The notes beneath the pieces are model-generated. The model had not been told where the DNA came from. It saw only the letters and a list, made by a program, of their open reading frames with translations, and ran no database searches. The position numbers and the translations under genes were made by a program. A DNA stretch of 64,000 nucleotides from a virus: positions 25,306 to 89,305 of IMG/VR virus record IMGVR_UViG_3300025645_000048; one strand, given 5' to 3'. Positions 1 through 64,000 of the stretch are shown here, piece after piece. The number at the start of each line of letters is the position of its first letter. Within the stretch, counting starts at the first letter, position 1.

Positions 1-2
1 CT

Positions 3-530
3 AAAGAACTTGCTGCAATAAAACGAAGAGTGCTTAAAGGTAAAAATATTACATCATACTCTTCATTACCATCTATAGGAATGGAAGACGGTAAGTTAAA
101 GAACAATAGCAAGAGTGTTATTGGATTTGGGGATGATGGTAAGACTATGAAAACAGGAACTGAACTTATTGAACAAGATATAGGCGCTAGAATTAGTTGG
201 TCAAGTGATGAAACTTTAACTAATGGTATGGACAAAGTCTTAAAACTATACTTACCAAAATCATTACGAGCTGGTGCCAGAGCAACATTTGTAGACAACC
301 CAGATGGTGATGATTTAATTATAGAATATTATGATGCAAAAGGTCAACTGCAAACAATAGGAAAAGAAGTTAATACTGGAAATTTCTTTGTGGGTGGTGC
401 GCTAAAAGCAGCAGAAATAAATGATATTTTATATGATGCCTCTTTAGATATACTGAATCAAGAAAATGACAGAAGAAGAACAAGAAACAAAAGAGGAGTA
501 TCTAAAGAAGTAATAAAGTTCAATGGATAA
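3..530 (+). CDS. 5'-truncated hypothetical (probable virion/ejection) protein
   Basis: Frame is open from base 3, so the GTG at 30 is probably not the true start; overlaps the start of the giant gene. Confidence 0.7.
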   Translation, partial: KELAAIKRRVLKGKNITSYSSLPSIGMEDGKLKNNSKSVIGFGDDGKTMKTGTELIEQDIGARISWSSDETLTNGMDKVLKLYLPKSLRAGARATFVDNPDGDDLIIEYYDAKGQLQTIGKEVNTGNFFVGGALKAAEINDILYDASLDILNQENDRRRTRNKRGVSKEVIKFNG

Positions 531-3500
531 GTTTAAAGAACTATATCAATACCTCGTTGATAACGAGATGACTGACTTATCTGAAGAAGATTTTAAGGTT
601 AAATATGCTCAAGGAACAGATAATAACTCTATACTATTTACCTACCTTCAAGACAATGAATTAACTGATTTAGACCAACAAACATTTAATTCTAAATACT
701 TTCCACAACAAACACAAGTAGATGTTGATGTTGTTACTGATGAAGTAACAGATGTAAAAGATGGTCAAGAGGTTGATTCATCTACAATGGTAGAAGAAAC
801 TGTTGCTTATGATCCTAGAGAACAAGGTATGGATGACACAATATCCTACAACAACAATGCTACTGTTTTTGAAAAATCACTAGCATATGTTACTCCAGAT
901 TTAATTGATAGGGAAGAAGAAGAGGTGGTTAACAGAATGAATTATCATTTTGGCGACTATGGTTTTACTTTTGAAGAAGGGGGAGGTATGATGTCTGGCA
1001 TGGATGGAATGAGTGTTCGTGCAGAAAATGGTCAAACCATAAATGTAAACCTCGATCCAATATTTGGAGATTTATTCGGTGGTGAAACTCAAGAATCTAA
1101 CAAGTTACAGGATTTTTTAAAAAAGAATAAAAAAACTAACCCAGAGCTAGAGGCTTTTAATGCTGAGAATAATCGTAAAAGAAAAAAATACTTTAGCAAG
1201 AAGGCAGTTGATGAGGATTTAGATGATTTAAAAACTAAAGCTACTTCTATAAATAAACGAGCACAAGTTTATCAAACTGAAAAAACCAAGCATGAAGAGG
1301 CTATGGATGGTTTAATGATGGTGCCTTCACAAGAAAGAGGTGCTGAGTGGCAGTTAAAATACCAACAACAGTTAGCGGTTGGTAAAAGACTAAACGAACT
1401 TAAACAAACAGTATCTAACGAACTCAAGTCATATAGAACTATAGAAAAACAAGTTCATTCTGCTGTAGGAAACTACATGGAAATGAAATTAAATGATGGA
1501 AGTGGTCCTGGAACATTTTTAAAAGGTTTTTATAATAGTGTGGTGGGAAGAGGTATTTCTCAAATTTTTGCATATGGTGCTGATTTAGGAATAGACGGAT
1601 TATATGGTATAGGTCAAGCTATAAATGAGGATTTTTCTTTACGAAGTCTATCAGGTGTGACTGAAGAAGAGAAAAAAGAAAGGTATATAACTATTGCAAA
1701 AGATTTAGGTTATGATGTTCCTACTGATGTAATGGATAGTGATGAGTCTTATCAAAACTGGTTGAACAGCCTCAGTGAAGAAGATGAGATGGCACTAGAT
1801 GGTGATACTGATTTATTTACTTCACAATTAAATAAAGAAGGAAGAAAGGCATTAAAAGACTCTGGAAAAGAATTAAAAAACATTAATGGTAAGTTACAAT
1901 TATATAATCCTAAAGGTGGAATTTTAGGTAAAGGTGGGTATGAGGATGTTCCTGCAGACTATTTAGACAAAACCAAAAGAGACAAACTAGATAGATTAGT
2001 TTTGGATGCAGAAGTTAAGTCGGCAAAAAAACCTACTAAAGAGTTTATTAAAAAGAACTGGAATCAATTATTGTCTTTTGATGATGTTTCTGATGAAAAA
2101 ATTGCTGAAATGCGAGAAGACAGTATTATAGCCGAGGGTTTATTAGGCTTAGGTGAGTCATTACCGGCTATAGGGTTGTCATTAGCTTCAAGAGGTAAAA
2201 TAAAAGCAACTGGACAATTTGCTAATGTAAGAAACATAGCTGGAAGAATACTAGGGTTAGACTCTAAAGGTGGGGTAGCCCAAGTGTTAGCTTTTTCAGC
2301 TTTACAAGCTGAGGCAATGCAAGAGGAAATGGATGCTGATGAAGATTTTAAATATGTTACAGAAGGAGAAAGAAAATTAATTTTAGGCCCTACAGCATTA
2401 ACAGTAGCAGTATTAGAAAGATATGGTCTAAGAAATTTATTGCGTAATAAAACTATAATGACTGGTTTAATGAATCAAGTTACTAAGACTTTACCTCAAG
2501 GTGCATCTGCCGCACTATATAAATCTACATTAGAAAAAATAGTTAAAAGTAATATTGCCAAAGGAATATACACTAATAAAGGAGTAAAGTTTAGTACTTC
2601 TGTAGCAAAAGCAGCCTTAGCTGAAGCAGAAACAGGAGGCTTACAACAGATAGCAGAAATGGGCTACAAGGATATATGGAATGATATGAACGAAAAAGAC
2701 ATGTTCGATCAACCAGAAATGTGGTCTAAAGAGTTTTGGCAAGAAGCTAAACATGCTGCAATGGCCGAAGCAGTAGGTGGGTTTGTTATGGGTATACCAG
2801 GGGGTATAGTAAATGCCTATAAGGTTGGTGAAACTGATAATATATCTGATGCAACATTAGAGTTGTTTGATGCAATAAGAGGTGATAATATTACCATGAA
2901 AGCATACAAAGAACAATTAAATCTTCAAGTGGCTGATGGTACAAAAACACAAAAACAAGCTAATGAAGAGTTATTGCAATTTGAAACTTTATCTGGTGCG
3001 GCAAACACTATACCAGTTGATTTAGATATAACTGCTAGAAAAAAAGCATTAGGATTAATTTTTGAAAGACAAGGTCTTGAAGCAGAAATGGAAGGGATGG
3101 ATAAAGACCTAGGTTCTTACAAGAAAAAAGAAGCTAGAGTTGAAGAAATTAAAAATGAATTATCACAAATTGGAAGTGAACAAGCTGATGATTCTGCATC
3201 GCTAGAAAAGGAAAGTGAAAATATCCCTACATTTGTTTCTGAAGAAAAAATTACTAGAGAGGAATTAAATGAGCCTGATACTTTTACTCACAGAACAATG
3301 AGTAAAGATGCAATTACTAGTTGGGCTGATGGAGGTCAAGTGATTGGGAAAAAAGAAGATTTAGGAGATTTTGACTCTAGAGTACCCAATAACCCATTAG
3401 AAGCGGCATCAAAAAAAGAAGGCTTCAATAGGCAGTCTCCTAATTTCCAAAAAGGTGGTGTTTATTCTGGAAAATTAAAACCTGGAGAGTTTGTTGTTGT

Positions 3501-6500
3501 TGCTAAAGGAGAAAATAAATTTATACCTAGTGCAAGTTTTCAAAACAGAAAAACTTTTGAAAAAAGTGGTGGAATTTCAACTTTAAAACCAGATTCAAGA
3601 GATTTATCTAATTTTAATTTATATAAAGTAAATGAAAAAGGAGAGTTAGTAAAACAAAATTGGAACAATTATAAAACAAGTAAAAATGCCATTCAAAAGT
3701 CAAAAACAACGAGCATGGATGTACGCCAATCTTCCGGAGATGGCAAAACGATGGGAAAAGGAAACAAAGGGACCACTACCCAACAGAGCACCCAAGAAAA
3801 CCAAGATGCGTCTCAAACGAAATCGGAAGAGAAAGTAACTAAAGAAGAGCAAGAAGATATTGACGCCTTTTTTGGTCAAGAGGTTGGGTTAGAGGTTGAA
3901 TCTATTTCTGACAACTTATCTATAAACCGTCAACAAAAAGATGGTAGTAAGGTTAAAGACACTAAATTAAGCACACAAATCATAAGAAGAGCCAAGTTAG
4001 CTGCAAAAGCTATAAAAAAAATTGCTCCAAATGTAAAAATGGTGCTACACCAAACAACAGAAGAGTTTGAAAAGTTTGCACCTAAAGGAAATGGATATTA
4101 TAATCCAAACACTAAAGTAATTCATATAAACTTAGCAACTGCAAAAAATAAAACTGTAGCTCATGAGGTATTTCATGCAGTGTTTTTAGAAAAAATTGCC
4201 GGCGGTGACAAAGGTGCAATAGCAGCAGCCGACAGATTAATTAAATCTGTAAGAAAAAGTTTGCCTAATGATTCTATGTTAGCAAAACGAATGGATGCAT
4301 TTGCTAATAAATATAAAGACAGTGCGTTCCAAAATGAGGAAAGAGTAGCTGAGTTGTTTTCTTTAATGGCTACAGAGTACAAATCTTTAACTAAACCTGC
4401 TAAAAACAGAGTAGTTGAGTTTATTAAAAGTGTAGCAAAAAAATTAGGTATAAAAATTTCTAATGATTTTACAAGTTCTGATGAAGCTGTTATTGATTTT
4501 TTAAATACATTTTCTAAAAAAGTACAGTCTGGTGAAGAAGTAGTTGAGTCTGACTTAACTGCATTAGATGAAATAAATGAGCAACTAGCTCAAGATGGTA
4601 CTGCACCAATTGGTAATCCAACTGAAATAAATAAACCTCAAGAGGGGAGGCAGTCTAAAATAAAGTTTAATGATAGTTATCCTTTATCCTTAGTTACTCC
4701 AGAAAATAAAATAGATATAAATAGTCTTATTGATAATATTTCTAACAAAAAACAAAAAGTTTGGTTTTGGGTTGCAGATCAGTTAGGGCTAGGTAATGTA
4801 GATGGAATTGAAATGGATGCTGGACCAAGTTTTTCTTTACAACCAGAAAACTTAAAGAAAAAAACTATATGGGCAAGTGGTTTAGATAATTCAAAATTAA
4901 GCAAAAACATAGATGCAGCCGATTATATTTTTATTATAAGTGGATCACCTGAAACTAGTAAATTGTTTAATAAAAAAGTATTTGATAGATATATTAAAGA
5001 TTTAGGTGATTATGCAAAATTTAAAAAAGATGCATTAGCAACTAATCCAACAAAAGCAATAAGAGATAGTCTTGAAGAATTTGATAGTTGGTCGGCAATG
5101 AGAAAAAGTCCAAAAAGAAAAAACTTCTTAATAGCTCTAAACGAACAAAGCAGAAAGCCTAACACTAAATTTCATGCATTAATTAATAATTTAGGAGGAT
5201 TTGTAAGTGCTCAATCTTTAAGAGATGGGTTTTACAGAGATAATAATTTTGCTCAAAATGATATAATGATGGTGTTAAAGCCAACAGGATTAGGAGGTAA
5301 ATCAAATCATTCTACTTATTCTACAGACATCTTAGGGGATGTTGTGGGAGTTCCAGATGCAAAAATAAATGCTAGAGAAATAGTTCCAGAAAATATAAAA
5401 AAGAAAATAGAGGGAACAAATATTTCAGTGCAAACTTCTAGTATAGCTCCTTATGGCGGTTCTACTCAAACAGCAGTAAAAACCATCACTAAACCTCAAG
5501 AGGGGAGGCAACAAAGAGATACACTCGCTGAGATAAATGTGTTTTATAATATGAATAACAGTGGCTTTTTTAGTCCACAAGTCGATACATATAGATTACA
5601 AAAAGAATTAGATGCTTTAAACCAAGGTTATAAACTAAGACAGGCACCATACAATCAGTATGGTCAAGGTGGTGGATACTCTATATATGACTCTAGAGGT
5701 AAAAGAGTAAGACCACCTAAAGACAGTGAGTATAGACAGGGTAGGCAACAGAAGATGGATAAAGAAAACGACCTTCTAAAAATTATTGTTATAGGTAGGG
5801 AACAAGGTGGATTTAAAGATGGTGCTATTAAAGATTATTTAAAAAGAAGAAAAAAAGAAGTAAATGGCAAGTTAGTTCCTGCATATTCTGCAGCAGAAAT
5901 AAACAATGCTATGGAGGTGGTTGAAGGATACAATGAAGATAAATATTTATTTAAATCATTTCCTAAAAGTTTTAACAACATAGAGGGAGGTTTTTTAGCT
6001 GGTCTAAAATTGTTAAAAAAGGTAAATGCATACTACAAAAGACTTGTAACAAATAACGAAAAAAAGAAATCTGTAGCTGTTAAAGGCACACCATTAACTG
6101 AAGAACAGATAAGAGAAAAAGTAATAGAGTATTTTGTTAATTTAAAAGAATATCAAAATGAAGGTGCTCAAGGTAATAGGTTGACTGCACAACAAATGGC
6201 TATGGAAAAAGATTTGTTAGAATTACTTTTACCCGATCCATTAAAAGCTAACCCACAAAGAATTAGAGCTATAAACAAAAGAATTAGAGAAATAAAGTTT
6301 GATGAAAAGAATTTAAAAAAGGTACAAATAGCATTAAGAAATTATATAAGATCGGTTCTTCCAAGAGATTTATATACTCCAGGTGAAATTGATAACTTAA
6401 TTAATAAAGTAAATAGAATTAATAAAGAAAATTTTGACTCTGTTAAAAATGAGGTGTTTAAAATTGTCACTACTAAAACAAATAAATCTTTACAGGAATC

Positions 6501-9500
6501 TATATTTGATATATTGAACAAGAAGTATCAAACAATTCAGTCTGGTAGACTAAAAGGAGTAACAGTTGACAACGAAACTAGAAAAAAAATAGAAAGAATT
6601 AATGCAATGGTAGTAAACCCTAAAGCTACCGCTGATGAGATTATGAAAGCTAATGAAAAGCTTTTAAAAGAATACAACAAAATAACTCAAGAAGAGGTTG
6701 ATATAGATAAATCTTTTGTGTTTTCTAAAAACACAAGTGAAAAAAGGACACAAGTTAAAAGCAGTTTAGATGAAGATGCATTGAGTAGATTGGCAGAAAT
6801 TACTACAGCTATGCAAATAAACAATTCATTTTTAGCAGAAATGAACGATCCAAATAAAACCACTTTATTGTCTAATGTATTAAATTCTCTAAATCAAATG
6901 CAAGAGACTGGTAGAGCAAACTTAGAATATGTTCTTCTTAATGATGCAATTACTTACAGAGAAAATGAAAGGAAAGTTTTTAGAGAGATGACTGGCATAA
7001 ATTTAGATGCAAAACAATCTTTAATAGACCAAGGAGTTTCTGAAAATGAAATAACAGAGGGAATGATTAATGTAGAGTTTAATAGACTTAAGCAAGATGT
7101 ATCAATCGACGCTAAAAGAAAGGGTGGATTAAGACCTCCTACAGTCAGAAAAAGATTTCAAAACATAATTAATAAAATGTTAAACAGTTTTGATCGTAAT
7201 GTATTTGCATCAGCTGAAGATTTAACAGGCTTAATAGATAGAATTGTAACTCAACCAGGTGAATTATTTGAAGGTGACACACAGACGATTGTACAAAAAG
7301 CAGTAAGAGAAGCTACTAGAATGTACAAGGCTAGGATGATGGGACAGAAGGATATTTTTGAAAATAAAATGACTGAATTGTTTGGCAAAAGATGGTTAAA
7401 AAACAACGCTAAAAACTCTCAACAGACTGAGATTATAATAATTAGTCAAGCTAAAAATGACCAACTAGTAAAAGAAAAGGAAAAGGTATTGGCTGATAAA
7501 TCTTTAACAAGTGGTGAAAAAACAGCAAAAGTAAAAGGATTAGATGAGGCAATAGATACTAATACTATTTATATAAGTCAAAATCAGTTGATGTATTACT
7601 ACTCTCAAATGCAAGATCCTTCGCTTCAAGAAAGTTTTATAAATACTTTTGCACCTACTGGTAATTATAAAAATGAATTTGAGTCTAGAATAAGAAAAGA
7701 GTTAGAGGATAAGTTAGATCCTAGATTAAAAGAATTTTCTAGTTGGATGATAAATGACTACTACCCATCTTTATATAATCACTACAACGAAACATATAAA
7801 CAGATTTACCGAACAGACATGCCTTGGAATCAATTTTATGCAGGTAGAGTTTATAGAAAAAATGCCAATGATTCTGAAGGTTTAGATTTATTAGCTGACA
7901 GTAATAATTCTTGGATGACAAATGTAGGTGCTGCAAGTTCTAAAGTTAGATTACAGAACTCTAATCCAATCTCAATGGTTGATGGTATGGATGCTCTAAT
8001 TAATTATACTAAAGATATGGAGTACTTTGCTGCTTATGCAGTTCCAGTAAGAAATATTAATAAAATATTTACATCTCCTGCTATTAAAGAAACAATTCAA
8101 GAAAAGTATGGTAAAGATGTGTGGCAATATATTAATGATTCGATAGAAAAAATTGCAAACAAGGGTGTGCAGAATCAAGGTGAAACTAAGGTTATAAATT
8201 TATTTAACAATACATTTTTATTATCTCGCCTTGGATTAAACCCAACTCTTACTTTAAAACAGTTGACTTCATTTGTAACCTATGGAAATGAAATAGGTTA
8301 TATGAACTGGGTAAAAAACAGTGCAATAAGTTTAGCGAGTATAAAAACAAACTTCAGAGAAGTTATGGACAACTCTATAATTTTACAAGATAGATATGGT
8401 AAACCTATAACTAGAGCTGTAGAAAATTATTCTGACAGTAAATTTGAAGAACTTAATGCTAGAGATTTTTCTAATTTTGGTTTAGGTAAACAAAATTTAG
8501 ATAAAATATCAAAAGTATTAATGTTTACAACTATGACTGGTGATAAGGGTGCAATCTTAATTGGTGGTATACCTAACTATGTGTATTATAAAAACCAGTA
8601 TAAAAAGAAAAACCCTAATGCATCTAAACAAGAAGTAATTGATTATGCAATAAGAAAGTTTGAACAAGATACATTAAGAACTCAACAGTCTTATGACCTA
8701 CAAGACAAAGACTACTTTCAAAGCAAAGGCTCTATGGTTAGAGCATTCAATATGTTCTTGACTACACCAAAACAATACTTTAGAAAAGAAATTATTGCAA
8801 TGAGAAACATATATAGACTCGCATCGAGTGGAGGGTTTCTGTCTGCAAAAAACGCTAAATCAGGTAGAGGAACAATGTTCCAAAATTTACGAACACTAGG
8901 TGTTTATCATGTGGTTATGCCGGTATTCTTTCAATGGGTATCTTCTGGTTTTCCTGGATTAGCAAGAGGCTGGGATGATGAAGACACTGATGACATTGCT
9001 TTTGCAGCTATGCTTGGTAATTTAAATGCATTGTTTATATATGGTAAAATAGCTGAGACAATAGTAGATGCTGCTGCGGGTAAGCCATGGGTAAGCAAAC
9101 CATCAACAATTCCAGTATTAGGGCAAATAGCTTTACTGGGTGATTTATATGTGAGAATGAATAATGCTACATCCCCTGAAAAACAAAAAGAACACTTTAA
9201 TAAATTAATGGCTGAGTTAGTGGCTACTACTGGTATACCAGCTCCACAGCTAAAAAGGTTTTATGAAAATTGGAGTCAATTAGATAAAAGTAAAAGTTTT
9301 GGAGACTTTGTTTTAAAACTATTTAACTTCTCTCAATATGCTCAAAAGAAAAAGAAAAAAGGTGGAGGATTGACTAAAGCAGAACAGAAAAAATATTTTC
9401 CAGATTTATTTCCAGATGATTTAGAAGGAACAAATGAGGCAAGTGAAATAAAAAAAGAACAAAGAAGATTAAGACAAGAACTTTTAGATGATATGTTTTA

Positions 9501-9501
9501 A
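523..9501 (+). CDS. Giant 2992-aa polyvalent/DNA-ejection-type protein with zincin metallopeptidase motif
   Basis: VAHEVFH (HExxH) at 4162-4176 followed by EERVAE; helical, modular, GRQ-type linkers; last gene of a + strand block. Confidence 0.75.
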   Translation: MDKFKELYQYLVDNEMTDLSEEDFKVKYAQGTDNNSILFTYLQDNELTDLDQQTFNSKYFPQQTQVDVDVVTDEVTDVKDGQEVDSSTMVEETVAYDPREQGMDDTISYNNNATVFEKSLAYVTPDLIDREEEEVVNRMNYHFGDYGFTFEEGGGMMSGMDGMSVRAENGQTINVNLDPIFGDLFGGETQESNKLQDFLKKNKKTNPELEAFNAENNRKRKKYFSKKAVDEDLDDLKTKATSINKRAQVYQTEKTKHEEAMDGLMMVPSQERGAEWQLKYQQQLAVGKRLNELKQTVSNELKSYRTIEKQVHSAVGNYMEMKLNDGSGPGTFLKGFYNSVVGRGISQIFAYGADLGIDGLYGIGQAINEDFSLRSLSGVTEEEKKERYITIAKDLGYDVPTDVMDSDESYQNWLNSLSEEDEMALDGDTDLFTSQLNKEGRKALKDSGKELKNINGKLQLYNPKGGILGKGGYEDVPADYLDKTKRDKLDRLVLDAEVKSAKKPTKEFIKKNWNQLLSFDDVSDEKIAEMREDSIIAEGLLGLGESLPAIGLSLASRGKIKATGQFANVRNIAGRILGLDSKGGVAQVLAFSALQAEAMQEEMDADEDFKYVTEGERKLILGPTALTVAVLERYGLRNLLRNKTIMTGLMNQVTKTLPQGASAALYKSTLEKIVKSNIAKGIYTNKGVKFSTSVAKAALAEAETGGLQQIAEMGYKDIWNDMNEKDMFDQPEMWSKEFWQEAKHAAMAEAVGGFVMGIPGGIVNAYKVGETDNISDATLELFDAIRGDNITMKAYKEQLNLQVADGTKTQKQANEELLQFETLSGAANTIPVDLDITARKKALGLIFERQGLEAEMEGMDKDLGSYKKKEARVEEIKNELSQIGSEQADDSASLEKESENIPTFVSEEKITREELNEPDTFTHRTMSKDAITSWADGGQVIGKKEDLGDFDSRVPNNPLEAASKKEGFNRQSPNFQKGGVYSGKLKPGEFVVVAKGENKFIPSASFQNRKTFEKSGGISTLKPDSRDLSNFNLYKVNEKGELVKQNWNNYKTSKNAIQKSKTTSMDVRQSSGDGKTMGKGNKGTTTQQSTQENQDASQTKSEEKVTKEEQEDIDAFFGQEVGLEVESISDNLSINRQQKDGSKVKDTKLSTQIIRRAKLAAKAIKKIAPNVKMVLHQTTEEFEKFAPKGNGYYNPNTKVIHINLATAKNKTVAHEVFHAVFLEKIAGGDKGAIAAADRLIKSVRKSLPNDSMLAKRMDAFANKYKDSAFQNEERVAELFSLMATEYKSLTKPAKNRVVEFIKSVAKKLGIKISNDFTSSDEAVIDFLNTFSKKVQSGEEVVESDLTALDEINEQLAQDGTAPIGNPTEINKPQEGRQSKIKFNDSYPLSLVTPENKIDINSLIDNISNKKQKVWFWVADQLGLGNVDGIEMDAGPSFSLQPENLKKKTIWASGLDNSKLSKNIDAADYIFIISGSPETSKLFNKKVFDRYIKDLGDYAKFKKDALATNPTKAIRDSLEEFDSWSAMRKSPKRKNFLIALNEQSRKPNTKFHALINNLGGFVSAQSLRDGFYRDNNFAQNDIMMVLKPTGLGGKSNHSTYSTDILGDVVGVPDAKINAREIVPENIKKKIEGTNISVQTSSIAPYGGSTQTAVKTITKPQEGRQQRDTLAEINVFYNMNNSGFFSPQVDTYRLQKELDALNQGYKLRQAPYNQYGQGGGYSIYDSRGKRVRPPKDSEYRQGRQQKMDKENDLLKIIVIGREQGGFKDGAIKDYLKRRKKEVNGKLVPAYSAAEINNAMEVVEGYNEDKYLFKSFPKSFNNIEGGFLAGLKLLKKVNAYYKRLVTNNEKKKSVAVKGTPLTEEQIREKVIEYFVNLKEYQNEGAQGNRLTAQQMAMEKDLLELLLPDPLKANPQRIRAINKRIREIKFDEKNLKKVQIALRNYIRSVLPRDLYTPGEIDNLINKVNRINKENFDSVKNEVFKIVTTKTNKSLQESIFDILNKKYQTIQSGRLKGVTVDNETRKKIERINAMVVNPKATADEIMKANEKLLKEYNKITQEEVDIDKSFVFSKNTSEKRTQVKSSLDEDALSRLAEITTAMQINNSFLAEMNDPNKTTLLSNVLNSLNQMQETGRANLEYVLLNDAITYRENERKVFREMTGINLDAKQSLIDQGVSENEITEGMINVEFNRLKQDVSIDAKRKGGLRPPTVRKRFQNIINKMLNSFDRNVFASAEDLTGLIDRIVTQPGELFEGDTQTIVQKAVREATRMYKARMMGQKDIFENKMTELFGKRWLKNNAKNSQQTEIIIISQAKNDQLVKEKEKVLADKSLTSGEKTAKVKGLDEAIDTNTIYISQNQLMYYYSQMQDPSLQESFINTFAPTGNYKNEFESRIRKELEDKLDPRLKEFSSWMINDYYPSLYNHYNETYKQIYRTDMPWNQFYAGRVYRKNANDSEGLDLLADSNNSWMTNVGAASSKVRLQNSNPISMVDGMDALINYTKDMEYFAAYAVPVRNINKIFTSPAIKETIQEKYGKDVWQYINDSIEKIANKGVQNQGETKVINLFNNTFLLSRLGLNPTLTLKQLTSFVTYGNEIGYMNWVKNSAISLASIKTNFREVMDNSIILQDRYGKPITRAVENYSDSKFEELNARDFSNFGLGKQNLDKISKVLMFTTMTGDKGAILIGGIPNYVYYKNQYKKKNPNASKQEVIDYAIRKFEQDTLRTQQSYDLQDKDYFQSKGSMVRAFNMFLTTPKQYFRKEIIAMRNIYRLASSGGFLSAKNAKSGRGTMFQNLRTLGVYHVVMPVFFQWVSSGFPGLARGWDDEDTDDIAFAAMLGNLNALFIYGKIAETIVDAAAGKPWVSKPSTIPVLGQIALLGDLYVRMNNATSPEKQKEHFNKLMAELVATTGIPAPQLKRFYENWSQLDKSKSFGDFVLKLFNFSQYAQKKKKKGGGLTKAEQKKYFPDLFPDDLEGTNEASEIKKEQRRLRQELLDDMF
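3686..3838 (+). CDS. Overprinted 50-aa basic protein (MPFKSQKQRAWMYANLPEMAKRWEKET...) in +1 frame of the giant gene
   Basis: A-rich leader, ATG...TAA; resembles a small phage protein family beginning MPFKS..QR.(W/F)M.A..P..AKRW. Confidence 0.7.
   Translation: MPFKSQKQRAWMYANLPEMAKRWEKETKGPLPNRAPKKTKMRLKRNRKRK
4632..5510 (+). repeat. Perfect 21-bp direct repeat TAAACCTCAAGAGGGGAGGCA (4632-4652, 5490-5510)
   Basis: Read directly; 858 bp apart (286 codons); encodes KPQEGRQ. Confidence 0.95.
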
Positions 9502-9693
9502 TTAAACTTCATCAGACAATGACTGAATTAAATCAGCCATAAGTTTACAAACTTTTTGCGCCTTGGCTTTTGCTTCGTTGTGATCTCTCTCCATTAAGTC
9601 TTCATATAATTCGGTGATGAGGTTGTGTGAGTTGTTTGTCACAAAGTTAATATGCTTAATCGCACTCACATCGTCTTGAGATATACCGTTCAT
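9502..9693 (-). CDS. Hypothetical protein
   Basis: 63-aa ORF tail-to-tail with the giant gene; TATATTTG promoter-like motif upstream on minus strand (9714-9721). Confidence 0.7.
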   Translation of the reverse strand: MNGISQDDVSAIKHINFVTNNSHNLITELYEDLMERDHNEAKAKAQKVCKLMADLIQSLSDEV

Positions 9694-9739
9694 TTTTTTT
9701 TACCCATCTATACCAAATATAAAAAAATTTTAGTAAGAT

Positions 9740-9955
9740 TCAAATGTCAGTACCTAATTCTTGGTTTATTTTAGCGATATGAATTTCTAGTCTACTAATC
9801 TCTTTAAGCAATCCTAACATGTTATGTGCAGATATAGGGATGCGTCCACCATTAGGATTATAGGTCCCAGGATAACAACAATTAATAATTAAAAATTGAT
9901 ATAAATTTCTTTTATATGATTTGAAATATTCTAAATCTTCGACTTTGTATATCAT
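9740..9955 (-). CDS. Hypothetical protein
   Basis: Overlap-coupled with upstream ORF. Confidence 0.6.
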   Translation of the reverse strand: MIYKVEDLEYFKSYKRNLYQFLIINCCYPGTYNPNGGRIPISAHNMLGLLKEISRLEIHIAKINQELGTDI

Positions 9956-10275
9956 TTTCTAGGTTTTATGTATGAATTTAAACATATCAAATCTAAATAT
10001 TCATTCATATTTATTAATGATAAGTCTGTAAGTGTTAAATACTCTCCATGTGTTTTCATCACTTCAACAGCAAAAGTAATAGGTTCATTATAATAATGTA
10101 CTACACCACCTAACACATAAGTAGTAAAATTATTAGGAGAAATATCTCTTAGATTATCTTGTATAAACAAAGCTATTTTTATAGCGATAGGTTCTTCTAT
10201 CTCTTCTAGTGAGGTTACAAAGTTATCTTCTACTTCATAGCCTCTATCCTTTATGTACCTCGGTTCTAAATCCAT
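9952..10275 (-). CDS. Hypothetical protein
   Basis: 107-aa ORF in operon. Confidence 0.65.
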   Translation of the reverse strand: MDLEPRYIKDRGYEVEDNFVTSLEEIEEPIAIKIALFIQDNLRDISPNNFTTYVLGGVVHYYNEPITFAVEVMKTHGEYLTLTDLSLINMNEYLDLICLNSYIKPRK

Positions 10276-10483
10276 ATTCTTCTAATTCTTTTAATCTATA
10301 CTTCTGTAAAACTGACACCTTACCTTTCGGAGTTTTAACTTCCGAAAACAATACTTCACAGTTCGGAGGTATTGCAAGTAAATCAGGTATCCCATTTTTA
10401 TTAGTCTTAATTAATTTAAGCACATAATATCCTTCAGCCTCTAGTTCTTTTATTCTTTTGCTTTGTATTTGTTGCTCTGTCAT
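10244..10483 (-). CDS. VRR-NUC domain nuclease
   Basis: E..IQ, GIPDLL, EVKTPKGKVS..Q motifs; near SNF2-type helicase. Confidence 0.85.
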   Translation of the reverse strand: MTEQQIQSKRIKELEAEGYYVLKLIKTNKNGIPDLLAIPPNCEVLFSEVKTPKGKVSVLQKYRLKELEEYGFRTEVHKG

Positions 10484-10655
10484 TTTTATAATCTAAATAA
10501 AAGCCTATAGCTACAATCACATTCATTCCTATTGAAGATACTAACTCAATTAAGTCATGAAAACTATGAATTGATAAATGTATGTGCCCTACAATCCAAA
10601 AAGGTATTGCTAAGTTCTGGCTTATCCAAATAAGAGTAAACTTAATAAACCTCAT
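10434..10655 (-). CDS. Small membrane protein
   Basis: Two hydrophobic segments. Confidence 0.6.
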   Translation of the reverse strand: MRFIKFTLIWISQNLAIPFWIVGHIHLSIHSFHDLIELVSSIGMNVIVAIGFYLDYKNDRATNTKQKNKRTRG

Positions 10656-10656
10656 A

Positions 10657-11904
10657 TTACAAATTTAGTAAATCCTTTTTGAAATGATTAAGGGTGTAAT
10701 CTTTCTTCTTTATAACACTCTTGTATATGTCATCCTCAATACCACCCTCAGAAAATACCCAGTATATTTTATTATACAACCTATCTTTTGTGGTCATTCT
10801 GTCTCTTGATTGCCAGTAACTTGTAGCACTAAAGTCTATATTGTAATATACCAAGGCTTGTGCATTTTTTAAACTTATACCCTCTCTTCCTGAAACTATT
10901 TGTAGTGCAATACTTTTATTAGTAGTGTTAAACTCTTCTAGTTCTGTACACAAACCTTTACGATATACTTTTTTTAAAGCATTTAACTCTTCTTTAAACT
11001 TATAAAATATAGCAATCTTTTTACTTCTAAATTGTTTTCTGATAAATTCTGCCTTAGATAAATCTATAACCATAGACTCTCCACTTTCAAATTTAACTGT
11101 ACCAGAATACAGTTGATGTAATTTTGACATAAGCTTTACTGCTGTGTCTGCCAATATTACATTCTCCGATCCTTCAACAACCCTATCTTTGGTAAGCCTT
11201 CTTACTAATGATTTTATCACACTAGTAAGTGGAACATGTAAAACTTCTTCATCAGTGTTAACTTTAAACCCAGCTTCTTTCTGAGTATATGCAATTGTAT
11301 ATGGTTTCATATCATCGAGTATTGATTGTAACCCATGACTCCAGTCATTTATAGTCATGGCTCCTATTTTTTTTTGTTTAACTTGTACATATTGTTTAGC
11401 AAACTTGTAAAAACTTTTATATTGATTAAAAGGATTATTTCTAATAGCATAAACCTGGTGGTACATTTGTGAGTAAGATTCTGGTGTTGGTGTACCAGAT
11501 AAAAGAATTACATATGGATTATGTTTTAATATAAACTCTTTAACTGTCTTGGCTCTAAGGCTAGGTTTTGGAAATGCACCCATCGAATGTGCCTCATCAC
11601 AAACTATTAAGTCCCACTTTGTCTCATGAGACACTTTATGTAGGCTTTCGTAATTTATTATAGTAATATTATAGGAAGGATTAAGCATATCATAATCTCC
11701 TTGTATACTGGAGATTGCTTTTTTCTTTGTAATAAATAAGAGGTTATGAACTGGAAGAGCAAGACTCATAGCCAAACTTGTCAAGGTTTTACCAGTCCTA
11801 ACCTCCATAGCAAGATACAAAAATCCATGTTTTTTTAAAACCTCTGTACCTTTTTCTACGATGTCAGATTGATATTGTCTTAATTTCATATTATGTCTTT
11901 GCAT
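10657..11904 (-). CDS. SF2 (SNF2-like) DEAH helicase
   Basis: LRQYQ, RTGKT, DEAH, LSGTP, GREGISL, Q..DR motifs. Confidence 0.9.
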   Translation of the reverse strand: MQRHNMKLRQYQSDIVEKGTEVLKKHGFLYLAMEVRTGKTLTSLAMSLALPVHNLLFITKKKAISSIQGDYDMLNPSYNITIINYESLHKVSHETKWDLIVCDEAHSMGAFPKPSLRAKTVKEFILKHNPYVILLSGTPTPESYSQMYHQVYAIRNNPFNQYKSFYKFAKQYVQVKQKKIGAMTINDWSHGLQSILDDMKPYTIAYTQKEAGFKVNTDEEVLHVPLTSVIKSLVRRLTKDRVVEGSENVILADTAVKLMSKLHQLYSGTVKFESGESMVIDLSKAEFIRKQFRSKKIAIFYKFKEELNALKKVYRKGLCTELEEFNTTNKSIALQIVSGREGISLKNAQALVYYNIDFSATSYWQSRDRMTTKDRLYNKIYWVFSEGGIEDDIYKSVIKKKDYTLNHFKKDLLNL

Positions 11905-13076
11905 TTATTAACCACTGCTTGAACAACATCTACAGTCACTGCATTCCCACACATCTTATATCTTTGAGTGTTGCTTACCTTTTTAGTCACCCCATCATAT
12001 ATACCATACTCAGTCCAGTTATCAGGAAATCCTTGTAGTCTTTCACACTCTATAGGTGTCAGTCTTCTTATAGATTCATTTTCTATTATGCCATTGGGTT
12101 CAGAGGACCTTAAAGTAAATGCATCCTCACCATCAGATTTAACTGCATTACCAAATTTATCTGAATTGCCTAGTTGTGTTGGCACAACTATACTATCTAA
12201 TGGACTTGTTGTTACTGCATTAGCCACATTATCTTTTCTTGTTTCTAAATCTTTACCATTATCTCTTGTTCTCAATGCACCAGATAAAACTAAAGGAGGC
12301 ATGGTGCTAATATCTTTTTCACTGTGTCTTCTTGCAGATAGACAAGGGCTATCACCCTCAGTTCTTATTCGTAGTCCTTCATCATTTCTGTAGTCTGCAG
12401 CTCTTACTATCTTAGGATCTTTATAGTCTCTTGACAACAAAGCTGGTGCAGTATCTTTAAAACCAAACTCTCTTTCAGAAAAGTTACTTACCTGGGCTAC
12501 TCCTTTTTGTATTCCTTGAGTCTTGCTTGAGCTGATTTCGATAGGAAAAACTCCTTTCCAATCTCTTGGGGGGTTTGCAGAATATCCGACAAGGTAGATT
12601 CTCTCTCTGTTTTGGGGTAGAAACCACGATGTATTACACAATTGCCATTCAAGTCTATAACCCCCAATGTTGGTAAAGGCTTGGAGGATTGCCGCAAAAT
12701 CTCTGCCATCGTTTGAGCTGAATGTTCCTTTAACATTTTCCCAGATAAAAATTCCTGGTCGGCATTCATCAATGAGTCTAATCGCTTCAAGGATAAGGCT
12801 CGATCTATCTCCTCCCATCCCTTTACGATTTCCAGCGACACTAAAGTCTTGGCAAGGGCTTCCAAAGGTGATAGCGTCAATTTTTGGTAACTGTGTTCCT
12901 CGAACATCTGTAACTGATCCGACATACTTACTATTTTTAAAATTATATTTATACACTGCAATGGCATGAGCATCAACTTCTGAAAAGAAAGTTTTAACTT
13001 TATAACCCGCTTTTTCAAAACCTTTGTGAAATCCACCAATTCCTGAAAAAAGGTCTAAAACAGTGATTTTCTTCAT
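11886..13076 (-). CDS. dcm: C5 cytosine DNA methyltransferase, possibly multispecific
   Basis: DLFSGIGG, GSPCQDFS, ENV, QNRERIY, RRLTPIECERLQGFPD, GNAV motifs. Confidence 0.95.
   Translation of the reverse strand: MKKITVLDLFSGIGGFHKGFEKAGYKVKTFFSEVDAHAIAVYKYNFKNSKYVGSVTDVRGTQLPKIDAITFGSPCQDFSVAGNRKGMGGDRSSLILEAIRLIDECRPGIFIWENVKGTFSSNDGRDFAAILQAFTNIGGYRLEWQLCNTSWFLPQNRERIYLVGYSANPPRDWKGVFPIEISSSKTQGIQKGVAQVSNFSEREFGFKDTAPALLSRDYKDPKIVRAADYRNDEGLRIRTEGDSPCLSARRHSEKDISTMPPLVLSGALRTRDNGKDLETRKDNVANAVTTSPLDSIVVPTQLGNSDKFGNAVKSDGEDAFTLRSSEPNGIIENESIRRLTPIECERLQGFPDNWTEYGIYDGVTKKVSNTQRYKMCGNAVTVDVVQAVVNKCKDII
12497..12925 (-). CDS. Alternative-frame nested ORF (MSDQLQMF..., 142 aa), like the M.EcoHK31I beta subunit
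   Basis: Same-strand frame open over 543 nt inside the methylase gene; ends TLSDILQ...EFFLS..A..RL. Confidence 0.65.
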   Translation of the reverse strand: MSDQLQMFEEHSYQKLTLSPLEALAKTLVSLEIVKGWEEIDRALSLKRLDSLMNADQEFLSGKMLKEHSAQTMAEILRQSSKPLPTLGVIDLNGNCVIHRGFYPKTERESTLSDILQTPQEIGKEFFLSKSAQARLKEYKKE

Positions 13077-13147
13077 ATTTTCTAAAATTCGGCTTTCATA
13101 GATGCGTTCTAAGAGACTTTCTCATAGTTAGTGATACCTACATACCC

Positions 13148-15559
13148 CTAAAAATCTATTTTTCCATTTTCTTCTATTTTCTGTGCATTTCTGAATACTA
13201 TCCATCTACCTCCTGCTTCTCTTCCTTCTTCAGGATCGCACTTGTGCTTGTACTGGTTGTAAGCAGTTAACCATTTATAGAACCTAGTCCTTGACACTGT
13301 CATTTTAGACTTAGGTGCAAAGTCTGGATTGTCTTCAATAAAATCAAAGTACAAGTCTTGTTTAAATATTTTTGTATTGGTTGCTAACATTTTGTTCAAA
13401 GGCATTCCATCCAGTATACCACACCATTCTATAAACTCATGACATGTTTCGGCAGATAGCCTTCTAATCTTCAAGTTAACAAATTCACTCTTAACTAAAC
13501 CATCTCTTAGGTAAAGCTGAAGACACTCAATCATAAAATTATCAAAAGCACACCACTCATCATCATTCCATTCTCCGAACATAAGTTTACCAAACTCTTT
13601 TACTGGAGTATGCTCTCTAGTATAATGTTGTGCTAATTCTAACTCCCACTTTCTTCGTTCAAATGATGAGCCTTTACCTCTAATTGCATAGTTTGTAGTT
13701 ATTGCAACCTTTGGAGATTTAGAAAAAGGAATCTTTATAGCATCTTTGTTTTTCTTTTCCAGTGTTAATCCCTCAGTAACAACTGAGAATAATCGTTCAA
13801 AGTTAAAATGCTTACTTACATCATCAAAACATAATATTTGTGTGTCTGCACTTACTAATTGATAGGCGAATGATTTCTCAAAATTAAAAGACTTACCATC
13901 TATTACAACAACCTTCTTCATGTGTGACAAAGCATTTATAAATAAACCCTTACCAGTACCACCTTCAGGAGAATCAGATATTTGTTCATCATTAAGTATT
14001 GTAGCTGGGCTATACGATAAATTTTTCCATGCATGTAGCAAATATCCTATTGTAGACCTCATTGAATTGACTCTACTCTCATCCTTACCACATATATTAG
14101 TAATAAAACTTTTATAGTCACACTCATTAGACTCACATGAAACATAAGTTCTGTCTATTACATGGTCCTTCCAAACATATCCACCTAAATCTAGGTAGTC
14201 TATTGGTGTAACACTATTGTGTGTAACCTTTACTGCACCAGATTTATAATATAAGTATGCAGTATTCTTATTGTCTTCTATAAAATACACATCAATAGAA
14301 GATAATAAAGTTAAAAACTCTTCTCTAAAATATCTTGTATGCTCTGCAAAGTAATTATAAACTGTCAAATCATCTATTTCTAACAAGTAGTTAAGAATAA
14401 AATCTTTAATCTCTTTTTCTGATGTGTGGTCTATAAGGTTGTTTGTAACCCTTACAAATACATAACTTCTACTGCCTTCAGGATTAAATTTATAAAAACC
14501 ATTCTCTTCTAAGAAACTTTTAAAAGATATGTGTACAATTTTTATAACTCCTTTATCATTCTTTGTCCAGAACTTACTATTAGATTGCTCATCCTCGAGT
14601 CTGACTAAAACATTCTCTATTGTGCCGACCTCAACATCAGACTCTTCAAGCTGGGATCGGATTTCTTTTTTTGATACACCTCTTTTTAACTTCTCTCTAA
14701 CTAAGTTAACCTTGTCTTCATCCTCATAATACTTTGTACCAAAGTTTTGTTTTTGTGCATATGCAGAAGATATAGTCCTCTTAATTTCTGTAGCACTAAA
14801 ATTTTGACTAGAAAAACTATTCATGACATACTCTGCTAGAGTCTGGTTAACACCAAAATCATTAAATGCTGCGGCCAATATATAGATGTTTTGATTTCTC
14901 TGACCTTCTATCATTGGGTACTTCTTTTGCCACCACTTAGTTAAAATGTCAACTATTTTATTCTCATCTGTTACTGGTATGGTAGGGATATCTACATGTT
15001 TTATAACCTCTGTATACTCTTGCTCTACAATTTTATCCCATGTACTTGAATTAGCATTAACATAAAGTAATGGATCATAAGACTCATAACAAACTCTAGA
15101 TATGTTTTTACAAGTTTTATCGAAATACTCTGAGTTTACATGATGTTGCAGACTTAAGAAATAATTTTTATGATTTTCTGGCTCTTTAGGAATTTTAACA
15201 ACTGCCTTTAATCCTTTGCCACTAGGTGAAATAAACAAAGCAAATATATATTTGTTTTTACTTAGCCTTTCTTTTTCCTGAAGCATGTCTTTGTTAGTCT
15301 TATAACCATCAAAGTCTAAACATATTAAGCCACTGTGACTCTGTAGTGAGGAATCATTTCTTTTTGTGAATGTCCCACTGAAACAAATGGCCGGGAGTTG
15401 TTGTTTTAATAAGTTTCTTTTTTCTTTGTCTTTCTCAGCTCGGATTCTTTTAACTAAATCTTTTGATGAGCCTTCTTGTATTCTTTTTAAGATAACATCG
15501 ACCTTTCTATAGAATGGTTGTGCTGTTTCTTTAATATCTTTAAAGATGGTGATGTCCAT
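13148..15559 (-). CDS. Primase-helicase (BT4734/VirE-N primase domain, PriCT, P-loop ATPase)
   Basis: K..LPAICFSGTF, HSGLICLDFD, SPSGKGLK, R.CY.SYDP, GQRN, GGTGKG Walker A. Confidence 0.9.
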   Translation of the reverse strand: MDITIFKDIKETAQPFYRKVDVILKRIQEGSSKDLVKRIRAEKDKEKRNLLKQQLPAICFSGTFTKRNDSSLQSHSGLICLDFDGYKTNKDMLQEKERLSKNKYIFALFISPSGKGLKAVVKIPKEPENHKNYFLSLQHHVNSEYFDKTCKNISRVCYESYDPLLYVNANSSTWDKIVEQEYTEVIKHVDIPTIPVTDENKIVDILTKWWQKKYPMIEGQRNQNIYILAAAFNDFGVNQTLAEYVMNSFSSQNFSATEIKRTISSAYAQKQNFGTKYYEDEDKVNLVREKLKRGVSKKEIRSQLEESDVEVGTIENVLVRLEDEQSNSKFWTKNDKGVIKIVHISFKSFLEENGFYKFNPEGSRSYVFVRVTNNLIDHTSEKEIKDFILNYLLEIDDLTVYNYFAEHTRYFREEFLTLLSSIDVYFIEDNKNTAYLYYKSGAVKVTHNSVTPIDYLDLGGYVWKDHVIDRTYVSCESNECDYKSFITNICGKDESRVNSMRSTIGYLLHAWKNLSYSPATILNDEQISDSPEGGTGKGLFINALSHMKKVVVIDGKSFNFEKSFAYQLVSADTQILCFDDVSKHFNFERLFSVVTEGLTLEKKNKDAIKIPFSKSPKVAITTNYAIRGKGSSFERRKWELELAQHYTREHTPVKEFGKLMFGEWNDDEWCAFDNFMIECLQLYLRDGLVKSEFVNLKIRRLSAETCHEFIEWCGILDGMPLNKMLATNTKIFKQDLYFDFIEDNPDFAPKSKMTVSRTRFYKWLTAYNQYKHKCDPEEGREAGGRWIVFRNAQKIEENGKIDF

Positions 15560-15603
15560 TTGATGTCGATTTAATTTAATTTAATTTTAACTTTTACTCT
15601 GTT

Positions 15604-15712
15604 ATGTCAATTATGTCAATATTTAATAATATATAATAATATAAAAAAATATAATACTAATTGTTATTATAGTGGTCTATAGTAAATTTTTTTTGTCATT
15701 TGTCATTTGACA
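15604..15712. promoter_or_regulatory. TGTC-repeat/AT-rich element, copy 1 (origin-like)
   Basis: ATGTCAATTATGTCAA, AT-rich spacer, TTGTCATTTGACA; matches copy at 24736-24840. Confidence 0.6.
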
Positions 15713-15809
15713 AAAGAGCAGAGAAGAGAAACCACACTCTTCTCATACCCTATTGTCTTGATTGTGAGTTAGTGTGGCTTTCGCCTCCTATTTCTCACAC
15801 CCAAACACA

Positions 15810-16106
15810 CTAAAATGGAAGATCAGGACTAACCTCTTCTTCTTTCTTTGCTACTGGTGGAGCTGGCTTTTGTTCTTTAGCCTCTGGCTTCCACTCATTA
15901 ATAGTCACATAGTGAGACTTACCATAATCATCTACACCATCTCTGTTTCTATTAACTTTTAGTTTAGTATACCATTTTCCTTCATACTGGAAACGGTGTT
16001 CTTGTGGTATTTCAGAAAGACAGACTGATATTTCTATCAAGCCACCATCAAACTTTTCAACACCTTTACCTACTTTAATGTAGTTCTTTTTAGTTGCTTC
16101 ACTCAT
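15810..16106 (-). CDS. Putative ssDNA-binding protein
   Basis: Beta-rich, acidic C-terminus ending DLPF; next to SSAP and exonuclease. Confidence 0.7.
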   Translation of the reverse strand: MSEATKKNYIKVGKGVEKFDGGLIEISVCLSEIPQEHRFQYEGKWYTKLKVNRNRDGVDDYGKSHYVTINEWKPEAKEQKPAPPVAKKEEEVSPDLPF

Positions 16107-16308
16107 TTTTTACAATTTTAATGTTTTGTTCCAAAAATTTTCTTGTTACAGAAAGAATTTGTCTTCTTTCCTTCCAACTACTACAAGTGTTTGGAACATC
16201 CACTTGTAAGTGAGTTGGTCTTGTTTTCTTTTTATATAGGTTATATAATTTGCTTATCAATAAATGTGTTAACATCATGAGTTGCCTTATCACCGAAAAA
16301 TTTCTCAT
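16099..16308 (-). CDS. Hypothetical protein (start uncertain)
   Basis: Fills gap between exonuclease and SSB genes. Confidence 0.5.
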   Translation of the reverse strand: MRNFSVIRQLMMLTHLLISKLYNLYKKKTRPTHLQVDVPNTCSSWKERRQILSVTRKFLEQNIKIVKNE

Positions 16309-17050
16309 AAATTCTAGTTGCTTGTTCTACTTTTAACTTACCTCTTTCAATAGTGTCGGCAGAAACAGGTCTCATTGACAACCTCATTGTCTGCTTGTCA
16401 ATTACAAGAAACAACATTGGTTTATTAAATAATCTTTGGTATATATAGCTTTGAGCATCATAATTATAAGTAAAAAATGAGTATCTAAACTTTGTCATAT
16501 CTGATGTAGTCTTTAAATCAATGACTGCACCATCACTATAGTCTATAACTTGCTCATTACCATCTTGGTCCTCTGCTATAACTTGAAAAGCAGAGTCAGT
16601 TACAATATCAGCTTTGCCTTTCCACATATTATTCATTATAGATTCTGTGCCAGGAACTTCAAAATTGTTGTCTCTACTATATATAATAGAACTCATTTCT
16701 AGACTATCCTTCATAGTAGCCACTAATTTGTCTAAATGCTCTTGCTCTTTTCTAAGCAAAAGTATTTCGCCTGGAGGACAAACTTCTTTGTATGCTTTAG
16801 TTGACCTAGATGCTACATCTACTATTTCATACTCTTTAATTCTATCTGGCTCAAGCATTGCAGTATGAAAGTAAGAACCTTCAATCAATGCTTTAGACTT
16901 TAAAGTGTCTTGCTTGAATAAATTAGGAGTAGTAAATAATACTCTGATGTCTGAGTATGATAAAAACTGCTTACCATAGTCACCATAATAATTGATGTCA
17001 TCTTGGAGTTTATCCAAGACTATTGCTTGTGGATCCATAGGGCTATACAT
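16241..17050 (-). CDS. RecE/exonuclease VIII-like PD-(D/E)XK nuclease
   Basis: GS.FH..LEP, KGKAD, DLKTT, Y..Q...Y motifs. Confidence 0.85.
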   Translation of the reverse strand: MYSPMDPQAIVLDKLQDDINYYGDYGKQFLSYSDIRVLFTTPNLFKQDTLKSKALIEGSYFHTAMLEPDRIKEYEIVDVASRSTKAYKEVCPPGEILLLRKEQEHLDKLVATMKDSLEMSSIIYSRDNNFEVPGTESIMNNMWKGKADIVTDSAFQVIAEDQDGNEQVIDYSDGAVIDLKTTSDMTKFRYSFFTYNYDAQSYIYQRLFNKPMLFLVIDKQTMRLSMRPVSADTIERGKLKVEQATRIYEKFFGDKATHDVNTFIDKQII

Positions 17051-17585
17051 GTTTTTTAATTTCTACTTTTACATCATCACCTATTGTGTATCCACCTTCT
17101 AAGACTTCTATTATTTTTGGCAGACCTAATTCTTTATTCTTAGCAATCCATCCTAGGACCACATCCCACTTTTCATCCTCAACTTTTAAAGTCCATTTAC
17201 CTTCTTTCTTGGTTTTTTTAATAACCTTAGTAGGTTTGTTTTGATTAGCTATAGCATTACCTACTTCATCTGCACTTGCTACAGATGTATCTAATCCTAT
17301 ACCTAAATTACCTAATGCTCTTCCCCAAGCTGAAGTCTCTGCATTTTCTACATAACTTGTTTTATTTATAAATGTAGAATTTTTAGACTCTTCGGCTAAA
17401 CCTGTAGCTAAGATTCTATCTTTATCATCTTTTATAATAGCCATGACTAGTATTGATGATTCTGTTTTCTCTATAACTTCTGTAGTTAGAGAATACTTAG
17501 GATATGTGGCTCTGAAATACTTAAGTCTTTCATGAACTTCAACATAATCCTTACCTTTAATTTTAATTGATTTTAATTTATTCAT
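17043..17585 (-). CDS. Rad52/Sak-like single-strand annealing protein
   Basis: GKDYVEV..R, ENAETSAWGRAL..LGIG; paired with exonuclease. Confidence 0.7.
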   Translation of the reverse strand: MNKLKSIKIKGKDYVEVHERLKYFRATYPKYSLTTEVIEKTESSILVMAIIKDDKDRILATGLAEESKNSTFINKTSYVENAETSAWGRALGNLGIGLDTSVASADEVGNAIANQNKPTKVIKKTKKEGKWTLKVEDEKWDVVLGWIAKNKELGLPKIIEVLEGGYTIGDDVKVEIKKHV

Positions 17586-17995
17586 AATTGTGATTTAGAT
17601 TTAATTTGATTTAATTTTCTTTTATAATTAGTGAACTTAACCATGATAGCCTCTCTTCTGTTTTTTAAATTCTGAATGTGCTTATCGTTTTTTCTGGTGT
17701 TTACTTCCTTTTTAATTCTTTCTTTAATAATGTCTAGTTTATACTGACAATTACTTAATGCTAACAAGATTACTCCAACCTTCCACCCATGGATATAAAA
17801 AAAGTCATACTCATCTTTAGTGCAGATTCTAAAATAGTCTCCACCCTTACCCATATTAAGTATCTCTATCCTATCAGTAAACTTTTGGATTTTACAACCT
17901 TTGTTTATTATAGACTCTCTATTGCTAAATTCTGTAATGATAGCTCTAGGATCTTCTTTGGCTTCATTATATATCTCAATCAGAGTTCGCATCAT
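17582..17995 (-). CDS. Hypothetical protein
   Basis: 137-aa coupled ORF. Confidence 0.65.
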   Translation of the reverse strand: MMRTLIEIYNEAKEDPRAIITEFSNRESIINKGCKIQKFTDRIEILNMGKGGDYFRICTKDEYDFFYIHGWKVGVILLALSNCQYKLDIIKERIKKEVNTRKNDKHIQNLKNRREAIMVKFTNYKRKLNQIKSKSQL

Positions 17996-18281
17996 TTGTG
18001 GCTTGGTCTATAAAATTTTTATAATCGGAATCTTGTTCAATCATTTTCTTGGCTTGATTGTAGCCATACATAATATTGGAATGAGTTATGTTGTATCCAT
18101 TTTCTTGTAAAAACCTTTGGATAAAACTAACTCTAATAGGTCTTTCTTTGCAGAGATAATATAATATCTGCCTTGCTTCGACAATGTCTTGTCTCTTTGT
18201 TTTGCTAAACATTTCATCTAATGTTAGATGGAATTGAGTGGCCACAGCTTGACTATACTTATCAAATATTTCTTTTTTCAT
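17976..18281 (-). CDS. DnaA C-terminal (domain IV)-like HTH protein
   Basis: SKTKRQDIVEARQILYYL...HSNIMYG resembles DnaA R...V.ARQ.A.YL...DH.TV. Confidence 0.7.
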   Translation of the reverse strand: MKKEIFDKYSQAVATQFHLTLDEMFSKTKRQDIVEARQILYYLCKERPIRVSFIQRFLQENGYNITHSNIMYGYNQAKKMIEQDSDYKNFIDQATNDANSD

Positions 18282-18500
18282 GTAATTTTTTTAGTAAATT
18301 AAAACCCACCTCTTGTATAACCAACACAAAACAAAATCAAACCATTAACAGATGTTGTGAGGTGGGATTTAACCTAGAATTAACTATCTAACTAACTTTT
18401 ATATAAATAGAATCTCATCATTGTCATCTTCATCTTCTGGATCTGGAGTATAATACTTTATCATTTATTGTCTTATATTTCCTCAAAACTAGACTTTTAT

Positions 18501-18701
18501 TTATTCAATACCTAATTTTTTGTTCCTTTTATTTATTGCCTTGGTAACTACATCCATACCATGCTTAAACTTACCTTCATGATTTTTTTCTAACCACTTA
18601 GTCAATGCAATCCATTTCACCTGGAGGACATTTAATTCTTCTTTTGTTTCTTCTAATTCCCACTTGCACTCGGCAAGTACATCTAAACTTGTTTTTCTCA
18701 T
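18501..18701 (-). CDS. Hypothetical protein
   Basis: Early-arm ORF with AT leader. Confidence 0.6.
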   Translation of the reverse strand: MRKTSLDVLAECKWELEETKEELNVLQVKWIALTKWLEKNHEGKFKHGMDVVTKAINKRNKKLGIE

Positions 18702-18724
18702 TTTTTTAATTTAAAGTTATATAA

Positions 18725-18889
18725 TTATTTAATTCCACCATTTTTTATTTGATTTATGATGTCATTTATTAACTGATGATTGACCGACCATTTGTTTGCT
18801 TCGGCTTCATCATAAGATTGTTCACACCTTGCCTTCATCATTTTAGACAAGATGTGTAACAACTCTACCATGATATCTTTAGGACTCAT
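18725..18889 (-). CDS. Hypothetical 54-aa protein (MSPKDIMVELL...)
   Basis: Translated manually; fills gap. Confidence 0.55.
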   Translation of the reverse strand: MSPKDIMVELLHILSKMMKARCEQSYDEAEANKWSVNHQLINDIINQIKNGGIK

Positions 18890-19175
18890 CCTCTTCTAGT
18901 TTTCCAATTGCACATACACAGATTGAATAAACATCATTATCTACTTCTAAATCTTCACACCAATCTTTCCAGACCTCATCATCGACATCTTCTCTATGCA
19001 GTCTAAACATTTTAGCTTTCTTATAGAACTCTACACCTTTGGGATAATATTTCTTTTCTATCACAAGATAAGAGTTCTTAAAGTCTTCTAGTTTTTCTTC
19101 AGCTTGTTCTCTTGCTTCGGTTTCCTTAGCAAGTAGCCCTTGTACATGCTTAATAATTTCAAATTGATTATCCAT
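18879..19175 (-). CDS. Hypothetical protein
   Basis: Early-arm ORF. Confidence 0.65.
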   Translation of the reverse strand: MDNQFEIIKHVQGLLAKETEAREQAEEKLEDFKNSYLVIEKKYYPKGVEFYKKAKMFRLHREDVDDEVWKDWCEDLEVDNDVYSICVCAIGKLEEDES

Positions 19176-19419
19176 AATTTCTTTTTAATTTTAAGTTAAT
19201 ATCTTTTTTTAAGTATTCATAGTCCATTAATTGTTCTAAAGTATAGTCATCAAGGTAAAAAACATCATATACTAATTCACCATATTTCATAACTAAGTCA
19301 ACTAAGTTTCCTATTATGTCTTGAATATTATCACCAGATGGTGTGGTCCAAGTTTCTCCATTATCTATTAATTCAGAATACTCTTGAATTACTTGATTAT
19401 ATATTTCTTCTCTATTCAT
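19168..19419 (-). CDS. Hypothetical acidic protein
   Basis: Preceded by junction repeat. Confidence 0.65.
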   Translation of the reverse strand: MNREEIYNQVIQEYSELIDNGETWTTPSGDNIQDIIGNLVDLVMKYGELVYDVFYLDDYTLEQLMDYEYLKKDINLKLKRNYG

Positions 19420-19647
19420 AATTTATTTAATTTAAGTTAATATTTCTTTCTAATTTTGTTTTATACCATTCAACATGAACAATATCATTGTTAAACATAT
19501 TGTCTGTATCTAAATCTTCTTTAGGTACATCATAGTGATATATTCCATATAACAAACCATTGTTGTTATCTTTTTTATCGGTTCTTTGTTGTTCATAATG
19601 AACTGCTAATTTTACTATCATAATTTATTTAATTTAAGTTAATATTT
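19416..19647. repeat. Perfect 30-bp direct repeat TCATAATTTATTTAATTTAAGTTAATATTT (19416-19445, 19618-19647)
   Basis: Read directly; partial copies at 19764-19780 and ~19186-19202. Confidence 0.9.
19427..19621 (-). CDS. Hypothetical protein
   Basis: Bracketed by the 30-bp repeat. Confidence 0.65.
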   Translation of the reverse strand: MIVKLAVHYEQQRTDKKDNNNGLLYGIYHYDVPKEDLDTDNMFNNDIVHVEWYKTKLERNINLN

Positions 19648-19762
19648 TTTGTACATCATAACTTAGTGCCACTAGTTCTTGAGTATCTTTTATTGATTCT
19701 AATTGATTTTTAGAATACTTATCAGTAAGATTTAGTATTCTGTTTATTGCTCTTTCTCTCAT
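19634..19762 (-). CDS. Hypothetical 42-aa protein (MRERAINRIL...)
   Basis: Translated manually; between junction repeats. Confidence 0.55.
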   Translation of the reverse strand: MRERAINRILNLTDKYSKNQLESIKDTQELVALSYDVQKILT

Positions 19763-19777
19763 ATTATTTAATTTAAG

Positions 19778-20416
19778 TTATACATTATTTGTTGATTCTA
19801 CAATCTCTGCACAAAGTTCTGATGGAATCTTACTTCTATCAAAGTAGCTTCCTCGACCTTGAGTTCCACTTTGACTTCCTCTTGGTGCAGATACATGACA
19901 AGGATCTCCATTGTTACACATAGGTTTAGGAGTCCAATAAGTATTGTTGGTCCATATGTCTGTTGGCTTCATCCTATCATCTCCATACTGACAATAGGTT
20001 AAAGTGTGTCGGACATGGTCAACATCATTCCAATGAGGAGACTTTCTCATCTTGCCTCTTGGATTCTCTATGTACCAAATCATATTAGGATTTTTCTTAA
20101 GGAGTATATCTATAATCTTCATAGTTCTCATTAAGATGTTTATTCCTTTGACTGCATTATTTGTCTTTGGCATAAACTCATGTCCTTTCTCCCAATGATG
20201 TCCAATAGATGCTACAGAAAATGACTCACATGGTGGTGATGCCCATAACATATCTACTCTGTCAAAATTGATTGAACTAACCTGAAAATCCATAATATCA
20301 CAAACATAATTTGTGTTTGGGAAATCCACACAATCAGAAGAGAAGACTTTGTGTCCTCTCTTCTCTGCCTCTTTTCCTATGCTTCGGCTTCCACTAAAAA
20401 GTTCTACCACATTCAT
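19778..20416 (-). CDS. Short C5 cytosine methyltransferase-like protein
   Basis: ELFSGS, WASPPC, IENP, YCQYG, KPT motifs. Confidence 0.85.
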   Translation of the reverse strand: MNVVELFSGSRSIGKEAEKRGHKVFSSDCVDFPNTNYVCDIMDFQVSSINFDRVDMLWASPPCESFSVASIGHHWEKGHEFMPKTNNAVKGINILMRTMKIIDILLKKNPNMIWYIENPRGKMRKSPHWNDVDHVRHTLTYCQYGDDRMKPTDIWTNNTYWTPKPMCNNGDPCHVSAPRGSQSGTQGRGSYFDRSKIPSELCAEIVESTNNV

Positions 20417-20781
20417 TGTTGGTTTCTTTTATAGTGACAAAAGATTAACCACTCATCAAGTCTGTCCTCAATGTAGTGTTGTAAATCAAAACTTAAGTCA
20501 GTTAGATAGTCGGCATAGTACTTAGTGTGGTCCACTTTTTTAGAAAGTGTCTGCCAATCTTTTGGTAATCTACCATTAAAATCTCCAATGATTTCATTTT
20601 TGATTCTCTCCACTACAATAAGAGTTTGTCTTCTTACTAGTGGCATACTAAGGTGGAGATAATGCTCTTCCATAGCTTGTAAGAAATCATCTTTGTCGAT
20701 AAATTCTTTGTCATAAGCATCAAGATTAAACTTTAATGCTTTCATAAATTTGCTCATAATTATTTGTATTAAGTTAAACAA
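20413..20781 (-). CDS. Hypothetical protein
   Basis: Likely starts at MSKF (20757). Confidence 0.6.
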   Translation of the reverse strand: MFNLIQIIMSKFMKALKFNLDAYDKEFIDKDDFLQAMEEHYLHLSMPLVRRQTLIVVERIKNEIIGDFNGRLPKDWQTLSKKVDHTKYYADYLTDLSFDLQHYIEDRLDEWLIFCHYKRNQQ

Positions 20782-20822
20782 TGACTCCCAGATGTCTGGG
20801 AGTTTCGTAGGTGTTTAAACCT

Positions 20823-21332
20823 TTACTCTTCAGATTGTTCTTTCTCTACAAAGTCATACTTCTGTCTTAAGTCTCCCTCTGTACATTCTTTAGGGAATAA
20901 CTCTTCCATAAGTGCTTTCTCACAACTATACATCCATTTTGTGCCCTCCTTTTTTATTTGTTCGGCTTTCCTACTGCCTACTGAGGTGTCCTTAATTAGT
21001 GTTTTATAAGTCTCAACAGAAATGTCTTTCCATAACTTCTTTAATTCTCCTTCAGAATCACACATAGTATTCCAAATGTTATTACCTTCTTTGTCATATG
21101 CAGAGTCACCTAAAATAGTTATTTTATCTCCTTGCCACCTACCGATAATGGTAGATGGTTGAGGAATTGAATCTTTGTACTCTATGTGTCCTTCTGCCAA
21201 TAGTAAAGCAAGTCCTTGCAGAATCTCTCCTCTACTGCTTATAATCTCTCCTATTTTTAACCCACTACCGAAAGTATGAGGAGTAAGTAGTTCTTTTTTT
21301 GTTTTGTTTATTACTCTAAAATATTGTCCCAT
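20823..21332 (-). CDS. Hypothetical phage protein (MGQY...N.TKKE; GRW.GD)
   Basis: 169-aa ORF with conserved-looking motifs. Confidence 0.7.
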   Translation of the reverse strand: MGQYFRVINKTKKELLTPHTFGSGLKIGEIISSRGEILQGLALLLAEGHIEYKDSIPQPSTIIGRWQGDKITILGDSAYDKEGNNIWNTMCDSEGELKKLWKDISVETYKTLIKDTSVGSRKAEQIKKEGTKWMYSCEKALMEELFPKECTEGDLRQKYDFVEKEQSEE

Positions 21333-21334
21333 AA

Positions 21335-21550
21335 TTATTGTTTTTGTTCTTTTATTAGTTTATTAATGTCTTGTACTATTTTGAATACATTGTCTCCAAC
21401 ATCTGCACCTTCAATAATCCATTCTATTTTTTCTATAAGTTCTTTTTTGTTCATAATTATTGCTTTTGATTTATTTTTAGATTTTTCTATTAATATTAAT
21501 AAGTCATCTTGTGAATTGTTCCAATCCCAATATTCTTTAGTATTTCTCAT
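21335..21550 (-). CDS. Hypothetical protein (may be two small genes)
   Basis: Internal copy of the 17-bp junction repeat precedes MNKKEL at 21454. Confidence 0.5.
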   Translation of the reverse strand: MRNTKEYWDWNNSQDDLLILIEKSKNKSKAIIMNKKELIEKIEWIIEGADVGDNVFKIVQDINKLIKEQKQ

Positions 21551-21552
21551 AA

Positions 21553-21843
21553 TTATTGTTTTTGATTTAAGATGAATTCATTTAAATGTTCTTTGTTGCT
21601 TTGGTCAAGCATCATATAGAACTCATAGAAGATTATTGTTCCAGTCATATTTCTTACAAATGGATTAGAACATTCTTCTCTTGCCTTAGTTAAGTGTGTA
21701 ACCAAAGTATCCCATTTATCTTGTAGGTGGTTTGCAAGTAATGGATTGTCTGTCCAGACTCTATCAATAAAGTCATAGTGAAAATTGTTAGCATAGTAAG
21801 TAAATGCTACAATTGGGTCTTGTTTTGTTTTAGTGTGTGCCAT
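21553..21843 (-). CDS. Hypothetical protein
   Basis: Early-arm ORF. Confidence 0.65.
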   Translation of the reverse strand: MAHTKTKQDPIVAFTYYANNFHYDFIDRVWTDNPLLANHLQDKWDTLVTHLTKAREECSNPFVRNMTGTIIFYEFYMMLDQSNKEHLNEFILNQKQ

Positions 21844-21849
21844 AGTTAT

Positions 21850-22116
21850 TTATTTAATTGTTTTTAAAATTTTAGCATCATGCCATATATGAATCATTGA
21901 GCATATAACATCATCTGTATGCTCTCCTTTATAATAGAAATTATACCAAGTTGTAAACTCTTCATCTGCTTTACAATATTCTTTTTTGAAAATCTCATAT
22001 TCTTCATCACTTGTTCCGAACATATAGTTCAATGCTACATAACCATTTTTGTTGGTTTCTTTATACACCCAAAAGTCATCTACAACAAGGTGTTCAATCT
22101 TTAAAGTATTTTCCAT
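21850..22116 (-). CDS. Hypothetical protein
   Basis: Early-arm ORF, TAACTATG start context. Confidence 0.65.
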   Translation of the reverse strand: MENTLKIEHLVVDDFWVYKETNKNGYVALNYMFGTSDEEYEIFKKEYCKADEEFTTWYNFYYKGEHTDDVICSMIHIWHDAKILKTIK

Positions 22117-22118
22117 AG

Positions 22119-22478
22119 TTATTTCTGTTTTTTAGATAGGTTAGTAATAATGTGTGCCATTGTATTTAAATGGTTTTCTAGTGGAGAATTTTTGTGTTCA
22201 TTTCCATTCTCATCCAAGTGGATAATTGGAGATGAATTATCAAATTCCCAAGCTAGATCCTTTCCAGCTGTAGCATCCAAAACATCAATAATTCTATTAC
22301 ATTGATTGATTTGTGCTTGAATAATTACTTGTTGTTTAGGCAAGGTTTTTTGTCCACTTATAGTGGTGTAGTAATTCTCTTCTAATCCCTCTTTTCTATT
22401 AGAGATTAAGTCTCGAATTAAGTCTAAATCTTTAGATTCAAATTGATTCATAATTTTATTAAATTTAATTATCTGCAT
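22119..22478 (-). CDS. Hypothetical protein
   Basis: Early-arm ORF. Confidence 0.6.
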   Translation of the reverse strand: MQIIKFNKIMNQFESKDLDLIRDLISNRKEGLEENYYTTISGQKTLPKQQVIIQAQINQCNRIIDVLDATAGKDLAWEFDNSSPIIHLDENGNEHKNSPLENHLNTMAHIITNLSKKQK

Positions 22479-22525
22479 TATTGCATTGAGATTAGGAGAG
22501 GAATCGAGCCTCTCCTTGTTCCAAA

Positions 22526-23164
22526 CTAATCTATAGTACCACTTGTCATTCCTCTATTCAAGTAATACTCTTTCTCCTTACTTATCTCTTCTTCTGATTG
22601 TTGAGCATCTATAGTGAATAACACATCTTCTTCAATGTAATTGTCTCTCCATTGATTTGTGTCATAGTGCAACATTGCACCACCATCATTACCCTCATCA
22701 TCAGTCTGAGGAATTAAGATAGTACCATCATCTAACCATAGTGCAAGTGGAGATTTGTACCATCCAAAACTCTCACATTCTTGTGGATTTAAGTGTCTGA
22801 CATTAACAATCTTTCTACCAATTAGATGTGTGAATCTTGACCTATATTTATTGTGAGGTAGATTATTTACATAATCTTGAGCATTCTTACTTAACTCTCT
22901 AAGCATTGCATTGACTTTATTTGGGTTTTTTGAATATTGTATACCATAAAGTCCTAACTTATAAGTGTTCTTAGCTTCTTTAATAAGTAGTCTATCAGTT
23001 AACCAATCTGCAATAGTATTATTGTAGTAACCTTGCTTACTGATGAATTTCTTTGGATTCTTTCCTTGAGCAATCCATACTTGTTCTCTAATGTCCTTTA
23101 GAGTAAAAGGTTTGTCATCGAATTTATTAAATAGGTTGACAAAGATTTGTTGTTTGATTTTCAT
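22526..23164 (-). CDS. Hypothetical two-domain protein
   Basis: 212 aa; C-terminal DDEGNDGGA motif. Confidence 0.7.
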   Translation of the reverse strand: MKIKQQIFVNLFNKFDDKPFTLKDIREQVWIAQGKNPKKFISKQGYYNNTIADWLTDRLLIKEAKNTYKLGLYGIQYSKNPNKVNAMLRELSKNAQDYVNNLPHNKYRSRFTHLIGRKIVNVRHLNPQECESFGWYKSPLALWLDDGTILIPQTDDEGNDGGAMLHYDTNQWRDNYIEEDVLFTIDAQQSEEEISKEKEYYLNRGMTSGTID

Positions 23165-23289
23165 TATGATGTGATTAAGTTAAAAGTTATAAATGTAATT
23201 CCTATAATATCAAAGAATAGTAATGTGTAGACTAAACAAGCTACTATAGGGTTAGTGTCATTCCAAATTGATTTGATTAAGTATTTCAT
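23164..23289 (-). CDS. 41-aa membrane peptide (MKYLIKSIWNDTNPIVACL...)
   Basis: Translated manually; TAATG coupling to next gene. Confidence 0.6.
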   Translation of the reverse strand: MKYLIKSIWNDTNPIVACLVYTLLFFDIIGITFITFNLITS

Positions 23290-23291
23290 AG

Positions 23292-23495
23292 TTAAGATAT
23301 ATTAGGGTTAAATTCAGTTATATAATAGTCTAGTAAATCATCTTTAGATTCTATTCTATTTTTATACAATGCATCTTGAGTTGCATAATATTTAGTGTTG
23401 GATTCAGTAATAGTGATGACATTACCATCTTCTATCCACTCATCAAACCTCTTTAAGATTTGAGAAAATTGATTATTTGTAAGTCTTATACTCAT
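23292..23495 (-). CDS. Hypothetical protein
   Basis: Early-arm ORF. Confidence 0.65.
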   Translation of the reverse strand: MSIRLTNNQFSQILKRFDEWIEDGNVITITESNTKYYATQDALYKNRIESKDDLLDYYITEFNPNIS

Positions 23496-23500
23496 AGTTA

Positions 23501-23680
23501 TTATTTGTTAGGGTTAATGGTTACACAATAAGAAGAACTTCTTCCATCGGTTAATAATTCTTTAAATTTTAGACTTAATTCCTCTAGTCCATCTGTACTA
23601 TTTTGAGGTTGAGTCTTAATCTCCATAGACACTAGGTTAGATAATTTTGCTAAGTCTGTAAGTGTTAGTCTTGTAATCAT
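23501..23680 (-). CDS. Hypothetical 59-aa protein (MITRLTLTDL...)
   Basis: Translated manually; TAACTATG start context. Confidence 0.6.
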   Translation of the reverse strand: MITRLTLTDLAKLSNLVSMEIKTQPQNSTDGLEELSLKFKELLTDGRSSSYCVTINPNK

Positions 23681-24374
23681 AGTTATAGGTTTAAAGGGTT
23701 AATGTTAATGTCTAATGCTTCACTCATTGTGAATACATTCTCGATAATAATAGTTAATTCATCCATTGTATTTAATTTAATTAAGTTAGATATGAGAGGT
23801 AAGTCACTGACTATCAGTGAGTTAGGTGTAAATTGTGTGTATAGTGTGTCTCTCATAGAGTAAATATACAATAAATATCTAATATATTACTAATACTTTA
23901 CTAATACTTTTAGACTAGGAGAAACAATTCTCTTTAATACTTATTTCAAATGATTACTATTTAATATTTAATTGACTAATCATAATCAAGTGTGAAATGA
24001 TAGTTGAGTTTTGTTTGTGTTTTGTTTAGTTGTAATTCAGTCGGTGAGGGGGTTAAGGGAAGGCTCTCTGTCTCTTCTCTTTTGTTTAACCAATTGAAGA
24101 GGGAAGGCTACAGATAGTGGAGTAGGAGTTATGTATACACCTAATTAACAAGGGATGTGAGGAGTCACACCTACCTAGTACCTACCTATGTCATAAGGGG
24201 TGGAGGAATTCTGAAAAAATCTGAAAAAAAAAGTTGAAATCCTTTTTTAATCAAAAAAAAATAATGACTTTCTGTGGGGGTGGGGTGTGTGTATAAGCAC
24301 TAATAACCCTCAACCTCTATATATCTAATAACTCAAAAAAATTTTCAGTATCTTTACTATCTAAATTTATAGCT

Positions 24375-24572
24375 ATGAATAAATCTGATTACATTGATGG
24401 GTTGTACGTTAAGAACGGAAGACTTATAAATGAACGACCAAACAGTATGACTGGGATTCAAAAGGCAGTATCTATTAAACGATCAGTAACTAACGATCGT
24501 AAGATAAATCAAGTTGCAGAAGCGATACAGTTAGCTGAAAATAAAAAGAACTTTAACGAACTTAATTTCTAA
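24375..24572 (+). CDS. Hypothetical protein, first gene of the rightward arm
   Basis: Followed by terminator. Confidence 0.7.
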   Translation: MNKSDYIDGLYVKNGRLINERPNSMTGIQKAVSIKRSVTNDRKINQVAEAIQLAENKKNFNELNF

Positions 24573-24602
24573 AAAATTTTCTGTTTTCTTTTTGTTTGAA
24601 TT

Positions 24603-24633
24603 AAGGGGTTTAGAAATAAATCTCTTTTTTTTT
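24603..24633 (+). terminator. Intrinsic terminator
   Basis: AGGGGTTTA-gaaa-TAAATCTCT plus T run. Confidence 0.7.
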
Positions 24634-24650
24634 GCAAAGTGTATGATAAC

Positions 24651-24840
24651 TGACACAACTATGACAACTAAAATTTAAAATCGACACAACCTAACTAACT
24701 GATTACTAGTACTTTTATTATTATAATTATTAATAATGTCGATTATGTCGAAAAAAATACTATTATAAAAATAAAAAAAAAGTAAAGTATAGTAAAATAT
24801 ATATAGAGTGTATAGTAGCAAAAAACATTGTCATTTGACA
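24651..24840. promoter_or_regulatory. TGTC/GACA-repeat AT-rich element, copy 2 (origin-like)
   Basis: GACA repeats 24651-24690, ATGTCGATTATGTCGA 24736-24751, TTGTCATTTGACA 24828-24840. Confidence 0.6.
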
Positions 24841-24841
24841 T

Positions 24842-24871
24842 TTTGCTTTTTCACAAATTATACTATCTTTG
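24842..24871 (+). promoter_or_regulatory. Bacteroidota-type promoter for groEL
   Basis: TTTG-N18-TATCTTTG matches -33/-7 consensus TTTG/TAnnTTTG; similar -7 boxes at 27229, 28610, 32091, 38384. Confidence 0.7.
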
Positions 24872-24898
24872 TTTAGTAATCTAATTTAATTTAATCTA

Positions 24899-26512
24899 AT
24901 GAGTGCACAAGGCTATATACCCAAAGACCTAACTTTTGATGAAGAAGGTCGTAAACAATTAATCCAAGGAATTACTGCAATATCTAAAGCTGTAAAAAGT
25001 ACGCTAGGCCCACGCGGTCAGACTGTACTCATTGAATCACCCGATCATGTTGGTGGAATCACAGTGACTAAGGATGGTGTGACTGTAGCCAAGTCTATAT
25101 TCCTAGACAACCCAATAGAAAACCTAGCCATACAAATGATGAAGGATGCAGCAACTAGAACTGCTAACTCTGCGGGTGATGGGACAACTACTGCAATAGT
25201 ATTAACTGAAGCGATAGTAAATGCAGGACAAGAACTATTAAAAGAAAACCATAACATCACCGAGGTGATTAAAGCAATCAACAAGCATTGTGATAAAATA
25301 ATTAGTATACTTGAAAAAGATGCCAAGAAGATTACTCCTGAAACTCTACTAGATGTTGCAACAATATCTGCCAACAACGACAAAGAGATAGGCCAGATAA
25401 TATCTGATGCCTATAAAAAAGTTGGTGCCAATGGTATAGTTACTGTAGAAAAGTCACAGAACCACGAGACCTATGCCGAGGTGACTAATGGTATAAAAGT
25501 AGATCGAGGATACTCCTCACCTATGTTTTTGAACAATCATCGTAAAGACGAGTGTGTGCTTGAAGATGTCTTGGTCTTAGTGTGTGACATAACAATTGAC
25601 AATATTCTGCAAATAGAGAATGTACTCAAACCAATCATACAACAAAACAAGAAACTACTAATCATCGCACCATGTGCTGACAATGTGGTCAACACTCTTG
25701 CGGCCAATGTGGTTCGTAATAATTTAAAAGTATGTACTGTTCTGCCTCCACAGTTTGGCTACAAAAGTCACGAGCTGATGCAAGATATAGCATTCGCGGT
25801 CGGTGCAAAAATATTCTCAGAACAAACTGGTGACGACTTAAGTCTTATAAACATGAACGACCTTGGTCATGTAGATAAAATAATAGTTGGTAAAGACTCC
25901 AGTGTGTTAATCAAGGACGCAGACATAAGCGAGGCAACACAAAACAGAATAGAAGAGCTGAAGGAACAACAACAAAATATGACAATTAAAAGCGATAAAG
26001 ACTTTATAAACGAGAGAGTGGCAAGTCTAGCTGGTGCCATTGGTTGTATATATGTCGGAGCTAATAGCGACGTGGAGCAAAAAGAAAAATTTGACCGAGT
26101 CGATGACTCGGTGTGTGCAGTTCGTAGCGCCTTGCAAGAAGGCATTATTCCCGGCGGAGGACTGGCACTATTTCATTGTGCTAGGTTTTTAAAAGAATAT
26201 ATTAAGTCATACAAGCCATTTGAGAACGAACCCAACATACAAGTAGCTGGTGAGATATTAGCCCAAGCAATACAAGTGCCATTAAAACAAATAATTATTA
26301 ATTCAGGTCAAGATGTGACTGAAATAATTAGTAAATTTCAACACATGGGAGGTAATATAGGATACGATGTTAAGAATGAAGATGTTGATGACATGTATGT
26401 GTTAGGTGTAATCGATCCACTTAAAGTAACTAAGAATGCACTGGTCAATGCAGTGTCTGTAGCCACAACAATACTATCAACTAATGCAATAATAACACAT
26501 AAACGAGCATGA
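24899..26512 (+). CDS. groEL: Phage chaperonin GroEL
   Basis: TLGPRG, TKDGVTVAK, AGDGTTTA, GIIPGGG, IDPLKV motifs; no GGM tail. Confidence 0.97.
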   Translation: MSAQGYIPKDLTFDEEGRKQLIQGITAISKAVKSTLGPRGQTVLIESPDHVGGITVTKDGVTVAKSIFLDNPIENLAIQMMKDAATRTANSAGDGTTTAIVLTEAIVNAGQELLKENHNITEVIKAINKHCDKIISILEKDAKKITPETLLDVATISANNDKEIGQIISDAYKKVGANGIVTVEKSQNHETYAEVTNGIKVDRGYSSPMFLNNHRKDECVLEDVLVLVCDITIDNILQIENVLKPIIQQNKKLLIIAPCADNVVNTLAANVVRNNLKVCTVLPPQFGYKSHELMQDIAFAVGAKIFSEQTGDDLSLINMNDLGHVDKIIVGKDSSVLIKDADISEATQNRIEELKEQQQNMTIKSDKDFINERVASLAGAIGCIYVGANSDVEQKEKFDRVDDSVCAVRSALQEGIIPGGGLALFHCARFLKEYIKSYKPFENEPNIQVAGEILAQAIQVPLKQIIINSGQDVTEIISKFQHMGGNIGYDVKNEDVDDMYVLGVIDPLKVTKNALVNAVSVATTILSTNAIITHKRA

Positions 26513-26766
26513 TCCCTATAAATAAATACATTATTATCGACACAATTGAAGAGGAGATAAAGACTGACTCTGGGTTGTTATTGTCTGCAAACGACATAAA
26601 AGATTTTAGATATAAAAAAGGTAAGGTGGTGAAGCCTGGGACCAATGTAAGTGATATAGAAGAAGGGGACCTAATATACTATGACAAGATGTCTGGATAT
26701 ACTATGATAATTAACGACAAACAGTATACTATAATTCTTGAGAGAGATGTCGTTGTTGTTTTATAA
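26509..26766 (+). CDS. groES: Co-chaperonin GroES
   Basis: P....I.I, KTDSGLLL mobile loop, G.V..PG, GD.I.Y, ILERDV; ATGA-coupled to groEL. Confidence 0.85.
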   Translation: MIPINKYIIIDTIEEEIKTDSGLLLSANDIKDFRYKKGKVVKPGTNVSDIEEGDLIYYDKMSGYTMIINDKQYTIILERDVVVVL

Positions 26767-27214
26767 AATCATTCATCTCAATAATCGTATTACGGTAGAC
26801 CTTATCCATGTACGATGCATCATTTCTAAATAAAGGGTTAGAGTGTGCAGTCTCCGCAATCTCCTCACCATTTAATTTTTTATAAATCATTGTTATGATG
26901 CGCTTGGCCTTGTAAGTAAGCTCATAAAGTGTAGCCTTATTACCCTCACGTTTTCTCCAAACATGAATCCAGTCGTCACGAAGAAGTCTAGCAAACCTAG
27001 GATACTCCCAACTCATAACCTCTTCATACTTTTTAAACTGTTCTTTGTTGAATATATCCTCACTGTATAAAAACAATAACATCTCAAGATCAGGTGTAGA
27101 TAATTTGTACTTAGCCTTAACCCAATACCTAATGACTCTCCAGTATTTTAAATAGTTGTGGGAAGGTGTAATTCTTGATGTTGCCTTGCGCTGATAGACG
27201 CCTTTAGATTTCAT
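26729..27214 (-). CDS. Winged-helix (MarR-like) DNA-binding protein
   Basis: L..L.FLY, RLL...WI, LYELT.KA pattern; lone minus-strand gene. Confidence 0.6.
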   Translation of the reverse strand: MKSKGVYQRKATSRITPSHNYLKYWRVIRYWVKAKYKLSTPDLEMLLFLYSEDIFNKEQFKKYEEVMSWEYPRFARLLRDDWIHVWRKREGNKATLYELTYKAKRIITMIYKKLNGEEIAETAHSNPLFRNDASYMDKVYRNTIIEMNDFIKQQRHLSQEL

Positions 27215-27265
27215 TAAATTAAAGTTAGTATATTTGTAAATATAATTATTTTAATAACAAAAATT

Positions 27266-27361
27266 ATGGCTAAGAAAAAAGTAGTAAAAAAAGCAGCTCC
27301 AAAAAAAGTTGCAGTCAAATCGCCAAGCGTAAAGAAAGAAAGTAAAAGAGTTATTATCTAA
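27266..27361 (+). CDS. 31-aa histone-H1-like microprotein MAKKKVVKKAAPKKVAVK...
   Basis: Translated manually; downstream of TATATTTG promoter. Confidence 0.6.
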   Translation: MAKKKVVKKAAPKKVAVKSPSVKKESKRVII

Positions 27362-27363
27362 TA

Positions 27364-27489
27364 ATGGCTTTAAATAATTTCGTATCTTATTTGTCGAAAG
27401 GTAAAAAGAAAAGACCTGGTGTTCATAGTAAGAATGCTTCGCGTAGTCAAAATGCTTACAAGAAGGCTTATCGTGGACAAGGTAGATAA
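27364..27489 (+). CDS. 41-aa basic microprotein ending YRGQGR
   Basis: Homologous to 38241-38375. Confidence 0.7.
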   Translation: MALNNFVSYLSKGKKKRPGVHSKNASRSQNAYKKAYRGQGR

Positions 27490-27514
27490 AGTTTAATATT
27501 TTAAAAATATAATT

Positions 27515-27667
27515 ATGCCAACAGTAAAATCAAAATCTGGTAATAAAGTATTTCCATACAATGCAGTAGGTAAAGCACAGGCTCACCAATATGCAAAAAT
27601 GAATGGAGGTAAAGTAAAAAATAATCCAAACTACGGTATGGAGAAAAAAATGAACTCATCATATTAA
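27515..27667 (+). CDS. 50-aa basic microprotein (MPTVKSKSGNKVFPYNAVGK...)
   Basis: Translated manually. Confidence 0.65.
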   Translation: MPTVKSKSGNKVFPYNAVGKAQAHQYAKMNGGKVKNNPNYGMEKKMNSSY

Positions 27668-27671
27668 TATT

Positions 27672-27854
27672 ATGGCTAAAAAAGATTACAACAGTATCAA
27701 TTTTAAAAACAAAGACATTGATAAAATTATATCAAAAAGAAAACCAGTAAAAAAAATTAAAAGTCATTTATTACCACAAGGGGTTAAAAAAACTGCATGG
27801 ACAACAGTTGGATTAAATACATATCCTAAAAATATGGATCACTTGAAAAAATAA
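27672..27854 (+). CDS. Basic microprotein
   Basis: MAKK start within array. Confidence 0.6.
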   Translation: MAKKDYNSINFKNKDIDKIISKRKPVKKIKSHLLPQGVKKTAWTTVGLNTYPKNMDHLKK

Positions 27855-27857
27855 ATT

Positions 27858-27971
27858 ATGGCTAGAAAAAAGAAAATGAAGAACCCATGTTGGAAAGGTT
27901 TTATTGCATATGGAATGAAAATGAAGAACGGAAAAGAAGTTCCAAATTGTGTTCCTAAGAAAAAGAAATAA
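27858..27971 (+). CDS. 37-aa microprotein with PCWKG..YGMK.K.GK.VPNCVP motif
   Basis: Translated manually; same motif inside the portal at ~61453-61524. Confidence 0.7.
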   Translation: MARKKKMKNPCWKGFIAYGMKMKNGKEVPNCVPKKKK

Positions 27972-27973
27972 TT

Positions 27974-28249
27974 ATGCCTATAGCAAGAACCACAGGCAAA
28001 GGAGGTAACTATAGGTCCACATCATCTGGTGCGGGTATGACTGCTAGAGGGGTGGCTGCATATAAAAGAGCCAATCCTGGATCAAACCTAAAAACTGCGG
28101 TTACTGAAAAGAAACCTAGCAAAATGAGGTCAAAAAGAAGAAAGTCTTATTGCTCTAGGTCTGCTGGTCAAATGCGTATGCACAATATTAATTGTTCTAA
28201 GACTCCAGAAAAAAGAATTTGTGCAGCTCGTAGACGTTGGAGATGTTAA
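27974..28249 (+). CDS. Basic Cys-containing phage protein (DUF6321-like)
   Basis: GMT..G...Y...NPGS.LK, RRKSYCSRS.G, ARRRW.C. Confidence 0.75.
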   Translation: MPIARTTGKGGNYRSTSSGAGMTARGVAAYKRANPGSNLKTAVTEKKPSKMRSKRRKSYCSRSAGQMRMHNINCSKTPEKRICAARRRWRC

Positions 28250-28259
28250 ATAAAAAATT

Positions 28260-28601
28260 ATGGCTAAGAAAAAAAATGATCCTGAATATATTAGACTTCG
28301 TTCTTCAACCAAGTCTAATCAAAAAATGGGTAAGAAAAAGAAAAGTAAAACTGTTTCTGAATCCTCTAATACTCCCGCTTATGGCAATAAGCCAAATGTT
28401 TCATACAGCAAAACTACAACAAAAACTAAAGGAAATAAAACTACACAAAAAAGTAAATTTAAACAGGTTAGCGAAAACAATGGTGAATTTACTAAGTATG
28501 TTTCCAGAACCAGAAATGGTAATAGAAGAGTTAGAACAAAAAAAATATCTGCAAGTAGGGCGGAAGGAATAGCTAGAAGGTTGAAGAAAAAATATAAATA
28601 A
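28260..28601 (+). CDS. Lys/Arg-rich protein
   Basis: MAKKK start, 113 aa. Confidence 0.65.
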   Translation: MAKKKNDPEYIRLRSSTKSNQKMGKKKKSKTVSESSNTPAYGNKPNVSYSKTTTKTKGNKTTQKSKFKQVSENNGEFTKYVSRTRNGNRRVRTKKISASRAEGIARRLKKKYK

Positions 28602-28637
28602 AATATTAGTATATTTGTATATATAAATTTTTAAATT

Positions 28638-28835
28638 ATGAAAAAACAAGGATATAATTCAAGACTAGATGAGTCTTTAGGTGCTAAGCATGGGAAAAAA
28701 TCTCAATCTTATAAAGATCGTAGAGATGAATCAAAAGCTATGTCTAAAAAAGAATATGGACATTCTTACGGAGGTGACTCTGGAATGTCATACAGACATT
28801 CATCTAGTTGGAAAACTCACGGTCATTTAAAATAA
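28638..28835 (+). CDS. Basic microprotein (KKQGYNSRLDESLG)
   Basis: Own TATATTTG promoter at 28610-28617. Confidence 0.7.
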   Translation: MKKQGYNSRLDESLGAKHGKKSQSYKDRRDESKAMSKKEYGHSYGGDSGMSYRHSSSWKTHGHLK

Positions 28836-28990
28836 TGGCTAAGAACTTTATACAAAATGTTTTTCAAGGAGCAAAACGAAGAGGAACTCTTGGTGATTGC
28901 ACTGGGAAAAAATTTGGCAGCAAGAGTTGTCCAGTAGGAAGTAAAAAATATAATTTTGCAAAAACAATGCGCAAAATAAATAAAAAATAA
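28835..28990 (+). CDS. Basic Cys-containing microprotein (MAKNFIQ...CTGKKFGSKSCP)
   Basis: TAATG coupling on both sides. Confidence 0.7.
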   Translation: MAKNFIQNVFQGAKRRGTLGDCTGKKFGSKSCPVGSKKYNFAKTMRKINKK

Positions 28991-29148
28991 TGGCTAAGAA
29001 AAAAATCAAATTAGTTAATAAAAAAATAACTAAACAAGATCCTCCTACAGCAGGCTTCGTAGAATGGCATGATAGATCACAGGAAATCAAAGATAGAATG
29101 GCTGCAAGACAGGTTGCATTAGCAAAAGAGTTTAAAAAGAAAAAATAA
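28990..29148 (+). CDS. 52-aa basic microprotein (MAKKKIKL...)
   Basis: Translated manually. Confidence 0.65.
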   Translation: MAKKKIKLVNKKITKQDPPTAGFVEWHDRSQEIKDRMAARQVALAKEFKKKK

Positions 29149-29289
29149 ATGGGCAAGTTATTAGTTAAGATAGGACATTGGATTCAGAAAGTTTGGAAAA
29201 AACTTTTATGTAAATGGAACTGGTTAGTGTCAAAACTAATTATAGATGTTAAAGAATGTCCAGTCGCACAGTGTGTTTGTAAAAAATAA
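29149..29289 (+). CDS. 46-aa amphipathic Trp/Lys/Cys-rich peptide
   Basis: MGKLLVKIGHWIQKVWKKLLCKWNWLVSKL...CPVAQCVCKK. Confidence 0.6.
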   Translation: MGKLLVKIGHWIQKVWKKLLCKWNWLVSKLIIDVKECPVAQCVCKK

Positions 29290-29291
29290 TT

Positions 29292-29438
29292 ATGAAATCA
29301 AGAGGCATAGGCGATAGTATAGAAAAATTTACCAAGGCTACTGGTATAAAAAAAGTAGTCGAAACAGTAACGAAAGGCGACTGTGGTTGTAACAAGCGTA
29401 GAGATACGTTGAACCGTATGTTTCCTTACGATAGATAA
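29292..29438 (+). CDS. 48-aa DCGC-motif microprotein
   Basis: GD.....K.TGIK..V...DCGC..RR; homologous to 42124-42270. Confidence 0.7.
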   Translation: MKSRGIGDSIEKFTKATGIKKVVETVTKGDCGCNKRRDTLNRMFPYDR

Positions 29439-29468
29439 AGAGATTTTTAACCCTCTAAATTAAATAAA

Positions 29469-30263
29469 ATGGCGTATCCTAAAATTACCGTTAACACGGG
29501 ACAAGCACTTATAGTAGTGCCAAGTGACACAATTCCAATACCAAATCCAAACTTTATAGCAGCTACAGGCGTGGGCAATCAAGTTGACAATGGAGTAAAT
29601 ACTTCTGTTGTAACAAACAAACTGGTTGACACTGGTGCAACATGGACAGCAACAACTCCACCACTTCCAGTAGTTGTTGGTGATGTTGTTTATAATACAA
29701 CAACTCCAGCAAATGCCGCAGTAACAGCTGTAGATTCTGCCACACAATTAGCTTTTGGTAGTAATATTTTTCAAGCAACACCCGAAAACTATTTAATAGT
29801 AAGACAAAATGCGTTAGTAGATGATGAAATAGATTTTGTAGCTAAAGGGGTTAAGCCTGGAGATATAGTTTTAAATACTGACAATCCAGGTATTGCTACA
29901 GTTTCAGCAGTCGTTGGTGTAGATGAATTAACCTTAAGTGCTAATATATTTGGTACAGACTCTACATACGATGACAACTTTAGAATATATTCACAAGCAG
30001 AAGGCGGTTCTAATTATCCAGCATATGGTGGCACAAATGGAGGTGTGGCTACAACATCAAACAACGAAGGGTGTTTAATATATGTAGGAGATGCAACTGC
30101 AGCTACTACTATAGCTACTCAGTTTTATAATGTAACAGTAAGAACTGTAGCTGGAGATATAATTACATTTCATAATTGTCAAGTAGGTTCTTACCTACCA
30201 ATACAATGTGTACAAGTAATGGCAACAGGAACTACAGCAGATAAACTTATAGCAATATGGTAA
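29469..30263 (+). CDS. Putative virion structural/decoration protein
   Basis: Beta-rich, internal duplication (LVD...VGD.V.NT...A.V.AV...L...NIF), ends V.ATGTTA..LIAIW. Confidence 0.65.
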   Translation: MAYPKITVNTGQALIVVPSDTIPIPNPNFIAATGVGNQVDNGVNTSVVTNKLVDTGATWTATTPPLPVVVGDVVYNTTTPANAAVTAVDSATQLAFGSNIFQATPENYLIVRQNALVDDEIDFVAKGVKPGDIVLNTDNPGIATVSAVVGVDELTLSANIFGTDSTYDDNFRIYSQAEGGSNYPAYGGTNGGVATTSNNEGCLIYVGDATAATTIATQFYNVTVRTVAGDIITFHNCQVGSYLPIQCVQVMATGTTADKLIAIW

Positions 30264-30342
30264 ATAAATATTACTACACGCAAACAAATAGTTTGTTAAA
30301 CGATGAAATAGTTTTTAATTACACTTATGTAAAATAATAATA

Positions 30343-30618
30343 ATGAAAAAATTTAATCCACAAAGTAAATTTAGTTTATCAATAAAAGAACTTATAACTG
30401 GAGCACTTGGATTAGGTTCATTATTAGCTGTTTTTTTTACTCTTAAAGCTGATATTGCATTGGCAAAACAATTGCCATTACCAGAAGTCACGAAAATTGA
30501 ATTGTCTTATAAAGATGAGTTAATAAAAAATGATTTCGAAAATATGAAAGAAGATATTTCTGACATAAAAGATGACATTAAATACATAAAAGATTATATA
30601 ATAAAAAATAAAAAATAA
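30343..30618 (+). CDS. TM plus coiled-coil protein, distant paralog of next gene
   Basis: FTL..DI and E..YKDELI shared with 30621-30932. Confidence 0.7.
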   Translation: MKKFNPQSKFSLSIKELITGALGLGSLLAVFFTLKADIALAKQLPLPEVTKIELSYKDELIKNDFENMKEDISDIKDDIKYIKDYIIKNKK

Positions 30619-30620
30619 CC

Positions 30621-30932
30621 ATGGCAACTAAGATTGGTGAAGATACTAACGTACAGCTTGATTTAAAAACAATCGGCATAATTATAGCAGGAACAATTTC
30701 TTTAGCTAGTATGTGGTTTACTTTACAAAGTGATATATCAGAATTACAAAACAAAATAGATAATTTTTCTGGAGATGAGTTTGTACAACAAATGGAGTTT
30801 AAATTTAAAGATGAGTTAATTCGTTCTAACATAGTTACAATTGATAAGCTTACTGAAAATATAAAAGAAGATGTTGAAGAAAATAAAGAAGCAATAAAAG
30901 ATTTAGAAGATAAAGTTTATAAAAAAAGATGA
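30621..30932 (+). CDS. N-terminal TM plus coiled-coil lysis-cassette protein (copy A)
   Basis: One TM then heptads; about 80% identical to 37104-37412 by manual alignment. Confidence 0.8.
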   Translation: MATKIGEDTNVQLDLKTIGIIIAGTISLASMWFTLQSDISELQNKIDNFSGDEFVQQMEFKFKDELIRSNIVTIDKLTENIKEDVEENKEAIKDLEDKVYKKR

Positions 30933-31249
30933 AAAATTTAATATGTGTTTTTTTTGTGTTTTTTTTGTGTTTTATAAATGCACAAGATTTAACATTAATG
31001 CATATAAATGCAAAATGGAATCAACCTAATAATTTTGATTTAAAGGGCATACAGAATTGTAAAGTGAGATATGCATTATTAGAAGATCAAGTCCCATCAC
31101 TCAAAGCACAAATAAAATCTGTTCCAATAATAATTTTATTAGACAAAAATGGAAAACCAAGAGGACAATGGGTTGCTAATTTAAGTTTTAAAATAACAGC
31201 GACTAAAGAAGAAATACAAGATAGAGTAAATATTATTGCTAAAGAATAG
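30929..31249 (+). CDS. Secreted thioredoxin-fold protein lacking CxxC (copy A)
   Basis: Signal peptide ending NA|Q; HINAKWN in place of F.A.WC; IKSVP.IILLD.NG. Confidence 0.65.
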   Translation: MKNLICVFFVFFLCFINAQDLTLMHINAKWNQPNNFDLKGIQNCKVRYALLEDQVPSLKAQIKSVPIIILLDKNGKPRGQWVANLSFKITATKEEIQDRVNIIAKE

Positions 31250-31253
31250 TTAA

Positions 31254-31667
31254 ATGAGAAACATAGATAAAATTATTGTCCACTGTTCAGCAACTCCAAA
31301 AGGAAAACATTTCAGTGCTGATACTATAAAGAAATGGCATTTAGAAAGAGGCTTCTCAGATATTGGTTATCATTATATTGTTCATATTGATGGAAGTATG
31401 GAGTATGGAAGAATGGTTAACATTCAAGGTGCTCATTGTAAAGGACAAAATAAATCTAGCATAGGTGTATGTTATATTGGGGGGATGGATGAAGATATGA
31501 ATGAATGGGAAGACACAAGAACTGAAGAACAAAAATCTACACTTTTAGATTTATTAAATTTATTAAAAAAATTTCATCCAAATGCAGAAATATATGGTCA
31601 CAGAGACTTTTCTACAAAAGCATGTCCTAGTTTCGATGCAAAGGAAGAATATAAATATTTAACATGA
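31254..31667 (+). CDS. Endolysin, N-acetylmuramoyl-L-alanine amidase (T7 lysozyme-like)
   Basis: IVHCSAT, DIGYHY, GAH..G.N..SIG.CY.GG, GHRD, KACPSF. Confidence 0.95.
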   Translation: MRNIDKIIVHCSATPKGKHFSADTIKKWHLERGFSDIGYHYIVHIDGSMEYGRMVNIQGAHCKGQNKSSIGVCYIGGMDEDMNEWEDTRTEEQKSTLLDLLNLLKKFHPNAEIYGHRDFSTKACPSFDAKEEYKYLT

Positions 31668-32071
31668 AAAAATTATTTGCAAAAATGTTTGGTGGAGCTG
31701 GAGTCTCTATCGCAGAAAAACTAGGAGGAGTAGTTGATAAGTTTGTAAGGACTAAAGATGAAAAGGCGGAGTTTGAAAAACAAATGACAGAGATTTTTAT
31801 GTCTCATGAATTGAGTCTAGAAAAAGAAATCACATCACGTCATGCCGCAGACATGCAATCGGATTCATGGCTTTCGAAGAATATACGTCCTCTACTTACT
31901 ATTTTTAGCTTAATATTATATACACTATTTGCTATATCAGATGGCAATATAGGAGAATTTAATATAGCAAATCAGTATGTAGATCTGCTTGGACAAATTG
32001 TAATAATGAGTCTAGGTTTTTATTTTACTTCTCGAGGTATTGAAAAAACTGCAAAGATTTGGAAGAAATAA
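31664..32071 (+). CDS. Holin (GTA-type 3TM family, copy A)
   Basis: DM.SDSWLSKNIRP, two TMs, FYF.SR..EK. Confidence 0.8.
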   Translation: MKKLFAKMFGGAGVSIAEKLGGVVDKFVRTKDEKAEFEKQMTEIFMSHELSLEKEITSRHAADMQSDSWLSKNIRPLLTIFSLILYTLFAISDGNIGEFNIANQYVDLLGQIVIMSLGFYFTSRGIEKTAKIWKK

Positions 32072-32113
32072 AACAAAGCAAAAGATTTATTAACTTTGTT
32101 AAAATAAATTATT

Positions 32114-32839
32114 ATGGCAAGAATTAGTACTTACCCTTTAGACACTAAACTAGTTGGCTCCGATTATTGGATTGGATCAGACGCTAATAGTAGTTTTGCT
32201 ACTAAAAACTTTACTATAGAGTCTGTAGCTAAGTTTATGAACAGGGAAGCTGTTCAGTCACAAGCTATAAGATTTGTATATACTAATACTGTTCCAGTTG
32301 GGACTGGAAGTTTATCATTTAATCCACAAGGTAATGACAATGTATCGTTTTCTGGAATAACAGGATTTAAAATTAGCAAGTATGCATTAGTAGAACCTAC
32401 AACAGACATTTCTGGGTATTATGAAACTGGATTATTAGGTGCAGATGTATTGGTCACTCAATGTGATGACATATCTAAATGGGCTATTTTTACTTGGAAC
32501 ACCGCTACAGTAGATGCAAGTGGAAACTTTTACGACATAGCTGTTACCCATAAGAACAGTCAAAATGGCTTAACAGCAAACAAAGATTATTTTATATCTT
32601 TGCTAAGTATTCCAGGGACATCTGATGCAAACTTTACATTTGCATTAACTGGATCAAATCAATACACTGTTGTTCATGGTTTGAACAAAATTCCATCAGT
32701 AACAGTTTTGACAGGAACAATTGCAAGTCCTGGAGTAGAAATTTTTTGCGATGTTGATTTTGTTGATAACAATCAAGTAACATTAACATTTGCACAACCT
32801 GCAAACCCAGGATTTACTGGGGTTGTAACATTTAATTAA
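32114..32839 (+). CDS. Tail/virion structural protein
   Basis: MARISTYP start; C-terminal VVHGLNK.PSV module. Confidence 0.65.
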   Translation: MARISTYPLDTKLVGSDYWIGSDANSSFATKNFTIESVAKFMNREAVQSQAIRFVYTNTVPVGTGSLSFNPQGNDNVSFSGITGFKISKYALVEPTTDISGYYETGLLGADVLVTQCDDISKWAIFTWNTATVDASGNFYDIAVTHKNSQNGLTANKDYFISLLSIPGTSDANFTFALTGSNQYTVVHGLNKIPSVTVLTGTIASPGVEIFCDVDFVDNNQVTLTFAQPANPGFTGVVTFN

Positions 32840-32850
32840 AATAAAAAATT

Positions 32851-34341
32851 ATGGCAATAAAATATTTATCTAATATTAATCTTGATAATAATGAGCTGAA
32901 AGGCTTTATTGTCGATAATCAATCATCTAACCCAAGTGGACTAGCTGGTGAAGGACAACTTATATACAGAACTGACACAAATGAACTTTACTATCACACT
33001 GGTAGTAATACATGGGTAGCGATATCATCTGGTATGGTTACGTGGATATTAGCAGGAGATTCAGGAACACAAACTATTGGAAATGGTCAATCTGCAACTG
33101 TAGCTGGTGAGTCAGGGTTTATAACAACAACTGCGGGAGCTACTAGACAGGTAACAATTACAATGGATGATAATGCACCTAGTGCTGCAGCAGGCACAGT
33201 CGCATTCCCAACTAGTATTGGTTACAATAAAAAAGGACAAATCACAGCAGTTACTGCTGGTACACAACCCGTAACTAGTTTTAATATAAGTGATGGTACA
33301 ACTTCAGAGACTGTTGAAAATGGAGACACAATTACATTTGCACATAATACAGGTTTAGAAGCAACAATTAGTGCTACAGATACAGTAACATATAGCTTAC
33401 AATTAGAAGATTTACCAGACATGACTCAAACCTGGGTTAACACTGATGAATTTATTGTATTAGATGGAACAGCTCAGAAAAGAAAACAAAGTAGTGAAAT
33501 ACCTATTAACTTACTAGGAGCTCCAGCCGCAAATTTAGATATTAATACAAATAAACTTATAAATGTAACTAATCCTACAGATGCACAAGACGCAGCAACA
33601 AAAGCATATGTTGATGCTGCTGTAACGGGACTTTTAGAATTTAAAGGAGGATTTGATGGTAGTACCGGTAAGGTTGCAGGAACAACAGACTTTTTAGATA
33701 GTAGAGGTACACAGATTGCATGTGCAGTCGGTGATACTTATGTCGTAACTGTAGATGGTACTTTTTATACTGAAACTGTAGCGGTTGGTGACACATTAAT
33801 ATGTCAAACTGCAACTGCAGCTGGGGCAGGAGCATTAACTGACTGGATTACTGTTCAAAATAACATAGGTATAGCAACAGCAACAACTACAGGTATTGTA
33901 AGCATTCCTACAGCAGGAGGACTTACGGTAAGTGCGGCAGGAGCAGTATCTTTAGACACTCAAGGTGGATTAACTGCAGATACATATGGTGCAGCAGCAA
34001 AAGCAACCGTAATTACTGTAGATGATAAAGGTGTTATTACTGGAGCATCAGAACCAGCTATCGCAATAACAGCATCTCAAGTAACAGACTTTTGTACTGA
34101 AGTTCAATCTTGTGTAGGAACAAATTTAAATTATGCAGTTGACATTGGAGATGGCTCAACTAACCCTATTATTGTAACTCATAACTTAGGAACATTAGAT
34201 GTAATTGTACAGTTAGTATTAAAGTCTACTGGCGAAACAATTTATGCAGATACAGTTAGAAACAGTACAACACAAGTAACTATAACTACTACAACAACTT
34301 TAGCTACTGCTGAAGCTAGGATTTTGGTAACCGCTGTGTAA
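32851..34341 (+). CDS. Tail fibre protein
   Basis: Gly/Thr/Ala-rich; DAATKAYVD; ITVDDKG.IT; VTHNLG module. Confidence 0.8.
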   Translation: MAIKYLSNINLDNNELKGFIVDNQSSNPSGLAGEGQLIYRTDTNELYYHTGSNTWVAISSGMVTWILAGDSGTQTIGNGQSATVAGESGFITTTAGATRQVTITMDDNAPSAAAGTVAFPTSIGYNKKGQITAVTAGTQPVTSFNISDGTTSETVENGDTITFAHNTGLEATISATDTVTYSLQLEDLPDMTQTWVNTDEFIVLDGTAQKRKQSSEIPINLLGAPAANLDINTNKLINVTNPTDAQDAATKAYVDAAVTGLLEFKGGFDGSTGKVAGTTDFLDSRGTQIACAVGDTYVVTVDGTFYTETVAVGDTLICQTATAAGAGALTDWITVQNNIGIATATTTGIVSIPTAGGLTVSAAGAVSLDTQGGLTADTYGAAAKATVITVDDKGVITGASEPAIAITASQVTDFCTEVQSCVGTNLNYAVDIGDGSTNPIIVTHNLGTLDVIVQLVLKSTGETIYADTVRNSTTQVTITTTTTLATAEARILVTAV

Positions 34342-34359
34342 AACATTAACTTTACTCAC

Positions 34360-35946
34360 ATGGCGATTAGATTCTTAAGTAGCGGAGACATAGATGGTGC
34401 TTTAACCATAAACTCTACCGTCACCTTAAATAAAACTAATAATGTTATTAGTATTCCTAGTTTAGTCGATAATGGAACTTTTCTAGAAATTACACAAACA
34501 GGAAATGAAACTTGGTTATTTAAGTGTGAATCATTAAGTGGATCATTAGATGGTGTTTCAATCGGCACTAGCAGTGCAGGTAAAGTGACGTTCGATGAAA
34601 ATGGACAAATTCATAGCACTCAATTATTAGATGTAGCAACAGCAGGAGGAAGGTTAATAGGTGAAAGTAGTAGGGGGTATCTATCATCAATTCATTTAGA
34701 ACAGTCAGCTACTGGTGCAGATGGAGGCTATATTAGATTTGAAACTGCAACTTCTGGAACGACAAGTGGTGTTGAAAGATTAAGAATTACAGATACTGGA
34801 GCTATATCTGTCGGATCGACAGGAACTAACTATGGTTCATCTGGTCAAGTATTAACTTCTGGTGGAAACTCTAATCCTACATGGACAACCCCAACAACAG
34901 GAACCGTAACTGGTACTGGTGTTAATAATAGATTAGCAATTTGGAATGGCACAACTGCTATTGATTCTGATTCTGATTTTTATGTTGATGGTGATACTAT
35001 ATTCACAGCAAACTTTCAAGCATCTGGAAACATATCTATAACAGGCACATCATTTTTAGATGGTGATGTTACAATTGGTGATACAAATTCAGCATTTATA
35101 GGAATGGCAAGAGCAGGTGCAAATTATTTAGCTGCAACAAATGCGTCTGGATATTTAGTATTTAGAACTGCTGGTTCAAATGAAAGAATGCGTATAGACA
35201 TTTCAGGGGATGTCGGGATAGGAGTTACAGACGGAGATATATTTGGTAGATTTTATGGTAGAAGTGTTGGTATAGGAGGAACTGGTATTGCTAAGTTACA
35301 GATAAATGGAACTTCTTATTCTGGAATTGATTTAGGTCAAAATGGAACAAGATACGGAGAATTAAATGCAAGTGCTACCATAGTTCAACTTCAAACACTT
35401 GCAGACATTCCATTAACTTTTGGTACAGGCACAAGTGCTACAGAAAGAATGCGTATAACATCTGGGGGTCAAGTTTGTATTGGCACAGATTCAACAACAG
35501 TATCATCATCAGTTGTAAGTGCTGTTTTTGGCTCTGGTAGTGATGCAACTTTAAAATTAGGTGGGCATAGTGGTACACACACTATGGTACAATTTTTCCA
35601 TACAGGTTCATCAGTTGGTAGTATAACATCTACTACAAGTGCAACTTCCTACAACACATCTTCTGATTATAGATTAAAAGAAGATTTACAAGACTTTGCA
35701 GGTTTAGATATGGTTTCTAAAATACCTGTATATGACTTTAAATGGAAAACAGATGATAGCAGAAGTTATGGAGTTATGGCTCACGAACTACAAGAAGTTT
35801 TACCTCAAGCAGTTTCAGGAGATAAAGATGCAGAAGAAATGCAATCTGTTGATTATTCTAAAATAGTTCCTTTATTAGTTAAGTCAATACAAGAACTAAA
35901 AGCAGAAGTAGACAAATTGAAACAAGAATGTAAATGTAAAAATTAG
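34360..35946 (+). CDS. Tail fibre with C-terminal intramolecular chaperone (peptidase S74)
   Basis: ER(L/M)RI-bounded modules; TSSDYRLKE, G.MAHELQEV.P.AV.G, VDYSK.VP.LVK.IQEL. Confidence 0.9.
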   Translation: MAIRFLSSGDIDGALTINSTVTLNKTNNVISIPSLVDNGTFLEITQTGNETWLFKCESLSGSLDGVSIGTSSAGKVTFDENGQIHSTQLLDVATAGGRLIGESSRGYLSSIHLEQSATGADGGYIRFETATSGTTSGVERLRITDTGAISVGSTGTNYGSSGQVLTSGGNSNPTWTTPTTGTVTGTGVNNRLAIWNGTTAIDSDSDFYVDGDTIFTANFQASGNISITGTSFLDGDVTIGDTNSAFIGMARAGANYLAATNASGYLVFRTAGSNERMRIDISGDVGIGVTDGDIFGRFYGRSVGIGGTGIAKLQINGTSYSGIDLGQNGTRYGELNASATIVQLQTLADIPLTFGTGTSATERMRITSGGQVCIGTDSTTVSSSVVSAVFGSGSDATLKLGGHSGTHTMVQFFHTGSSVGSITSTTSATSYNTSSDYRLKEDLQDFAGLDMVSKIPVYDFKWKTDDSRSYGVMAHELQEVLPQAVSGDKDAEEMQSVDYSKIVPLLVKSIQELKAEVDKLKQECKCKN

Positions 35947-35978
35947 TATATTTATATCTTAATCATAAAATTAATAAA

Positions 35979-36212
35979 ATGTCAAAAATTACAAAAGAAG
36001 AATTAAAAAATTTACAAGAACAACAAGGTAAGCTAAATGCTATTAAACACGATATTGGTTTATTAAGCACACAAATACATAGCTTAAACCATATGTACGC
36101 TGAAGAAATTTCTAAACAAGAAGAAAGTAAAAAAGGTTTAGAAGAATCTTACGGTAAAATAAACATAGACCTAAAGGATGGGTCATATGAAGAAATCAAA
36201 GAAGATAAATAA
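35979..36212 (+). CDS. Small coiled-coil protein following tail fibre
   Basis: KIT.EEL...LEE.YG.INIDL.DG. Confidence 0.7.
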   Translation: MSKITKEELKNLQEQQGKLNAIKHDIGLLSTQIHSLNHMYAEEISKQEESKKGLEESYGKINIDLKDGSYEEIKEDK

Positions 36213-36382
36213 TGAGTTTACAGGATATGAAATTGTATGCAATTAATTTTTCAGCTTTTACGTTGAGTTTCACAAATATTGATATGATATTAAAAATAAT
36301 ACTACTTACAGTTACTATCCTGTACACAACTCACAAATGGTATTTAATGTATGAAGAAAATAAGCGAAAACATAAGTTATAA
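36212..36382 (+). CDS. 56-aa membrane protein (putative holin)
   Basis: Translated manually; hydrophobic with basic tail; overlaps endolysin start. Confidence 0.55.
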   Translation: MSLQDMKLYAINFSAFTLSFTNIDMILKIILLTVTILYTTHKWYLMYEENKRKHKL

Positions 36383-36824
36383 GGAAGCAGTACGTTCCGA
36401 AACAGCTAAACGTTTAGGTATCTCAAATAAACCTAAAAAAGAACATATTGAAAATATGGAGTTAATAGCTGAAAAAATCTTTCAACCATTAAGAGAATGG
36501 GTAGACCATCCTATTAGAATAAACAGCTTTTATCGTTCAGAAGAACTTAATTCAAGAATTGGAGGTGCAATTTCATCGGCTCATAAAGATGGTTTAGCAA
36601 TGGATTTAGATTCTTTAGGTGGCAAAACTAACCTTGAGATGTTACATTATATAAAAGACCATTTAGACTTTGATATTTTAATTAATGAATATCCAAATCA
36701 AGAAGGAGAACCAAAATGGATTCACGTTAGTTGGAGTAAAAAGAAAAACAGAAAACAAGTTTTAGAAATAAAACGCAAAGGCAAATACTATACTTATACA
36801 GGCGAATGTAAAAGCTGTAAATGA
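36351..36824 (+). CDS. Endolysin, peptidase M15 family
   Basis: INSFYRS..LN..IGG...S.H..G.A.D, WIHVS. Confidence 0.9.
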   Translation: MKKISENISYKEAVRSETAKRLGISNKPKKEHIENMELIAEKIFQPLREWVDHPIRINSFYRSEELNSRIGGAISSAHKDGLAMDLDSLGGKTNLEMLHYIKDHLDFDILINEYPNQEGEPKWIHVSWSKKKNRKQVLEIKRKGKYYTYTGECKSCK

Positions 36825-36982
36825 AAAAAGTAGAATTTGCAATAATTGAAAGGTTTGCTTTAGGTATATTAATTGGTTTTAGTTATTTGCCACAAGATGA
36901 AGAAACAAATTTTGATGAATTAAATATATATGTAATTTTTATAGTATTACATTTTAAATTTTATAACGATGCCCATACCTAA
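36821..36982 (+). CDS. 53-aa hypothetical membrane-associated protein
   Basis: Translated manually; ATGA coupling. Confidence 0.55.
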   Translation: MKKVEFAIIERFALGILIGFSYLPQDEETNFDELNIYVIFIVLHFKFYNDAHT

Positions 36983-37100
36983 AAAGAAACAAGGAGAAAA
37001 ACAGAAGGACTATATGATGCGATGTGTACCTCAATTGATGAAATACCATCCAGAAAAACAAGCTGTAGCAATTTGCTATAAAGAATACAGAAACAAATAA
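36969..37100 (+). CDS. 43-aa protein MPIPKKKQGEKQKDYMMRC...QAVAICY
   Basis: Translated manually; two-Cys phage microdomain. Confidence 0.65.
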   Translation: MPIPKKKQGEKQKDYMMRCVPQLMKYHPEKQAVAICYKEYRNK

Positions 37101-37103
37101 AAA

Positions 37104-37412
37104 ATGGCAACAAAGATAAGTGAAGATACAAACGTACAATTAGATTTAAAAACTATTGGAATTATAATAGCAGGAACAATATCACTTGCGAGTATGTGGT
37201 TTACTTTACAAGGAGATATACAAGACCTAAACAATAAAATTGAGGGGTTTAGTGGAGATGAATTTGTGCAAAGAATGGAATTCCAATTAAAAGATGAATT
37301 AATTAGAAATAACGTAATACAAATTGATAAGCTAACAGAAAATATGAAAGAGGATATTGAAGAAAATAAAGAAGCTATAAAAGATTTAGAAAACAAAGTT
37401 TTTAGAAGATGA
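37104..37412 (+). CDS. TM plus coiled-coil lysis-cassette protein (copy B)
   Basis: Homolog of 30621-30932. Confidence 0.8.
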   Translation: MATKISEDTNVQLDLKTIGIIIAGTISLASMWFTLQGDIQDLNNKIEGFSGDEFVQRMEFQLKDELIRNNVIQIDKLTENMKEDIEENKEAIKDLENKVFRR

Positions 37413-37732
37413 AACATTTAATATATGTATTGTTTATTTTGTTATTGTGTTCAATAGGTAACGCTCAAGATTTAACATTATTACACATAAACGCAAAATG
37501 GAATCAATCGAATAATTACGATTTGAAAGGTTTAAAAAATTGTAAAGTTAAAATGACTTTATTAGAGGATTTAGTACCTTCTATGAAAGCACAAATAAAA
37601 TCAGTACCTACTATTATTTTACTTGACCAAAACGGTAAACCAAGAGGACAATGGAAGGCAGGTTTAAGTTTTAAAGTAGAAGCAACAAAAGAAGAAATAC
37701 AAGACAGAATTGATTTTATATTTAAACAATAA
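37409..37732 (+). CDS. Secreted thioredoxin-fold protein lacking CxxC (copy B)
   Basis: Homolog of 30929-31249. Confidence 0.65.
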   Translation: MKHLIYVLFILLLCSIGNAQDLTLLHINAKWNQSNNYDLKGLKNCKVKMTLLEDLVPSMKAQIKSVPTIILLDQNGKPRGQWKAGLSFKVEATKEEIQDRIDFIFKQ

Positions 37733-37736
37733 TATT

Positions 37737-37877
37737 ATGGAAACTATAAAACATTTACTGGGTTTTTGTGGGGAGCATTTGCATCCTAACATTTTTACAA
37801 TTACAATAACATTAATTATTTTAAAATTAATTTATGAAAAATATATTAGCAAAACTATTTGGGGGAGCTGGAGGTAG
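37737..37877 (+). CDS. 46-aa membrane peptide (METIKHLLGFCGEH.HPN...)
   Basis: Translated manually; occupies the slot held by the amidase in cassette A. Confidence 0.55.
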   Translation: METIKHLLGFCGEHLHPNIFTITITLIILKLIYEKYISKTIWGSWR

Positions 37878-38241
37878 TATAGCAGAAAAAATATCTGGTA
37901 TTATTGACAAACATACTTTTAGTAAAGTTGAGAAAGCACAATTTGAAAAAGAGATGGAGGAGATATTTATCAAAGCTGAACTTGATCTTGAAAGAGAAAT
38001 AACAAATCGTCACGCAAATGATATGGCAAGTGATAGTTGGTTAAGCAAAAACATCAGACCAATGCTTACTATATTTTCTTTAGTTTTATATACTTTATTT
38101 GCCTTAATTGACGGAAACATAGGAGAATTCAACATAGCGAATCAATATGTAGATTTACTTGGGCAAATAGTTATAATGAGTTTAGGGTTTTACTTTACAT
38201 CAAGAGGTATAGAAAAAACAGCAAAGATCATTAAGAAATAA
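37834..38241 (+). CDS. Holin (GTA-type 3TM family, copy B)
   Basis: Homolog of 31664-32071; C-terminal half nearly identical. Confidence 0.8.
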   Translation: MKNILAKLFGGAGGSIAEKISGIIDKHTFSKVEKAQFEKEMEEIFIKAELDLEREITNRHANDMASDSWLSKNIRPMLTIFSLVLYTLFALIDGNIGEFNIANQYVDLLGQIVIMSLGFYFTSRGIEKTAKIIKK

Positions 38242-38375
38242 TGGCTAAAGGAATTAATATAAGCACATATAAAAGCAAATCAAAGAAGCGTAAAGGAATA
38301 CACGCAAAAAGTAAAATGAGTGCCTTAAAAGGCTCTAAAAACTATTTTAAGAAATATAAAGGTCAAGGTAAATAA
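38241..38375 (+). CDS. 44-aa basic microprotein ending YKGQGK
   Basis: Homolog of 27364-27489. Confidence 0.7.
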   Translation: MAKGINISTYKSKSKKRKGIHAKSKMSALKGSKNYFKKYKGQGK

Positions 38376-38564
38376 TTTTTTTATATATTTGTTTGGCTTA
38401 TAGCAAACTTGCACAACCTAATAAAGTTGGACGGTGCTTGGAACAGGTAACTAAATTATTTCTTTTTTGTAGGCTTTTTTCTTTCTTTTTCTTTTTGTCC
38501 TTTTTCTTTTTCTTTCTTTTTAGTTATTATAAAAACTATAGGTTATAACCAAAAGTTATAATAT

Positions 38565-38696
38565 ATGAATTGTAAGAAATGTAAATACAAAATGTTATAT
38601 TTAGGTAGTAATCAAAACGGTTATTATAATTTGTGTAAAAAATGCAATAACGTTATACCTACAAATGAAAAAATTAACAAGAAGCAAACTAATTAA
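38565..38696 (+). CDS. Zinc-ribbon microprotein (CKKC...CKKC)
   Basis: Translated manually; similar to 47282-47386. Confidence 0.55.
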   Translation: MNCKKCKYKMLYLGSNQNGYYNLCKKCNNVIPTNEKINKKQTN

Positions 38697-39054
38697 AAAA
38701 CTTGACAAAGTATTTAGTTTATATATTAGACAACGTTATGCTAAAAATGAGATAGCTCAATGTTTTACTTGTGGCAAAAAAGATCATTATAAAAGACTTC
38801 AATGTGGTCATTTTCAAAGCAGAAAATATTATTCTACAAGATGGGATGAAATAAATTGTCAGGTGCAATGTGCAGGGTGTAATGTGTTTAAGTATGGAGA
38901 ACAATTTGTATTTGGCAAAAATCTTGATTTAGAATATGGAGCTGGATGTGCAGAATCACTTTATTTAAAAGCAAAACAAATAACTAAATTCTCCACACCA
39001 GAAATTCAGGAGTTAATAAATAAGTATTCTTTGTTAATAAAAGAGTTAAACTAA
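38665..39054 (+). CDS. ninG: NinG/Rap-like recombination endonuclease
   Basis: DKVFS.YIR.R, CFTCG, CGHF.SR, TRWDE.N...QC..CN. Confidence 0.85.
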   Translation: MKKLTRSKLIKKLDKVFSLYIRQRYAKNEIAQCFTCGKKDHYKRLQCGHFQSRKYYSTRWDEINCQVQCAGCNVFKYGEQFVFGKNLDLEYGAGCAESLYLKAKQITKFSTPEIQELINKYSLLIKELN

Positions 39055-39098
39055 TTTTTATATTTATAGTGTTCTGTTACATTTGTCTTGTATAAAAG

Positions 39099-39128
39099 AG
39101 GGTTAATTCATTTTAGCCCTTTTTTTTT
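39099..39128 (+). terminator. Intrinsic terminator
   Basis: AGGGTTAA...TTAGCCCT plus T run. Confidence 0.75.
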
Positions 39129-39146
39129 GCTTATTTATTAAAAAAA

Positions 39147-39371
39147 TTGTTTATATTTATAATTAATTTAAAAATTATATATATGACTAAAAACAGAACC
39201 ATACCTTACGAACAACACTATGTTCAGGTAGGATTTTACCAAAACTTTATTAAAAACAAAGAACAAGAAATCAAAGACTTGAATAAGAAAAATGATTTAC
39301 TTGAACAAGAAAATGAAGTTTTAAAAGCTAAACTCGAAGTTGAACATTCTAATAACTTAATGAGATTATGA
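39147..39371 (+). CDS. Coiled-coil hypothetical protein (likely start MTKN at 39183)
   Basis: ORF after promoter-like region. Confidence 0.65.
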   Translation: MFIFIINLKIIYMTKNRTIPYEQHYVQVGFYQNFIKNKEQEIKDLNKKNDLLEQENEVLKAKLEVEHSNNLMRL

Positions 39372-39796
39372 ACAAAGAGAAATTAGCAGAACTTTATCAC
39401 AAGTATGAGTTATCTAAAGATGACTTCTTTAAACATCAACACTACACAATAATTACAAGACAAGGAATCGACAAGATTCAAGCTATAGAACAAATCTCTA
39501 TAGACTATGATGTAATTAAATGTGAAACTAACTTTGCAGTATTTAAAGCAATAGCAACTAAAAACAATAAAAAGATTATTACGTTTGGTTCTGCTTTAAA
39601 AGGTGCATCGTATAATGAAGGTAATTGTCAAAGCTGGTATGTTGCTGAAATGGCAGAAAAAAGAGCTATGTCAAGAGCTGTATTAAAACTAACAGGGTTC
39701 TATGAACTTGGAGTTTTTGGAGAAGATGAATCAGATTCATTTAAAAAGAAAACTACAAAAGAAGAACTAATAAATAAAATTAAAAACAATGGCTGA
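39368..39796 (+). CDS. Putative Rad52-like single-strand annealing protein
   Basis: IITRQGIDKI, EMAEKRA.SRAVLK..G; upstream of SSB. Confidence 0.6.
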   Translation: MNKEKLAELYHKYELSKDDFFKHQHYTIITRQGIDKIQAIEQISIDYDVIKCETNFAVFKAIATKNNKKIITFGSALKGASYNEGNCQSWYVAEMAEKRAMSRAVLKLTGFYELGVFGEDESDSFKKKTTKEELINKIKNNG

Positions 39797-39962
39797 CAAA
39801 ATATATAAAGAAAAAGATCATCATCCATTTGAGAATCAAATATTTAATCACTATAGAAAAACAGCTAAAGAAATAAATGAAGCTATAGTTCTATTAACGG
39901 AACATAACTATACAGTTATTGACCATCAAGGCAAATGGATTACAAAAGAAAACATTAATTAA
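39789..39962 (+). CDS. 57-aa hypothetical protein
   Basis: Translated manually. Confidence 0.55.
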   Translation: MADKIYKEKDHHPFENQIFNHYRKTAKEINEAIVLLTEHNYTVIDHQGKWITKENIN

Positions 39963-39974
39963 AATCAATAAATT

Positions 39975-40268
39975 ATGAGTGCAATTATCAATGCGAGTAT
40001 TAGGGTAGATAAATTACCTAAAGAAAAATTTATCAAAGGTAAAGACGGTGCAGTTTATTATAACTTAACCATTTCAGTAAATGACGATACAAGATACGGA
40101 AACAACGTAGCTATTATGGATTCACAAACAAAAGAAGAACGTGAAGCTAAAGCACAAAGAAACTATCTTGGTAACGGTAAAGTTGTTTGGACTAACGATA
40201 TTATTAAGTTAGCTGAAAGAGAAGAAGCAAATACAACTGCTCCAGTATCAAACGATTTACCATTTTAA
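39975..40268 (+). CDS. Putative ssDNA-binding protein
   Basis: GK.G..Y, YG.N, SQTKEER, YLGNGK; C-terminal DLPF. Confidence 0.7.
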   Translation: MSAIINASIRVDKLPKEKFIKGKDGAVYYNLTISVNDDTRYGNNVAIMDSQTKEEREAKAQRNYLGNGKVVWTNDIIKLAEREEANTTAPVSNDLPF

Positions 40269-40295
40269 GAAAACAAAATAAAATTTATTTTTTTG

Positions 40296-40323
40296 AAGGG
40301 GTTTTAAACGACCCCTTTTTTTT
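40296..40323 (+). terminator. Intrinsic terminator
   Basis: AAGGGGT...ACCCCTT plus T run. Confidence 0.75.
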
Positions 40324-40337
40324 ATATATTTATATAA

Positions 40338-41180
40338 ATGCAATTACGACTCGACGAACAACAAACAGTACAATATCTTGCAATGCAATCAATAGAAGAA
40401 GATTGTACAATAGATGTAAACGAAAAATTAGAATACCCTCCAGTAGCTTTGTCTTTTGGAGAAATGTTAATTAAAGGAAAAAATAAAGATATGCTTTTAC
40501 CTATACCGTTAGGAACTTATGGAAACTTCAGCTTTATACAAGCACCTCCAAAGACTAAAAAGACATTCTTTATATCACTTCTTGCATCCGTTTACCTATC
40601 AGATCAAAATCATTTCGGTGGTAATTTAAAAGGACATAGACAAGGCAAAGAACTAATACACATAGATACAGAACAAGGTCGGTGGCATTGTCAAAGAGTT
40701 TTTAAAAGAATTGCTGAAATGGCAGGAACATCAGAAGGCTATTTGACTTATGGTTTAAGAACTATTGGTTATAAAGAAAGAATAGAATTTATAGATTATT
40801 GTTTAGAACATAAAACTAAAAATGCTGGTCTGCTTATTGTAGATGGTATTGCAGACTTATGTGCAGACGTAAACAACATTGAAGAATCTAATGCTTGTGT
40901 ACAAAAATTAATGAGGTGGTCAGCAAAACACAATATACATATTATGTGCGTGATACATTCAAATTTTGGAAGTGACAAGCCTACAGGACATCTTGGTTCT
41001 TTTTTAGAGAAGAAAGCAGAATTACAAATACAATTAGAAGCAAATACAGTTAATAAAGAATGGATAACCGTTAAGTGCAAAAGAAGCAGGGGTTATGCGT
41101 TTGATACATTTAGTTTTAAGGTAAATGAAATGGAACTGCCTGAAATCGTTGGGGATTTATATGACCCATTGAAAAACTAA
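40338..41180 (+). CDS. RecA-fold AAA ATPase/helicase (AAA_25-like)
   Basis: APPKTKKT Walker A variant, IDTEQ, IVDGIADL, GHLGS. Confidence 0.85.
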   Translation: MQLRLDEQQTVQYLAMQSIEEDCTIDVNEKLEYPPVALSFGEMLIKGKNKDMLLPIPLGTYGNFSFIQAPPKTKKTFFISLLASVYLSDQNHFGGNLKGHRQGKELIHIDTEQGRWHCQRVFKRIAEMAGTSEGYLTYGLRTIGYKERIEFIDYCLEHKTKNAGLLIVDGIADLCADVNNIEESNACVQKLMRWSAKHNIHIMCVIHSNFGSDKPTGHLGSFLEKKAELQIQLEANTVNKEWITVKCKRSRGYAFDTFSFKVNEMELPEIVGDLYDPLKN

Positions 41181-41183
41181 ATT

Positions 41184-41663
41184 ATGAAAAACTACTTATC
41201 GGAAATCTATAAGAAACATCAAGTATGGATTGACATCGTTTGCTCCTTCGGATGCAATAAAGAAACATCAGAAGATATTACACAAGAGATGTATATCAAG
41301 ATTCAAAAGAGAATCAATAAAGGCTTGGATATTGATTTTGGAGATGACTATAATTATTACTATATTTTTAAGACATTAAAATCTTTGTTCCTTGATTTAA
41401 AACGCAAAGAAGCTAAAGTGAATACGTTATCTATAGACAATATGAGAGATTTTTTAGCAGACTTTGATGCTGCTAATTATGAAGAAGTTTATGCTACAAT
41501 ACAAAACGAACTAAACAATATGTATTGGTATGACAAAAAGATATTTGAGATAATAGAGGGAGGAGAAAGTATAGCCCAGCTTTCAAGAAAGTCAGGCATA
41601 CCTTACTATTCACTTTACAACACTTATAAAAAAGTAAAAGAGAAATTAAAAAAATTATTATGA
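41184..41663 (+). CDS. ECF-like RNA polymerase sigma factor
   Basis: EDITQEMYIK region 2; C-terminal HTH (S...LSR.SGI....LYNT). Confidence 0.75.
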   Translation: MKNYLSEIYKKHQVWIDIVCSFGCNKETSEDITQEMYIKIQKRINKGLDIDFGDDYNYYYIFKTLKSLFLDLKRKEAKVNTLSIDNMRDFLADFDAANYEEVYATIQNELNNMYWYDKKIFEIIEGGESIAQLSRKSGIPYYSLYNTYKKVKEKLKKLL

Positions 41664-42127
41664 TAAAAGTTAGACAATCAAGATTAGATTATTGTGCTAA
41701 TTCTGGTAATTTTTATGAAGAATTATTTTATAAAAAAGTAATTGAAAAAGGTTTTGATTATAGAAAATCTACAAATGAAGAAGATTGGTATATGCACATT
41801 GATTGTTATGTTAATGGTTATGGCGTAGACATAAAAGGCAATAGACATTTAGAAACTATTTGGTTAGAATATACTAATGTTAATGGCAATAATGGCTGGT
41901 TAAGAGGTAAAGCGTTTTATATTGCTATGTTTATAGTAGAATTAAATTGTTTTAGTATTTATAAAAGAATTGATTTATTAAATTATATAAAAGAAAATAC
42001 AAAAAAAACAACAAGTAATAAAAAAGATTATTTAAAACTTTATACAAGAGAGAAATGGGGAAAAAAAGATGAAATTGTAAAAGTTAAATACAATCATATA
42101 AAACATTTAGAATTAATAAAATTATGA
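41660..42127 (+). CDS. PD-(D/E)XK nuclease-like protein
   Basis: ED...HID...VDIKG, WLE..NV.G..GWL.G. Confidence 0.7.
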   Translation: MIKVRQSRLDYCANSGNFYEELFYKKVIEKGFDYRKSTNEEDWYMHIDCYVNGYGVDIKGNRHLETIWLEYTNVNGNNGWLRGKAFYIAMFIVELNCFSIYKRIDLLNYIKENTKKTTSNKKDYLKLYTREKWGKKDEIVKVKYNHIKHLELIKL

Positions 42128-42270
42128 GATTAGGAGACTTAATATTTTACATTACTAAATATACAGGTATTAAATGGCTTGTAGATTGGTATTCAAAAAA
42201 GACTGGAACTGATTGTGGATGTGATGAAAGAAGAAAGAAGTTCAATGAAATAAAAATTAAAAGATGGTAA
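42124..42270 (+). CDS. 48-aa DCGC-motif microprotein
   Basis: MRLGD...TKYTGIKWLV...DCGCDERR; homolog of 29292-29438. Confidence 0.7.
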   Translation: MRLGDLIFYITKYTGIKWLVDWYSKKTGTDCGCDERRKKFNEIKIKRW

Positions 42271-42473
42271 AATTCAATAAATATGATTTCAAAGACTGGG
42301 AACAATTTAGGCTTTCAAAAAAATCAACCATTAGTCGTAAAGAATTTAAAATGGTATGTCAGCTCCACGCAACCTATTACGATCATAAATACTACGAACC
42401 TTGTACTTGTAATCCCAAACTAATAAACAAATGGATTAAAGAACTTAATATCATTTGGAATAATGGGAATTGA
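42264..42473 (+). CDS. Hypothetical protein (H..Y..H...PCTC)
   Basis: Coupled ORF. Confidence 0.65.
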   Translation: MVKFNKYDFKDWEQFRLSKKSTISRKEFKMVCQLHATYYDHKYYEPCTCNPKLINKWIKELNIIWNNGN

Positions 42474-42873
42474 AACAATAAAGAAATTTGAAAAAGTATT
42501 AGTAGCTTTCTTGAATATGGATGGTTGGAATTTAGAATGGACTGGAGATGGCTTTAAACATTATGATGCTTGTGGATTCACACCTAAAGGAAATCCTTGT
42601 GTTATAGAAATGAAATTTAGAAACAAATACTATGAAGAAAAAATGTTAGAAAAATATAAATATGATGCTTTAATGAAAATGGATAAAGATGTAGTAAAAC
42701 TTTATTTCGTAAGTGACCCTAAAGGAAATTATCTATACTGGTTAAACGCATTAGAACTTCCAGAACCAAAAGATATGTATTGTCCTGATACTACACTATG
42801 GACTAAAAAAAGATTACTTAAACCTGTTTACTTACTTAAAGAAAACCAAGCCACAAGAATAAATTTAAATTAA
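42463..42873 (+). CDS. PD-(D/E)XK nuclease-like protein
   Basis: YDA...VIEMKFR...LEK.KY. Confidence 0.7.
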   Translation: MGIETIKKFEKVLVAFLNMDGWNLEWTGDGFKHYDACGFTPKGNPCVIEMKFRNKYYEEKMLEKYKYDALMKMDKDVVKLYFVSDPKGNYLYWLNALELPEPKDMYCPDTTLWTKKRLLKPVYLLKENQATRINLN

Positions 42874-42916
42874 GTTATTAAATATTTTGTTTATAACTTT
42901 ATTATTTGTATATTGC
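42873..42916 (+). promoter_or_regulatory. Repeated early promoter element AGTTATTAAATATTTTGTT
   Basis: 19-bp identical copy at 47385-47403; near copy at 43146-43162; TTTG followed by TATATT(G/A)-like box. Confidence 0.65.
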
Positions 42917-42955
42917 AGTATAATTACAACGAAGTAATTATTATAACAAAACAAT

Positions 42956-43105
42956 ATGATATATTTAAAATTAAGTAAAGACGAAGTAGAAACATTATAT
43001 GTTGCATTAGATAATGAAACAAAATGTTTTAGCGACAAACTTGTATGTGAAAATCACAAAAAAGATGTTTACAATATTTTACAACAAGTAATTAAATTAA
43101 AATAA
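42956..43105 (+). CDS. 49-aa hypothetical protein in its own transcription unit
   Basis: Translated manually; promoter before, terminator after. Confidence 0.6.
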   Translation: MIYLKLSKDEVETLYVALDNETKCFSDKLVCENHKKDVYNILQQVIKLK

Positions 43106-43109
43106 TAAT

Positions 43110-43137
43110 AGGGAGTGTAAAAGCTCCCTTTTTTTTT
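43110..43137 (+). terminator. Intrinsic terminator
   Basis: AGGGAG...CTCCCT plus T run. Confidence 0.8.
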
Positions 43138-43191
43138 GAATAAAATTATTAAACATTTTGTTTATATCGTTTAATTAACTATTTTTATTAA

Positions 43192-43905
43192 ATGATATTG
43201 TTAATAGACGCAGACAGCTTAATCTTCGCAAGTTGTTATAGAACAAGAGATGAAGAAAACGATGATCCTTACTATAGAGACATAGAAGATGCTATTGCAA
43301 AGTTTGATGAACAGTTTATGAAGATTGTAAATGATCTGGAAGAACAATACGAAATAGATAAAGTCATTACATTTAATGGAAGCAAAGGGAACTTTAGAAA
43401 AATACTAACACCAGTATACAAAGCAAACAGAAAGAAACAAGAGTTACCTCCATTACTACACGATATGCATCAATATGTTAAAGATACATACGACAGTAAA
43501 TTTGTATATGGATTAGAAACTGATGACCTTGTAGCTAAATACTGGCAAACACTATCAAATGAATTTGGAAGGGATAATGTAATGATTGTAAGCATAGACA
43601 AGGACTATAAACAATTTCCCTGCTTAATGTATAACTATCACTATAAACATAGATTAGTATTAGACATAAGTGAAGAAGAAGCATTATACAACTTCTATGA
43701 ACAAATGATAGTAGGAGATACAGCAGACAATGTAAACTACTTTAGAGGCAAAGGTAAAAAGTTTGCAGAAAAATATTTTAAAGATTGCAAAAGTAAATAT
43801 CAATATACTAAAAGACTATACGAATTATTTAAACAAGAATACAAGGGTAAGGCAAGACAGAAATACGCAGAATGTTATAACCTTTTAAAATTAAGAAATG
43901 ATTAA
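43192..43905 (+). CDS. 5'-3' exonuclease/flap endonuclease (PolA 5'-exo, T7 gp6-like)
   Basis: LIDAD, NFR...YKANR, ETDD, SIDKD, GDTADN. Confidence 0.92.
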   Translation: MILLIDADSLIFASCYRTRDEENDDPYYRDIEDAIAKFDEQFMKIVNDLEEQYEIDKVITFNGSKGNFRKILTPVYKANRKKQELPPLLHDMHQYVKDTYDSKFVYGLETDDLVAKYWQTLSNEFGRDNVMIVSIDKDYKQFPCLMYNYHYKHRLVLDISEEEALYNFYEQMIVGDTADNVNYFRGKGKKFAEKYFKDCKSKYQYTKRLYELFKQEYKGKARQKYAECYNLLKLRND

Positions 43906-44428
43906 AGAAAACAAATGGTTTGTTCAAAATGAGATAGCAGAAAAAGTAATAGAGCTATCAGGCATTAATATATTTGAACGTTCAAGAAAAAGAGAAATAG
44001 TAGAAATGAGATCGTTATTCTTCTACATATTAAAAAACAAATTAGATATGGGATTGACAGAAATGTCAAGATACTTTGAAGATAGTGCTTCAAGTATAAA
44101 TCACGCAACTATTATATGGGCATTAAAAAACTATGAACTATATAAATCAACAAATAAAAAAATACAAGAAATTGAAGAAATGATTATTCTAAAGACTTCT
44201 ATGAACATAAAAGGAATAAACAGGGAAACTTATTTAGAATTAAAATGCAAAGAACTTGAAGCAGAAATAGAAAGACTAAACACTAAACCTAATGAATCTA
44301 AAATAATAGACTTAATTAATAAAGTTCCAAAAGCAAGAGAAGGAGAATTTATTACAAGAATCGAATTAATGTTAAAGGGGTGGCAATGGCAATATAAAGA
44401 CAGTACTACAGCTTATGCAGGAGAATAA
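43898..44428 (+). CDS. DnaA domain IV-like HTH protein
   Basis: SRKREIVEMR...NHATII.A. Confidence 0.7.
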   Translation: MIKENKWFVQNEIAEKVIELSGINIFERSRKREIVEMRSLFFYILKNKLDMGLTEMSRYFEDSASSINHATIIWALKNYELYKSTNKKIQEIEEMIILKTSMNIKGINRETYLELKCKELEAEIERLNTKPNESKIIDLINKVPKAREGEFITRIELMLKGWQWQYKDSTTAYAGE

Positions 44429-44621
44429 AACAAAAGATTTAGCTCTTATTAAAATACAGTCAAAGATTTGGGAGCAAAAAAGATACATTAGAGAATTAGA
44501 ATCTGACATTGAAAAAGATGAAACAGTAGACTTCGAAACAAGAGAACTAAACTTTAATAATCTTATAACACAATTAGAAGTATATGAATACATAAAAAAA
44601 GCAATACAGAATTATGACTAA
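44415..44621 (+). CDS. Hypothetical protein
   Basis: Coupled ORF. Confidence 0.6.
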   Translation: MQENKTKDLALIKIQSKIWEQKRYIRELESDIEKDETVDFETRELNFNNLITQLEVYEYIKKAIQNYD

Positions 44622-44949
44622 ACAAGAATTTAAAGAAACAAAAAAATATCTATTAGACATCTGTCAAGAAATAATGGATGCTAAACAACCAGAATACACA
44701 CAAAAACATTTAGATATTCTACACAACTTTAAATGTTCTGCACAATTTGTAGGCATTGAACCAATGGAAGTATGGGCAGTATTCTTTAACAAACACATAC
44801 AAGCAATACTAACACACGCAGGAGACCCAACAACACCACAAGCAGAACCAATAGAATCAAGATATGCAGATGCAATCAACTATCTATTATTAGGTTATAG
44901 CTTATTACAAGACAGACCAAAAAAAGACATCATTTCAGGAACAGAATAA
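44614..44949 (+). CDS. Helical protein, DUF1599/nucleotide-modification-associated-like
   Basis: K..EY...D.L.NFK, KH, D.INYLLL. Confidence 0.55.
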   Translation: MTKQEFKETKKYLLDICQEIMDAKQPEYTQKHLDILHNFKCSAQFVGIEPMEVWAVFFNKHIQAILTHAGDPTTPQAEPIESRYADAINYLLLGYSLLQDRPKKDIISGTE

Positions 44950-44965
44950 ATTAAATAAATAAATT

Positions 44966-45724
44966 ATGATAAAACAATTAAAAATAACAGAAATCAAAGA
45001 ATTAATTAAAGAAAAAAACTTATTAGAATTTAATAGAGAAATAAGTCAAAGACATTCTAATGCTATAATGGATAGTATAAATTTATGTGGATTATTAAGA
45101 GTTCCAATAATAGGTGATATATCAAGTTTTGATAAAAGAAAATATGTTATTATAGATGGTCAGCATTTATGTAATGCTCTTGTAAAAATGCCTAATATAA
45201 GCAACAAAATTAATGTTATTTTAAAAAAATATAACAATAAAACAGAAGTTATAAGAGATGTTGCAAAATTAAATAATACACAAAAAACTTGGAATGATGA
45301 AAATTATCTTAATGCTTGGTATAAGTTTGGTAAAGATAATGTAGATCATTTTTCTAACTATGCATATTTATGGAATACATATAATAATATATTTGATGGC
45401 TTACCCTGTGGATTTTTAGTTGATTTATATGCAACCAGTAAAGAACTATTTAGAAATGGTCAGCTTGAATTTAGAGATGTACAATTTAGCGATAAACTTG
45501 CACAAATATCATTTATGCTAAAACAAGATTTTAATAAAGGTGCATTTACATTACAAGGTTTAAGAAATTGGGCATTTGAAAGAAAATTTATACAATTAAA
45601 AGATTTAGATTTTGCAAAATTAGAATCAAGATTAAAATTATCTTTAAAAAATAATGAGGATAAAAATTGTAATGGAAGGGATGACTTTGCTGATTTTATA
45701 GATAAAATATATAAAAGAATATAA
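44966..45724 (+). CDS. ParB-like (DGQH motif) protein
   Basis: NR.I...H, IIDGQH, LNNTQK.W. Confidence 0.7.
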   Translation: MIKQLKITEIKELIKEKNLLEFNREISQRHSNAIMDSINLCGLLRVPIIGDISSFDKRKYVIIDGQHLCNALVKMPNISNKINVILKKYNNKTEVIRDVAKLNNTQKTWNDENYLNAWYKFGKDNVDHFSNYAYLWNTYNNIFDGLPCGFLVDLYATSKELFRNGQLEFRDVQFSDKLAQISFMLKQDFNKGAFTLQGLRNWAFERKFIQLKDLDFAKLESRLKLSLKNNEDKNCNGRDDFADFIDKIYKRI

Positions 45725-45761
45725 TTATAAAAAATATTCATTTTAAAATAAGTTAAAAAAT

Positions 45762-45771
45762 ACGTTATATA
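45762..45771 (+). promoter_or_regulatory. Putative late promoter ACGTTATATA (copy 1 of 5)
   Basis: Exact copies at 48730, 55807, 57318, 59658, each just upstream of a packaging or structural gene. Confidence 0.75.
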
Positions 45772-45807
45772 GATATATAGAATTAATTAATTAATATTTT
45801 ATTAATT

Positions 45808-46080
45808 GTGGATAATAGAAAAAACAATGGAGGACATTCAACAAAAGGCTTTGCAGGTAGACCTAAAAAAGCAGACGAACTAAAGCTAATTGAAAAACTT
45901 GATGCCTTAATAGATAATGATGAAGTAATTAAAACTTTAGGCAAACAAATACTAAAAGGAGATTCAAGAGCTATGAATCTATATTTCGGTTATAGATATG
46001 GCAAACCTAAAGAATCTGTAGATATATCTTCAAGTGATGGCTTTAATGTAAACTTTAGAGACCTAATCAAATTTAAGTGA
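45808..46080 (+). CDS. terS: Terminase small subunit
   Basis: D.RK.NGG...AGRP.K; YRYGKP; directly upstream of terL. Confidence 0.75.
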   Translation: MDNRKNNGGHSTKGFAGRPKKADELKLIEKLDALIDNDEVIKTLGKQILKGDSRAMNLYFGYRYGKPKESVDISSSDGFNVNFRDLIKFK

Positions 46081-47282
46081 TTGAAATAAATAAAAAGTAT
46101 TCTCCTATTGCTGAATCAGATGGGAGGTACTTTATTGTAACTGGAGGACGTGGGTCTGGTAAATCATTCTCCATAAACCTCTTATTAGTTCTTTTAACTT
46201 ATGAAGCTGGGCATACTATACTCTTTACTCGTTATACTTTATCTTCTACTTATATTTCTATTATTCCTGAATTTATTGAAAAACTTGAACTGCTTAAAAT
46301 CTTTGATGACTTTCATATCACAAAAGATGAAATAAGAAATAAGCGTTCTGGGAGCAAGATAATCTTCAAGGGCATCAAAACATCAAGTGGAGATCAAACA
46401 GCTAATCTAAAGTCATTACAAGGCGTTACAACGTTTGTATTAGACGAAGCTGAAGAACTTACAAGTGAAGATACATTTGACAAGATAGATTTATCAGTAA
46501 GACAACAAGGCAAACACAATAGAGTGATACTAATACTAAATCCTACAACAAAAGAACATTGGATATACAAAAGATTCTTTGAGGATAAAGGAATACAAGA
46601 AGGTACTAATGAATCTAAAGATAATATCACTTACATACACACAACCTATTTAGACAACTTAAAAAACCTATCAGAAAGTTATATTAACCAAATAGAGAAC
46701 ATTAAACAACGTAGACCAGAAAAATATAAACATCAAATGCTGGGAGGGTGGTTAAATAAAGCTGAAGGTGTAATCTTAACTAACTGGTCAATAGGAGAAT
46801 TTAAAAAAGTAGGCGTTAGTGTATTTGGTCAAGACTTTGGATTTAATGACCCTAACACATTAGTAGAAACTAATATAGATACTACAAGAAAGATTATTTA
46901 TTTAAAAGAATGTTTTTACTTAAATGGTTTAACAACAACAGAAATAGCACGTTTAAATATGAAACACGCTACAGACAATTTAATAATTGGAGATGCTGCA
47001 GAAAAAAGATTGATCTATGAATTAAAACAAAAAGGATGTAATATAGTTTCTTCAATAAAAGGAGCTGGTTCTATTACTTATGGAATATCATTATTACAGG
47101 ACTATGATTTAATAGTAGACAAGCAAAGTATAAATTTAATCAAAGAACTAAACAACTACAGTTGGCTTGAAAGAAAATCTAATACACCAATAGATAAACA
47201 TAACCATTTAATAGATGCTATTAGATATGCAGTAAGCTACCAGCTACAAAATCCTAACAGGGGCAAATACTATATACAATAA
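46077..47282 (+). CDS. terL: Terminase large subunit (PBSX-like)
   Basis: GGRGSGKS, LDEAEE, LNP, GQDFG..DP, H.IDAIRY. Confidence 0.95.
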   Translation: MIEINKKYSPIAESDGRYFIVTGGRGSGKSFSINLLLVLLTYEAGHTILFTRYTLSSTYISIIPEFIEKLELLKIFDDFHITKDEIRNKRSGSKIIFKGIKTSSGDQTANLKSLQGVTTFVLDEAEELTSEDTFDKIDLSVRQQGKHNRVILILNPTTKEHWIYKRFFEDKGIQEGTNESKDNITYIHTTYLDNLKNLSESYINQIENIKQRRPEKYKHQMLGGWLNKAEGVILTNWSIGEFKKVGVSVFGQDFGFNDPNTLVETNIDTTRKIIYLKECFYLNGLTTTEIARLNMKHATDNLIIGDAAEKRLIYELKQKGCNIVSSIKGAGSITYGISLLQDYDLIVDKQSINLIKELNNYSWLERKSNTPIDKHNHLIDAIRYAVSYQLQNPNRGKYYIQ

Positions 47283-47386
47283 TGGAATGTAAAAAATGTA
47301 AACAGACAATGACTATATATTCAGGTAAAGACAATAAAGATTACTACTACTGTAAAGATTGTGATATTGTACAATTTGAAAATTAG
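47282..47386 (+). CDS. 34-aa zinc-ribbon microprotein
   Basis: MECKKCK...YCKDC. Confidence 0.55.
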   Translation: MECKKCKQTMTIYSGKDNKDYYYCKDCDIVQFEN

Positions 47387-47432
47387 TTATTAAATATTTT
47401 GTTAATTAAAATAATTGTTTTATATTAGCAAT

Positions 47433-47603
47433 ATGAATTATACAACAGAACAATTAAACACAAAAACAAATGCCCAGTTAATAGGCATTGCAGAAGGCAC
47501 ACTATCTTGTTTAAAAGATTTTGCCGACCTTACACCTTCTCACAAAGAATGGTTATTAGAAGCTATGACAGCTATAAAACAATTAGAAAAAAATATCCTA
47601 TGA
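47433..47603 (+). CDS. Hypothetical protein
   Basis: MNYTTEQL start after early promoter. Confidence 0.6.
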   Translation: MNYTTEQLNTKTNAQLIGIAEGTLSCLKDFADLTPSHKEWLLEAMTAIKQLEKNIL

Positions 47604-47728
47604 AAAAAAGACAGTATAGGAGTAATCAAGGGCGTAATCCTAAAAAGGAAGAAGCTATGTTTAACACAATCAAAGTAGCATTTATATTATTAGTAATTGC
47701 TACTATTGTAAATCAAATCTTATCATAA
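47600..47728 (+). CDS. Small membrane protein (MKKRQYRSNQGRNP...)
   Basis: C-terminal TM segment. Confidence 0.6.
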   Translation: MKKRQYRSNQGRNPKKEEAMFNTIKVAFILLVIATIVNQILS

Positions 47729-47897
47729 TGAAATACTATTACGAAGATAACGGAAACAGAAGATATTATATAGCAAAGAAAATATCTAAAAAAGAGAACA
47801 AAGAAAACTTTCTAAAAATATTAGGTTATGCAGCTTTAGGCTGGACTATCTTTTATGTAGCATTGTTTTTTTTCTTACATTTGTTAGAAATGTAAAT

Positions 47898-48173
47898 ATG
47901 AGAAACAAAATACAGAACATACAAGATTTAGAATATAGTAACAACCAAATATTAATTGGAGAACTAATTAAGAAATGGTTAGAAACAAAACCAAAGAATA
48001 AAGAGTTATTAAAGTTAAGAGATGCGTTTATTGATAATTCAATTTACGTTGCAGGATTACAGAATGACCTTACAGCTTGTAAAATGGCTAATAGTGAATA
48101 TCGTGAACAAAGAAACGATGCAATATTAGAATTAGAAGAACTTAAAGAAGATTTAAAAGAATATGATTTATGA
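47898..48173 (+). CDS. Coiled-coil hypothetical protein
   Basis: ORF. Confidence 0.65.
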   Translation: MRNKIQNIQDLEYSNNQILIGELIKKWLETKPKNKELLKLRDAFIDNSIYVAGLQNDLTACKMANSEYREQRNDAILELEELKEDLKEYDL

Positions 48174-48547
48174 GAAAATATAAAGACAATATACATTTAA
48201 GCAGAACAGAAACAAATGTTTTAATTGATGCACTTGAAGATTATATAAATAATAATATTGAAAACAATGAATCAAATATAATTACTAACCTTATAGTTAT
48301 AAATGCATTAGAAAGATTATATATTAAATTAAATGAAAAACACGATAAAGACTATGGTTATGGATGGATTGATTATAAATACTGCTTTAAAAAAAGAAAA
48401 ATAGAATTAATCAGAAATAATAGAGATAAACTTTTAGAAGCTAATTCTAAACATATAATAAAAGATAATTATCAAAATATTCATCATTTCAATTCTTATG
48501 AAAAATTAAAAGTTGAACTACCTTTAAAAAAAGAATATGAATTATAA
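48170..48547 (+). CDS. Hypothetical protein
   Basis: Coupled ORF. Confidence 0.6.
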   Translation: MRKYKDNIHLSRTETNVLIDALEDYINNNIENNESNIITNLIVINALERLYIKLNEKHDKDYGYGWIDYKYCFKKRKIELIRNNRDKLLEANSKHIIKDNYQNIHHFNSYEKLKVELPLKKEYEL

Positions 48548-48656
48548 TAATCCTACAGTAGCATATCCAGAACACGAATGTATGGAATGTGGAAAACTAA
48601 TATTTAAAGAAAATGAATACTGCTCCAATAATTGTTGGCAAGCCAGTATGTTATAA
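48537..48656 (+). CDS. 39-aa zinc-finger microprotein (CMECG...YCSNNC)
   Basis: Translated manually. Confidence 0.6.
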   Translation: MNYNNPTVAYPEHECMECGKLIFKENEYCSNNCWQASML

Positions 48657-48679
48657 ACGAGTTGTTTTGTTTGGAAAAA

Positions 48680-48707
48680 GGGTGTTAGAAATAGCACCTT
48701 TTTTTTT
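48680..48707 (+). terminator. Intrinsic terminator
   Basis: GGTGTTA-gaaa-TAGCACC plus T run. Confidence 0.8.
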
Positions 48708-48742
48708 ATACTAAAATCCTGCTTTAATTACGTTATATAAGT

Positions 48743-49393
48743 ATGAAAGCTAATATTAACGTACCTAACGAACTTAATGAGATTACCCTAAAGCAATATC
48801 AAAAGTTCTTAAAAGAACAAGACAAAAGTGACGATATTAACTACATACAAACTAAAATGATTGAAATATTTTGTGGAATAAAATCACAAGATGCTTTAAA
48901 CATTAGATTATCAGACGCAGAACGTATCACAAAAATAATATCAGATATGTTTGAACAGAAGCCTAATCTTGTGCAATCCTTCTGGCTTAATAATGTTGAA
49001 TATGGTTTTGTACCTGATCTTGATGAAATTACATTAGGAGAATACATTGACCTTGATACCTATATGGGAGACTGGGATAATATTGAAATAGCAATGAATG
49101 TATTATACAGACCTATTAAACAAAAACTTGGAGACAAGTATTTAATAGAGGACTATGACCCTGATAAAAAGAACAGAATTACTACTATGCCAATGGATGC
49201 TGTATTCGGTTCTATACTTTTTTTTTATCGTTTAGGGATAGAATTATCGAAAACTATGATGAATTATTTGGAGAACAAGGAGGAGAAACAACTTCTGGAC
49301 GTGCTGGATTTGCAAAAAAGTGGGGATGGTATTCGAGCCTTTACGGACTCGCTGGAGGAGATATTACAAGATTTGAAGATATCACTAAATTAG
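48743..49393 (+). CDS. Probable tail assembly chaperone (0-frame product)
   Basis: ITL.QY and ITLGEYIDLD repeats; slippery T9 at 49218-49226. Confidence 0.65.
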   Translation: MKANINVPNELNEITLKQYQKFLKEQDKSDDINYIQTKMIEIFCGIKSQDALNIRLSDAERITKIISDMFEQKPNLVQSFWLNNVEYGFVPDLDEITLGEYIDLDTYMGDWDNIEIAMNVLYRPIKQKLGDKYLIEDYDPDKKNRITTMPMDAVFGSILFFYRLGIELSKTMMNYLENKEEKQLLDVLDLQKSGDGIRAFTDSLEEILQDLKISLN

Positions 49394-49479
49394 AAATGCA
49401 CAAATGTTTAATGATGTTAGCATTTATGAAAGACAAAAACGAATTAGAATCGAAACAAATAAAAAGTAAATTTAAATGA
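49219..49479 (+). CDS. -1 frameshift extension of the chaperone (FFLSFRDRII...KWGWYSSLYGLAGGDITRF...)
   Basis: Frame open from the slippery site to TGA overlapping the next ATG; covers otherwise non-coding 49394-49475. Confidence 0.75.
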   Translation, partial: FFLSFRDRIIENYDELFGEQGGETTSGRAGFAKKWGWYSSLYGLAGGDITRFEDITKLEMHKCLMMLAFMKDKNELESKQIKSKFK

Positions 49480-49946
49480 GCCAACAAGGAATAAGGGGAT
49501 TTTACCAATTAACTGAAACAATAAAAGACCAGCTTTTAGCTGACATAAATTGTAATACAGTAACAACTGGAGACCTATATGATGTCAATCTTAACAAGCA
49601 AGATATATTCCCCCTTGCTCACATTATAGTCAACAACGTAACACAAGAAGAACAAACGCTTACGTTTAATATAAGCATCTTGGCTATGGATATTGTAGAT
49701 CAATCTAAATTACCAACAGAAGATAGGTTTATAGGAAACAACAATGAACAAGATATTTTAAACACACAACTGGCAGTATTAAACAAAGTAATACAAGTTT
49801 TAAGAATGGGAACATTATACAAAGACAAATATCAATTAGATAGTCCTGTAAATTGTGAACCATTTTATGACAGGTTTGAAAACCAATTAGCAGGATGGAC
49901 TGCAACAATGGATATAGTAATTTATAATGATATTAAAATCTGTTAA
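49476..49946 (+). CDS. Tail completion/terminator-like protein
   Basis: Size, FPLAHI, EPF.DRFEN.LAGW; position. Confidence 0.6.
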   Translation: MSQQGIRGFYQLTETIKDQLLADINCNTVTTGDLYDVNLNKQDIFPLAHIIVNNVTQEEQTLTFNISILAMDIVDQSKLPTEDRFIGNNNEQDILNTQLAVLNKVIQVLRMGTLYKDKYQLDSPVNCEPFYDRFENQLAGWTATMDIVIYNDIKIC

Positions 49947-50479
49947 TGAATTTTGAGAATATAAATAAAGCCCTAAATGATTTTGGAAGGTATGTTGTTC
50001 AACAAGCCAGAACAAGACTAACTAAAAACAAACAAGGGGGTGGAGCATTATATGAATCAATAAGATACTCATTAGATGAAGAACAAAAAGGATTTATACT
50101 TGACTTCTATATGGAAGATTACGGTATATTTCAAGATCAAGGTGTTAAAGGTGCTAATCCTGCATTAATAAAAGGAGGTAGGCAAAAAGCACCTAATAGC
50201 AAGTTTAGTTACAAACAAAAGATGCCTCCAATGCAACCGTTAAGAGACTGGGCTCAAAGTAAGAATATAAGATTTAGAGATAAAGAAGGTAAGTTTAAAA
50301 AAGGAAGTTATAAGAGTATGGCATTTGTATTACAAAGAAGTATATATGCACAAGGTTTTAAACCTACATACTTTTTTACTAAACCATTTGAAGCAGCTTT
50401 TAAAAGACTGCCAGAAGAATTGATAAACGACTTTATATTAGATATAGAAAAAGGAATAATATTAGGAACAAAAAAATAA
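49946..50479 (+). CDS. Neck/tail completion protein (HK97 gp10-like)
   Basis: G.L..SI, YG.F.D.G, PP, G.KP..FF. Confidence 0.6.
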   Translation: MNFENINKALNDFGRYVVQQARTRLTKNKQGGGALYESIRYSLDEEQKGFILDFYMEDYGIFQDQGVKGANPALIKGGRQKAPNSKFSYKQKMPPMQPLRDWAQSKNIRFRDKEGKFKKGSYKSMAFVLQRSIYAQGFKPTYFFTKPFEAAFKRLPEELINDFILDIEKGIILGTKK

Positions 50480-50482
50480 ACA

Positions 50483-51493
50483 ATGGCAGCAATAGCATTA
50501 AGAAGTCCACAATATAAATCAGCAACAGCAGATACAGGAAGCCCTAATTCTGCAAAAATAACTATAAGTATAGATGGCACAATACAATACACATTAGTAA
50601 AATCAACATCTTTAAACGAAACAATGCTTTGGGAAATTGCAGAACTTTGTAGGGATTTTATTAATATTACTTTTAACGGAACTTATAGTGCTGAAACATT
50701 AGCAATTATATCTACATTAACATCACACGCATCAACTGATGGAAGTGGAACAGCATTAACAACATCAACTATAACAGACATAGGTTATGATGGTTATGGT
50801 ACTTTTATGGAGGGTGCAAATCCAACAGTACCTTTTGGCTCAAGACCAACTTGGCTTTTAAGTGGAGATCCTGATCATACAACAGCAGACAATGAGTATT
50901 ATATTTATGTACCTAATAATACAGCAGGTTCAGTTCCTTATATTAATGCCACACCAACAGATCAACCTACAATGGGCTATCAAAGTTATGGAACTACTGA
51001 TGTAGAAATAACAGGAAGTCCAGCAGGAATAAAAATGAATATAAATAGAATTGATTGTACTAAATACGGTGATGGTCATAAAGTTACATTTGTAAATAAA
51101 TTTGGTGCTTTACAAGACATTTGGTTTTTCTTAAAATCAGTAAATACTACAAACAAAAAACAAGAGCAGTTTCAAAGAAACATTATAACATCTACAGGAA
51201 GCTATAATGTAAACACACATACTAAACAAGATTATAATACAGTAGCAAACACAAGCATTAGTTTAAGTTCTGGCTATTATCCTGAATGGGCTAATCAATG
51301 GTTTGAACAATTATTATTATCAGAACAAGTATGGATTACAAGACCTAAAGAAACAGACCCAAGTACTGATGAAGTAATACCTGTTAATGTTAAGAAAAAT
51401 AGTATGGTTAAAAAGACTTCACTAAACGACAAGCTAATAGATTATACATTTGATTTTGATATGTCATTCGATTACATAAACAACATTAGATAA
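50483..51493 (+). CDS. Distal tail/baseplate protein
   Basis: F.NKFGA, QLLLSE.VW; precedes tail tip gene. Confidence 0.6.
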   Translation: MAAIALRSPQYKSATADTGSPNSAKITISIDGTIQYTLVKSTSLNETMLWEIAELCRDFINITFNGTYSAETLAIISTLTSHASTDGSGTALTTSTITDIGYDGYGTFMEGANPTVPFGSRPTWLLSGDPDHTTADNEYYIYVPNNTAGSVPYINATPTDQPTMGYQSYGTTDVEITGSPAGIKMNINRIDCTKYGDGHKVTFVNKFGALQDIWFFLKSVNTTNKKQEQFQRNIITSTGSYNVNTHTKQDYNTVANTSISLSSGYYPEWANQWFEQLLLSEQVWITRPKETDPSTDEVIPVNVKKNSMVKKTSLNDKLIDYTFDFDMSFDYINNIR

Positions 51494-53898
51494 TGCAGAA
51501 ACTACAACTATATATTGCGAATGAAAGAATTGATTTATTCAAGGATGAACAGGTTTCATTTAACCAATCTATACAAAACATTAAAGACCCTGCAAAGATA
51601 TTTACTGAATTTACTCAAACATTTACAGTACCAGCTTCAAAAGTTAATAATAAAATATTTCAACATTATTACAACTTTAATATAACTGGAGGTTTTGATG
51701 CAAGAAAAAAAGTAAGTGGATTAATAGAATTAAATAATATTACATTTAAACAAGGTTATGTAAAACTTAATGGTGTAGATTTAAAAAACAATAAGGCATA
51801 CGCATATAGGGTTACATTCTTTGGTGAAACGGTAAACTTAAAAGATATTCTTGCAGAAGAAAAACTTGCATCATTAGCAGGGTTAGCAGCATATAATTTA
51901 AATTACAATTCAGCATCTGTTCAAGCAAGGTTACAAAGTTCAGCATCAGGTGGTGCAATATTATGTCCATTAATAAATTCAGGTGCAAGTGGTCAAACTA
52001 CTTCAAGGTTATATTACAATTCAGGAGGACACGGTTCAGATGTAACTGGCAATTTATGGTATCAACAGGGTTCACACGAACACGGTGTATATTGGAAGGA
52101 TTTAAAATATGCAATTAGATTATATGAAGTTGTACAAGCTATTACTACTAATTACCCTACATTAGTTTTTACTGATGATTTTTTTAGTACAAGTAACCCT
52201 GAATTTTACAACCTTTATATGTGGTTACATAGAAAAAAAGGAAATGTAGAACCAGCATCACAAATAACGACATTCCCAACATTAGTTGATGGGTTTGGTG
52301 CTAATGCAACTGTTTATACTAATATGATTAGTGGTTCTGGTTTACAGGTTTATGCTTCTTTTAACCCATTAACAAATACAGTAACATCATTGCCAAATAT
52401 TCAACAAGATTTAGTGTTAACCATAACAGGTAACCCTCAATATGATGTAATAATAAATCGCAATGGTGCTTTTTGGATTGCTTTTAATGGGGTTACAGGA
52501 AATAATACATTTACAAAAAGTGATTATCCTACACCAATGGATGAAGCTACATATACTGTAGTAATTAGGTCTACAACTAATTTAACTTTTACAAGTATTG
52601 AATGGGAGTTAGCAGGAAATTTAGCTGGTGGGGGATGGGCAGAAACTTATACTGCAAATAATTTTTCTGCAACAACTACATTTCAGTTTATTATACAAGA
52701 ACAAATACCTGATATGAAAATAATTGACTTCTTAAATGGTTTATTTAAGATGTTTAATCTTACAGCTTATTATGTAAGTAATAGACAAGATGCAGATTAT
52801 GGTAAAATTAAAGTTCAAAAATTAGATGACTTTTATACAGCAGGAACAAGTTATGATATAAGTGAATATGTAGATACAACAACAAGTCAAGTTAATGTAG
52901 CACTGCCTTATAGGGAAATAGAATTTGGTTATGAAGGAACAGGAACACTACTTGCTTTACAATACGAACAATTAAATGGTAAAACTTGGGGTTCAGAAGA
53001 ATATACAGGTGATACAATTTTTGATGCACCTAATCCTATATATAAAGTAAAATTACCTTTTGAACATATGCAGTTTGAAAGATTAATAGATGCTAATGAA
53101 AATTTAAGTTCACCAACTAACATAACTACAATTCAATGGGGATATTTTGTAGATGACAATCAAGATGCTTATTTTGGAAAACCTTTATTATTTTACCCCA
53201 TATTACAAACAGGTTCAGGAATAACATCAATTTCATTTAGGGATAGCTTAACAACACACGTTGAATTAGATTCATATTATATACCAAGTAATAGTTTAGC
53301 TTTATCTTCTGCAACAAGTACAATTAATACTAACTTTTATCAAGAATTTAACGAATATGGTCAATTAGAAATACCATCAGACACAGGATTTACAGGAACA
53401 TTATTTAAAGAAAATTATTTAACATACATACAAGACATATTTAATAGTAAAAGAAGATTAACAAAACTAAAAGCCTATTTGCCTTTAAAGATTATTTACA
53501 AGTTAAATATGAATGATAGGGTAGTTATTAATAATCAAAGTTATAACATAAACAACTTAACTACTAATTTAATAACAGGAGAAAGTTCAATCGAATTACT
53601 TAACAATAATTATATTAATAATGTATCTGGAAACTTTAGGGTATTAACAGATGTTTATCAAACATATCCTAATTATTCTAATTATTATTATGACAGTCTA
53701 ATAGGAGATGCACAAAATTTATCGAATGGAGATGTTATATATACAGACCAAGCACTAACAACAACATTAACAGCAGGAACTTATTATCAGGAAGGTTCAA
53801 GCGAAACAACAACAAGATGTACAGATAGTTCATATCTTATGAGTATGACAGTAAATTCATCAGGAGTTATTACAAACATATTATGTGGTCAACCTTAA
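51493..53898 (+). CDS. Tail tip/baseplate hub protein
   Basis: 801 aa; FTQTFTVPAS..NN, DFL.GLFKMFNL. Confidence 0.65.
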   Translation: MQKLQLYIANERIDLFKDEQVSFNQSIQNIKDPAKIFTEFTQTFTVPASKVNNKIFQHYYNFNITGGFDARKKVSGLIELNNITFKQGYVKLNGVDLKNNKAYAYRVTFFGETVNLKDILAEEKLASLAGLAAYNLNYNSASVQARLQSSASGGAILCPLINSGASGQTTSRLYYNSGGHGSDVTGNLWYQQGSHEHGVYWKDLKYAIRLYEVVQAITTNYPTLVFTDDFFSTSNPEFYNLYMWLHRKKGNVEPASQITTFPTLVDGFGANATVYTNMISGSGLQVYASFNPLTNTVTSLPNIQQDLVLTITGNPQYDVIINRNGAFWIAFNGVTGNNTFTKSDYPTPMDEATYTVVIRSTTNLTFTSIEWELAGNLAGGGWAETYTANNFSATTTFQFIIQEQIPDMKIIDFLNGLFKMFNLTAYYVSNRQDADYGKIKVQKLDDFYTAGTSYDISEYVDTTTSQVNVALPYREIEFGYEGTGTLLALQYEQLNGKTWGSEEYTGDTIFDAPNPIYKVKLPFEHMQFERLIDANENLSSPTNITTIQWGYFVDDNQDAYFGKPLLFYPILQTGSGITSISFRDSLTTHVELDSYYIPSNSLALSSATSTINTNFYQEFNEYGQLEIPSDTGFTGTLFKENYLTYIQDIFNSKRRLTKLKAYLPLKIIYKLNMNDRVVINNQSYNINNLTTNLITGESSIELLNNNYINNVSGNFRVLTDVYQTYPNYSNYYYDSLIGDAQNLSNGDVIYTDQALTTTLTAGTYYQEGSSETTTRCTDSSYLMSMTVNSSGVITNILCGQP

Positions 53899-53902
53899 AA
53901 TT

Positions 53903-54046
53903 ATGATAAAAAATATATTAGAGTTACTAAAGATCGTAGACGGAGAAACCGAAAGCATTAGAATTGCACAAGGTAAATATAAAATACCTGAAACCTTTAA
54001 AGAAGGATTTAAACAAATTAAAAGAGAAATAAAATGGCAGAAGTAA
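53903..54046 (+). CDS. 47-aa hypothetical protein (…IAQGKYK.P)
   Basis: Translated manually. Confidence 0.6.
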   Translation: MIKNILELLKIVDGETESIRIAQGKYKIPETFKEGFKQIKREIKWQK

Positions 54047-55785
54047 TACAAGTCCAATTAGACATAGAAACTAAAAAAGCTGAAAAAGGGGTAGATAACC
54101 TAACAGACGAAATAGTTAATCTTAATAAAGAAGTTAAGAAAGGTAATGAAGAAACTGCTAAAGGTTTAAAAGGTGTAGAAAAAGCATCTGATAAAACTGC
54201 TGGAGGTGTAAGAAAAATAGGTAGTGCATTAAAAGCATTGGGTATTGGACTTATAGTAGCTGCTTTTGCAAAGTTTACAGAAGTTCTAAATGAAAACCAA
54301 AAGGTAGCTGACTTTTTCTCTATTACTTTTGAAACATTGTCATTAGCTTTTAATGATTTGTTTAACTTTATATTTGACAATACTCAAGGCATCACAAATT
54401 TCTTTAAAGCAGCGTTTGATGACCCTATACAAAATATGATTGATTTTGGTATTGCTATCAAAAATAATATTATAGAAAGAATACAATCTTCAATAGATAC
54501 ATTAGGGTTTTTAGCAGAAGCAGTAGTAAAAGTATTTAAGGGAGACTTTGCAGGTGCATTAGATTCAGCTAAAAATGCAGGTAAAGAATTAGTAGATGTT
54601 GTTACAGGTGTTGATGATTCATTTGACAAAACAGTAGAAGCAGTAGATAAAGTTGTTACAGCTACTACTAACTATGTTAAAGAAACAGTTGAAGCAGCAA
54701 CAGCAAATGTTAACCTTGCTAAAACAGCAGAATTGGCAGCAGTACAAAATCAAGGGCTTATAGAAAAATATGATCTACAAGCAGAAACATTAAGACAAGT
54801 TAGAGATGAAGAAAGAAATACTATAGCTGAACGTAAGAAAGCAAATGATGAATTAAAAGCAGTATTAGACGAACAAGAAAAAGCAATGTTAGCTAATGCA
54901 AACGCTATACTTAATGCAGCTCAAGCACAATATGATAAAAACGATAGTGATAAAAATCAAATAGCTTTGATAGAAGCACAAAACGAATTGTTAGCAGTTC
55001 AAGCACAAGTTGCAGGGTTTAGGTCAGAACAAAAAGCAAATGATTTAGCATTAGATAGGGAACAAAAAGAATTGAATCAATCTATAAGTGATGGAGAAGC
55101 AGAAAGAAATAAAGCGCAATCAGAATTTACTGCAGAACAAATAGAAAATGATTATTTAAGACTACAGGCTCAATTAGATATTGCTAAAAAAGAAAGCGAA
55201 ATAGAATCTAAAAGGTTAACAGAAAAAAGAGACCAATACAAACAAGGTACACAAGCCTATGAAGATGCCAACAACGAACTATTAGCATACCAACAAGAAA
55301 ATGCAAATACACAAGTACAAATAGAAAAAGACTTAAATAAATCTAAAAAGGATTTAACTACACAAGCCCTAACTGATATGGCTACTATTGTAGGTAAAAA
55401 CTCAAAGTTTGGTAAAGCTATAGCAATCGTACAAGCTATTAGAGATACTTACGCAGGGGCAAACAAGGCATTAGCTCAAGGAGGTATATTTGGGTTTATA
55501 GGTGCAGCAGCAGTTATTGCAGGAGGTATAGCAAATGTAAAAACAATAACATCAACACCAGAACCAACACCACCAGCAGGGGCATCAGTAGGAGGAGGTT
55601 CAGCAATTCCCCCAACACCATCTGCTCCACCAGCTTTTAATGTAGTAGGTCAAGGGGAAACAAGTCAGTTAGCAGATGCAATAGGAAATCAAGCAAGTGA
55701 ACCAGTAAGAGCATACGTTGTAAGCAACGATGTAACGACTGCACAAGGGCTTGAAAGAAATATTGTAGAAGGAGCAACAATATAA
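54034..55785 (+). CDS. Tail tape measure protein
   Basis: Ala/Lys/Glu helical; ALGIGLIVAA; C-terminal AYVVS.DVT.AQ. Confidence 0.8.
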   Translation: MAEVIQVQLDIETKKAEKGVDNLTDEIVNLNKEVKKGNEETAKGLKGVEKASDKTAGGVRKIGSALKALGIGLIVAAFAKFTEVLNENQKVADFFSITFETLSLAFNDLFNFIFDNTQGITNFFKAAFDDPIQNMIDFGIAIKNNIIERIQSSIDTLGFLAEAVVKVFKGDFAGALDSAKNAGKELVDVVTGVDDSFDKTVEAVDKVVTATTNYVKETVEAATANVNLAKTAELAAVQNQGLIEKYDLQAETLRQVRDEERNTIAERKKANDELKAVLDEQEKAMLANANAILNAAQAQYDKNDSDKNQIALIEAQNELLAVQAQVAGFRSEQKANDLALDREQKELNQSISDGEAERNKAQSEFTAEQIENDYLRLQAQLDIAKKESEIESKRLTEKRDQYKQGTQAYEDANNELLAYQQENANTQVQIEKDLNKSKKDLTTQALTDMATIVGKNSKFGKAIAIVQAIRDTYAGANKALAQGGIFGFIGAAAVIAGGIANVKTITSTPEPTPPAGASVGGGSAIPPTPSAPPAFNVVGQGETSQLADAIGNQASEPVRAYVVSNDVTTAQGLERNIVEGATI

Positions 55786-55820
55786 ATGCAAAATTTTTAA
55801 TTAATAACGTTATATAAAAT

Positions 55821-56696
55821 ATGAAGATAGTCGAATTAATCCTTGACGAAAATCAAGAAGAATCTGGAATCGAAGCAATATCCATAGTTGAAAATCCTGC
55901 CATAGAAGAAGATTTTGTTGCTTTAAAAAGTAATGAAATAAAACTTGCAGAAATAGATAAAGAAAAAAAGATATTAATGGGAGCTTTATTAATACCTAAC
56001 AAGCCTATATATCGAAATAATGGGGAAGATGAATATTATATATACTTCTCTAAAGATACGGTCTTAAAAGCCTCCCAAATGTATTTGACAAAGGGTAACC
56101 AAAACAATTCAACATTAGAACACCAACATTCATTAAGTGGTTTAAGTTTAGTAGAATCTTGGCTTGTTGAAGATGAAGTACACGACAAATCAAGAAAGTA
56201 TGGAATGAATGTGCCAGTAGGTACTTGGATGGGAGCTGTAAAAGTCAACAATGATGAAGTCTGGAATGACTATGTAAAAACAGGTAAAGTCAAAGGATTC
56301 TCTATAGAGGGTTACTTTGCAGATAAAATGGAACGTCCAAAAGAATCAATAAAAGAAGATATGTCAGAAAAACAAGCAGACCTATTATTAAGTCAAATAG
56401 AAAAAATAGTCAAAGGCGAAAAAGTTGAATTAGCTTTAGTAGACGATTTAGAAAAACAATACAAGAAAATTAACAATGCTAAAGATGAAATTACTAAAGA
56501 AGCAAATCGGATAGGCAAAGAAATATTTAGTTTTAGAGATACATTAAATAACTTCAAAACAACTTCATATATTACTTTACTTGGCAAATATGAAAATGCA
56601 GCAAAAGATTTAGGTGTAAAAATAGATAATAAATATAGTAAAGCACTTAATGAATATCAAGATGAAAAAAGTAAACAATCTAAAAGATTTTTTTAA
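55821..56696 (+). CDS. Prohead serine protease (XkdF/S78-like) with C-terminal extension
   Basis: AIS.VE.PAIE, TLEH, ESW, P.GTW, VKGFSIEG. Confidence 0.8.
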   Translation: MKIVELILDENQEESGIEAISIVENPAIEEDFVALKSNEIKLAEIDKEKKILMGALLIPNKPIYRNNGEDEYYIYFSKDTVLKASQMYLTKGNQNNSTLEHQHSLSGLSLVESWLVEDEVHDKSRKYGMNVPVGTWMGAVKVNNDEVWNDYVKTGKVKGFSIEGYFADKMERPKESIKEDMSEKQADLLLSQIEKIVKGEKVELALVDDLEKQYKKINNAKDEITKEANRIGKEIFSFRDTLNNFKTTSYITLLGKYENAAKDLGVKIDNKYSKALNEYQDEKSKQSKRFF

Positions 56697-56715
56697 AATA
56701 AATTAAAATATAACT

Positions 56716-57141
56716 ATGAGTAAGCATATAAACAAAATATTCAGTATGATTCAAACTGAATTAAAATCAGAAAAAGTTGAATTAGAAAAAGTGGAGTTAA
56801 ATGTTGTAAAAGATATCCAAAAAGAGATAGCCTTTTACAAACAAGGTTTTTCAGATATGGAAAAAAAGAACTCCCTGCAAATTGATGCTATGAAAAAAGT
56901 GTTTAAAGCACAAGATAATTTAGAAAAAGCTATCAAAAATGCTCGTAATTCTTCTGTAGTTAAAAGATTCAGCAAGTCTTATAAAATATTAGATAATGCA
57001 GAACAACAAGCAAAAGAATTAGGAGTTGCATTTAGAGACATAAAAGGTTTCACAGACTTAACTTCCCTAATGGGTAAAGTAGAAAAAAAATTAGATGAAA
57101 TAAAATCTATGGCTAAAAGAGGAGAAAGTTTTTTAAGATAA
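56716..57141 (+). CDS. Helical protein similar to the protease extension
   Basis: KVEL...AKELGV vs KVEL...AKDLGV. Confidence 0.65.
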   Translation: MSKHINKIFSMIQTELKSEKVELEKVELNVVKDIQKEIAFYKQGFSDMEKKNSLQIDAMKKVFKAQDNLEKAIKNARNSSVVKRFSKSYKILDNAEQQAKELGVAFRDIKGFTDLTSLMGKVEKKLDEIKSMAKRGESFLR

Positions 57142-57144
57142 TAA

Positions 57145-57294
57145 ATGTATAAAAAACAATTTTTTCCAAGTCATTCAAGTCCTAAAAGTTCAAGACGTGC
57201 TTGTTTATGTAAAGACAAAAATACTTATTCAAGAAAATGTTGTGATGGCTCTTTATGGGCTCAAGGCATAGGAGTTATATCAAGAACAATTTGA
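57145..57294 (+). CDS. 49-aa Cys-rich microprotein (RACLC...YSRKCCDGS..AQGIG)
   Basis: Translated manually. Confidence 0.65.
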   Translation: MYKKQFFPSHSSPKSSRRACLCKDKNTYSRKCCDGSLWAQGIGVISRTI

Positions 57295-57334
57295 AAATGC
57301 AAAAAAATTAATTAACCACGTTATATATATAATT

Positions 57335-57991
57335 ATGAAATCAACTGAAATGTTAAACCAAATCAAGACGCTTCTAAATATTGAAGTGAAACTTGAAGAA
57401 CAAAAACTTGAGAACGGTACTCGTGTTGAAGCAGAATCGTTTGAAAAAGGTAAAGAGATATTCATTCTTACAGATGACGAAAAAGTTGCTATGCCAGTAG
57501 GGGAATACCTACTTGAAGATGGTAGACTAATCGTAGTTGCAGAAGAAGGAATTATCGATGACGTTAGAGAAGTATCTGACGAAGTACCACAAAAGGAAGA
57601 AGAATCTAAAGATGAAACTGAAGATTTAAAAGAAAAAGAAGAAGAAATGGAAGAAGAAGCTGACGTAGAAGACTGGGCTGGTATGGAAAAAAGAATTAAA
57701 AATCTTGAAGATGCCATTGCTGACCTTAAATCTAAAGTAGGCGAAAGCAATATGGAAGAAGAAGAAGTTGAAATGGAAGAAGAAGTTAATAGACAACCTA
57801 AATCCAGAACAATTAAAGAAGAATTTAACGAAGAAGTTAACGAGCAAGTAAAGGAAGAATTATCACAACCTGCTGCTGCTCCAATCAAGCATAATCCAGA
57901 AGCTGGAAATGCAAAAAAAGAAAATTTTAGAATCGCACCAAACAGAAAGCCTTCTACAATGGACTATATATTAAATCAATTAAATAAATAA
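57335..57991 (+). CDS. Capsid scaffolding protein
   Basis: Very acidic; immediately upstream of capsid gene. Confidence 0.75.
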   Translation: MKSTEMLNQIKTLLNIEVKLEEQKLENGTRVEAESFEKGKEIFILTDDEKVAMPVGEYLLEDGRLIVVAEEGIIDDVREVSDEVPQKEEESKDETEDLKEKEEEMEEEADVEDWAGMEKRIKNLEDAIADLKSKVGESNMEEEEVEMEEEVNRQPKSRTIKEEFNEEVNEQVKEELSQPAAAPIKHNPEAGNAKKENFRIAPNRKPSTMDYILNQLNK

Positions 57992-58003
57992 AAATAAAAA
58001 ATT

Positions 58004-58972
58004 ATGCCACAACCAACTATTACTACTACTTATGCTGGAGAATTTGCAGGTAAGTACATCGCTGCTGCTCTTTTGAGTGGTAACACATTAAGTCAGGGTG
58101 CTATCGAAATTAAGCCAAACATCAAGTTTAAAGAAGTTATGAAAAAAGTTGTTACTTCTGGTTTAATTACTGATGACTCTTGTGACTTTACATCTGCTGG
58201 GTCTGTAACACTTACAGAAAGAATTATCCAGCCATCTGAATTTCAAGTTAACCTTGAATTATGTAAAACACCTTTTGAATCTGACTGGGGAGCTGTATCA
58301 ATGGGCTATTCTGCTTTTGATAACTTACCACCTGATTTTTCAAGTTTCTTAATTGCTCACGTTGCAGAACAAGTATCTGCTTCTACAGAAAACAATATCT
58401 GGCAAGGAAATCTTGGAGGCGCACAAGCTGGAGAATTTGACGGATTCACAACTTTAGCTACTGCTGATGCAGACGTAATTGACGTTGCTGCTGTTGGTGG
58501 AGGTGTAAATTCTGGTAACGTTATTGCTGAATTAGGTAAAATTGTTGACGCAATTCCATCTACATTATATGGTAAAGATGACTTACACATTTATGTTTCA
58601 CAAAACATCGCTAAAGCGTATGTAAGAGCATTAGGTGGATATGCTGCTATAACAAATGTTGCAGGAACTGAAAATGTAGGTTCTGTTGGAGCAAATGGTA
58701 TTGACAATAGAGGTACACTATGGTATGCAGGAGGAGAAAATCTTTCTATCGATGGTGTAAAAATCTTTGTTGCTAATGGTTTACCAAACAACTATGCAAT
58801 GGCTGCACAAAAATCTAACTTATTCTTTGGAACAGGCTTAATGTCTGACTACAACCTTGTTAAGCTAATTGATATGGCTGACATTGACGGAAGTAAAAAC
58901 GTAAGAGTAATTATGAGATTTACTGCTGGAGTACAGTACGGAATAGGTTCTGAAATAGTTCTTTATTCTTAA
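58004..58972 (+). CDS. Major capsid protein
   Basis: 322 aa after protease/scaffold; strong codon bias; followed by terminator. Confidence 0.8.
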   Translation: MPQPTITTTYAGEFAGKYIAAALLSGNTLSQGAIEIKPNIKFKEVMKKVVTSGLITDDSCDFTSAGSVTLTERIIQPSEFQVNLELCKTPFESDWGAVSMGYSAFDNLPPDFSSFLIAHVAEQVSASTENNIWQGNLGGAQAGEFDGFTTLATADADVIDVAAVGGGVNSGNVIAELGKIVDAIPSTLYGKDDLHIYVSQNIAKAYVRALGGYAAITNVAGTENVGSVGANGIDNRGTLWYAGGENLSIDGVKIFVANGLPNNYAMAAQKSNLFFGTGLMSDYNLVKLIDMADIDGSKNVRVIMRFTAGVQYGIGSEIVLYS

Positions 58973-58994
58973 TAAATTAAATTAACCAAAAATT

Positions 58995-59029
58995 AGGGTA
59001 GGTGGGGATAACCTACTTACCCTTTTTTT
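58995..59029 (+). terminator. Intrinsic terminator
   Basis: AGGGTAGGTGGG-gataa-CCTACTTACCCT plus T run. Confidence 0.8.
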
Positions 59030-59048
59030 ATAAAATAAAATATAAACT

Positions 59049-59576
59049 ATGGCTTGTACATTAAACACAGGGAGAAAGTTACCTTGTAAAAGTGCCTTCG
59101 GTGGCATAAAAACAGTTTGGTTTGGTGATTTTGGAGGTATTACAGGAGTTACAGTAGATTCATCTACAAAACAAGTAACAACTATTTCAGGAACACAACC
59201 AGATTGGTATCAATTCGATGTAAAAGGAAATTCTTCACTTGAAACTACTGTAACAAGTTCAAGAGAAAATGGAACTACTTTTTATACTCAAACATTAAAT
59301 TTAACATTAACATACCTTGATGCTCAAACTCAAGCTGAATTGCAAGACATAGCTGTTGCAAGACCTTATGTAGTTGTTGAAGATTATTACGGAAATCAAT
59401 TCTTATGTGGGCTTGAGAATGGAATGGAGTTTGTTTCAGGAACTGTAGTTTCTGGTGCTGCTGCAGGAGATTTATCAGGATTCACTTTAGTAATGGAAGG
59501 ACAAGAAGAATTAGCTCCTTACTTTTTAGATTCAGGATTAATTGTTGGTGATGCTACTCAAATCACACCAAACTAA
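59049..59576 (+). CDS. Major tail tube protein
   Basis: MAC....G...C....GGIK, ENGT.FY.Q, G....D.SG.TL; followed by terminator. Confidence 0.7.
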   Translation: MACTLNTGRKLPCKSAFGGIKTVWFGDFGGITGVTVDSSTKQVTTISGTQPDWYQFDVKGNSSLETTVTSSRENGTTFYTQTLNLTLTYLDAQTQAELQDIAVARPYVVVEDYYGNQFLCGLENGMEFVSGTVVSGAAAGDLSGFTLVMEGQEELAPYFLDSGLIVGDATQITPN

Positions 59577-59595
59577 TATTTATTGATATTAAATT

Positions 59596-59624
59596 AAGAG
59601 CATCCTTTGGGGTGCTTTTTTTTT
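59596..59624 (+). terminator. Intrinsic terminator
   Basis: AAGAGCATC...GGTGCTTTT plus T run. Confidence 0.75.
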
Positions 59625-59671
59625 GCTCTTATGTTTTCACAAAATAACTTATTTATTACGTTATATATAAA

Positions 59672-60100
59672 ATGATTGTATTAAAGACCATAGCTACTGC
59701 TCAAAACTTTAAAGTAATACCAAGAGTTTACGCTGATGAATTTACTTTATCTATAAGAGACGATAGTACAAACGTAAAACAAATATATGAAGTTACAGGA
59801 GCTATAACATCTGGAAATTATTTAACATTTTCACAAGCTTTTAGTCCTATACTTGTTGAAGGTCATTTTTACGATTTAGAATTATATACAGACCCAAATT
59901 TTTGGAATACTAATTATTTTCTTTGGGAATTATATAATGAATTTTGGAATGTAGATACAACAAACATTGTAGATATATATAAAGACAAGATTTTCTGTAC
60001 TGACCAAGAAATAGATCAAATGGATAATTTATACTATAACATAAATCAAGGTCAATACATTACAGATAATTCTTATAATAATGATTACATTGTAATATGA
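59672..60100 (+). CDS. Structural protein (head closure-like)
   Basis: After late promoter; coupled to portal. Confidence 0.55.
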   Translation: MIVLKTIATAQNFKVIPRVYADEFTLSIRDDSTNVKQIYEVTGAITSGNYLTFSQAFSPILVEGHFYDLELYTDPNFWNTNYFLWELYNEFWNVDTTNIVDIYKDKIFCTDQEIDQMDNLYYNINQGQYITDNSYNNDYIVI

Positions 60101-62136
60101 AAAATAGAAAAAGAAATAGTTTAGGTCAATTTGTAAAAGAATCTAAATCTGAAATTAGTTTTGTTAATTTAAGTACATATACAAGTCCAGACATTGTAGA
60201 AGTACCTAATCAAGAATGGGTAGGATATGGAGACGATAACAACTATTTTCAATTTTTAATTGACAGATACAATGGAAGTCCAACAAACAATGCTTGTATA
60301 AATGGTATATCACAACAAATTTATGGTAAAGGTTTAGGAGCTACAGATTCAAGTAGAAAACCAGATCAATACGCTGAAATGATTACACTTCTAAAAAAAG
60401 ATGTAGTTAGAAAAATATGTTATGACTTAAAACTTATGGGTCAAGCATCTTTACAAATTATATATTCTAAAGACAGAACAAGAATTGCACAAATAGAACA
60501 TATACCAGTTGAAACATTAAGAGCTGAAAAAGCAAACGAAGATGGCGATATTCCTGCTTACTATTATTTTAAAGACTGGGCTAAATTAAAACCAAGTGAC
60601 AAACCATTAAGAATACCAGCTTATGGAATGTCAAAAGAAAACATAGAAATATATTACATAAAGCCATACAAGTCTGGGTTTTACTATTACGCACCTGTAG
60701 ATTATCAAGGAGGCATACAATATGCAGAACTTGAGGAGGAGATAAGTAATTATCACTTAAACAACATAATGAATGGTTTAAGTCCTTCAATGTTAATCAA
60801 CTTTAACAACGGAACACCTAATCCACAAGAAAGAGAACTAATTGAGCAACGTATAGCACAAAAGTTTTCAGGTAGTTCTAATGCAGGTAAATTTATATTA
60901 AGTTTTAATGACAATAAAGATGCACAAGCAGAAATAACACCAGTTCAGTTATCAGATGCACATAACCAATACCAATTCTTATCAGACGAATCACAAAGCA
61001 AAGTATTAGTAGCTCATAGGGTAGTAAGTCCAATGCTATTAGGAATAAAAGACAATACAGGGCTTGGAAACAATGCAGATGAAATAAAGACTGCATCCTT
61101 GCTTATGGATAACACCGTTATAAGACCGTTTCAGGAACTTTTAATAGATTGCTTTGATACTATACTATCTTACAATAATATTGCTTTAAACCTATACTTT
61201 ATTACGTTACAGCCATTAGAATTTACAGATGTTGACAGAAGCGTACAAAGTGATGAAGATATAGAAGAAGAAACAGGAGTTAAAATGTCTGTTGAATTAA
61301 AAGAAGTAGATGGATATGAGGTTTACGAAACTAAAGAAGAAGCAGAAAGACAAGCTGAAAAAATGGGATGTTCTGGTCATCACGAACACAAAGAGGGAGA
61401 TAAGGTTTGGTATATGCCTTGTGAATCACACGATGAAATAGATTTAAAAAAACCTTGTCAAGCTGGATATGAGCAATATGGAATGAAAGTAAAAGGAGGA
61501 CGTTTAGTTCCTAATTGTATTCCTATTAAAATGTCAAGTGAACTTGGAGAAGTTATATTAGAAAACTTAAAAGGAGAAGTTATTAATGACGAATGGGAAC
61601 TTGTCGATGAATTACAAGAAGGTTCTGAAATTAGTGACGAAGATTGGGCTAACATTTGTATTGATGAAAAAAAGAGTTTATTTCAACAACTAAAAGACGA
61701 AATTACTGCAAAACCAGATGGCTTTAGTTATTTAGATTCTAAAAACTATAAGATTAGATATAAATATGCTGTAGGTTCTAAAAAACCAAGTAATTCAACA
61801 AGAGATTTTTGTGAAAATATGATGCGTTTATCAAGATCAGGTATTGTCTATAGATTAGAGGATATTGACAAAGCGTCAAGACAAGGTGTAAATAAACAAT
61901 TAGGTCATAAAGGTAAAGCGTATGACTTGTTTAAATTTAAAGGTGGAATTTATTGTAGACATAAATGGATGAGACAATTATATAGGTTAAAGAAAAACAC
62001 TAAACCTTCAAAGGATTTAAGCGACTATAAAAAAACAAGAACGATACCAAAAACATATATAAAGAATCCAAGAGGTACTAAACAATCAGAAATAGCACCT
62101 GTTAATATGCCTAATCAAGGAGCATACCCAAAATAG
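60097..62136 (+). CDS. Portal protein with long C-terminal extension
   Basis: G.DN.Y, SPT..A.I, G.G, NG..PS, G..NAG, AHRV.SP.L.G, IRPFQ; extension ends KGG.YCRH.W. Confidence 0.85.
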   Translation: MKNRKRNSLGQFVKESKSEISFVNLSTYTSPDIVEVPNQEWVGYGDDNNYFQFLIDRYNGSPTNNACINGISQQIYGKGLGATDSSRKPDQYAEMITLLKKDVVRKICYDLKLMGQASLQIIYSKDRTRIAQIEHIPVETLRAEKANEDGDIPAYYYFKDWAKLKPSDKPLRIPAYGMSKENIEIYYIKPYKSGFYYYAPVDYQGGIQYAELEEEISNYHLNNIMNGLSPSMLINFNNGTPNPQERELIEQRIAQKFSGSSNAGKFILSFNDNKDAQAEITPVQLSDAHNQYQFLSDESQSKVLVAHRVVSPMLLGIKDNTGLGNNADEIKTASLLMDNTVIRPFQELLIDCFDTILSYNNIALNLYFITLQPLEFTDVDRSVQSDEDIEEETGVKMSVELKEVDGYEVYETKEEAERQAEKMGCSGHHEHKEGDKVWYMPCESHDEIDLKKPCQAGYEQYGMKVKGGRLVPNCIPIKMSSELGEVILENLKGEVINDEWELVDELQEGSEISDEDWANICIDEKKSLFQQLKDEITAKPDGFSYLDSKNYKIRYKYAVGSKKPSNSTRDFCENMMRLSRSGIVYRLEDIDKASRQGVNKQLGHKGKAYDLFKFKGGIYCRHKWMRQLYRLKKNTKPSKDLSDYKKTRTIPKTYIKNPRGTKQSEIAPVNMPNQGAYPK

Positions 62137-62142
62137 AAAACT

Positions 62143-62655
62143 ATGGCAACAGCATTATTTATAAATAGAACCGACCTTGTTAGAAATTCCATAATAGATG
62201 GAAATGTAGATACTGATAAATTTATACAGTTTATCAAGATAGCACAAGAAATAGATATACAAAACTATACAGGAACTGACTTATACAATAAAATATCTAC
62301 ATTAATAGCTAATGGAGAAATTGATGACGTAGCTAATGCTAAATATAAAACATTACTAAACACCTATTTACAACCAATGTTAATATGGGCAGCTCAAGTA
62401 TATTATATTCCTTTTGCAAGTTATGCTATAAAAAATGGGGGTGTATTTAAACATAGATCAGAAACAAGCGAAACAGTAAGCAAAAACGAAGTAGATTATT
62501 TAGTAGATAAGGCTCGTGAATTTATGGAATATTATTCAAGACGTTTTATTGATTTTATGTCATTTAATCAGTCAGATTATCCTGAATACACAAGTAATAC
62601 AAATGATGACATATATCCTGACTATGACGCTTTATTTAATGGGTGGGTATTATGA
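62143..62655 (+). CDS. Head-tail adaptor-like protein
   Basis: GNVD.DK, AQ...Q...GT.LY, YPEY; follows portal. Confidence 0.65.
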   Translation: MATALFINRTDLVRNSIIDGNVDTDKFIQFIKIAQEIDIQNYTGTDLYNKISTLIANGEIDDVANAKYKTLLNTYLQPMLIWAAQVYYIPFASYAIKNGGVFKHRSETSETVSKNEVDYLVDKAREFMEYYSRRFIDFMSFNQSDYPEYTSNTNDDIYPDYDALFNGWVL

Positions 62656-62727
62656 GATATAAACCAAAACAAAAAAATATAGAAAAACTAAAAACGTTTT
62701 TAAAGAAACAAGAAAAAAATAAAAAAT

Positions 62728-64000
62728 ATGGCAAGTCTATTTAACACAAGAATATCAGATACTTATTCAGGGCTAATCAAAACTATTGATAATGCTGCCT
62801 TAACTTCAAGTTTAAAAGAGCTAACAGACGGTTCTGGTTTAGCAAGTGGCGTATTTATGAATACTGCAGGAGACTTTAAAGTTACTGCAATACTTGAATT
62901 TGGTTCTTTAAAAGATACAGGAGAAAACATTACAATAAGCAAATTTGTAGATGCTGCTGATGGCATTGGAAACAACGACAACGATACTACAATACCAACG
63001 ACTGCTGCAATTATAGATTATGTAGCTGCACAAATTACAATAGAAGATTTAGATTTTACAGGCGATACAGGTTCTGGTCAAATAGATTTAGATTCACAAA
63101 TATTTGCAATAGGTGGAACAACTAACGAAATTACAACAGTAGCTTCTGGTCAATCAATAACATTTTCTTTAGATTCAACAGGTGTTTATTTACCTGACAA
63201 TTCAACTGCTATCACACAAACAGCAGGAGATAATTCAACAAAAATAGCTACAACATCTTATGTAGATACTTTAGATGCTGCATCTGATTTAGATTTTAGT
63301 GGAGATAGTGGAACTGGCGATGTTAATTTAAACACACAAACATTCGCAATAACAGGTACTGCAAATCAAATAGAATCTTCTGCTTCTGGTCAAGGTTTAA
63401 GTTTACAATTCCCAAGTGCAGGTGTTACATTACCAAATGGTTCTGTAGCTACAACACAAAGTGCAGGAGACAATAGTACAAAGGTAGCAACTACTTCTTA
63501 CGTTGATACACTTGATGCAGCTTCTGATTTAGATATAACAGATGGAACAAATACAGGAGATGTAAACCTAAATACTCAATCGTTAAGTATTTTAGGAACA
63601 GCAAATGAAATAGATAGCGTTGTAAGTGGTCAAAGCGTAACTTTAGGGCTGCCTAATCAAATTAATGTAAACGTACAAGGTAACCTAACAGGAAACGTTA
63701 CAGGAGACGTTACAGGCGATTTAACAGGTAATTCAGCAGGTACTCATACAGGAGCAGTTGTAGGAAATGTAACAGGAAATGTTACTGGAAATGTAACAGG
63801 AAACCTAACAGGAAATGCAGATACAGCTACAAAATGGCAAACTGCAAGAGATTTATCATTAACAGGTCAAGCAACAGGTACAATATCAAGTGTTGATGGT
63901 TCAGGAAATGTAAGTGGTGCTGTAACGTTAGATAATAATTCAGTAACGGGCAAAGTATTAACAGGATTAACTTCTCCTTGCTTCAAGTGTTTTAGCAACA
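62728..64000 (+). CDS. Tail fibre protein, 3'-truncated (not in ORF track)
   Basis: Open from ATG 62728 to window end; DNSTK.ATT.YV, three 80-aa repeats, GNVT repeats, GNADTAT. Confidence 0.88.
   Translation, partial: MASLFNTRISDTYSGLIKTIDNAALTSSLKELTDGSGLASGVFMNTAGDFKVTAILEFGSLKDTGENITISKFVDAADGIGNNDNDTTIPTTAAIIDYVAAQITIEDLDFTGDTGSGQIDLDSQIFAIGGTTNEITTVASGQSITFSLDSTGVYLPDNSTAITQTAGDNSTKIATTSYVDTLDAASDLDFSGDSGTGDVNLNTQTFAITGTANQIESSASGQGLSLQFPSAGVTLPNGSVATTQSAGDNSTKVATTSYVDTLDAASDLDITDGTNTGDVNLNTQSLSILGTANEIDSVVSGQSVTLGLPNQINVNVQGNLTGNVTGDVTGDLTGNSAGTHTGAVVGNVTGNVTGNVTGNLTGNADTATKWQTARDLSLTGQATGTISSVDGSGNVSGAVTLDNNSVTGKVLTGLTSPCFKCFSN
63046..63817 (+). repeat. Three 240-bp coding repeats (starts 63046, 63286, 63526) then G(N/D)(V/L)T tetrapeptide repeats
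   Basis: DLD recurs at exact 80-codon spacing. Confidence 0.85.

Follow-up and report, generated by a model that had tools for sequence, protein, structure and literature searches.

A small basic-protein gene probably nested in the +1 frame of a giant phage virion-protein gene

The locus and its two reading frames

The window analysed here is a 64,000-nt stretch of viral DNA (positions 25,306 to 89,305 of IMG/VR record IMGVR_UViG_3300025645_000048), in which a single very long ORF closes an operon of structural genes. Upstream of this giant gene lie genes matching virion structural PHROGs, TerL and a portal protein, and a homologue of the giant protein in Flavobacterium phage elemoA is annotated as 'structural protein'. 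The features discussed below are all on the plus strand.

523..9501, plus strand: giant host gene, 2992-aa ORF, last gene of the structural operon
3645..3685, plus strand: leader within the giant ORF, rich in A and weakly folding, where internal initiation is presumed to occur
3685..3843, plus strand: host-frame reading of the overlap (giant protein aa 1055-1107), a polar low-complexity linker
3686..3838, plus strand: nested gene for a 50-aa basic protein, ATG at 3686, TAA at 3836-3838, +1 relative to the giant ORF
3686..3784, plus strand: conserved N-terminal module of the small protein, residues 1-33, defined by family alignment and AlphaFold
3785..3835, plus strand: variable Lys/Arg-rich tail, 11 of 17 residues K+R, with no predicted structure
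3889..4539, plus strand: folded zincin-like domain after the linker, pLDDT 72-86, with HEVFH at 4162-4176

A sequence-only reading of this DNA had proposed that the ATG at 3686 opens a 50-codon ORF hidden within the giant gene, and the ORF and its peptide are exactly as that reading gave them. The codon phase of the giant ORF at 3685 places the small ORF in the +1 frame, and the T of the internal ATG is the third base of a host codon. As a bare ORF it is unremarkable, being one of three same-strand alternative-frame ORFs of at least 40 aa in the giant gene, and its significance, as judged by sequence comparison, comes from homology. The DNA is also richer in C and G here, as had been observed, the GC fraction being 0.444 in the ORF, 0.321 over the giant gene as a whole, and 0.220 across the 150 nt that precede the ORF. 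The source record (89,305 bp) holds a single copy of the gene. DNA sequencing runs from several studies contain the stretch; contigs from four RNA-labelled runs cover parts of 3300-4300 and are uninformative on transcription, ends and translation.

The predicted product is strongly basic, with 18 K+R and 3 D+E in 50 residues, and contains neither Cys nor a hydrophobic leader. Its module begins with MPFKS and is modelled by AlphaFold as a helical hairpin (helices 6-15 and 17-26; pLDDT 88-94 over the first 30 residues), in which M1, P2, S5, Q8 and P17 are invariant in the family alignment. The tail is variable in sequence, averaging 33% K+R and 8% D+E among 47 short family members.

Read in the host frame, the same DNA begins NAIQKSKTT and has the character of the disordered linker that the sequence-only reading had described, with 13% hydrophobic residues versus 37% in the whole giant protein, and an AlphaFold pLDDT of 30-37 versus 72-86 in the domain that follows. 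In that domain the H, E and H of the HExxH motif are nearly invariant in the giant-protein alignment, and the best fold match is PPEP-2 (Z 7.5, rmsd 2.8, 86 residues aligned), followed by other zincins such as aminopeptidase N (Z 6.3) and collagenases (Z 5.5-6.2); overall, these matches are middling (Z 5.3-7.5). No Pfam model, MPTase-PolyVal included, matched the giant protein at E<=1, and a PDB sequence search with its residues 1106-1705 found no match. The host gene may encode an ejection protein, as the earlier reading called it, on the strength of its position at the end of the structural operon, its homologue annotated as a structural protein, and the zincin-like domain.

A large family of small phage proteins

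The peptide had been recognised from its sequence as resembling a small phage protein usually encoded by a standalone gene, and tblastn and profile searches bear this out, finding a large family whose members often stand alone. Of 319 candidate IMG/VR stretches, 209 were confirmed by tblastn, and a profile search recovered 4288 clusters at E<=1e-3, including 759 at E<=1e-10. Among called small proteins, every one of 63 scored candidates reached E<=0.001 (best E 3.9e-20), a proportion that is not an independent hit rate, since all 63 shared words with the query. Gene 48 of phage FlowerPower is a family member annotated as a separate CDS, and of the 150 best representatives, 128 carry the module from residue 1 onward. 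By these comparisons the peptide is a member of a very large phage family without a Pfam model: the peptide itself had no Pfam match at E<=1, and ten diverse members searched at E<=10 had none except DUF5661 on one fusion protein. The closest PHROG is phrog_1375, which matches the window peptide weakly (E 0.02, 16.3 bits) and five longer family members at E 5e-5 to 2e-4; these scores, weak as they are, fall on the family module, and the PHROG is one of unknown function, with no annotation to transfer. Kinship with Pfam DUF3008 (PF11450) was not confirmed: there was no profile match, and the sole lead was an Atlas score of 0.85, the family being present on 15% of one cluster. A blastn search of 2800-4800 against the phage collection gave no match. 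The peptide model found nothing below E 8.9 in the PDB, and in BFVD only uncharacterised small phage proteins of its own family, with no functional analogue.

Recurrence of the nested arrangement

Another 27 diverged giant genes contain this gene, each time in the frame it has here: 22 nested loci and 5 loci with a divergent two-Cys form of the peptide. One of the latter is elemoA (vB_FspP_elemoA, MT497075), whose nested ORF occupies 3582-3710 and would encode a 42-aa product. The enclosing ORFs range from 840 aa, in a case cut by the contig end, to 3796 aa, and the peptide is always in the +1 frame and fully inside. Conservation of the +1 frame was one of the checks proposed at the outset, and the ATG and an intact frame were found in 27 of 27 other nested loci, whose flanks are 22-97% identical. 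These loci are not phylogenetically independent, so that pooling them counts more events than arose independently. One locus (L033) lies on the same contig as another (L004) and was left out of all counts; L004 was left out of the 27. The high-GC 'mid' loci L037, L053 and L057-L060 were not counted as nested, as ORFs in both other frames also cover the peptide there. Because the same nesting recurs in dozens of diverged phages, cultured ones included, an open frame arising by chance is a poor explanation, and we consider it likely that 3686-3838 is a genuine gene nested in the +1 frame of a giant virion-protein gene, with both frames in use. Annotation appears to have missed such dual coding, as had been suggested: among the matches listed, the elemo records have only the giant CDS beneath the match, and one elemo feature table has no small CDS.

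Standalone copies were assigned at 28 loci. In L005, L011/L024, L027 and L040 a lone copy follows immediately 3' of the giant gene's stop. In L037, L061 and L070 the gene comes straight after that for the portal, while in L038 one small ORF separates portal and family gene. The L072 group has it within the post-portal gene, in L057, L053 and L106 it immediately precedes TerL, and in the L063 group it has a non-structural setting, with DNA polymerase and glycosyltransferase on one side and ribonucleotide reductase on the other. The second portal of the window's source record (phrog_6547) is the one related to the portal-adjacent contexts. Sixteen of 29 giant-gene relatives carry the gene and the other 13 have no copy anywhere in their records, three of which are complete genomes with terminal repeats. 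The gene is thus not an obligatory partner of the giant protein.

This patchy distribution is what one would expect of a real, expressed ORF that travels as a mobile or hitch-hiking mini-cassette and has no partnership with the giant protein. Such a cassette would persist because, having evolved to be stop-free in the -1 frame, it makes a harmless linker in almost any late ORF that contains it or acquires it by recombination. The gene is found in at least three unrelated host contexts in the same frame (giant genes, a post-portal gene of 403 aa, and ORFs of 122-144 aa at their 3' ends), and no homology was found between the flanks of the different host genes. Homology starts exactly at the ATG, and metagenome contigs have loose ends at 3686. 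The giant proteins of L005 and L019 lack the segment corresponding to window aa ~908/922-1086/1092, cassette included, and the window's own genome has a post-portal gene without the cassette. There is a precedent in concept, since the available text of PMC11855218 describes an HNH endonuclease hidden out of frame in a phage methylase, a ShiLan-type insertion. As described there, the insert is likewise a tolerated loop in the host frame that encodes its own protein out of frame, is missed by annotation and is patchily distributed. The hidden gene in that account, however, is a homing nuclease, which explains its mobility, whereas the product here is a 50-aa basic hairpin and no enzyme. A hairpin of 40-60 aa with a basic tail, without nuclease or recombinase, has no means of its own to move, and the strong purifying selection on it, together with the larger proteins that begin with its module, indicates that it serves the phage. 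We therefore regard a purely mobile cassette as improbable, though it is the strongest of the alternatives considered.

The standalone copies directly 3' of the giant gene in relatives make a history of fusion or relocation plausible, and the nested ORF might then be a relic, a once-separate gene overrun by fusion and no longer translated. A relic would not be expected to retain its ATG and frame in every one of the 27 nested copies, where identity between the host flanks falls as low as 22%, nor substitutions that track the codon phase of the peptide, nor a conserved initiation context. We reject this reading as very unlikely.

An internal start within the giant gene

If the nested gene is expressed, its translation would most likely start independently at the internal ATG, on the giant gene's late mRNA. 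None of 19 loci has the Bacteroidota -7 promoter motif, TAnnTTTG, in the 200 nt before the start, a result that lends an internal promoter no support, although the test is a weak one. The sequence preceding the ATG has an A fraction of 0.65 at -20 to -1, versus a gene mean of 0.40, and a leader folding energy (MFE) of -1.4 versus a mean of -5.1 kcal/mol; across 21 loci the start region lies at a median of the 4th percentile for weakest folding. The window start has A at -3, -12 and -13, and among the 27 loci A occurs at -3 in 20 and at -6, -12 and -13 in 23 each. In the available text of PMC6847099, A at leader positions -3, -6, -12 and -13 is reported as a positive determinant. In all three high-GC loci a Shine-Dalgarno-like GGGGAGG or AAGGAGA lies 7-8 nt upstream instead. 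Initiation would thus be driven by the A-rich, unstructured leader, and in these three relatives by the SD-like motif, with the giant ORF reading on through the same DNA to give the polar linker ahead of its zincin-like domain.

The run of A residues before the window ATG could in principle also be slippery, in which case the +1 frame might be reached by programmed ribosomal frameshifting, yielding a truncated giant protein that ends in the basic peptide. No slippery motif is common to the upstream sequences, 13 of 27 loci have a peptide-frame stop no more than five codons before the ATG (directly before it in two), and the family starts at its own Met in standalone genes and in most of the representatives mentioned above. 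On these grounds frameshifting was rejected and is, in our view, even less probable than a relic.

Constraint on the two frames

Among 23 unique nested sequences, pairwise differences at positions 1, 2 and 3 of the peptide codons are 0.283, 0.195 and 0.426, and residues differ by 0.323 in the peptide versus 0.549 in the host frame. The third codon position of the host frame is the least variable (0.195), the reverse of normal coding. Two sets of closely related sequences behave in the same way, with 1/2/15 and 1/1/14 variable columns at peptide positions 1/2/3. Suppression of host-synonymous change, the other check proposed from the sequence, is likewise evident: such changes affect 36 of 584 codons in the overlap (6.2%) versus 1267 of 4516 in the flanks of 250 codons on either side (28.1%), a 4.5-fold reduction with the same direction in 16 of 17 pairs. 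All of these selection tests are pairwise counts, as distinct from a tree-based codon model.

The host frame is nevertheless not free to vary. It contains no stops in any of 23 nested copies, versus 0-25 stops in 22 standalone copies. When the window peptide was reshuffled synonymously, 0 of 5000 sequences stayed open in the host frame (mean 5.67 stops), and in a test that covered 22 of the 27 nested loci the probability of an open frame was 0-0.0018 for 21 and 0.037 for the remaining one. Judged from these comparisons, the amino-acid constraint is carried by the peptide frame, and the host frame is held mainly to stop-freedom. The host-frame translations of the overlap are alike between loci, as they would be if conservation belonged to the host frame, or to an RNA or DNA element, and the +1 ORF were a by-product; the stops in standalone copies, the greater divergence of host residues and the low variability of the host third position all contradict this, and we reject it as the least credible of the alternatives considered. 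An embedded spanin of the Rz1 type was also rejected, the peptide having no Cys and no hydrophobic N-terminus.

Because the peptide frame is the constrained one and the host frame is mainly kept open, the small gene is probably the older frame, absorbed by the giant ORF in what would amount to overprinting in reverse. The sequence-only reading had called the gene overprinted, and this holds for the nested dual frame, but probably not in the classical sense of a new frame arising within an older one.

A possible role in the virion

The N-terminal module also heads larger phage proteins, including an InPase (E 3.7e-45), an S-AdoMet lyase/DUF3293 protein and a DUF5661 protein; seven of ten longer family members have no recognisable domain. 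These fusions suggest a virion-associated small basic protein. The available text of PMC5512222 predicts capsid packaging of 'polyvalent' phage proteins, and since the same module heads proteins with domains typical of such packaged and injected proteins, the hairpin could serve as a shared leader or anchor, if the small protein is itself packaged. We give somewhat under an even chance to the proposal that this small basic protein is produced alongside the virion proteins and is packaged or associated with DNA; the DNA-binding partner put forward by the sequence-only reading is likewise a putative role. A complex prediction for the peptide with the portal-like protein encoded at 60097-62133 scored 0.00, which gives no answer and is neutral on binding.

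In some respects the family resembles the MuF/SPP1 gp7-type and polyvalent proteins, as far as these are described in the available text of PMC5512222: it is often adjacent to the portal gene, and its module stands N-terminal to variable effector-type domains (InPase, DUF3293). The giant host protein, for its part, has a zincin-like domain, as do many polyvalent proteins in that account. There is no sequence or fold match to MuF, and the module is only ~33 residues long, which makes this at best an analogy of role and not membership.

A broader proposal, which we find possible but doubtful, is that the nested gene is 'frame-transparent', its -1 frame being kept stop-free for late structural ORFs, and that the hairpin is a leader for capsid delivery. 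Frame transparency would let one gene inhabit giant virion genes, the post-portal gene and the tails of small ORFs, and the hairpin would take both small and large cargo proteins into the capsid for delivery with the DNA. A virion-targeting or DNA-anchoring leader would explain the delivery of many phage accessory proteins, and the two ideas together, if true, would represent a new rule of phage genome architecture and a new packaging signal common to thousands of protein clusters. Cultured phages carry the gene, which makes the question accessible to experiment, and the start codon could be mutated without altering the host-frame residue.

Relation to other nested genes

Phages are known to have genes nested out of frame within others, though only in isolated instances. 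The Rz/Rz1 genes of phage lambda are one such case, where a small gene lies wholly inside a larger one in the +1 frame and both products are made, Rz1 being a lipoprotein with a signal sequence and a lipobox Cys. The present arrangement is alike in having a small gene nested at +1, and differs in that the enclosing gene is a virion gene and not a lysis gene, and in that standalone copies of the small gene are widespread. The nesting persists in giant genes so diverged that they are barely recognisable as related, and it turns up in unrelated host genes with the relative frame unchanged each time. In the full-text literature searched, which took in the elemo phages, the nested arrangement is undescribed. 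A family of thousands of clusters is represented by no Pfam model and only by an unannotated PHROG, and gene callers would systematically lose a common phage protein wherever it is nested.

Overprinted genes, with two coding frames in one stretch of DNA, are also known from phiX174 and other small phages, and classical overprinting makes the nested frame the younger of the two. At this locus it is the nested frame that has a wide family and shows constraint, whereas the enclosing frame is of low complexity, and the locus would thus be a case in which the enclosing ORF, and not the nested one, is the newcomer.

A small gene nested within a giant gene

The sequence-only reading had proposed a 50-residue gene hidden in the +1 frame of a much longer one, and the two frames are arranged as it described:

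3686-3838, + strand: small ORF, with ATG at 3686, 50 codons, and TAA at 3836-3838
523-9501, + strand: giant ORF of 2992 aa, in codon phase at 3685, enclosing the small ORF completely

From the phase of the giant ORF, the small ORF is +1 relative to it. The length of the small ORF alone is uninformative, because the giant gene contains three same-strand, alternative-frame ORFs of at least 40 aa, the small ORF among them. The local enrichment in C and G that had been remarked upon is present, with a GC content of 0.444 in the small ORF, compared with 0.321 for the giant gene as a whole and 0.220 over the preceding 150 nt. A disordered linker in the host frame, also proposed, is consistent with the polar, low-complexity sequence of the overlap (13% hydrophobic residues vs 37% for the whole giant protein) and with the AlphaFold prediction for residues 905-1405 of the giant protein, where pLDDT is 30-37 over the overlap and 72-86 in the domain after it.

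A family of small phage proteins

No Pfam model matches the peptide, and the only PHROGs match is a weak one, to phrog_1375 (E 0.02). The likeness to a small, usually standalone phage family was well founded: by tblastn against deposited phages, the first 23-29 residues align with the starts of small ORFs elsewhere, including gene 48 of Streptomyces phage FlowerPower (72 aa, annotated as a separate gene), 209 of 319 candidate stretches in IMG/VR were confirmed as family members, and a collection of 5.8 billion proteins holds 63 called members of 40-87 aa, none of them named. With the threshold at E<=1e-3, a profile built from 43 members retrieved representatives of 4288 clusters, and at E<=1e-10 it retrieved 759; among the best 150, the motif starts at residue 1 in 128 and length exceeds 100 aa in 71. 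In the AlphaFold model, two helices (6-15 and 17-26, pLDDT 88-94) form a hairpin, and the tail beyond them is unstructured.

Recurrence of nesting in the same frame

Nested out-of-frame phage genes as such are already known, as with Rz/Rz1 and in phiX174. A hidden out-of-frame HNH insertion is another known case, as outlined in PMC11855218. Literature searches did not turn up a description of this peptide family or of its repeated nesting, in one and the same frame, within giant virion genes.

At each fetched locus, the peptide was placed by six-frame search and the surrounding open frames were measured. Counted apart from the window and its near-identical contig, 22 loci carry the peptide gene completely within a longer ORF, the shortest of these being 840 aa (truncated where its contig ends) and the longest 3796 aa, and a profile search added five nested loci with a divergent, two-Cys form of the peptide. 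One of these five is the cultured Flavobacterium phage vB_FspP_elemoA_1-9A, with the nested gene at 3582-3710 in an 11-kb 'structural protein' CDS. Every one of the 27 loci has the peptide in the +1 frame of its host, with an ATG start. The gene had been suspected of escaping gene callers, and tblastn gave matches in 68 elemo records among the deposited phages and in one uncultured record; among the matches listed, the giant CDS is the sole feature beneath the match; the feature table of vB_FspP_elemoA_1-9A has no small CDS at the nested site.

In the uncultured Caudoviricetes record MW202828.1, the nested gene (9605-9724) lies within a giant gene that bears the name 'reticulocyte binding/rhoptry protein', probably through mis-transfer. 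In elemoA (MT497075, ~nt 3160-3580), the residues that relatives have at the junction before the nested gene are seen again ~140 codons further upstream, accompanied by a stretch of 17 residues weakly matching the peptide start (E 0.84). The pattern suggests either partial duplication or insertion right after an older copy of the start.

Selection on both frames

When 23 unique nested copies are compared in pairs, codon positions 1/2/3 of the peptide differ by 0.283/0.195/0.426, and residues differ by 0.323 in the peptide vs 0.549 in the host frame. Since position 2 of the peptide differs least, the third codon position of the host is the host's least variable. In two sets of close relatives, variable columns at peptide positions 1/2/3 number 1/2/15 and 1/1/14. 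Related giant genes were also compared in 17 pairs, counting host codons whose residue is the same in both: inside the overlap 36 of 584 such codons differ synonymously, vs 1267 of 4516 in the +-250-codon flanks, with the same direction in 16 pairs and the remaining one visibly misaligned.

Host-frame stops are absent from 23 of 23 nested copies and number 0-25 in 22 standalone copies. When peptide codons were redrawn from the host gene's own usage (5000 trials per locus, 22 loci), the host frame stayed open in 0-0.18% of trials at 21 loci and in 3.7% at one; for the window, none of the 5000 redrawn sequences was open, and stops averaged 5.67. GC rises locally at the nested gene in 25 of 27 loci, to which avoidance of host-frame stops probably adds. 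These comparisons indicate that both frames are under selection, with the proviso that the loci are related and pooled counts are not independent events.

An accessory gene without a fixed position

Standalone copies are found at the following positions, and in further ones:

directly after the giant gene stop: loci L005, L011/L024, L027 and L040
immediately downstream of portal genes, which fall in different PHROG families: L037, L061 and L070
after a portal gene, with one small ORF between: L038
directly before TerL: L057, L053 and L106

The peptide is also nested in a 403-aa gene downstream of a portal gene; the window's own genome has homologues of this host gene and its portal (33% and 50% identity) without the peptide. 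Flanks of nested copies compared between host types show no homology. The giant proteins of L005 and L019 do not have window residues ~908/922-1086/1092, a span that includes the overlap, and 13 of 29 giant-gene relatives, including three complete genomes, have no peptide copy anywhere in their records. The varied positions, non-homologous flanks and patchy presence argue that the small gene is accessory and not tied to one place in the genome, and the enclosing frame appears to be the derived one.

RNA-labelled metagenome contigs match the window from exactly 3686 on and differ upstream, so these relatives share the nested gene and not its 5' flank. At L063-type loci (for example 4718-5086 of L063), the last 80 nt of a conserved ORF, coiled-coil-like and 122-144 aa long, overlap the opening ~27 codons of the peptide gene, and the two frames are related as they are in the giant hosts; the neighbours there are replication and nucleotide-metabolism genes, not structural ones.

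Start context and expression

The 20 nt preceding the ATG are A-rich, with A at -2 in 25 of the 27 loci, at -3 in 20, -5 in 24, -6 in 23, and -11 to -13 in 23-24, and the stretch from -30 to +20 is among the most weakly folding parts of the host gene (median 4th percentile, 21 loci). In Flavobacterium johnsoniae, which does not use Shine-Dalgarno sequences, determinants of initiation reported in PMC6847099 are A at -3, -6, -12 and -13 and low structure. The three loci with GC of at least 0.5 instead have GGGGAGG or AAGGAGA 7-8 nt upstream of the ATG, inside the giant ORF. A promoter-like motif was sought within 200 nt upstream of the nested gene at 19 loci and none was found. A frameshift origin of the peptide is unlikely, as a peptide-frame stop lies within 5 codons upstream of the ATG in 13 of 27 loci, and directly upstream in two. 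From the A-rich, weakly folding or Shine-Dalgarno-like context, the upstream stops and the lack of a promoter-like motif, we infer that the peptide would be made by internal initiation on late mRNA.

Host gene and possible function

The structural operon runs from TerL through portal and virion structural PHROGs to the giant gene, which is last. Two portal-like genes occur in the 89,305-bp source record, which ends within a gene and could be one phage with two sets of head genes or a chimeric assembly:

window 60097-62136: portal-like gene (Pfam Phage_portal), with a protease-like gene and structural genes at 54-59 kb alongside
4321-9002 region of the record's own first 12,700 nt (L115): phrog_6547 portal adjoining TerL at the record start

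After the linker, the giant gene carries a zincin-like domain at window 3889-4539, with HEVFH at 4162-4176. No Pfam model matches this domain, which was assigned from fold matches (PPEP-2, Z 7.5; other zincins, among them aminopeptidase N and collagenase peptidase domains, Z 5.3-6.3) and an HExxH motif nearly invariant among 16 homologues. InPase, zincin peptidases and capsid packaging are among the recurring themes that PMC5512222 gives for phage polyvalent proteins. Our best guess, tentative and held at somewhat less than even odds, is that this small basic peptide is produced alongside the virion proteins and probably packaged together with them, its hairpin serving as anchor or leader and its tail binding DNA; the main alternative is that the gene is a hitch-hiking cassette.

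The peptide module also heads larger proteins, joined to DUF5661 (L079 5001-5363), to InPase together with a glycine zipper (protein P0174), to S-AdoMet lyase/DUF3293 (protein P0214), or to a weak P-loop match. At L104 5001-8459, on a contig of 195 kb, it is fused to an 1152-aa protein that belongs to no known family.

Follow-up and report, generated by a model that had tools for sequence, protein, structure and literature searches.

The closest described counterparts of the locus analyzed here are the two-component spanins, represented by Rz/Rz1 of lambda. In these systems, a small bitopic inner-membrane protein (the i-spanin), carrying an N-terminal transmembrane (TM) segment followed by a helical, heptad-patterned domain, is encoded directly upstream of, and in overlap with, the gene of a small exported partner (the o-spanin), which is a disordered outer-membrane lipoprotein featuring a lipobox with an invariant cysteine. 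Both genes reside in the lysis cassette, independently of the type of endolysin. Only unimolecular spanins are reported for Bacteroidetes phages (PMC12596118), leaving the outer-membrane step open for most of them. Further small membrane proteins that are encoded near endolysins, and that lysis requires in addition to holin, endolysin, and spanin, have been described: the releasin gp25 of Mu (DUF2730), a 99-aa protein with an N-terminal TM domain and an anionic soluble domain, which is oriented N-out/C-in and acts on SAR endolysins (PMC9239132), and Lcc6 of LambdaSo, an extra small protein with a single TM domain (bioRxiv 10.1101/2024.01.23.576932). The disruptin gp28 of phiKT, a 56-aa cationic peptide described as an amphipathic helix, is reported to replace spanins (bioRxiv 10.1101/515445). 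The locus described here encodes a pair consisting of a TM-coiled-coil (TM-coil) protein and a secreted thioredoxin-like protein, and our best guess, a tentative one, is that this pair is a candidate spanin-like envelope module, functionally analogous to the two-component spanins.

The window, i.e., the whole stretch of DNA analyzed (64,000 nucleotides), represents positions 25,306 to 89,305 of the 89-kb record IMGVR_UViG_3300025645_000048. This record was newly found to contain two joined phages, with two terminases and two portals. The join was located at approximately 35,400–35,480 within a tail-fibre gene (34360..35946; PHROG tail-fibre families), where relatives of phage 1 align to 34342–35484 and those of phage 2 to 35401/35413–35943. 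Both are marine flavobacterial phages with hosts belonging to the Flavobacteriales. All genes given with coordinates here are located on the plus strand. The preliminary description had reported the order TM-coil, secreted protein, and holin twice, and all ORFs named there were recovered. A duplication inside one phage was rejected as their origin, since cassettes A and B sit in two different, joined genomes.

Comparison of the two cassettes revealed DNA similarity in exactly two blocks, namely 30606–31248 versus 37091–37731 (78%) and 31664–32071 versus 37834–38241 (71%), with the endolysin position lying outside both. At the protein level, TM-coil A (103 aa, 30621..30932) and B (102 aa, 37104..37412) share 82 of 102 residues (80%, E 4e-52), in agreement with the identity of about 80% previously estimated by hand, whereas 78 of 107 positions (73%, E 1e-58) are identical between the secreted proteins A (106 aa, 30929..31249) and B (107 aa, 37409..37732), and 105 of 135 (78%, E 5e-79) between the holins. 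The ATGA stop/start overlap of the TM-coil gene with the secreted-protein gene was found in both cassettes. Values of dN/dS between the cassettes (0.15 for TM-coil, 0.15 for the secreted protein, and 0.08 for the holin) indicate that these are coding genes under purifying selection and not chance ORFs. Cassette A additionally starts with a 91-aa TM-coil paralogue (30343..30618), whose relationship to the 30621 protein could be substantiated (25 of 77 residues identical, 32%, E 1e-8). Its gene stops 2 nt before the start at 30621, and near-identical copies occupy the same position in loci L005 and L006.

The TM-coil proteins are bitopic, consisting of an N-terminal TM helix and a C-terminal helix of about 50 residues. 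The hydrophobic segment begins near residue 18 (mean hydropathy 1.96), and the 3–4 hydrophobic spacing of the long helix is visible in the sequence. For TM-coil A, the AF2 model placed helices at residues 15–47 and 52–102 (pLDDT 64), matching the i-spanin layout of a TM segment followed by a helical domain. TM-coil A was assigned to phrog_3999, a family of unknown function (1.3e-5), and no Pfam family exceeded its threshold. Among 105 TM-coil proteins, the N flank of the TM segment was more positive in 70, both flanks were equal in 34, and the C flank was more positive in one; the charge rule thus favours an N-in/C-out topology, predicted only weakly, since the flanks differ by only about 1 on average and each carries a net negative charge. 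In a paralogue class featuring a DxDxDG-type acidic N-tail, the rule gave an ambiguous picture (12 N-positive, 6 equal, and 11 C-positive). The predicted periplasmic part comprises only about 65 residues, and this ectodomain reaches about half the length of that in two-component spanins. The pair matched none of the spanin families of Pfam or PHROG, and an hhalign comparison with Mu gp23 yielded a probability of 0.07%, which is a weak test because the template was a single sequence.

The exported partner differs from an o-spanin. The proposed thioredoxin fold lacking CxxC was borne out by structural and sequence comparisons. In the AF2 model of the secreted protein (pLDDT 73; the remaining four models reached 41–45), the order of elements is beta-beta-alpha-beta-beta-alpha, and a Foldseek search against the PDB returned 123 matches at E ≤ 0.001 (probability 1.0, TM 0.44–0.58). 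The top entries among those listed were thioredoxins, including complexes, receptor fusions containing thioredoxin, and thioredoxin-based designs; the matches also included 1t7p, in which E. coli thioredoxin is the processivity factor of T7 DNA polymerase. A search of BFVD gave the same picture. In profile comparison with PDB sequences, the family matched thioredoxin (E 7.1e-6) with its WN aligned to WC, and PF00085 was matched by 16 of 39 family members (best 2.3e-9); the window copies alone match no Pfam family, and copy A alone matched no PHROG either. The secreted protein is, hence, a true thioredoxin homologue; it shares the tryptophan that precedes the first active-site residue as well as the predicted cis-Pro loop, which would face the active site. 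Unlike thioredoxins, the family carries asparagines in place of both catalytic cysteines: among 352 members having the motif, WNxxN occurred in 323, WNxxH in 14, FNxxN in 13, and others in 2, with CxxC in none. A conserved cysteine column was absent from both family alignments. The sole near-invariant positions are the retained residues lining the substrate groove of thioredoxin, namely the tryptophan, the two former cysteine positions (now Asn), and the predicted cis-Pro (P66, invariant in both alignments). A signal peptide (ending ..NA|Q in copy A), a shortened first helix, and phage encoding beside a membrane coiled-coil gene further distinguish this family. Redox-inactive members of the thioredoxin superfamily are known to serve as binding modules.

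Whether Cys14 marks a lipoprotein (SPII) or the protein is released by signal peptidase I had been left to a signal-peptide check and was decided by family comparison. The signal-region cysteine was missing in 223 of 343 members, a lipobox-like context was present in only 8 of 343, and the Cys14 column was unconserved in a 35-sequence alignment. The secreted protein therefore appears to be a Sec/SPI-type substrate and not a lipoprotein, and it would consequently have no evident outer-membrane anchor, in contrast to the disordered, lipidated o-spanins.

The remaining cassette genes encode endolysins and holins. As described before, the endolysins are unlike each other: an N-acetylmuramoyl-L-alanine amidase lies within cassette A (31254..31667; Amidase_2 6.7e-12, phrog_822 1.2e-56), and an M15 peptidase upstream of cassette B (36351..36824; Peptidase_M15_3 3.6e-14, phrog_894 1.8e-28). 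Neither sequence features a SAR or signal segment. The 135-aa proteins A (31664..32071, ATGA overlap with the amidase gene; 7.5e-19) and B (37834..38241; 6.4e-17) belong, by sequence, to the phrog_3427 holin family, whose members here have almost no periplasmic domain; Pfam GTA_holin_3TM scored 21.2 and 18.6 bits, under the cut-off of 24.8. Homologues are annotated as holins beside endolysins in Nonlabens and Vibrio phages.

To what extent these genes form a unit was deduced from the survey of relatives. Of the 155 IMG/VR loci in which the ORF of the secreted protein is complete, 152 have a TM-coil gene directly upstream (77/78 and 75/77 in the two locus sets), and the three others all lie at contig ends. 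The 4-nt overlap was present in 77 of 78 loci of one set and 58 of 77 of the other. Linkage to lysis genes was counted within 3 kb of the pair for 80 loci with full flanks: an M15 peptidase, an amidase, or a phrog_3427-type holin was found in 65, a frequent order being TM-coil, thioredoxin-like protein, endolysin, and holin; often, only a few bases separate the thioredoxin-like gene from the endolysin start. The preliminary description had proposed a three-gene module including the holin; the pair held up, but the holin did not, since this type was within 3 kb in only 52 of the 80 loci, so that the invariant unit is the two-gene pair and not the trio. The proposed interchangeability of the endolysin and the occurrence in unrelated phages were supported: at least two unrelated backbones carry the pair, which is accompanied either by an amidase or by an M15 peptidase. 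Given its conservation, its translational coupling, and its predominant linkage to lysis genes, the objection that it might be unlinked to lysis genes elsewhere fails.

Two different pairs in one phage were detected in L022 and L058, and L029 and L052 carry a standalone four-gene block (lipoprotein, TM-coil, TM-coil, and thioredoxin-like protein), suggesting an envelope complex in its own right. The family was not found in 50,697 GenBank phage records (tblastn with TM-coil A and four thioredoxin-like proteins as queries) and is almost absent from cellular genomes, with one locus among 185,579 species genomes; within the order to which G006 (the genome holding locus L167) belongs, 401 genomes yielded 2 that matched at E ≤ 1e-6. 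The two genes are phage-specific, obligately adjacent, translationally coupled, and under purifying selection, and match no curated Pfam or PHROG family of known function.

The main rival to the spanin-like reading, which we consider rather unlikely, is that the pair acts as a lysis-timing regulator or as an accessory of holin or endolysin, for which the T4 antiholins RI and RIII represent a comparable case. In this view, a periplasmic ligand would be sensed or bound by the thioredoxin-like protein, and the membrane protein would relay this to the holin or to endolysin release. The neighbourhood of both lysis genes, the conserved ligand-type groove on the exported protein, and the precedents of gp25 and Lcc6 are consistent with such a role, and two different pairs per phage would suit sensors of different signals. 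The C-terminal part of TM-coil is net anionic (mean −4), as is the soluble domain of gp25, and a weak full-length resemblance to DUF2730 (E 0.069; Atlas score 0.82) provides a lead only: PF10805 reached 13.7 bits against a cut-off of 24.9 and was not among the 25 families matched by most of the 40 TM-coil members. A dedicated antiholin, however, should track its holin, whereas 28 of the 80 full-flank loci have no holin of this type within 3 kb and some blocks lack both holin and endolysin; furthermore, the holin offers a periplasmic antiholin almost no domain to bind. Endolysins devoid of SAR or signal segments would leave a releasin role without substrate. The hhalign probability for Mu gp25 was 0.6%, the charge rule predicts the opposite topology, and, unlike gp25, TM-coil has an obligatory exported partner and accompanies endolysins of cytoplasmic type.

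Linkage to lysis genes is also what bears on a non-lysis function, in which the pair would be a late envelope module travelling with late genes, acting in superinfection exclusion or using mimicry to block a host partner involved in periplasmic thiol redox or in envelope stress. We regard this as unlikely. In 14 of the 80 full-flank loci, no recognised endolysin or holin is near, and in some of these the pair is surrounded by head or tail genes. As the WNxxN motif may suggest, a protein that imitates periplasmic thioredoxin-like proteins but lacks redox activity could serve as a decoy. One report mentions Q-rule secreted proteins of unknown role in Porphyromonas phages (PMC10367356). Against this stand the 65 lysis-linked loci, the closely following endolysin genes, and the near absence of the pair from prophages and cellular genomes, whereas genes for exclusion are typically carried by prophages.

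In the whole 89-kb record, the only lipoprotein-type ORFs among real genes were the two secreted thioredoxin-like genes, and no embedded plus-strand ORF of at least 20 aa carried a lipoprotein signal. The earlier statement that no Rz/Rz1-type lipoprotein is visible thus applies to this record, but not to the family neighbourhoods, where, as a new observation, a true and conserved lipoprotein gene belongs to the module of some relatives, amounting to 14 of the 80 loci with full flanks. In the closest relatives of phage 2 (L008–L013), a 345-nt lipoprotein gene occupies the place of the 101-nt spacer of cassette B (37733..37833); in L010, approximately 320 nt there have no counterpart in the window.

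A further new element is a cationic protein of about 43 aa that often follows the holin and could compete for the outer-membrane step. In cassette B, it comprises 44 aa (38241..38375; 15 K/R and no acidic residue), with a start that shares 1 nt with the stop of the holin gene. Of 97 holin genes with sufficient downstream sequence, 43 are followed by a homologue starting at the stop or within a few bases of it, and homologues occur somewhere in 86 of 161 loci; they measure 39–44 aa with 13–18 K/R and 0–1 acidic residues. A disruptin-like role of this protein in the outer-membrane step, which would leave the pair as a helper or unrelated, seems improbable to us. Its size, charge, and position recall phiKT gp28, whereas the abundance of G, S, N, and K and the scarcity of hydrophobic residues make it, judged by composition, unlike an amphipathic helix. 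No Pfam or PHROG function was assigned, and the phage-1 copy (41 aa, 27364..27489), about 3 kb upstream of cassette A among small basic proteins, fits a nucleic-acid-binding or virion-internal protein.

The candidate spanin-like module is favoured, as a best guess, by the coupling and i-then-o gene layout, the lysis linkage, the independence of endolysin type, the weakly predicted topology, the near-invariant groove, the standalone four-gene block, and the lack of another lipobox-like candidate in the record. Features atypical of spanins are the folded, non-lipoprotein partner, the short periplasmic part and weakly predicted topology of TM-coil, the loci without lysis genes, the carriers of two pairs, the restriction of a separate lipoprotein to a minority of loci, the cationic protein as a competing candidate, and the missing sequence relation to Rz-type proteins. 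In the proposed mechanism, both proteins would form a complex on the periplasmic side of the host inner membrane in Flavobacteriales. This complex would act late, during host lysis, and most likely at the envelope stage that follows the degradation of peptidoglycan. With TM-coil probably oriented N-in/C-out, its coiled coil would be periplasmic, and the dead thioredoxin groove may function as a peptide clamp that grips either the coiled-coil protein or a partner in the outer membrane. After loss of the wall, this assembly would contribute to outer-membrane destruction, possibly with the cassette-encoded lipoprotein as a co-worker in some phages. The pair may, thus, be the way in which these phages breach the outer layers of their hosts.

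The cassette of phage 1 (cassette A) consists of five closely packed genes on the plus strand, encoding a 91-aa TM-coil paralogue (30343-30618), a 103-aa TM-coil protein (30621-30932), a 106-aa exported thioredoxin-like protein (30929-31249), an Amidase_2 endolysin assigned by its Pfam/PHROG family (31254-31667), and a 135-aa holin (31664-32071). ATGA overlaps connect the exported-protein gene to the TM-coil gene and the holin gene to the amidase gene. In the cassette of phage 2 (cassette B), an M15 peptidase endolysin (36351-36824), followed by two tiny ORFs, precedes the TM-coil gene (37104-37412), the exported-protein gene (37409-37732, again with an ATGA overlap), a 101-nt spacer (37733-37833), a holin assigned by PHROG family (37834-38241), and a gene for a 44-aa strongly cationic protein (38241-38375), whose ATG has one base in common with the holin stop codon. 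The TM-coil gene and the overlapping gene for the exported protein are referred to as the pair. The repetition of the same three genes in the same order, as proposed in the preliminary description, was borne out by protein identities between A and B of 80% (TM-coil), 73% (exported protein), and 78% (holin), with dN/dS values of 0.15, 0.15, and 0.08, respectively. Similarity at the DNA level is restricted to two blocks, and the endolysin position lies outside both. A promoter and terminator scan of 29000-39000 remained at chance level (45 found vs. 50 expected and 4 vs. 3.3, respectively). Two tiny hydrophobic ORFs of cassette B, 36212-36382 (56 aa) and 36821-36982 (53 aa), flank and overlap the M15 gene; no family was found for them, and they may represent extra membrane lysis factors or non-genes.

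The 89,305 bp record, of which the window represents bases 25,306-89,305, is a composite of two phages, being either a chimeric assembly or a genuine recombinant. Two large terminases (phrog_6681 at record 4384-6567 and phrog_2/3717 at window 46077-47279) and two portals (phrog_6547 at record 6567-8999 and phrog_33693 at window 60097-62133) were identified. In a relative with direct terminal repeats (G002; 65,232 bp), the first terminase type (87% identical) is the only one present, and a copy of the pair was detected there as well (L044). Similarity to the window extends to approximately 35,484 in phage-1 relatives and begins at approximately 35,401 in phage-2 relatives, which places the join at ~35,400-35,480, inside the tail-fibre gene 34360-35946. 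Phage-1 relatives account for the matches to the N-terminal part of this ORF, and phage-2 relatives for those to the C-terminal part. The last ORF of the window (62728-63999) matches PHROG tail-fibre/baseplate families and runs past the record end. Neither the record ends nor the join yielded a simple repeat that would prove a figure-of-eight or chimeric assembly. A second, independent IMG/VR record (G001, the source of L052 and L057; 95,752 bp) likewise contains the two terminase types and carries the pair twice, with the order reversed, representing either recurrent co-assembly of both phage types or a genuine composite. Two IMG/VR records rated as 100% complete each appear to contain two phages. 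Whether chimera or recombinant, the same module resides in two unrelated backbones, in agreement with the earlier proposal that it is exchanged between unrelated phages.

Phage 1 also encodes a GroEL-like chaperonin (24899-26512; phrog_5725, E 9e-133), and the stretch between this gene and the phage-1 structural and lysis genes (27364-29148) is occupied by roughly eight small ORFs of extremely basic composition (41-113 aa). Comparable K/R-rich proteins are encoded next to the pair module in two loci (L058 and L121). A 2,992-aa ORF (523-9501), downstream of structural-region ORFs of 1,607 aa and 707 aa, had no PHROG match at E ≤ 1e-5, and phage 1 was therefore not called N4-like. Both phages encode a 48-aa protein featuring a ..C-G-C.. 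motif (29292-29438 and 42124-42270; 44% identity), which also occurs as 20 ORFs in 19 related loci, often near the pair.

To characterize the gene neighbourhood, a first set of 80 IMG/VR loci and 80 more distant loci were analyzed, the search for the latter having confirmed 294 of 320 pattern matches as relatives. The complete exported-protein ORF was present in 78 loci of the first set, and in 77 of these the TM-coil gene immediately preceded it, the two genes sharing the 4-nt ATGA overlap; the remaining locus is cut by the contig end. Among the distant loci, 77 contained the exported-protein ORF and 75 an adjacent TM-coil gene, the other two lying at contig ends. An M15 or amidase gene was found within 3.2 kb in 67 loci of the first set, and a holin in 46. 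For the 80 loci featuring at least 2.8 kb on both sides, an endolysin or holin of the three families detectable with the HMMs used, beyond which other types would escape detection, was located within 3 kb of the pair in 65 cases (endolysin in 57, holin in 52). Hence, the linkage to lysis genes, on which the preliminary description had made its proposal depend, extends to other phages. As a rule, the pair is found among the late genes for lysis, and it can be exchanged across phage backbones and kinds of endolysin.

None of the three families was detected anywhere in 14 of the loci with full flanks. In two loci (L029 and L052), lipoprotein, coil, coil, and thioredoxin-like genes form a block of four that closes a structural operon, and in another (L104) the pair is located between portal and head genes, in each case with no lysis family detected. 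These loci would fit a role of the pair in the envelope apart from lysis, which is considered improbable. Two phages (L022, 2689-3329 and 4696-5324; L058, 2739-3427 and 4699-5333) encode two different pairs each, with a secreted protein of ~400 aa between them; the motif of the first pair has drifted to F-V-x-x-N. In two further loci (L121:4635-4952 and L127:3515-3835), a ~105-aa ORF with a short hydrophobic start and a match to Pfam HMA (heavy-metal-associated domain; 1.3e-6) directly follows coil, thioredoxin-like, and coil genes.

The pair occurs in no fewer than 294 IMG/VR stretches and in 188 clusters at 50% identity. Searches with five tblastn queries against 50,697 GenBank phage records revealed no family member. 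Four queries had no match at all, and one (P0227) had weak matches annotated as thioredoxin as well as unannotated faecal contigs, one of which was examined and encodes a canonical WCGPC thioredoxin. When 185,579 species genomes were scanned for the pattern, one locus emerged, a contig of a Crocinitomicaceae MAG with coil, thioredoxin-like, and M15 genes. On the other strand, it carries an 836-aa ORF with a signal peptide, judged by eye to be a putative TonB-receptor-like gene of the host. An HMM search of 401 genomes of the order of this MAG resulted in two matches, one being the same MAG. All host hints for pair-bearing phages point to Flavobacteriales. Overall, the pair emerges as confined to phages and obligately coupled, with a coiled-coil protein in the inner membrane and a redox-dead thioredoxin in the periplasm.

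The TM-coil protein features a single hydrophobic segment near residues 17-36, and its AF2 model (pLDDT 64) consists of helices 15-47 and 52-102, with a 3-4 hydrophobic spacing along the long helix. Conserved stretches are a juxtamembrane LDLKT, the motif E-[FY]-x-L-K-D-x-L-I-R, and a Tyr near the basic C-terminus. No curated family exceeded the threshold, and a Pfam scan of 40 members returned scattered sub-threshold coiled-coil families only. A match to phrog_3999, a family whose function is not known, was obtained at 1e-5, and all Atlas neighbours are viral ‘hypothetical’ clusters. The charge-difference rule favours, by a small margin, N-in/C-out for 70 of 105 TM-coil proteins, with 34 ties and one opposite case; it is ambiguous for a second class of paralogues, whose N-tail is acidic and of the DxDxDG type. 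Fusion proteins that could settle the topology were sought among 8,000 scored candidates. Two longer forms came up, neither being a coil fusion: a 495-aa single-contig protein bearing the searched-for domain at its C-terminus and a 1,767-aa multi-thioredoxin protein. No embedded Rz1-like ORF was found within the TM-coil genes. A coil-containing Vibrio phage protein adjoining a related holin has only a 12-residue stretch in common with them and no embedded lipoprotein. Homology to the Mu releasin (gp25, DUF2730) and the Mu Rz-like spanin was rejected at hhalign probabilities of 0.6% and 0.07%, in a test that is weak given that both templates are single sequences. A lysis-timing or accessory role of the pair, for which Mu releasin and the LambdaSo lysis accessory Lcc6 are precedents, ranks second and is regarded as unlikely: it is the poorer fit, given that pairs are also found at a distance from holins and that the releasin comparison was negative.

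The exported protein alone matched no Pfam or PHROG family. A word-indexed search recovered 164 relatives, the 120 listed all being at least 62% identical, and every name given by a source was ‘hypothetical’. An exhaustive HMM scan covering 1.84 billion representatives delivered 188 clusters (50% identity), the best 150 of which are small proteins of 54-193 aa. The exported protein is a thioredoxin homologue, as deduced from three lines of evidence: the AF2 model with thioredoxin topology (best pLDDT 73.4, the other four models reaching 41-45); Foldseek results, in which thioredoxin entries rank first in the PDB and in BFVD; and profile matches. The latter include a match of the broader family profile to thioredoxin among PDB sequences at E 7e-6, with the WN of the family aligned to WC, and individual Pfam Thioredoxin matches for 16 of 39 members. 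The active-site motif is WNxxN in 323 of 352 motif-bearing members, and CxxC occurs in none. Near-invariant across the family are only W30, N31, N34, and P66, residues that by homology would line the thioredoxin substrate groove. That this groove is conserved although the cysteines are gone points to a peptide-clamp function under every reading, resembling redox-independent uses of thioredoxin such as that in the T7 polymerase complex (1t7p, among the fold matches).

Regarding the anchoring of this protein, Cys14 of the window, for which cleavage by signal peptidase I or II had been left to be decided, is not conserved. No signal-region Cys is present in 223 of the 343 members with a complete N-terminus, and a small residue precedes the Cys in only eight, so that the family comparison favours signal peptidase I and rules out a lipoprotein. 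Furthermore, [AS]-Q precedes the first strand in 272 of the 343 members, fitting the Q-rule described for signal-peptidase-I substrates of Bacteroidetes in PMC5837995 and PMC10653852, with phage examples in PMC10367356. Consequently, the exported protein is probably soluble and periplasmic rather than a lipoprotein of the o-spanin type.

A unimolecular or other spanin elsewhere was sought with a lenient lipobox scan of the whole record (all starts, both strands), which, apart from three ORFs on the minus strand read as spurious, picked up nothing but the two thioredoxin-like genes; accordingly, no recognisable outer-membrane function was found in either phage. The earlier statement that no Rz/Rz1-type lipoprotein is visible therefore holds for the window and the record but not for the family, since a lipoprotein gene is present in 14 of the 80 loci with full flanks. 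This lipoprotein family comprises 34 ORFs of 111-161 aa in 160 loci (e.g., L008:3085-3429, L029:4021-4401, and L044:8392-8751), featuring a canonical lipobox, a conserved beta-rich N-terminal domain of ~35 residues, and a Y/N/S-rich tail. The gene is always located within or beside the pair module, and in the closest phage-2 relatives (L008-L013) it occupies exactly the spacer between the thioredoxin-like and holin genes (window 37733-37833). No trace of it was found in the window. Among the genes of the neighbourhood, this one resembles an o-spanin most, yet it is dispensable in most carriers, including both window phages.

The second accessory family consists of cationic proteins of ~43 aa with 13-18 K/R and 0-1 acidic residues and was found in 86 of 161 loci, with window copies at 38241-38375 and 27364-27489. 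Its gene directly follows 43 of 97 holin genes with downstream room, very often starting at the holin stop codon. Neither this family nor the lipoprotein matched a family of known function. The cationic protein is possibly disruptin-like or nucleic-acid-binding; that it takes the disruptin-like role, as in phiKT gp28-like peptides, is considered improbable.

With a holin present and neither endolysin bearing an export signal, the inner-membrane and cell-wall steps of lysis are covered. Because no recognisable outer-membrane function was found, the first protein is i-spanin-like, and the genes are arranged as for spanins, a spanin-analogous envelope complex is our first choice for the pair, held tentatively and at less than even odds. 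The most serious argument against it is the lack of a membrane anchor on the exported subunit. In a wider proposal, the inner-membrane coiled-coil protein would be capped by the redox-dead periplasmic thioredoxin (WNxxN), which may clamp a partner peptide via its old substrate groove, and some phages would add the dedicated lipoprotein to the device. That this coil and thioredoxin device replaces Rz/Rz1-type spanins in Flavobacteriales phages, which, if true, would establish a third class of outer-membrane disruption beside spanins and disruptins, is rather doubtful.

No description of the pair was found in the literature searched or in the family libraries. The Bacteroidetes phages in the dataset of a 2025 survey are reported to have unimolecular spanins only (PMC12596118); approximately 15% of phages are reported without any recognisable spanin (bioRxiv 10.1101/515445), and few spanin candidates are given in papers on flavobacterial phages (PMC8776804). 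In kind, the pair is rated as an envelope module of the lysis cassette; a categorically new outer-membrane disruption system is a somewhat unlikely outcome. Passage of the outer membrane by Bacteroidota phages is largely open, and the pair represents a widespread, sharply defined, phage-only candidate for this gap. Moreover, the exported protein is a clear case of a thioredoxin fold in which both cysteines are gone while the groove stays under strong constraint, and it thus offers a concrete structural and genetic target as well as a better marker for the annotation of lysis modules in marine viromes.
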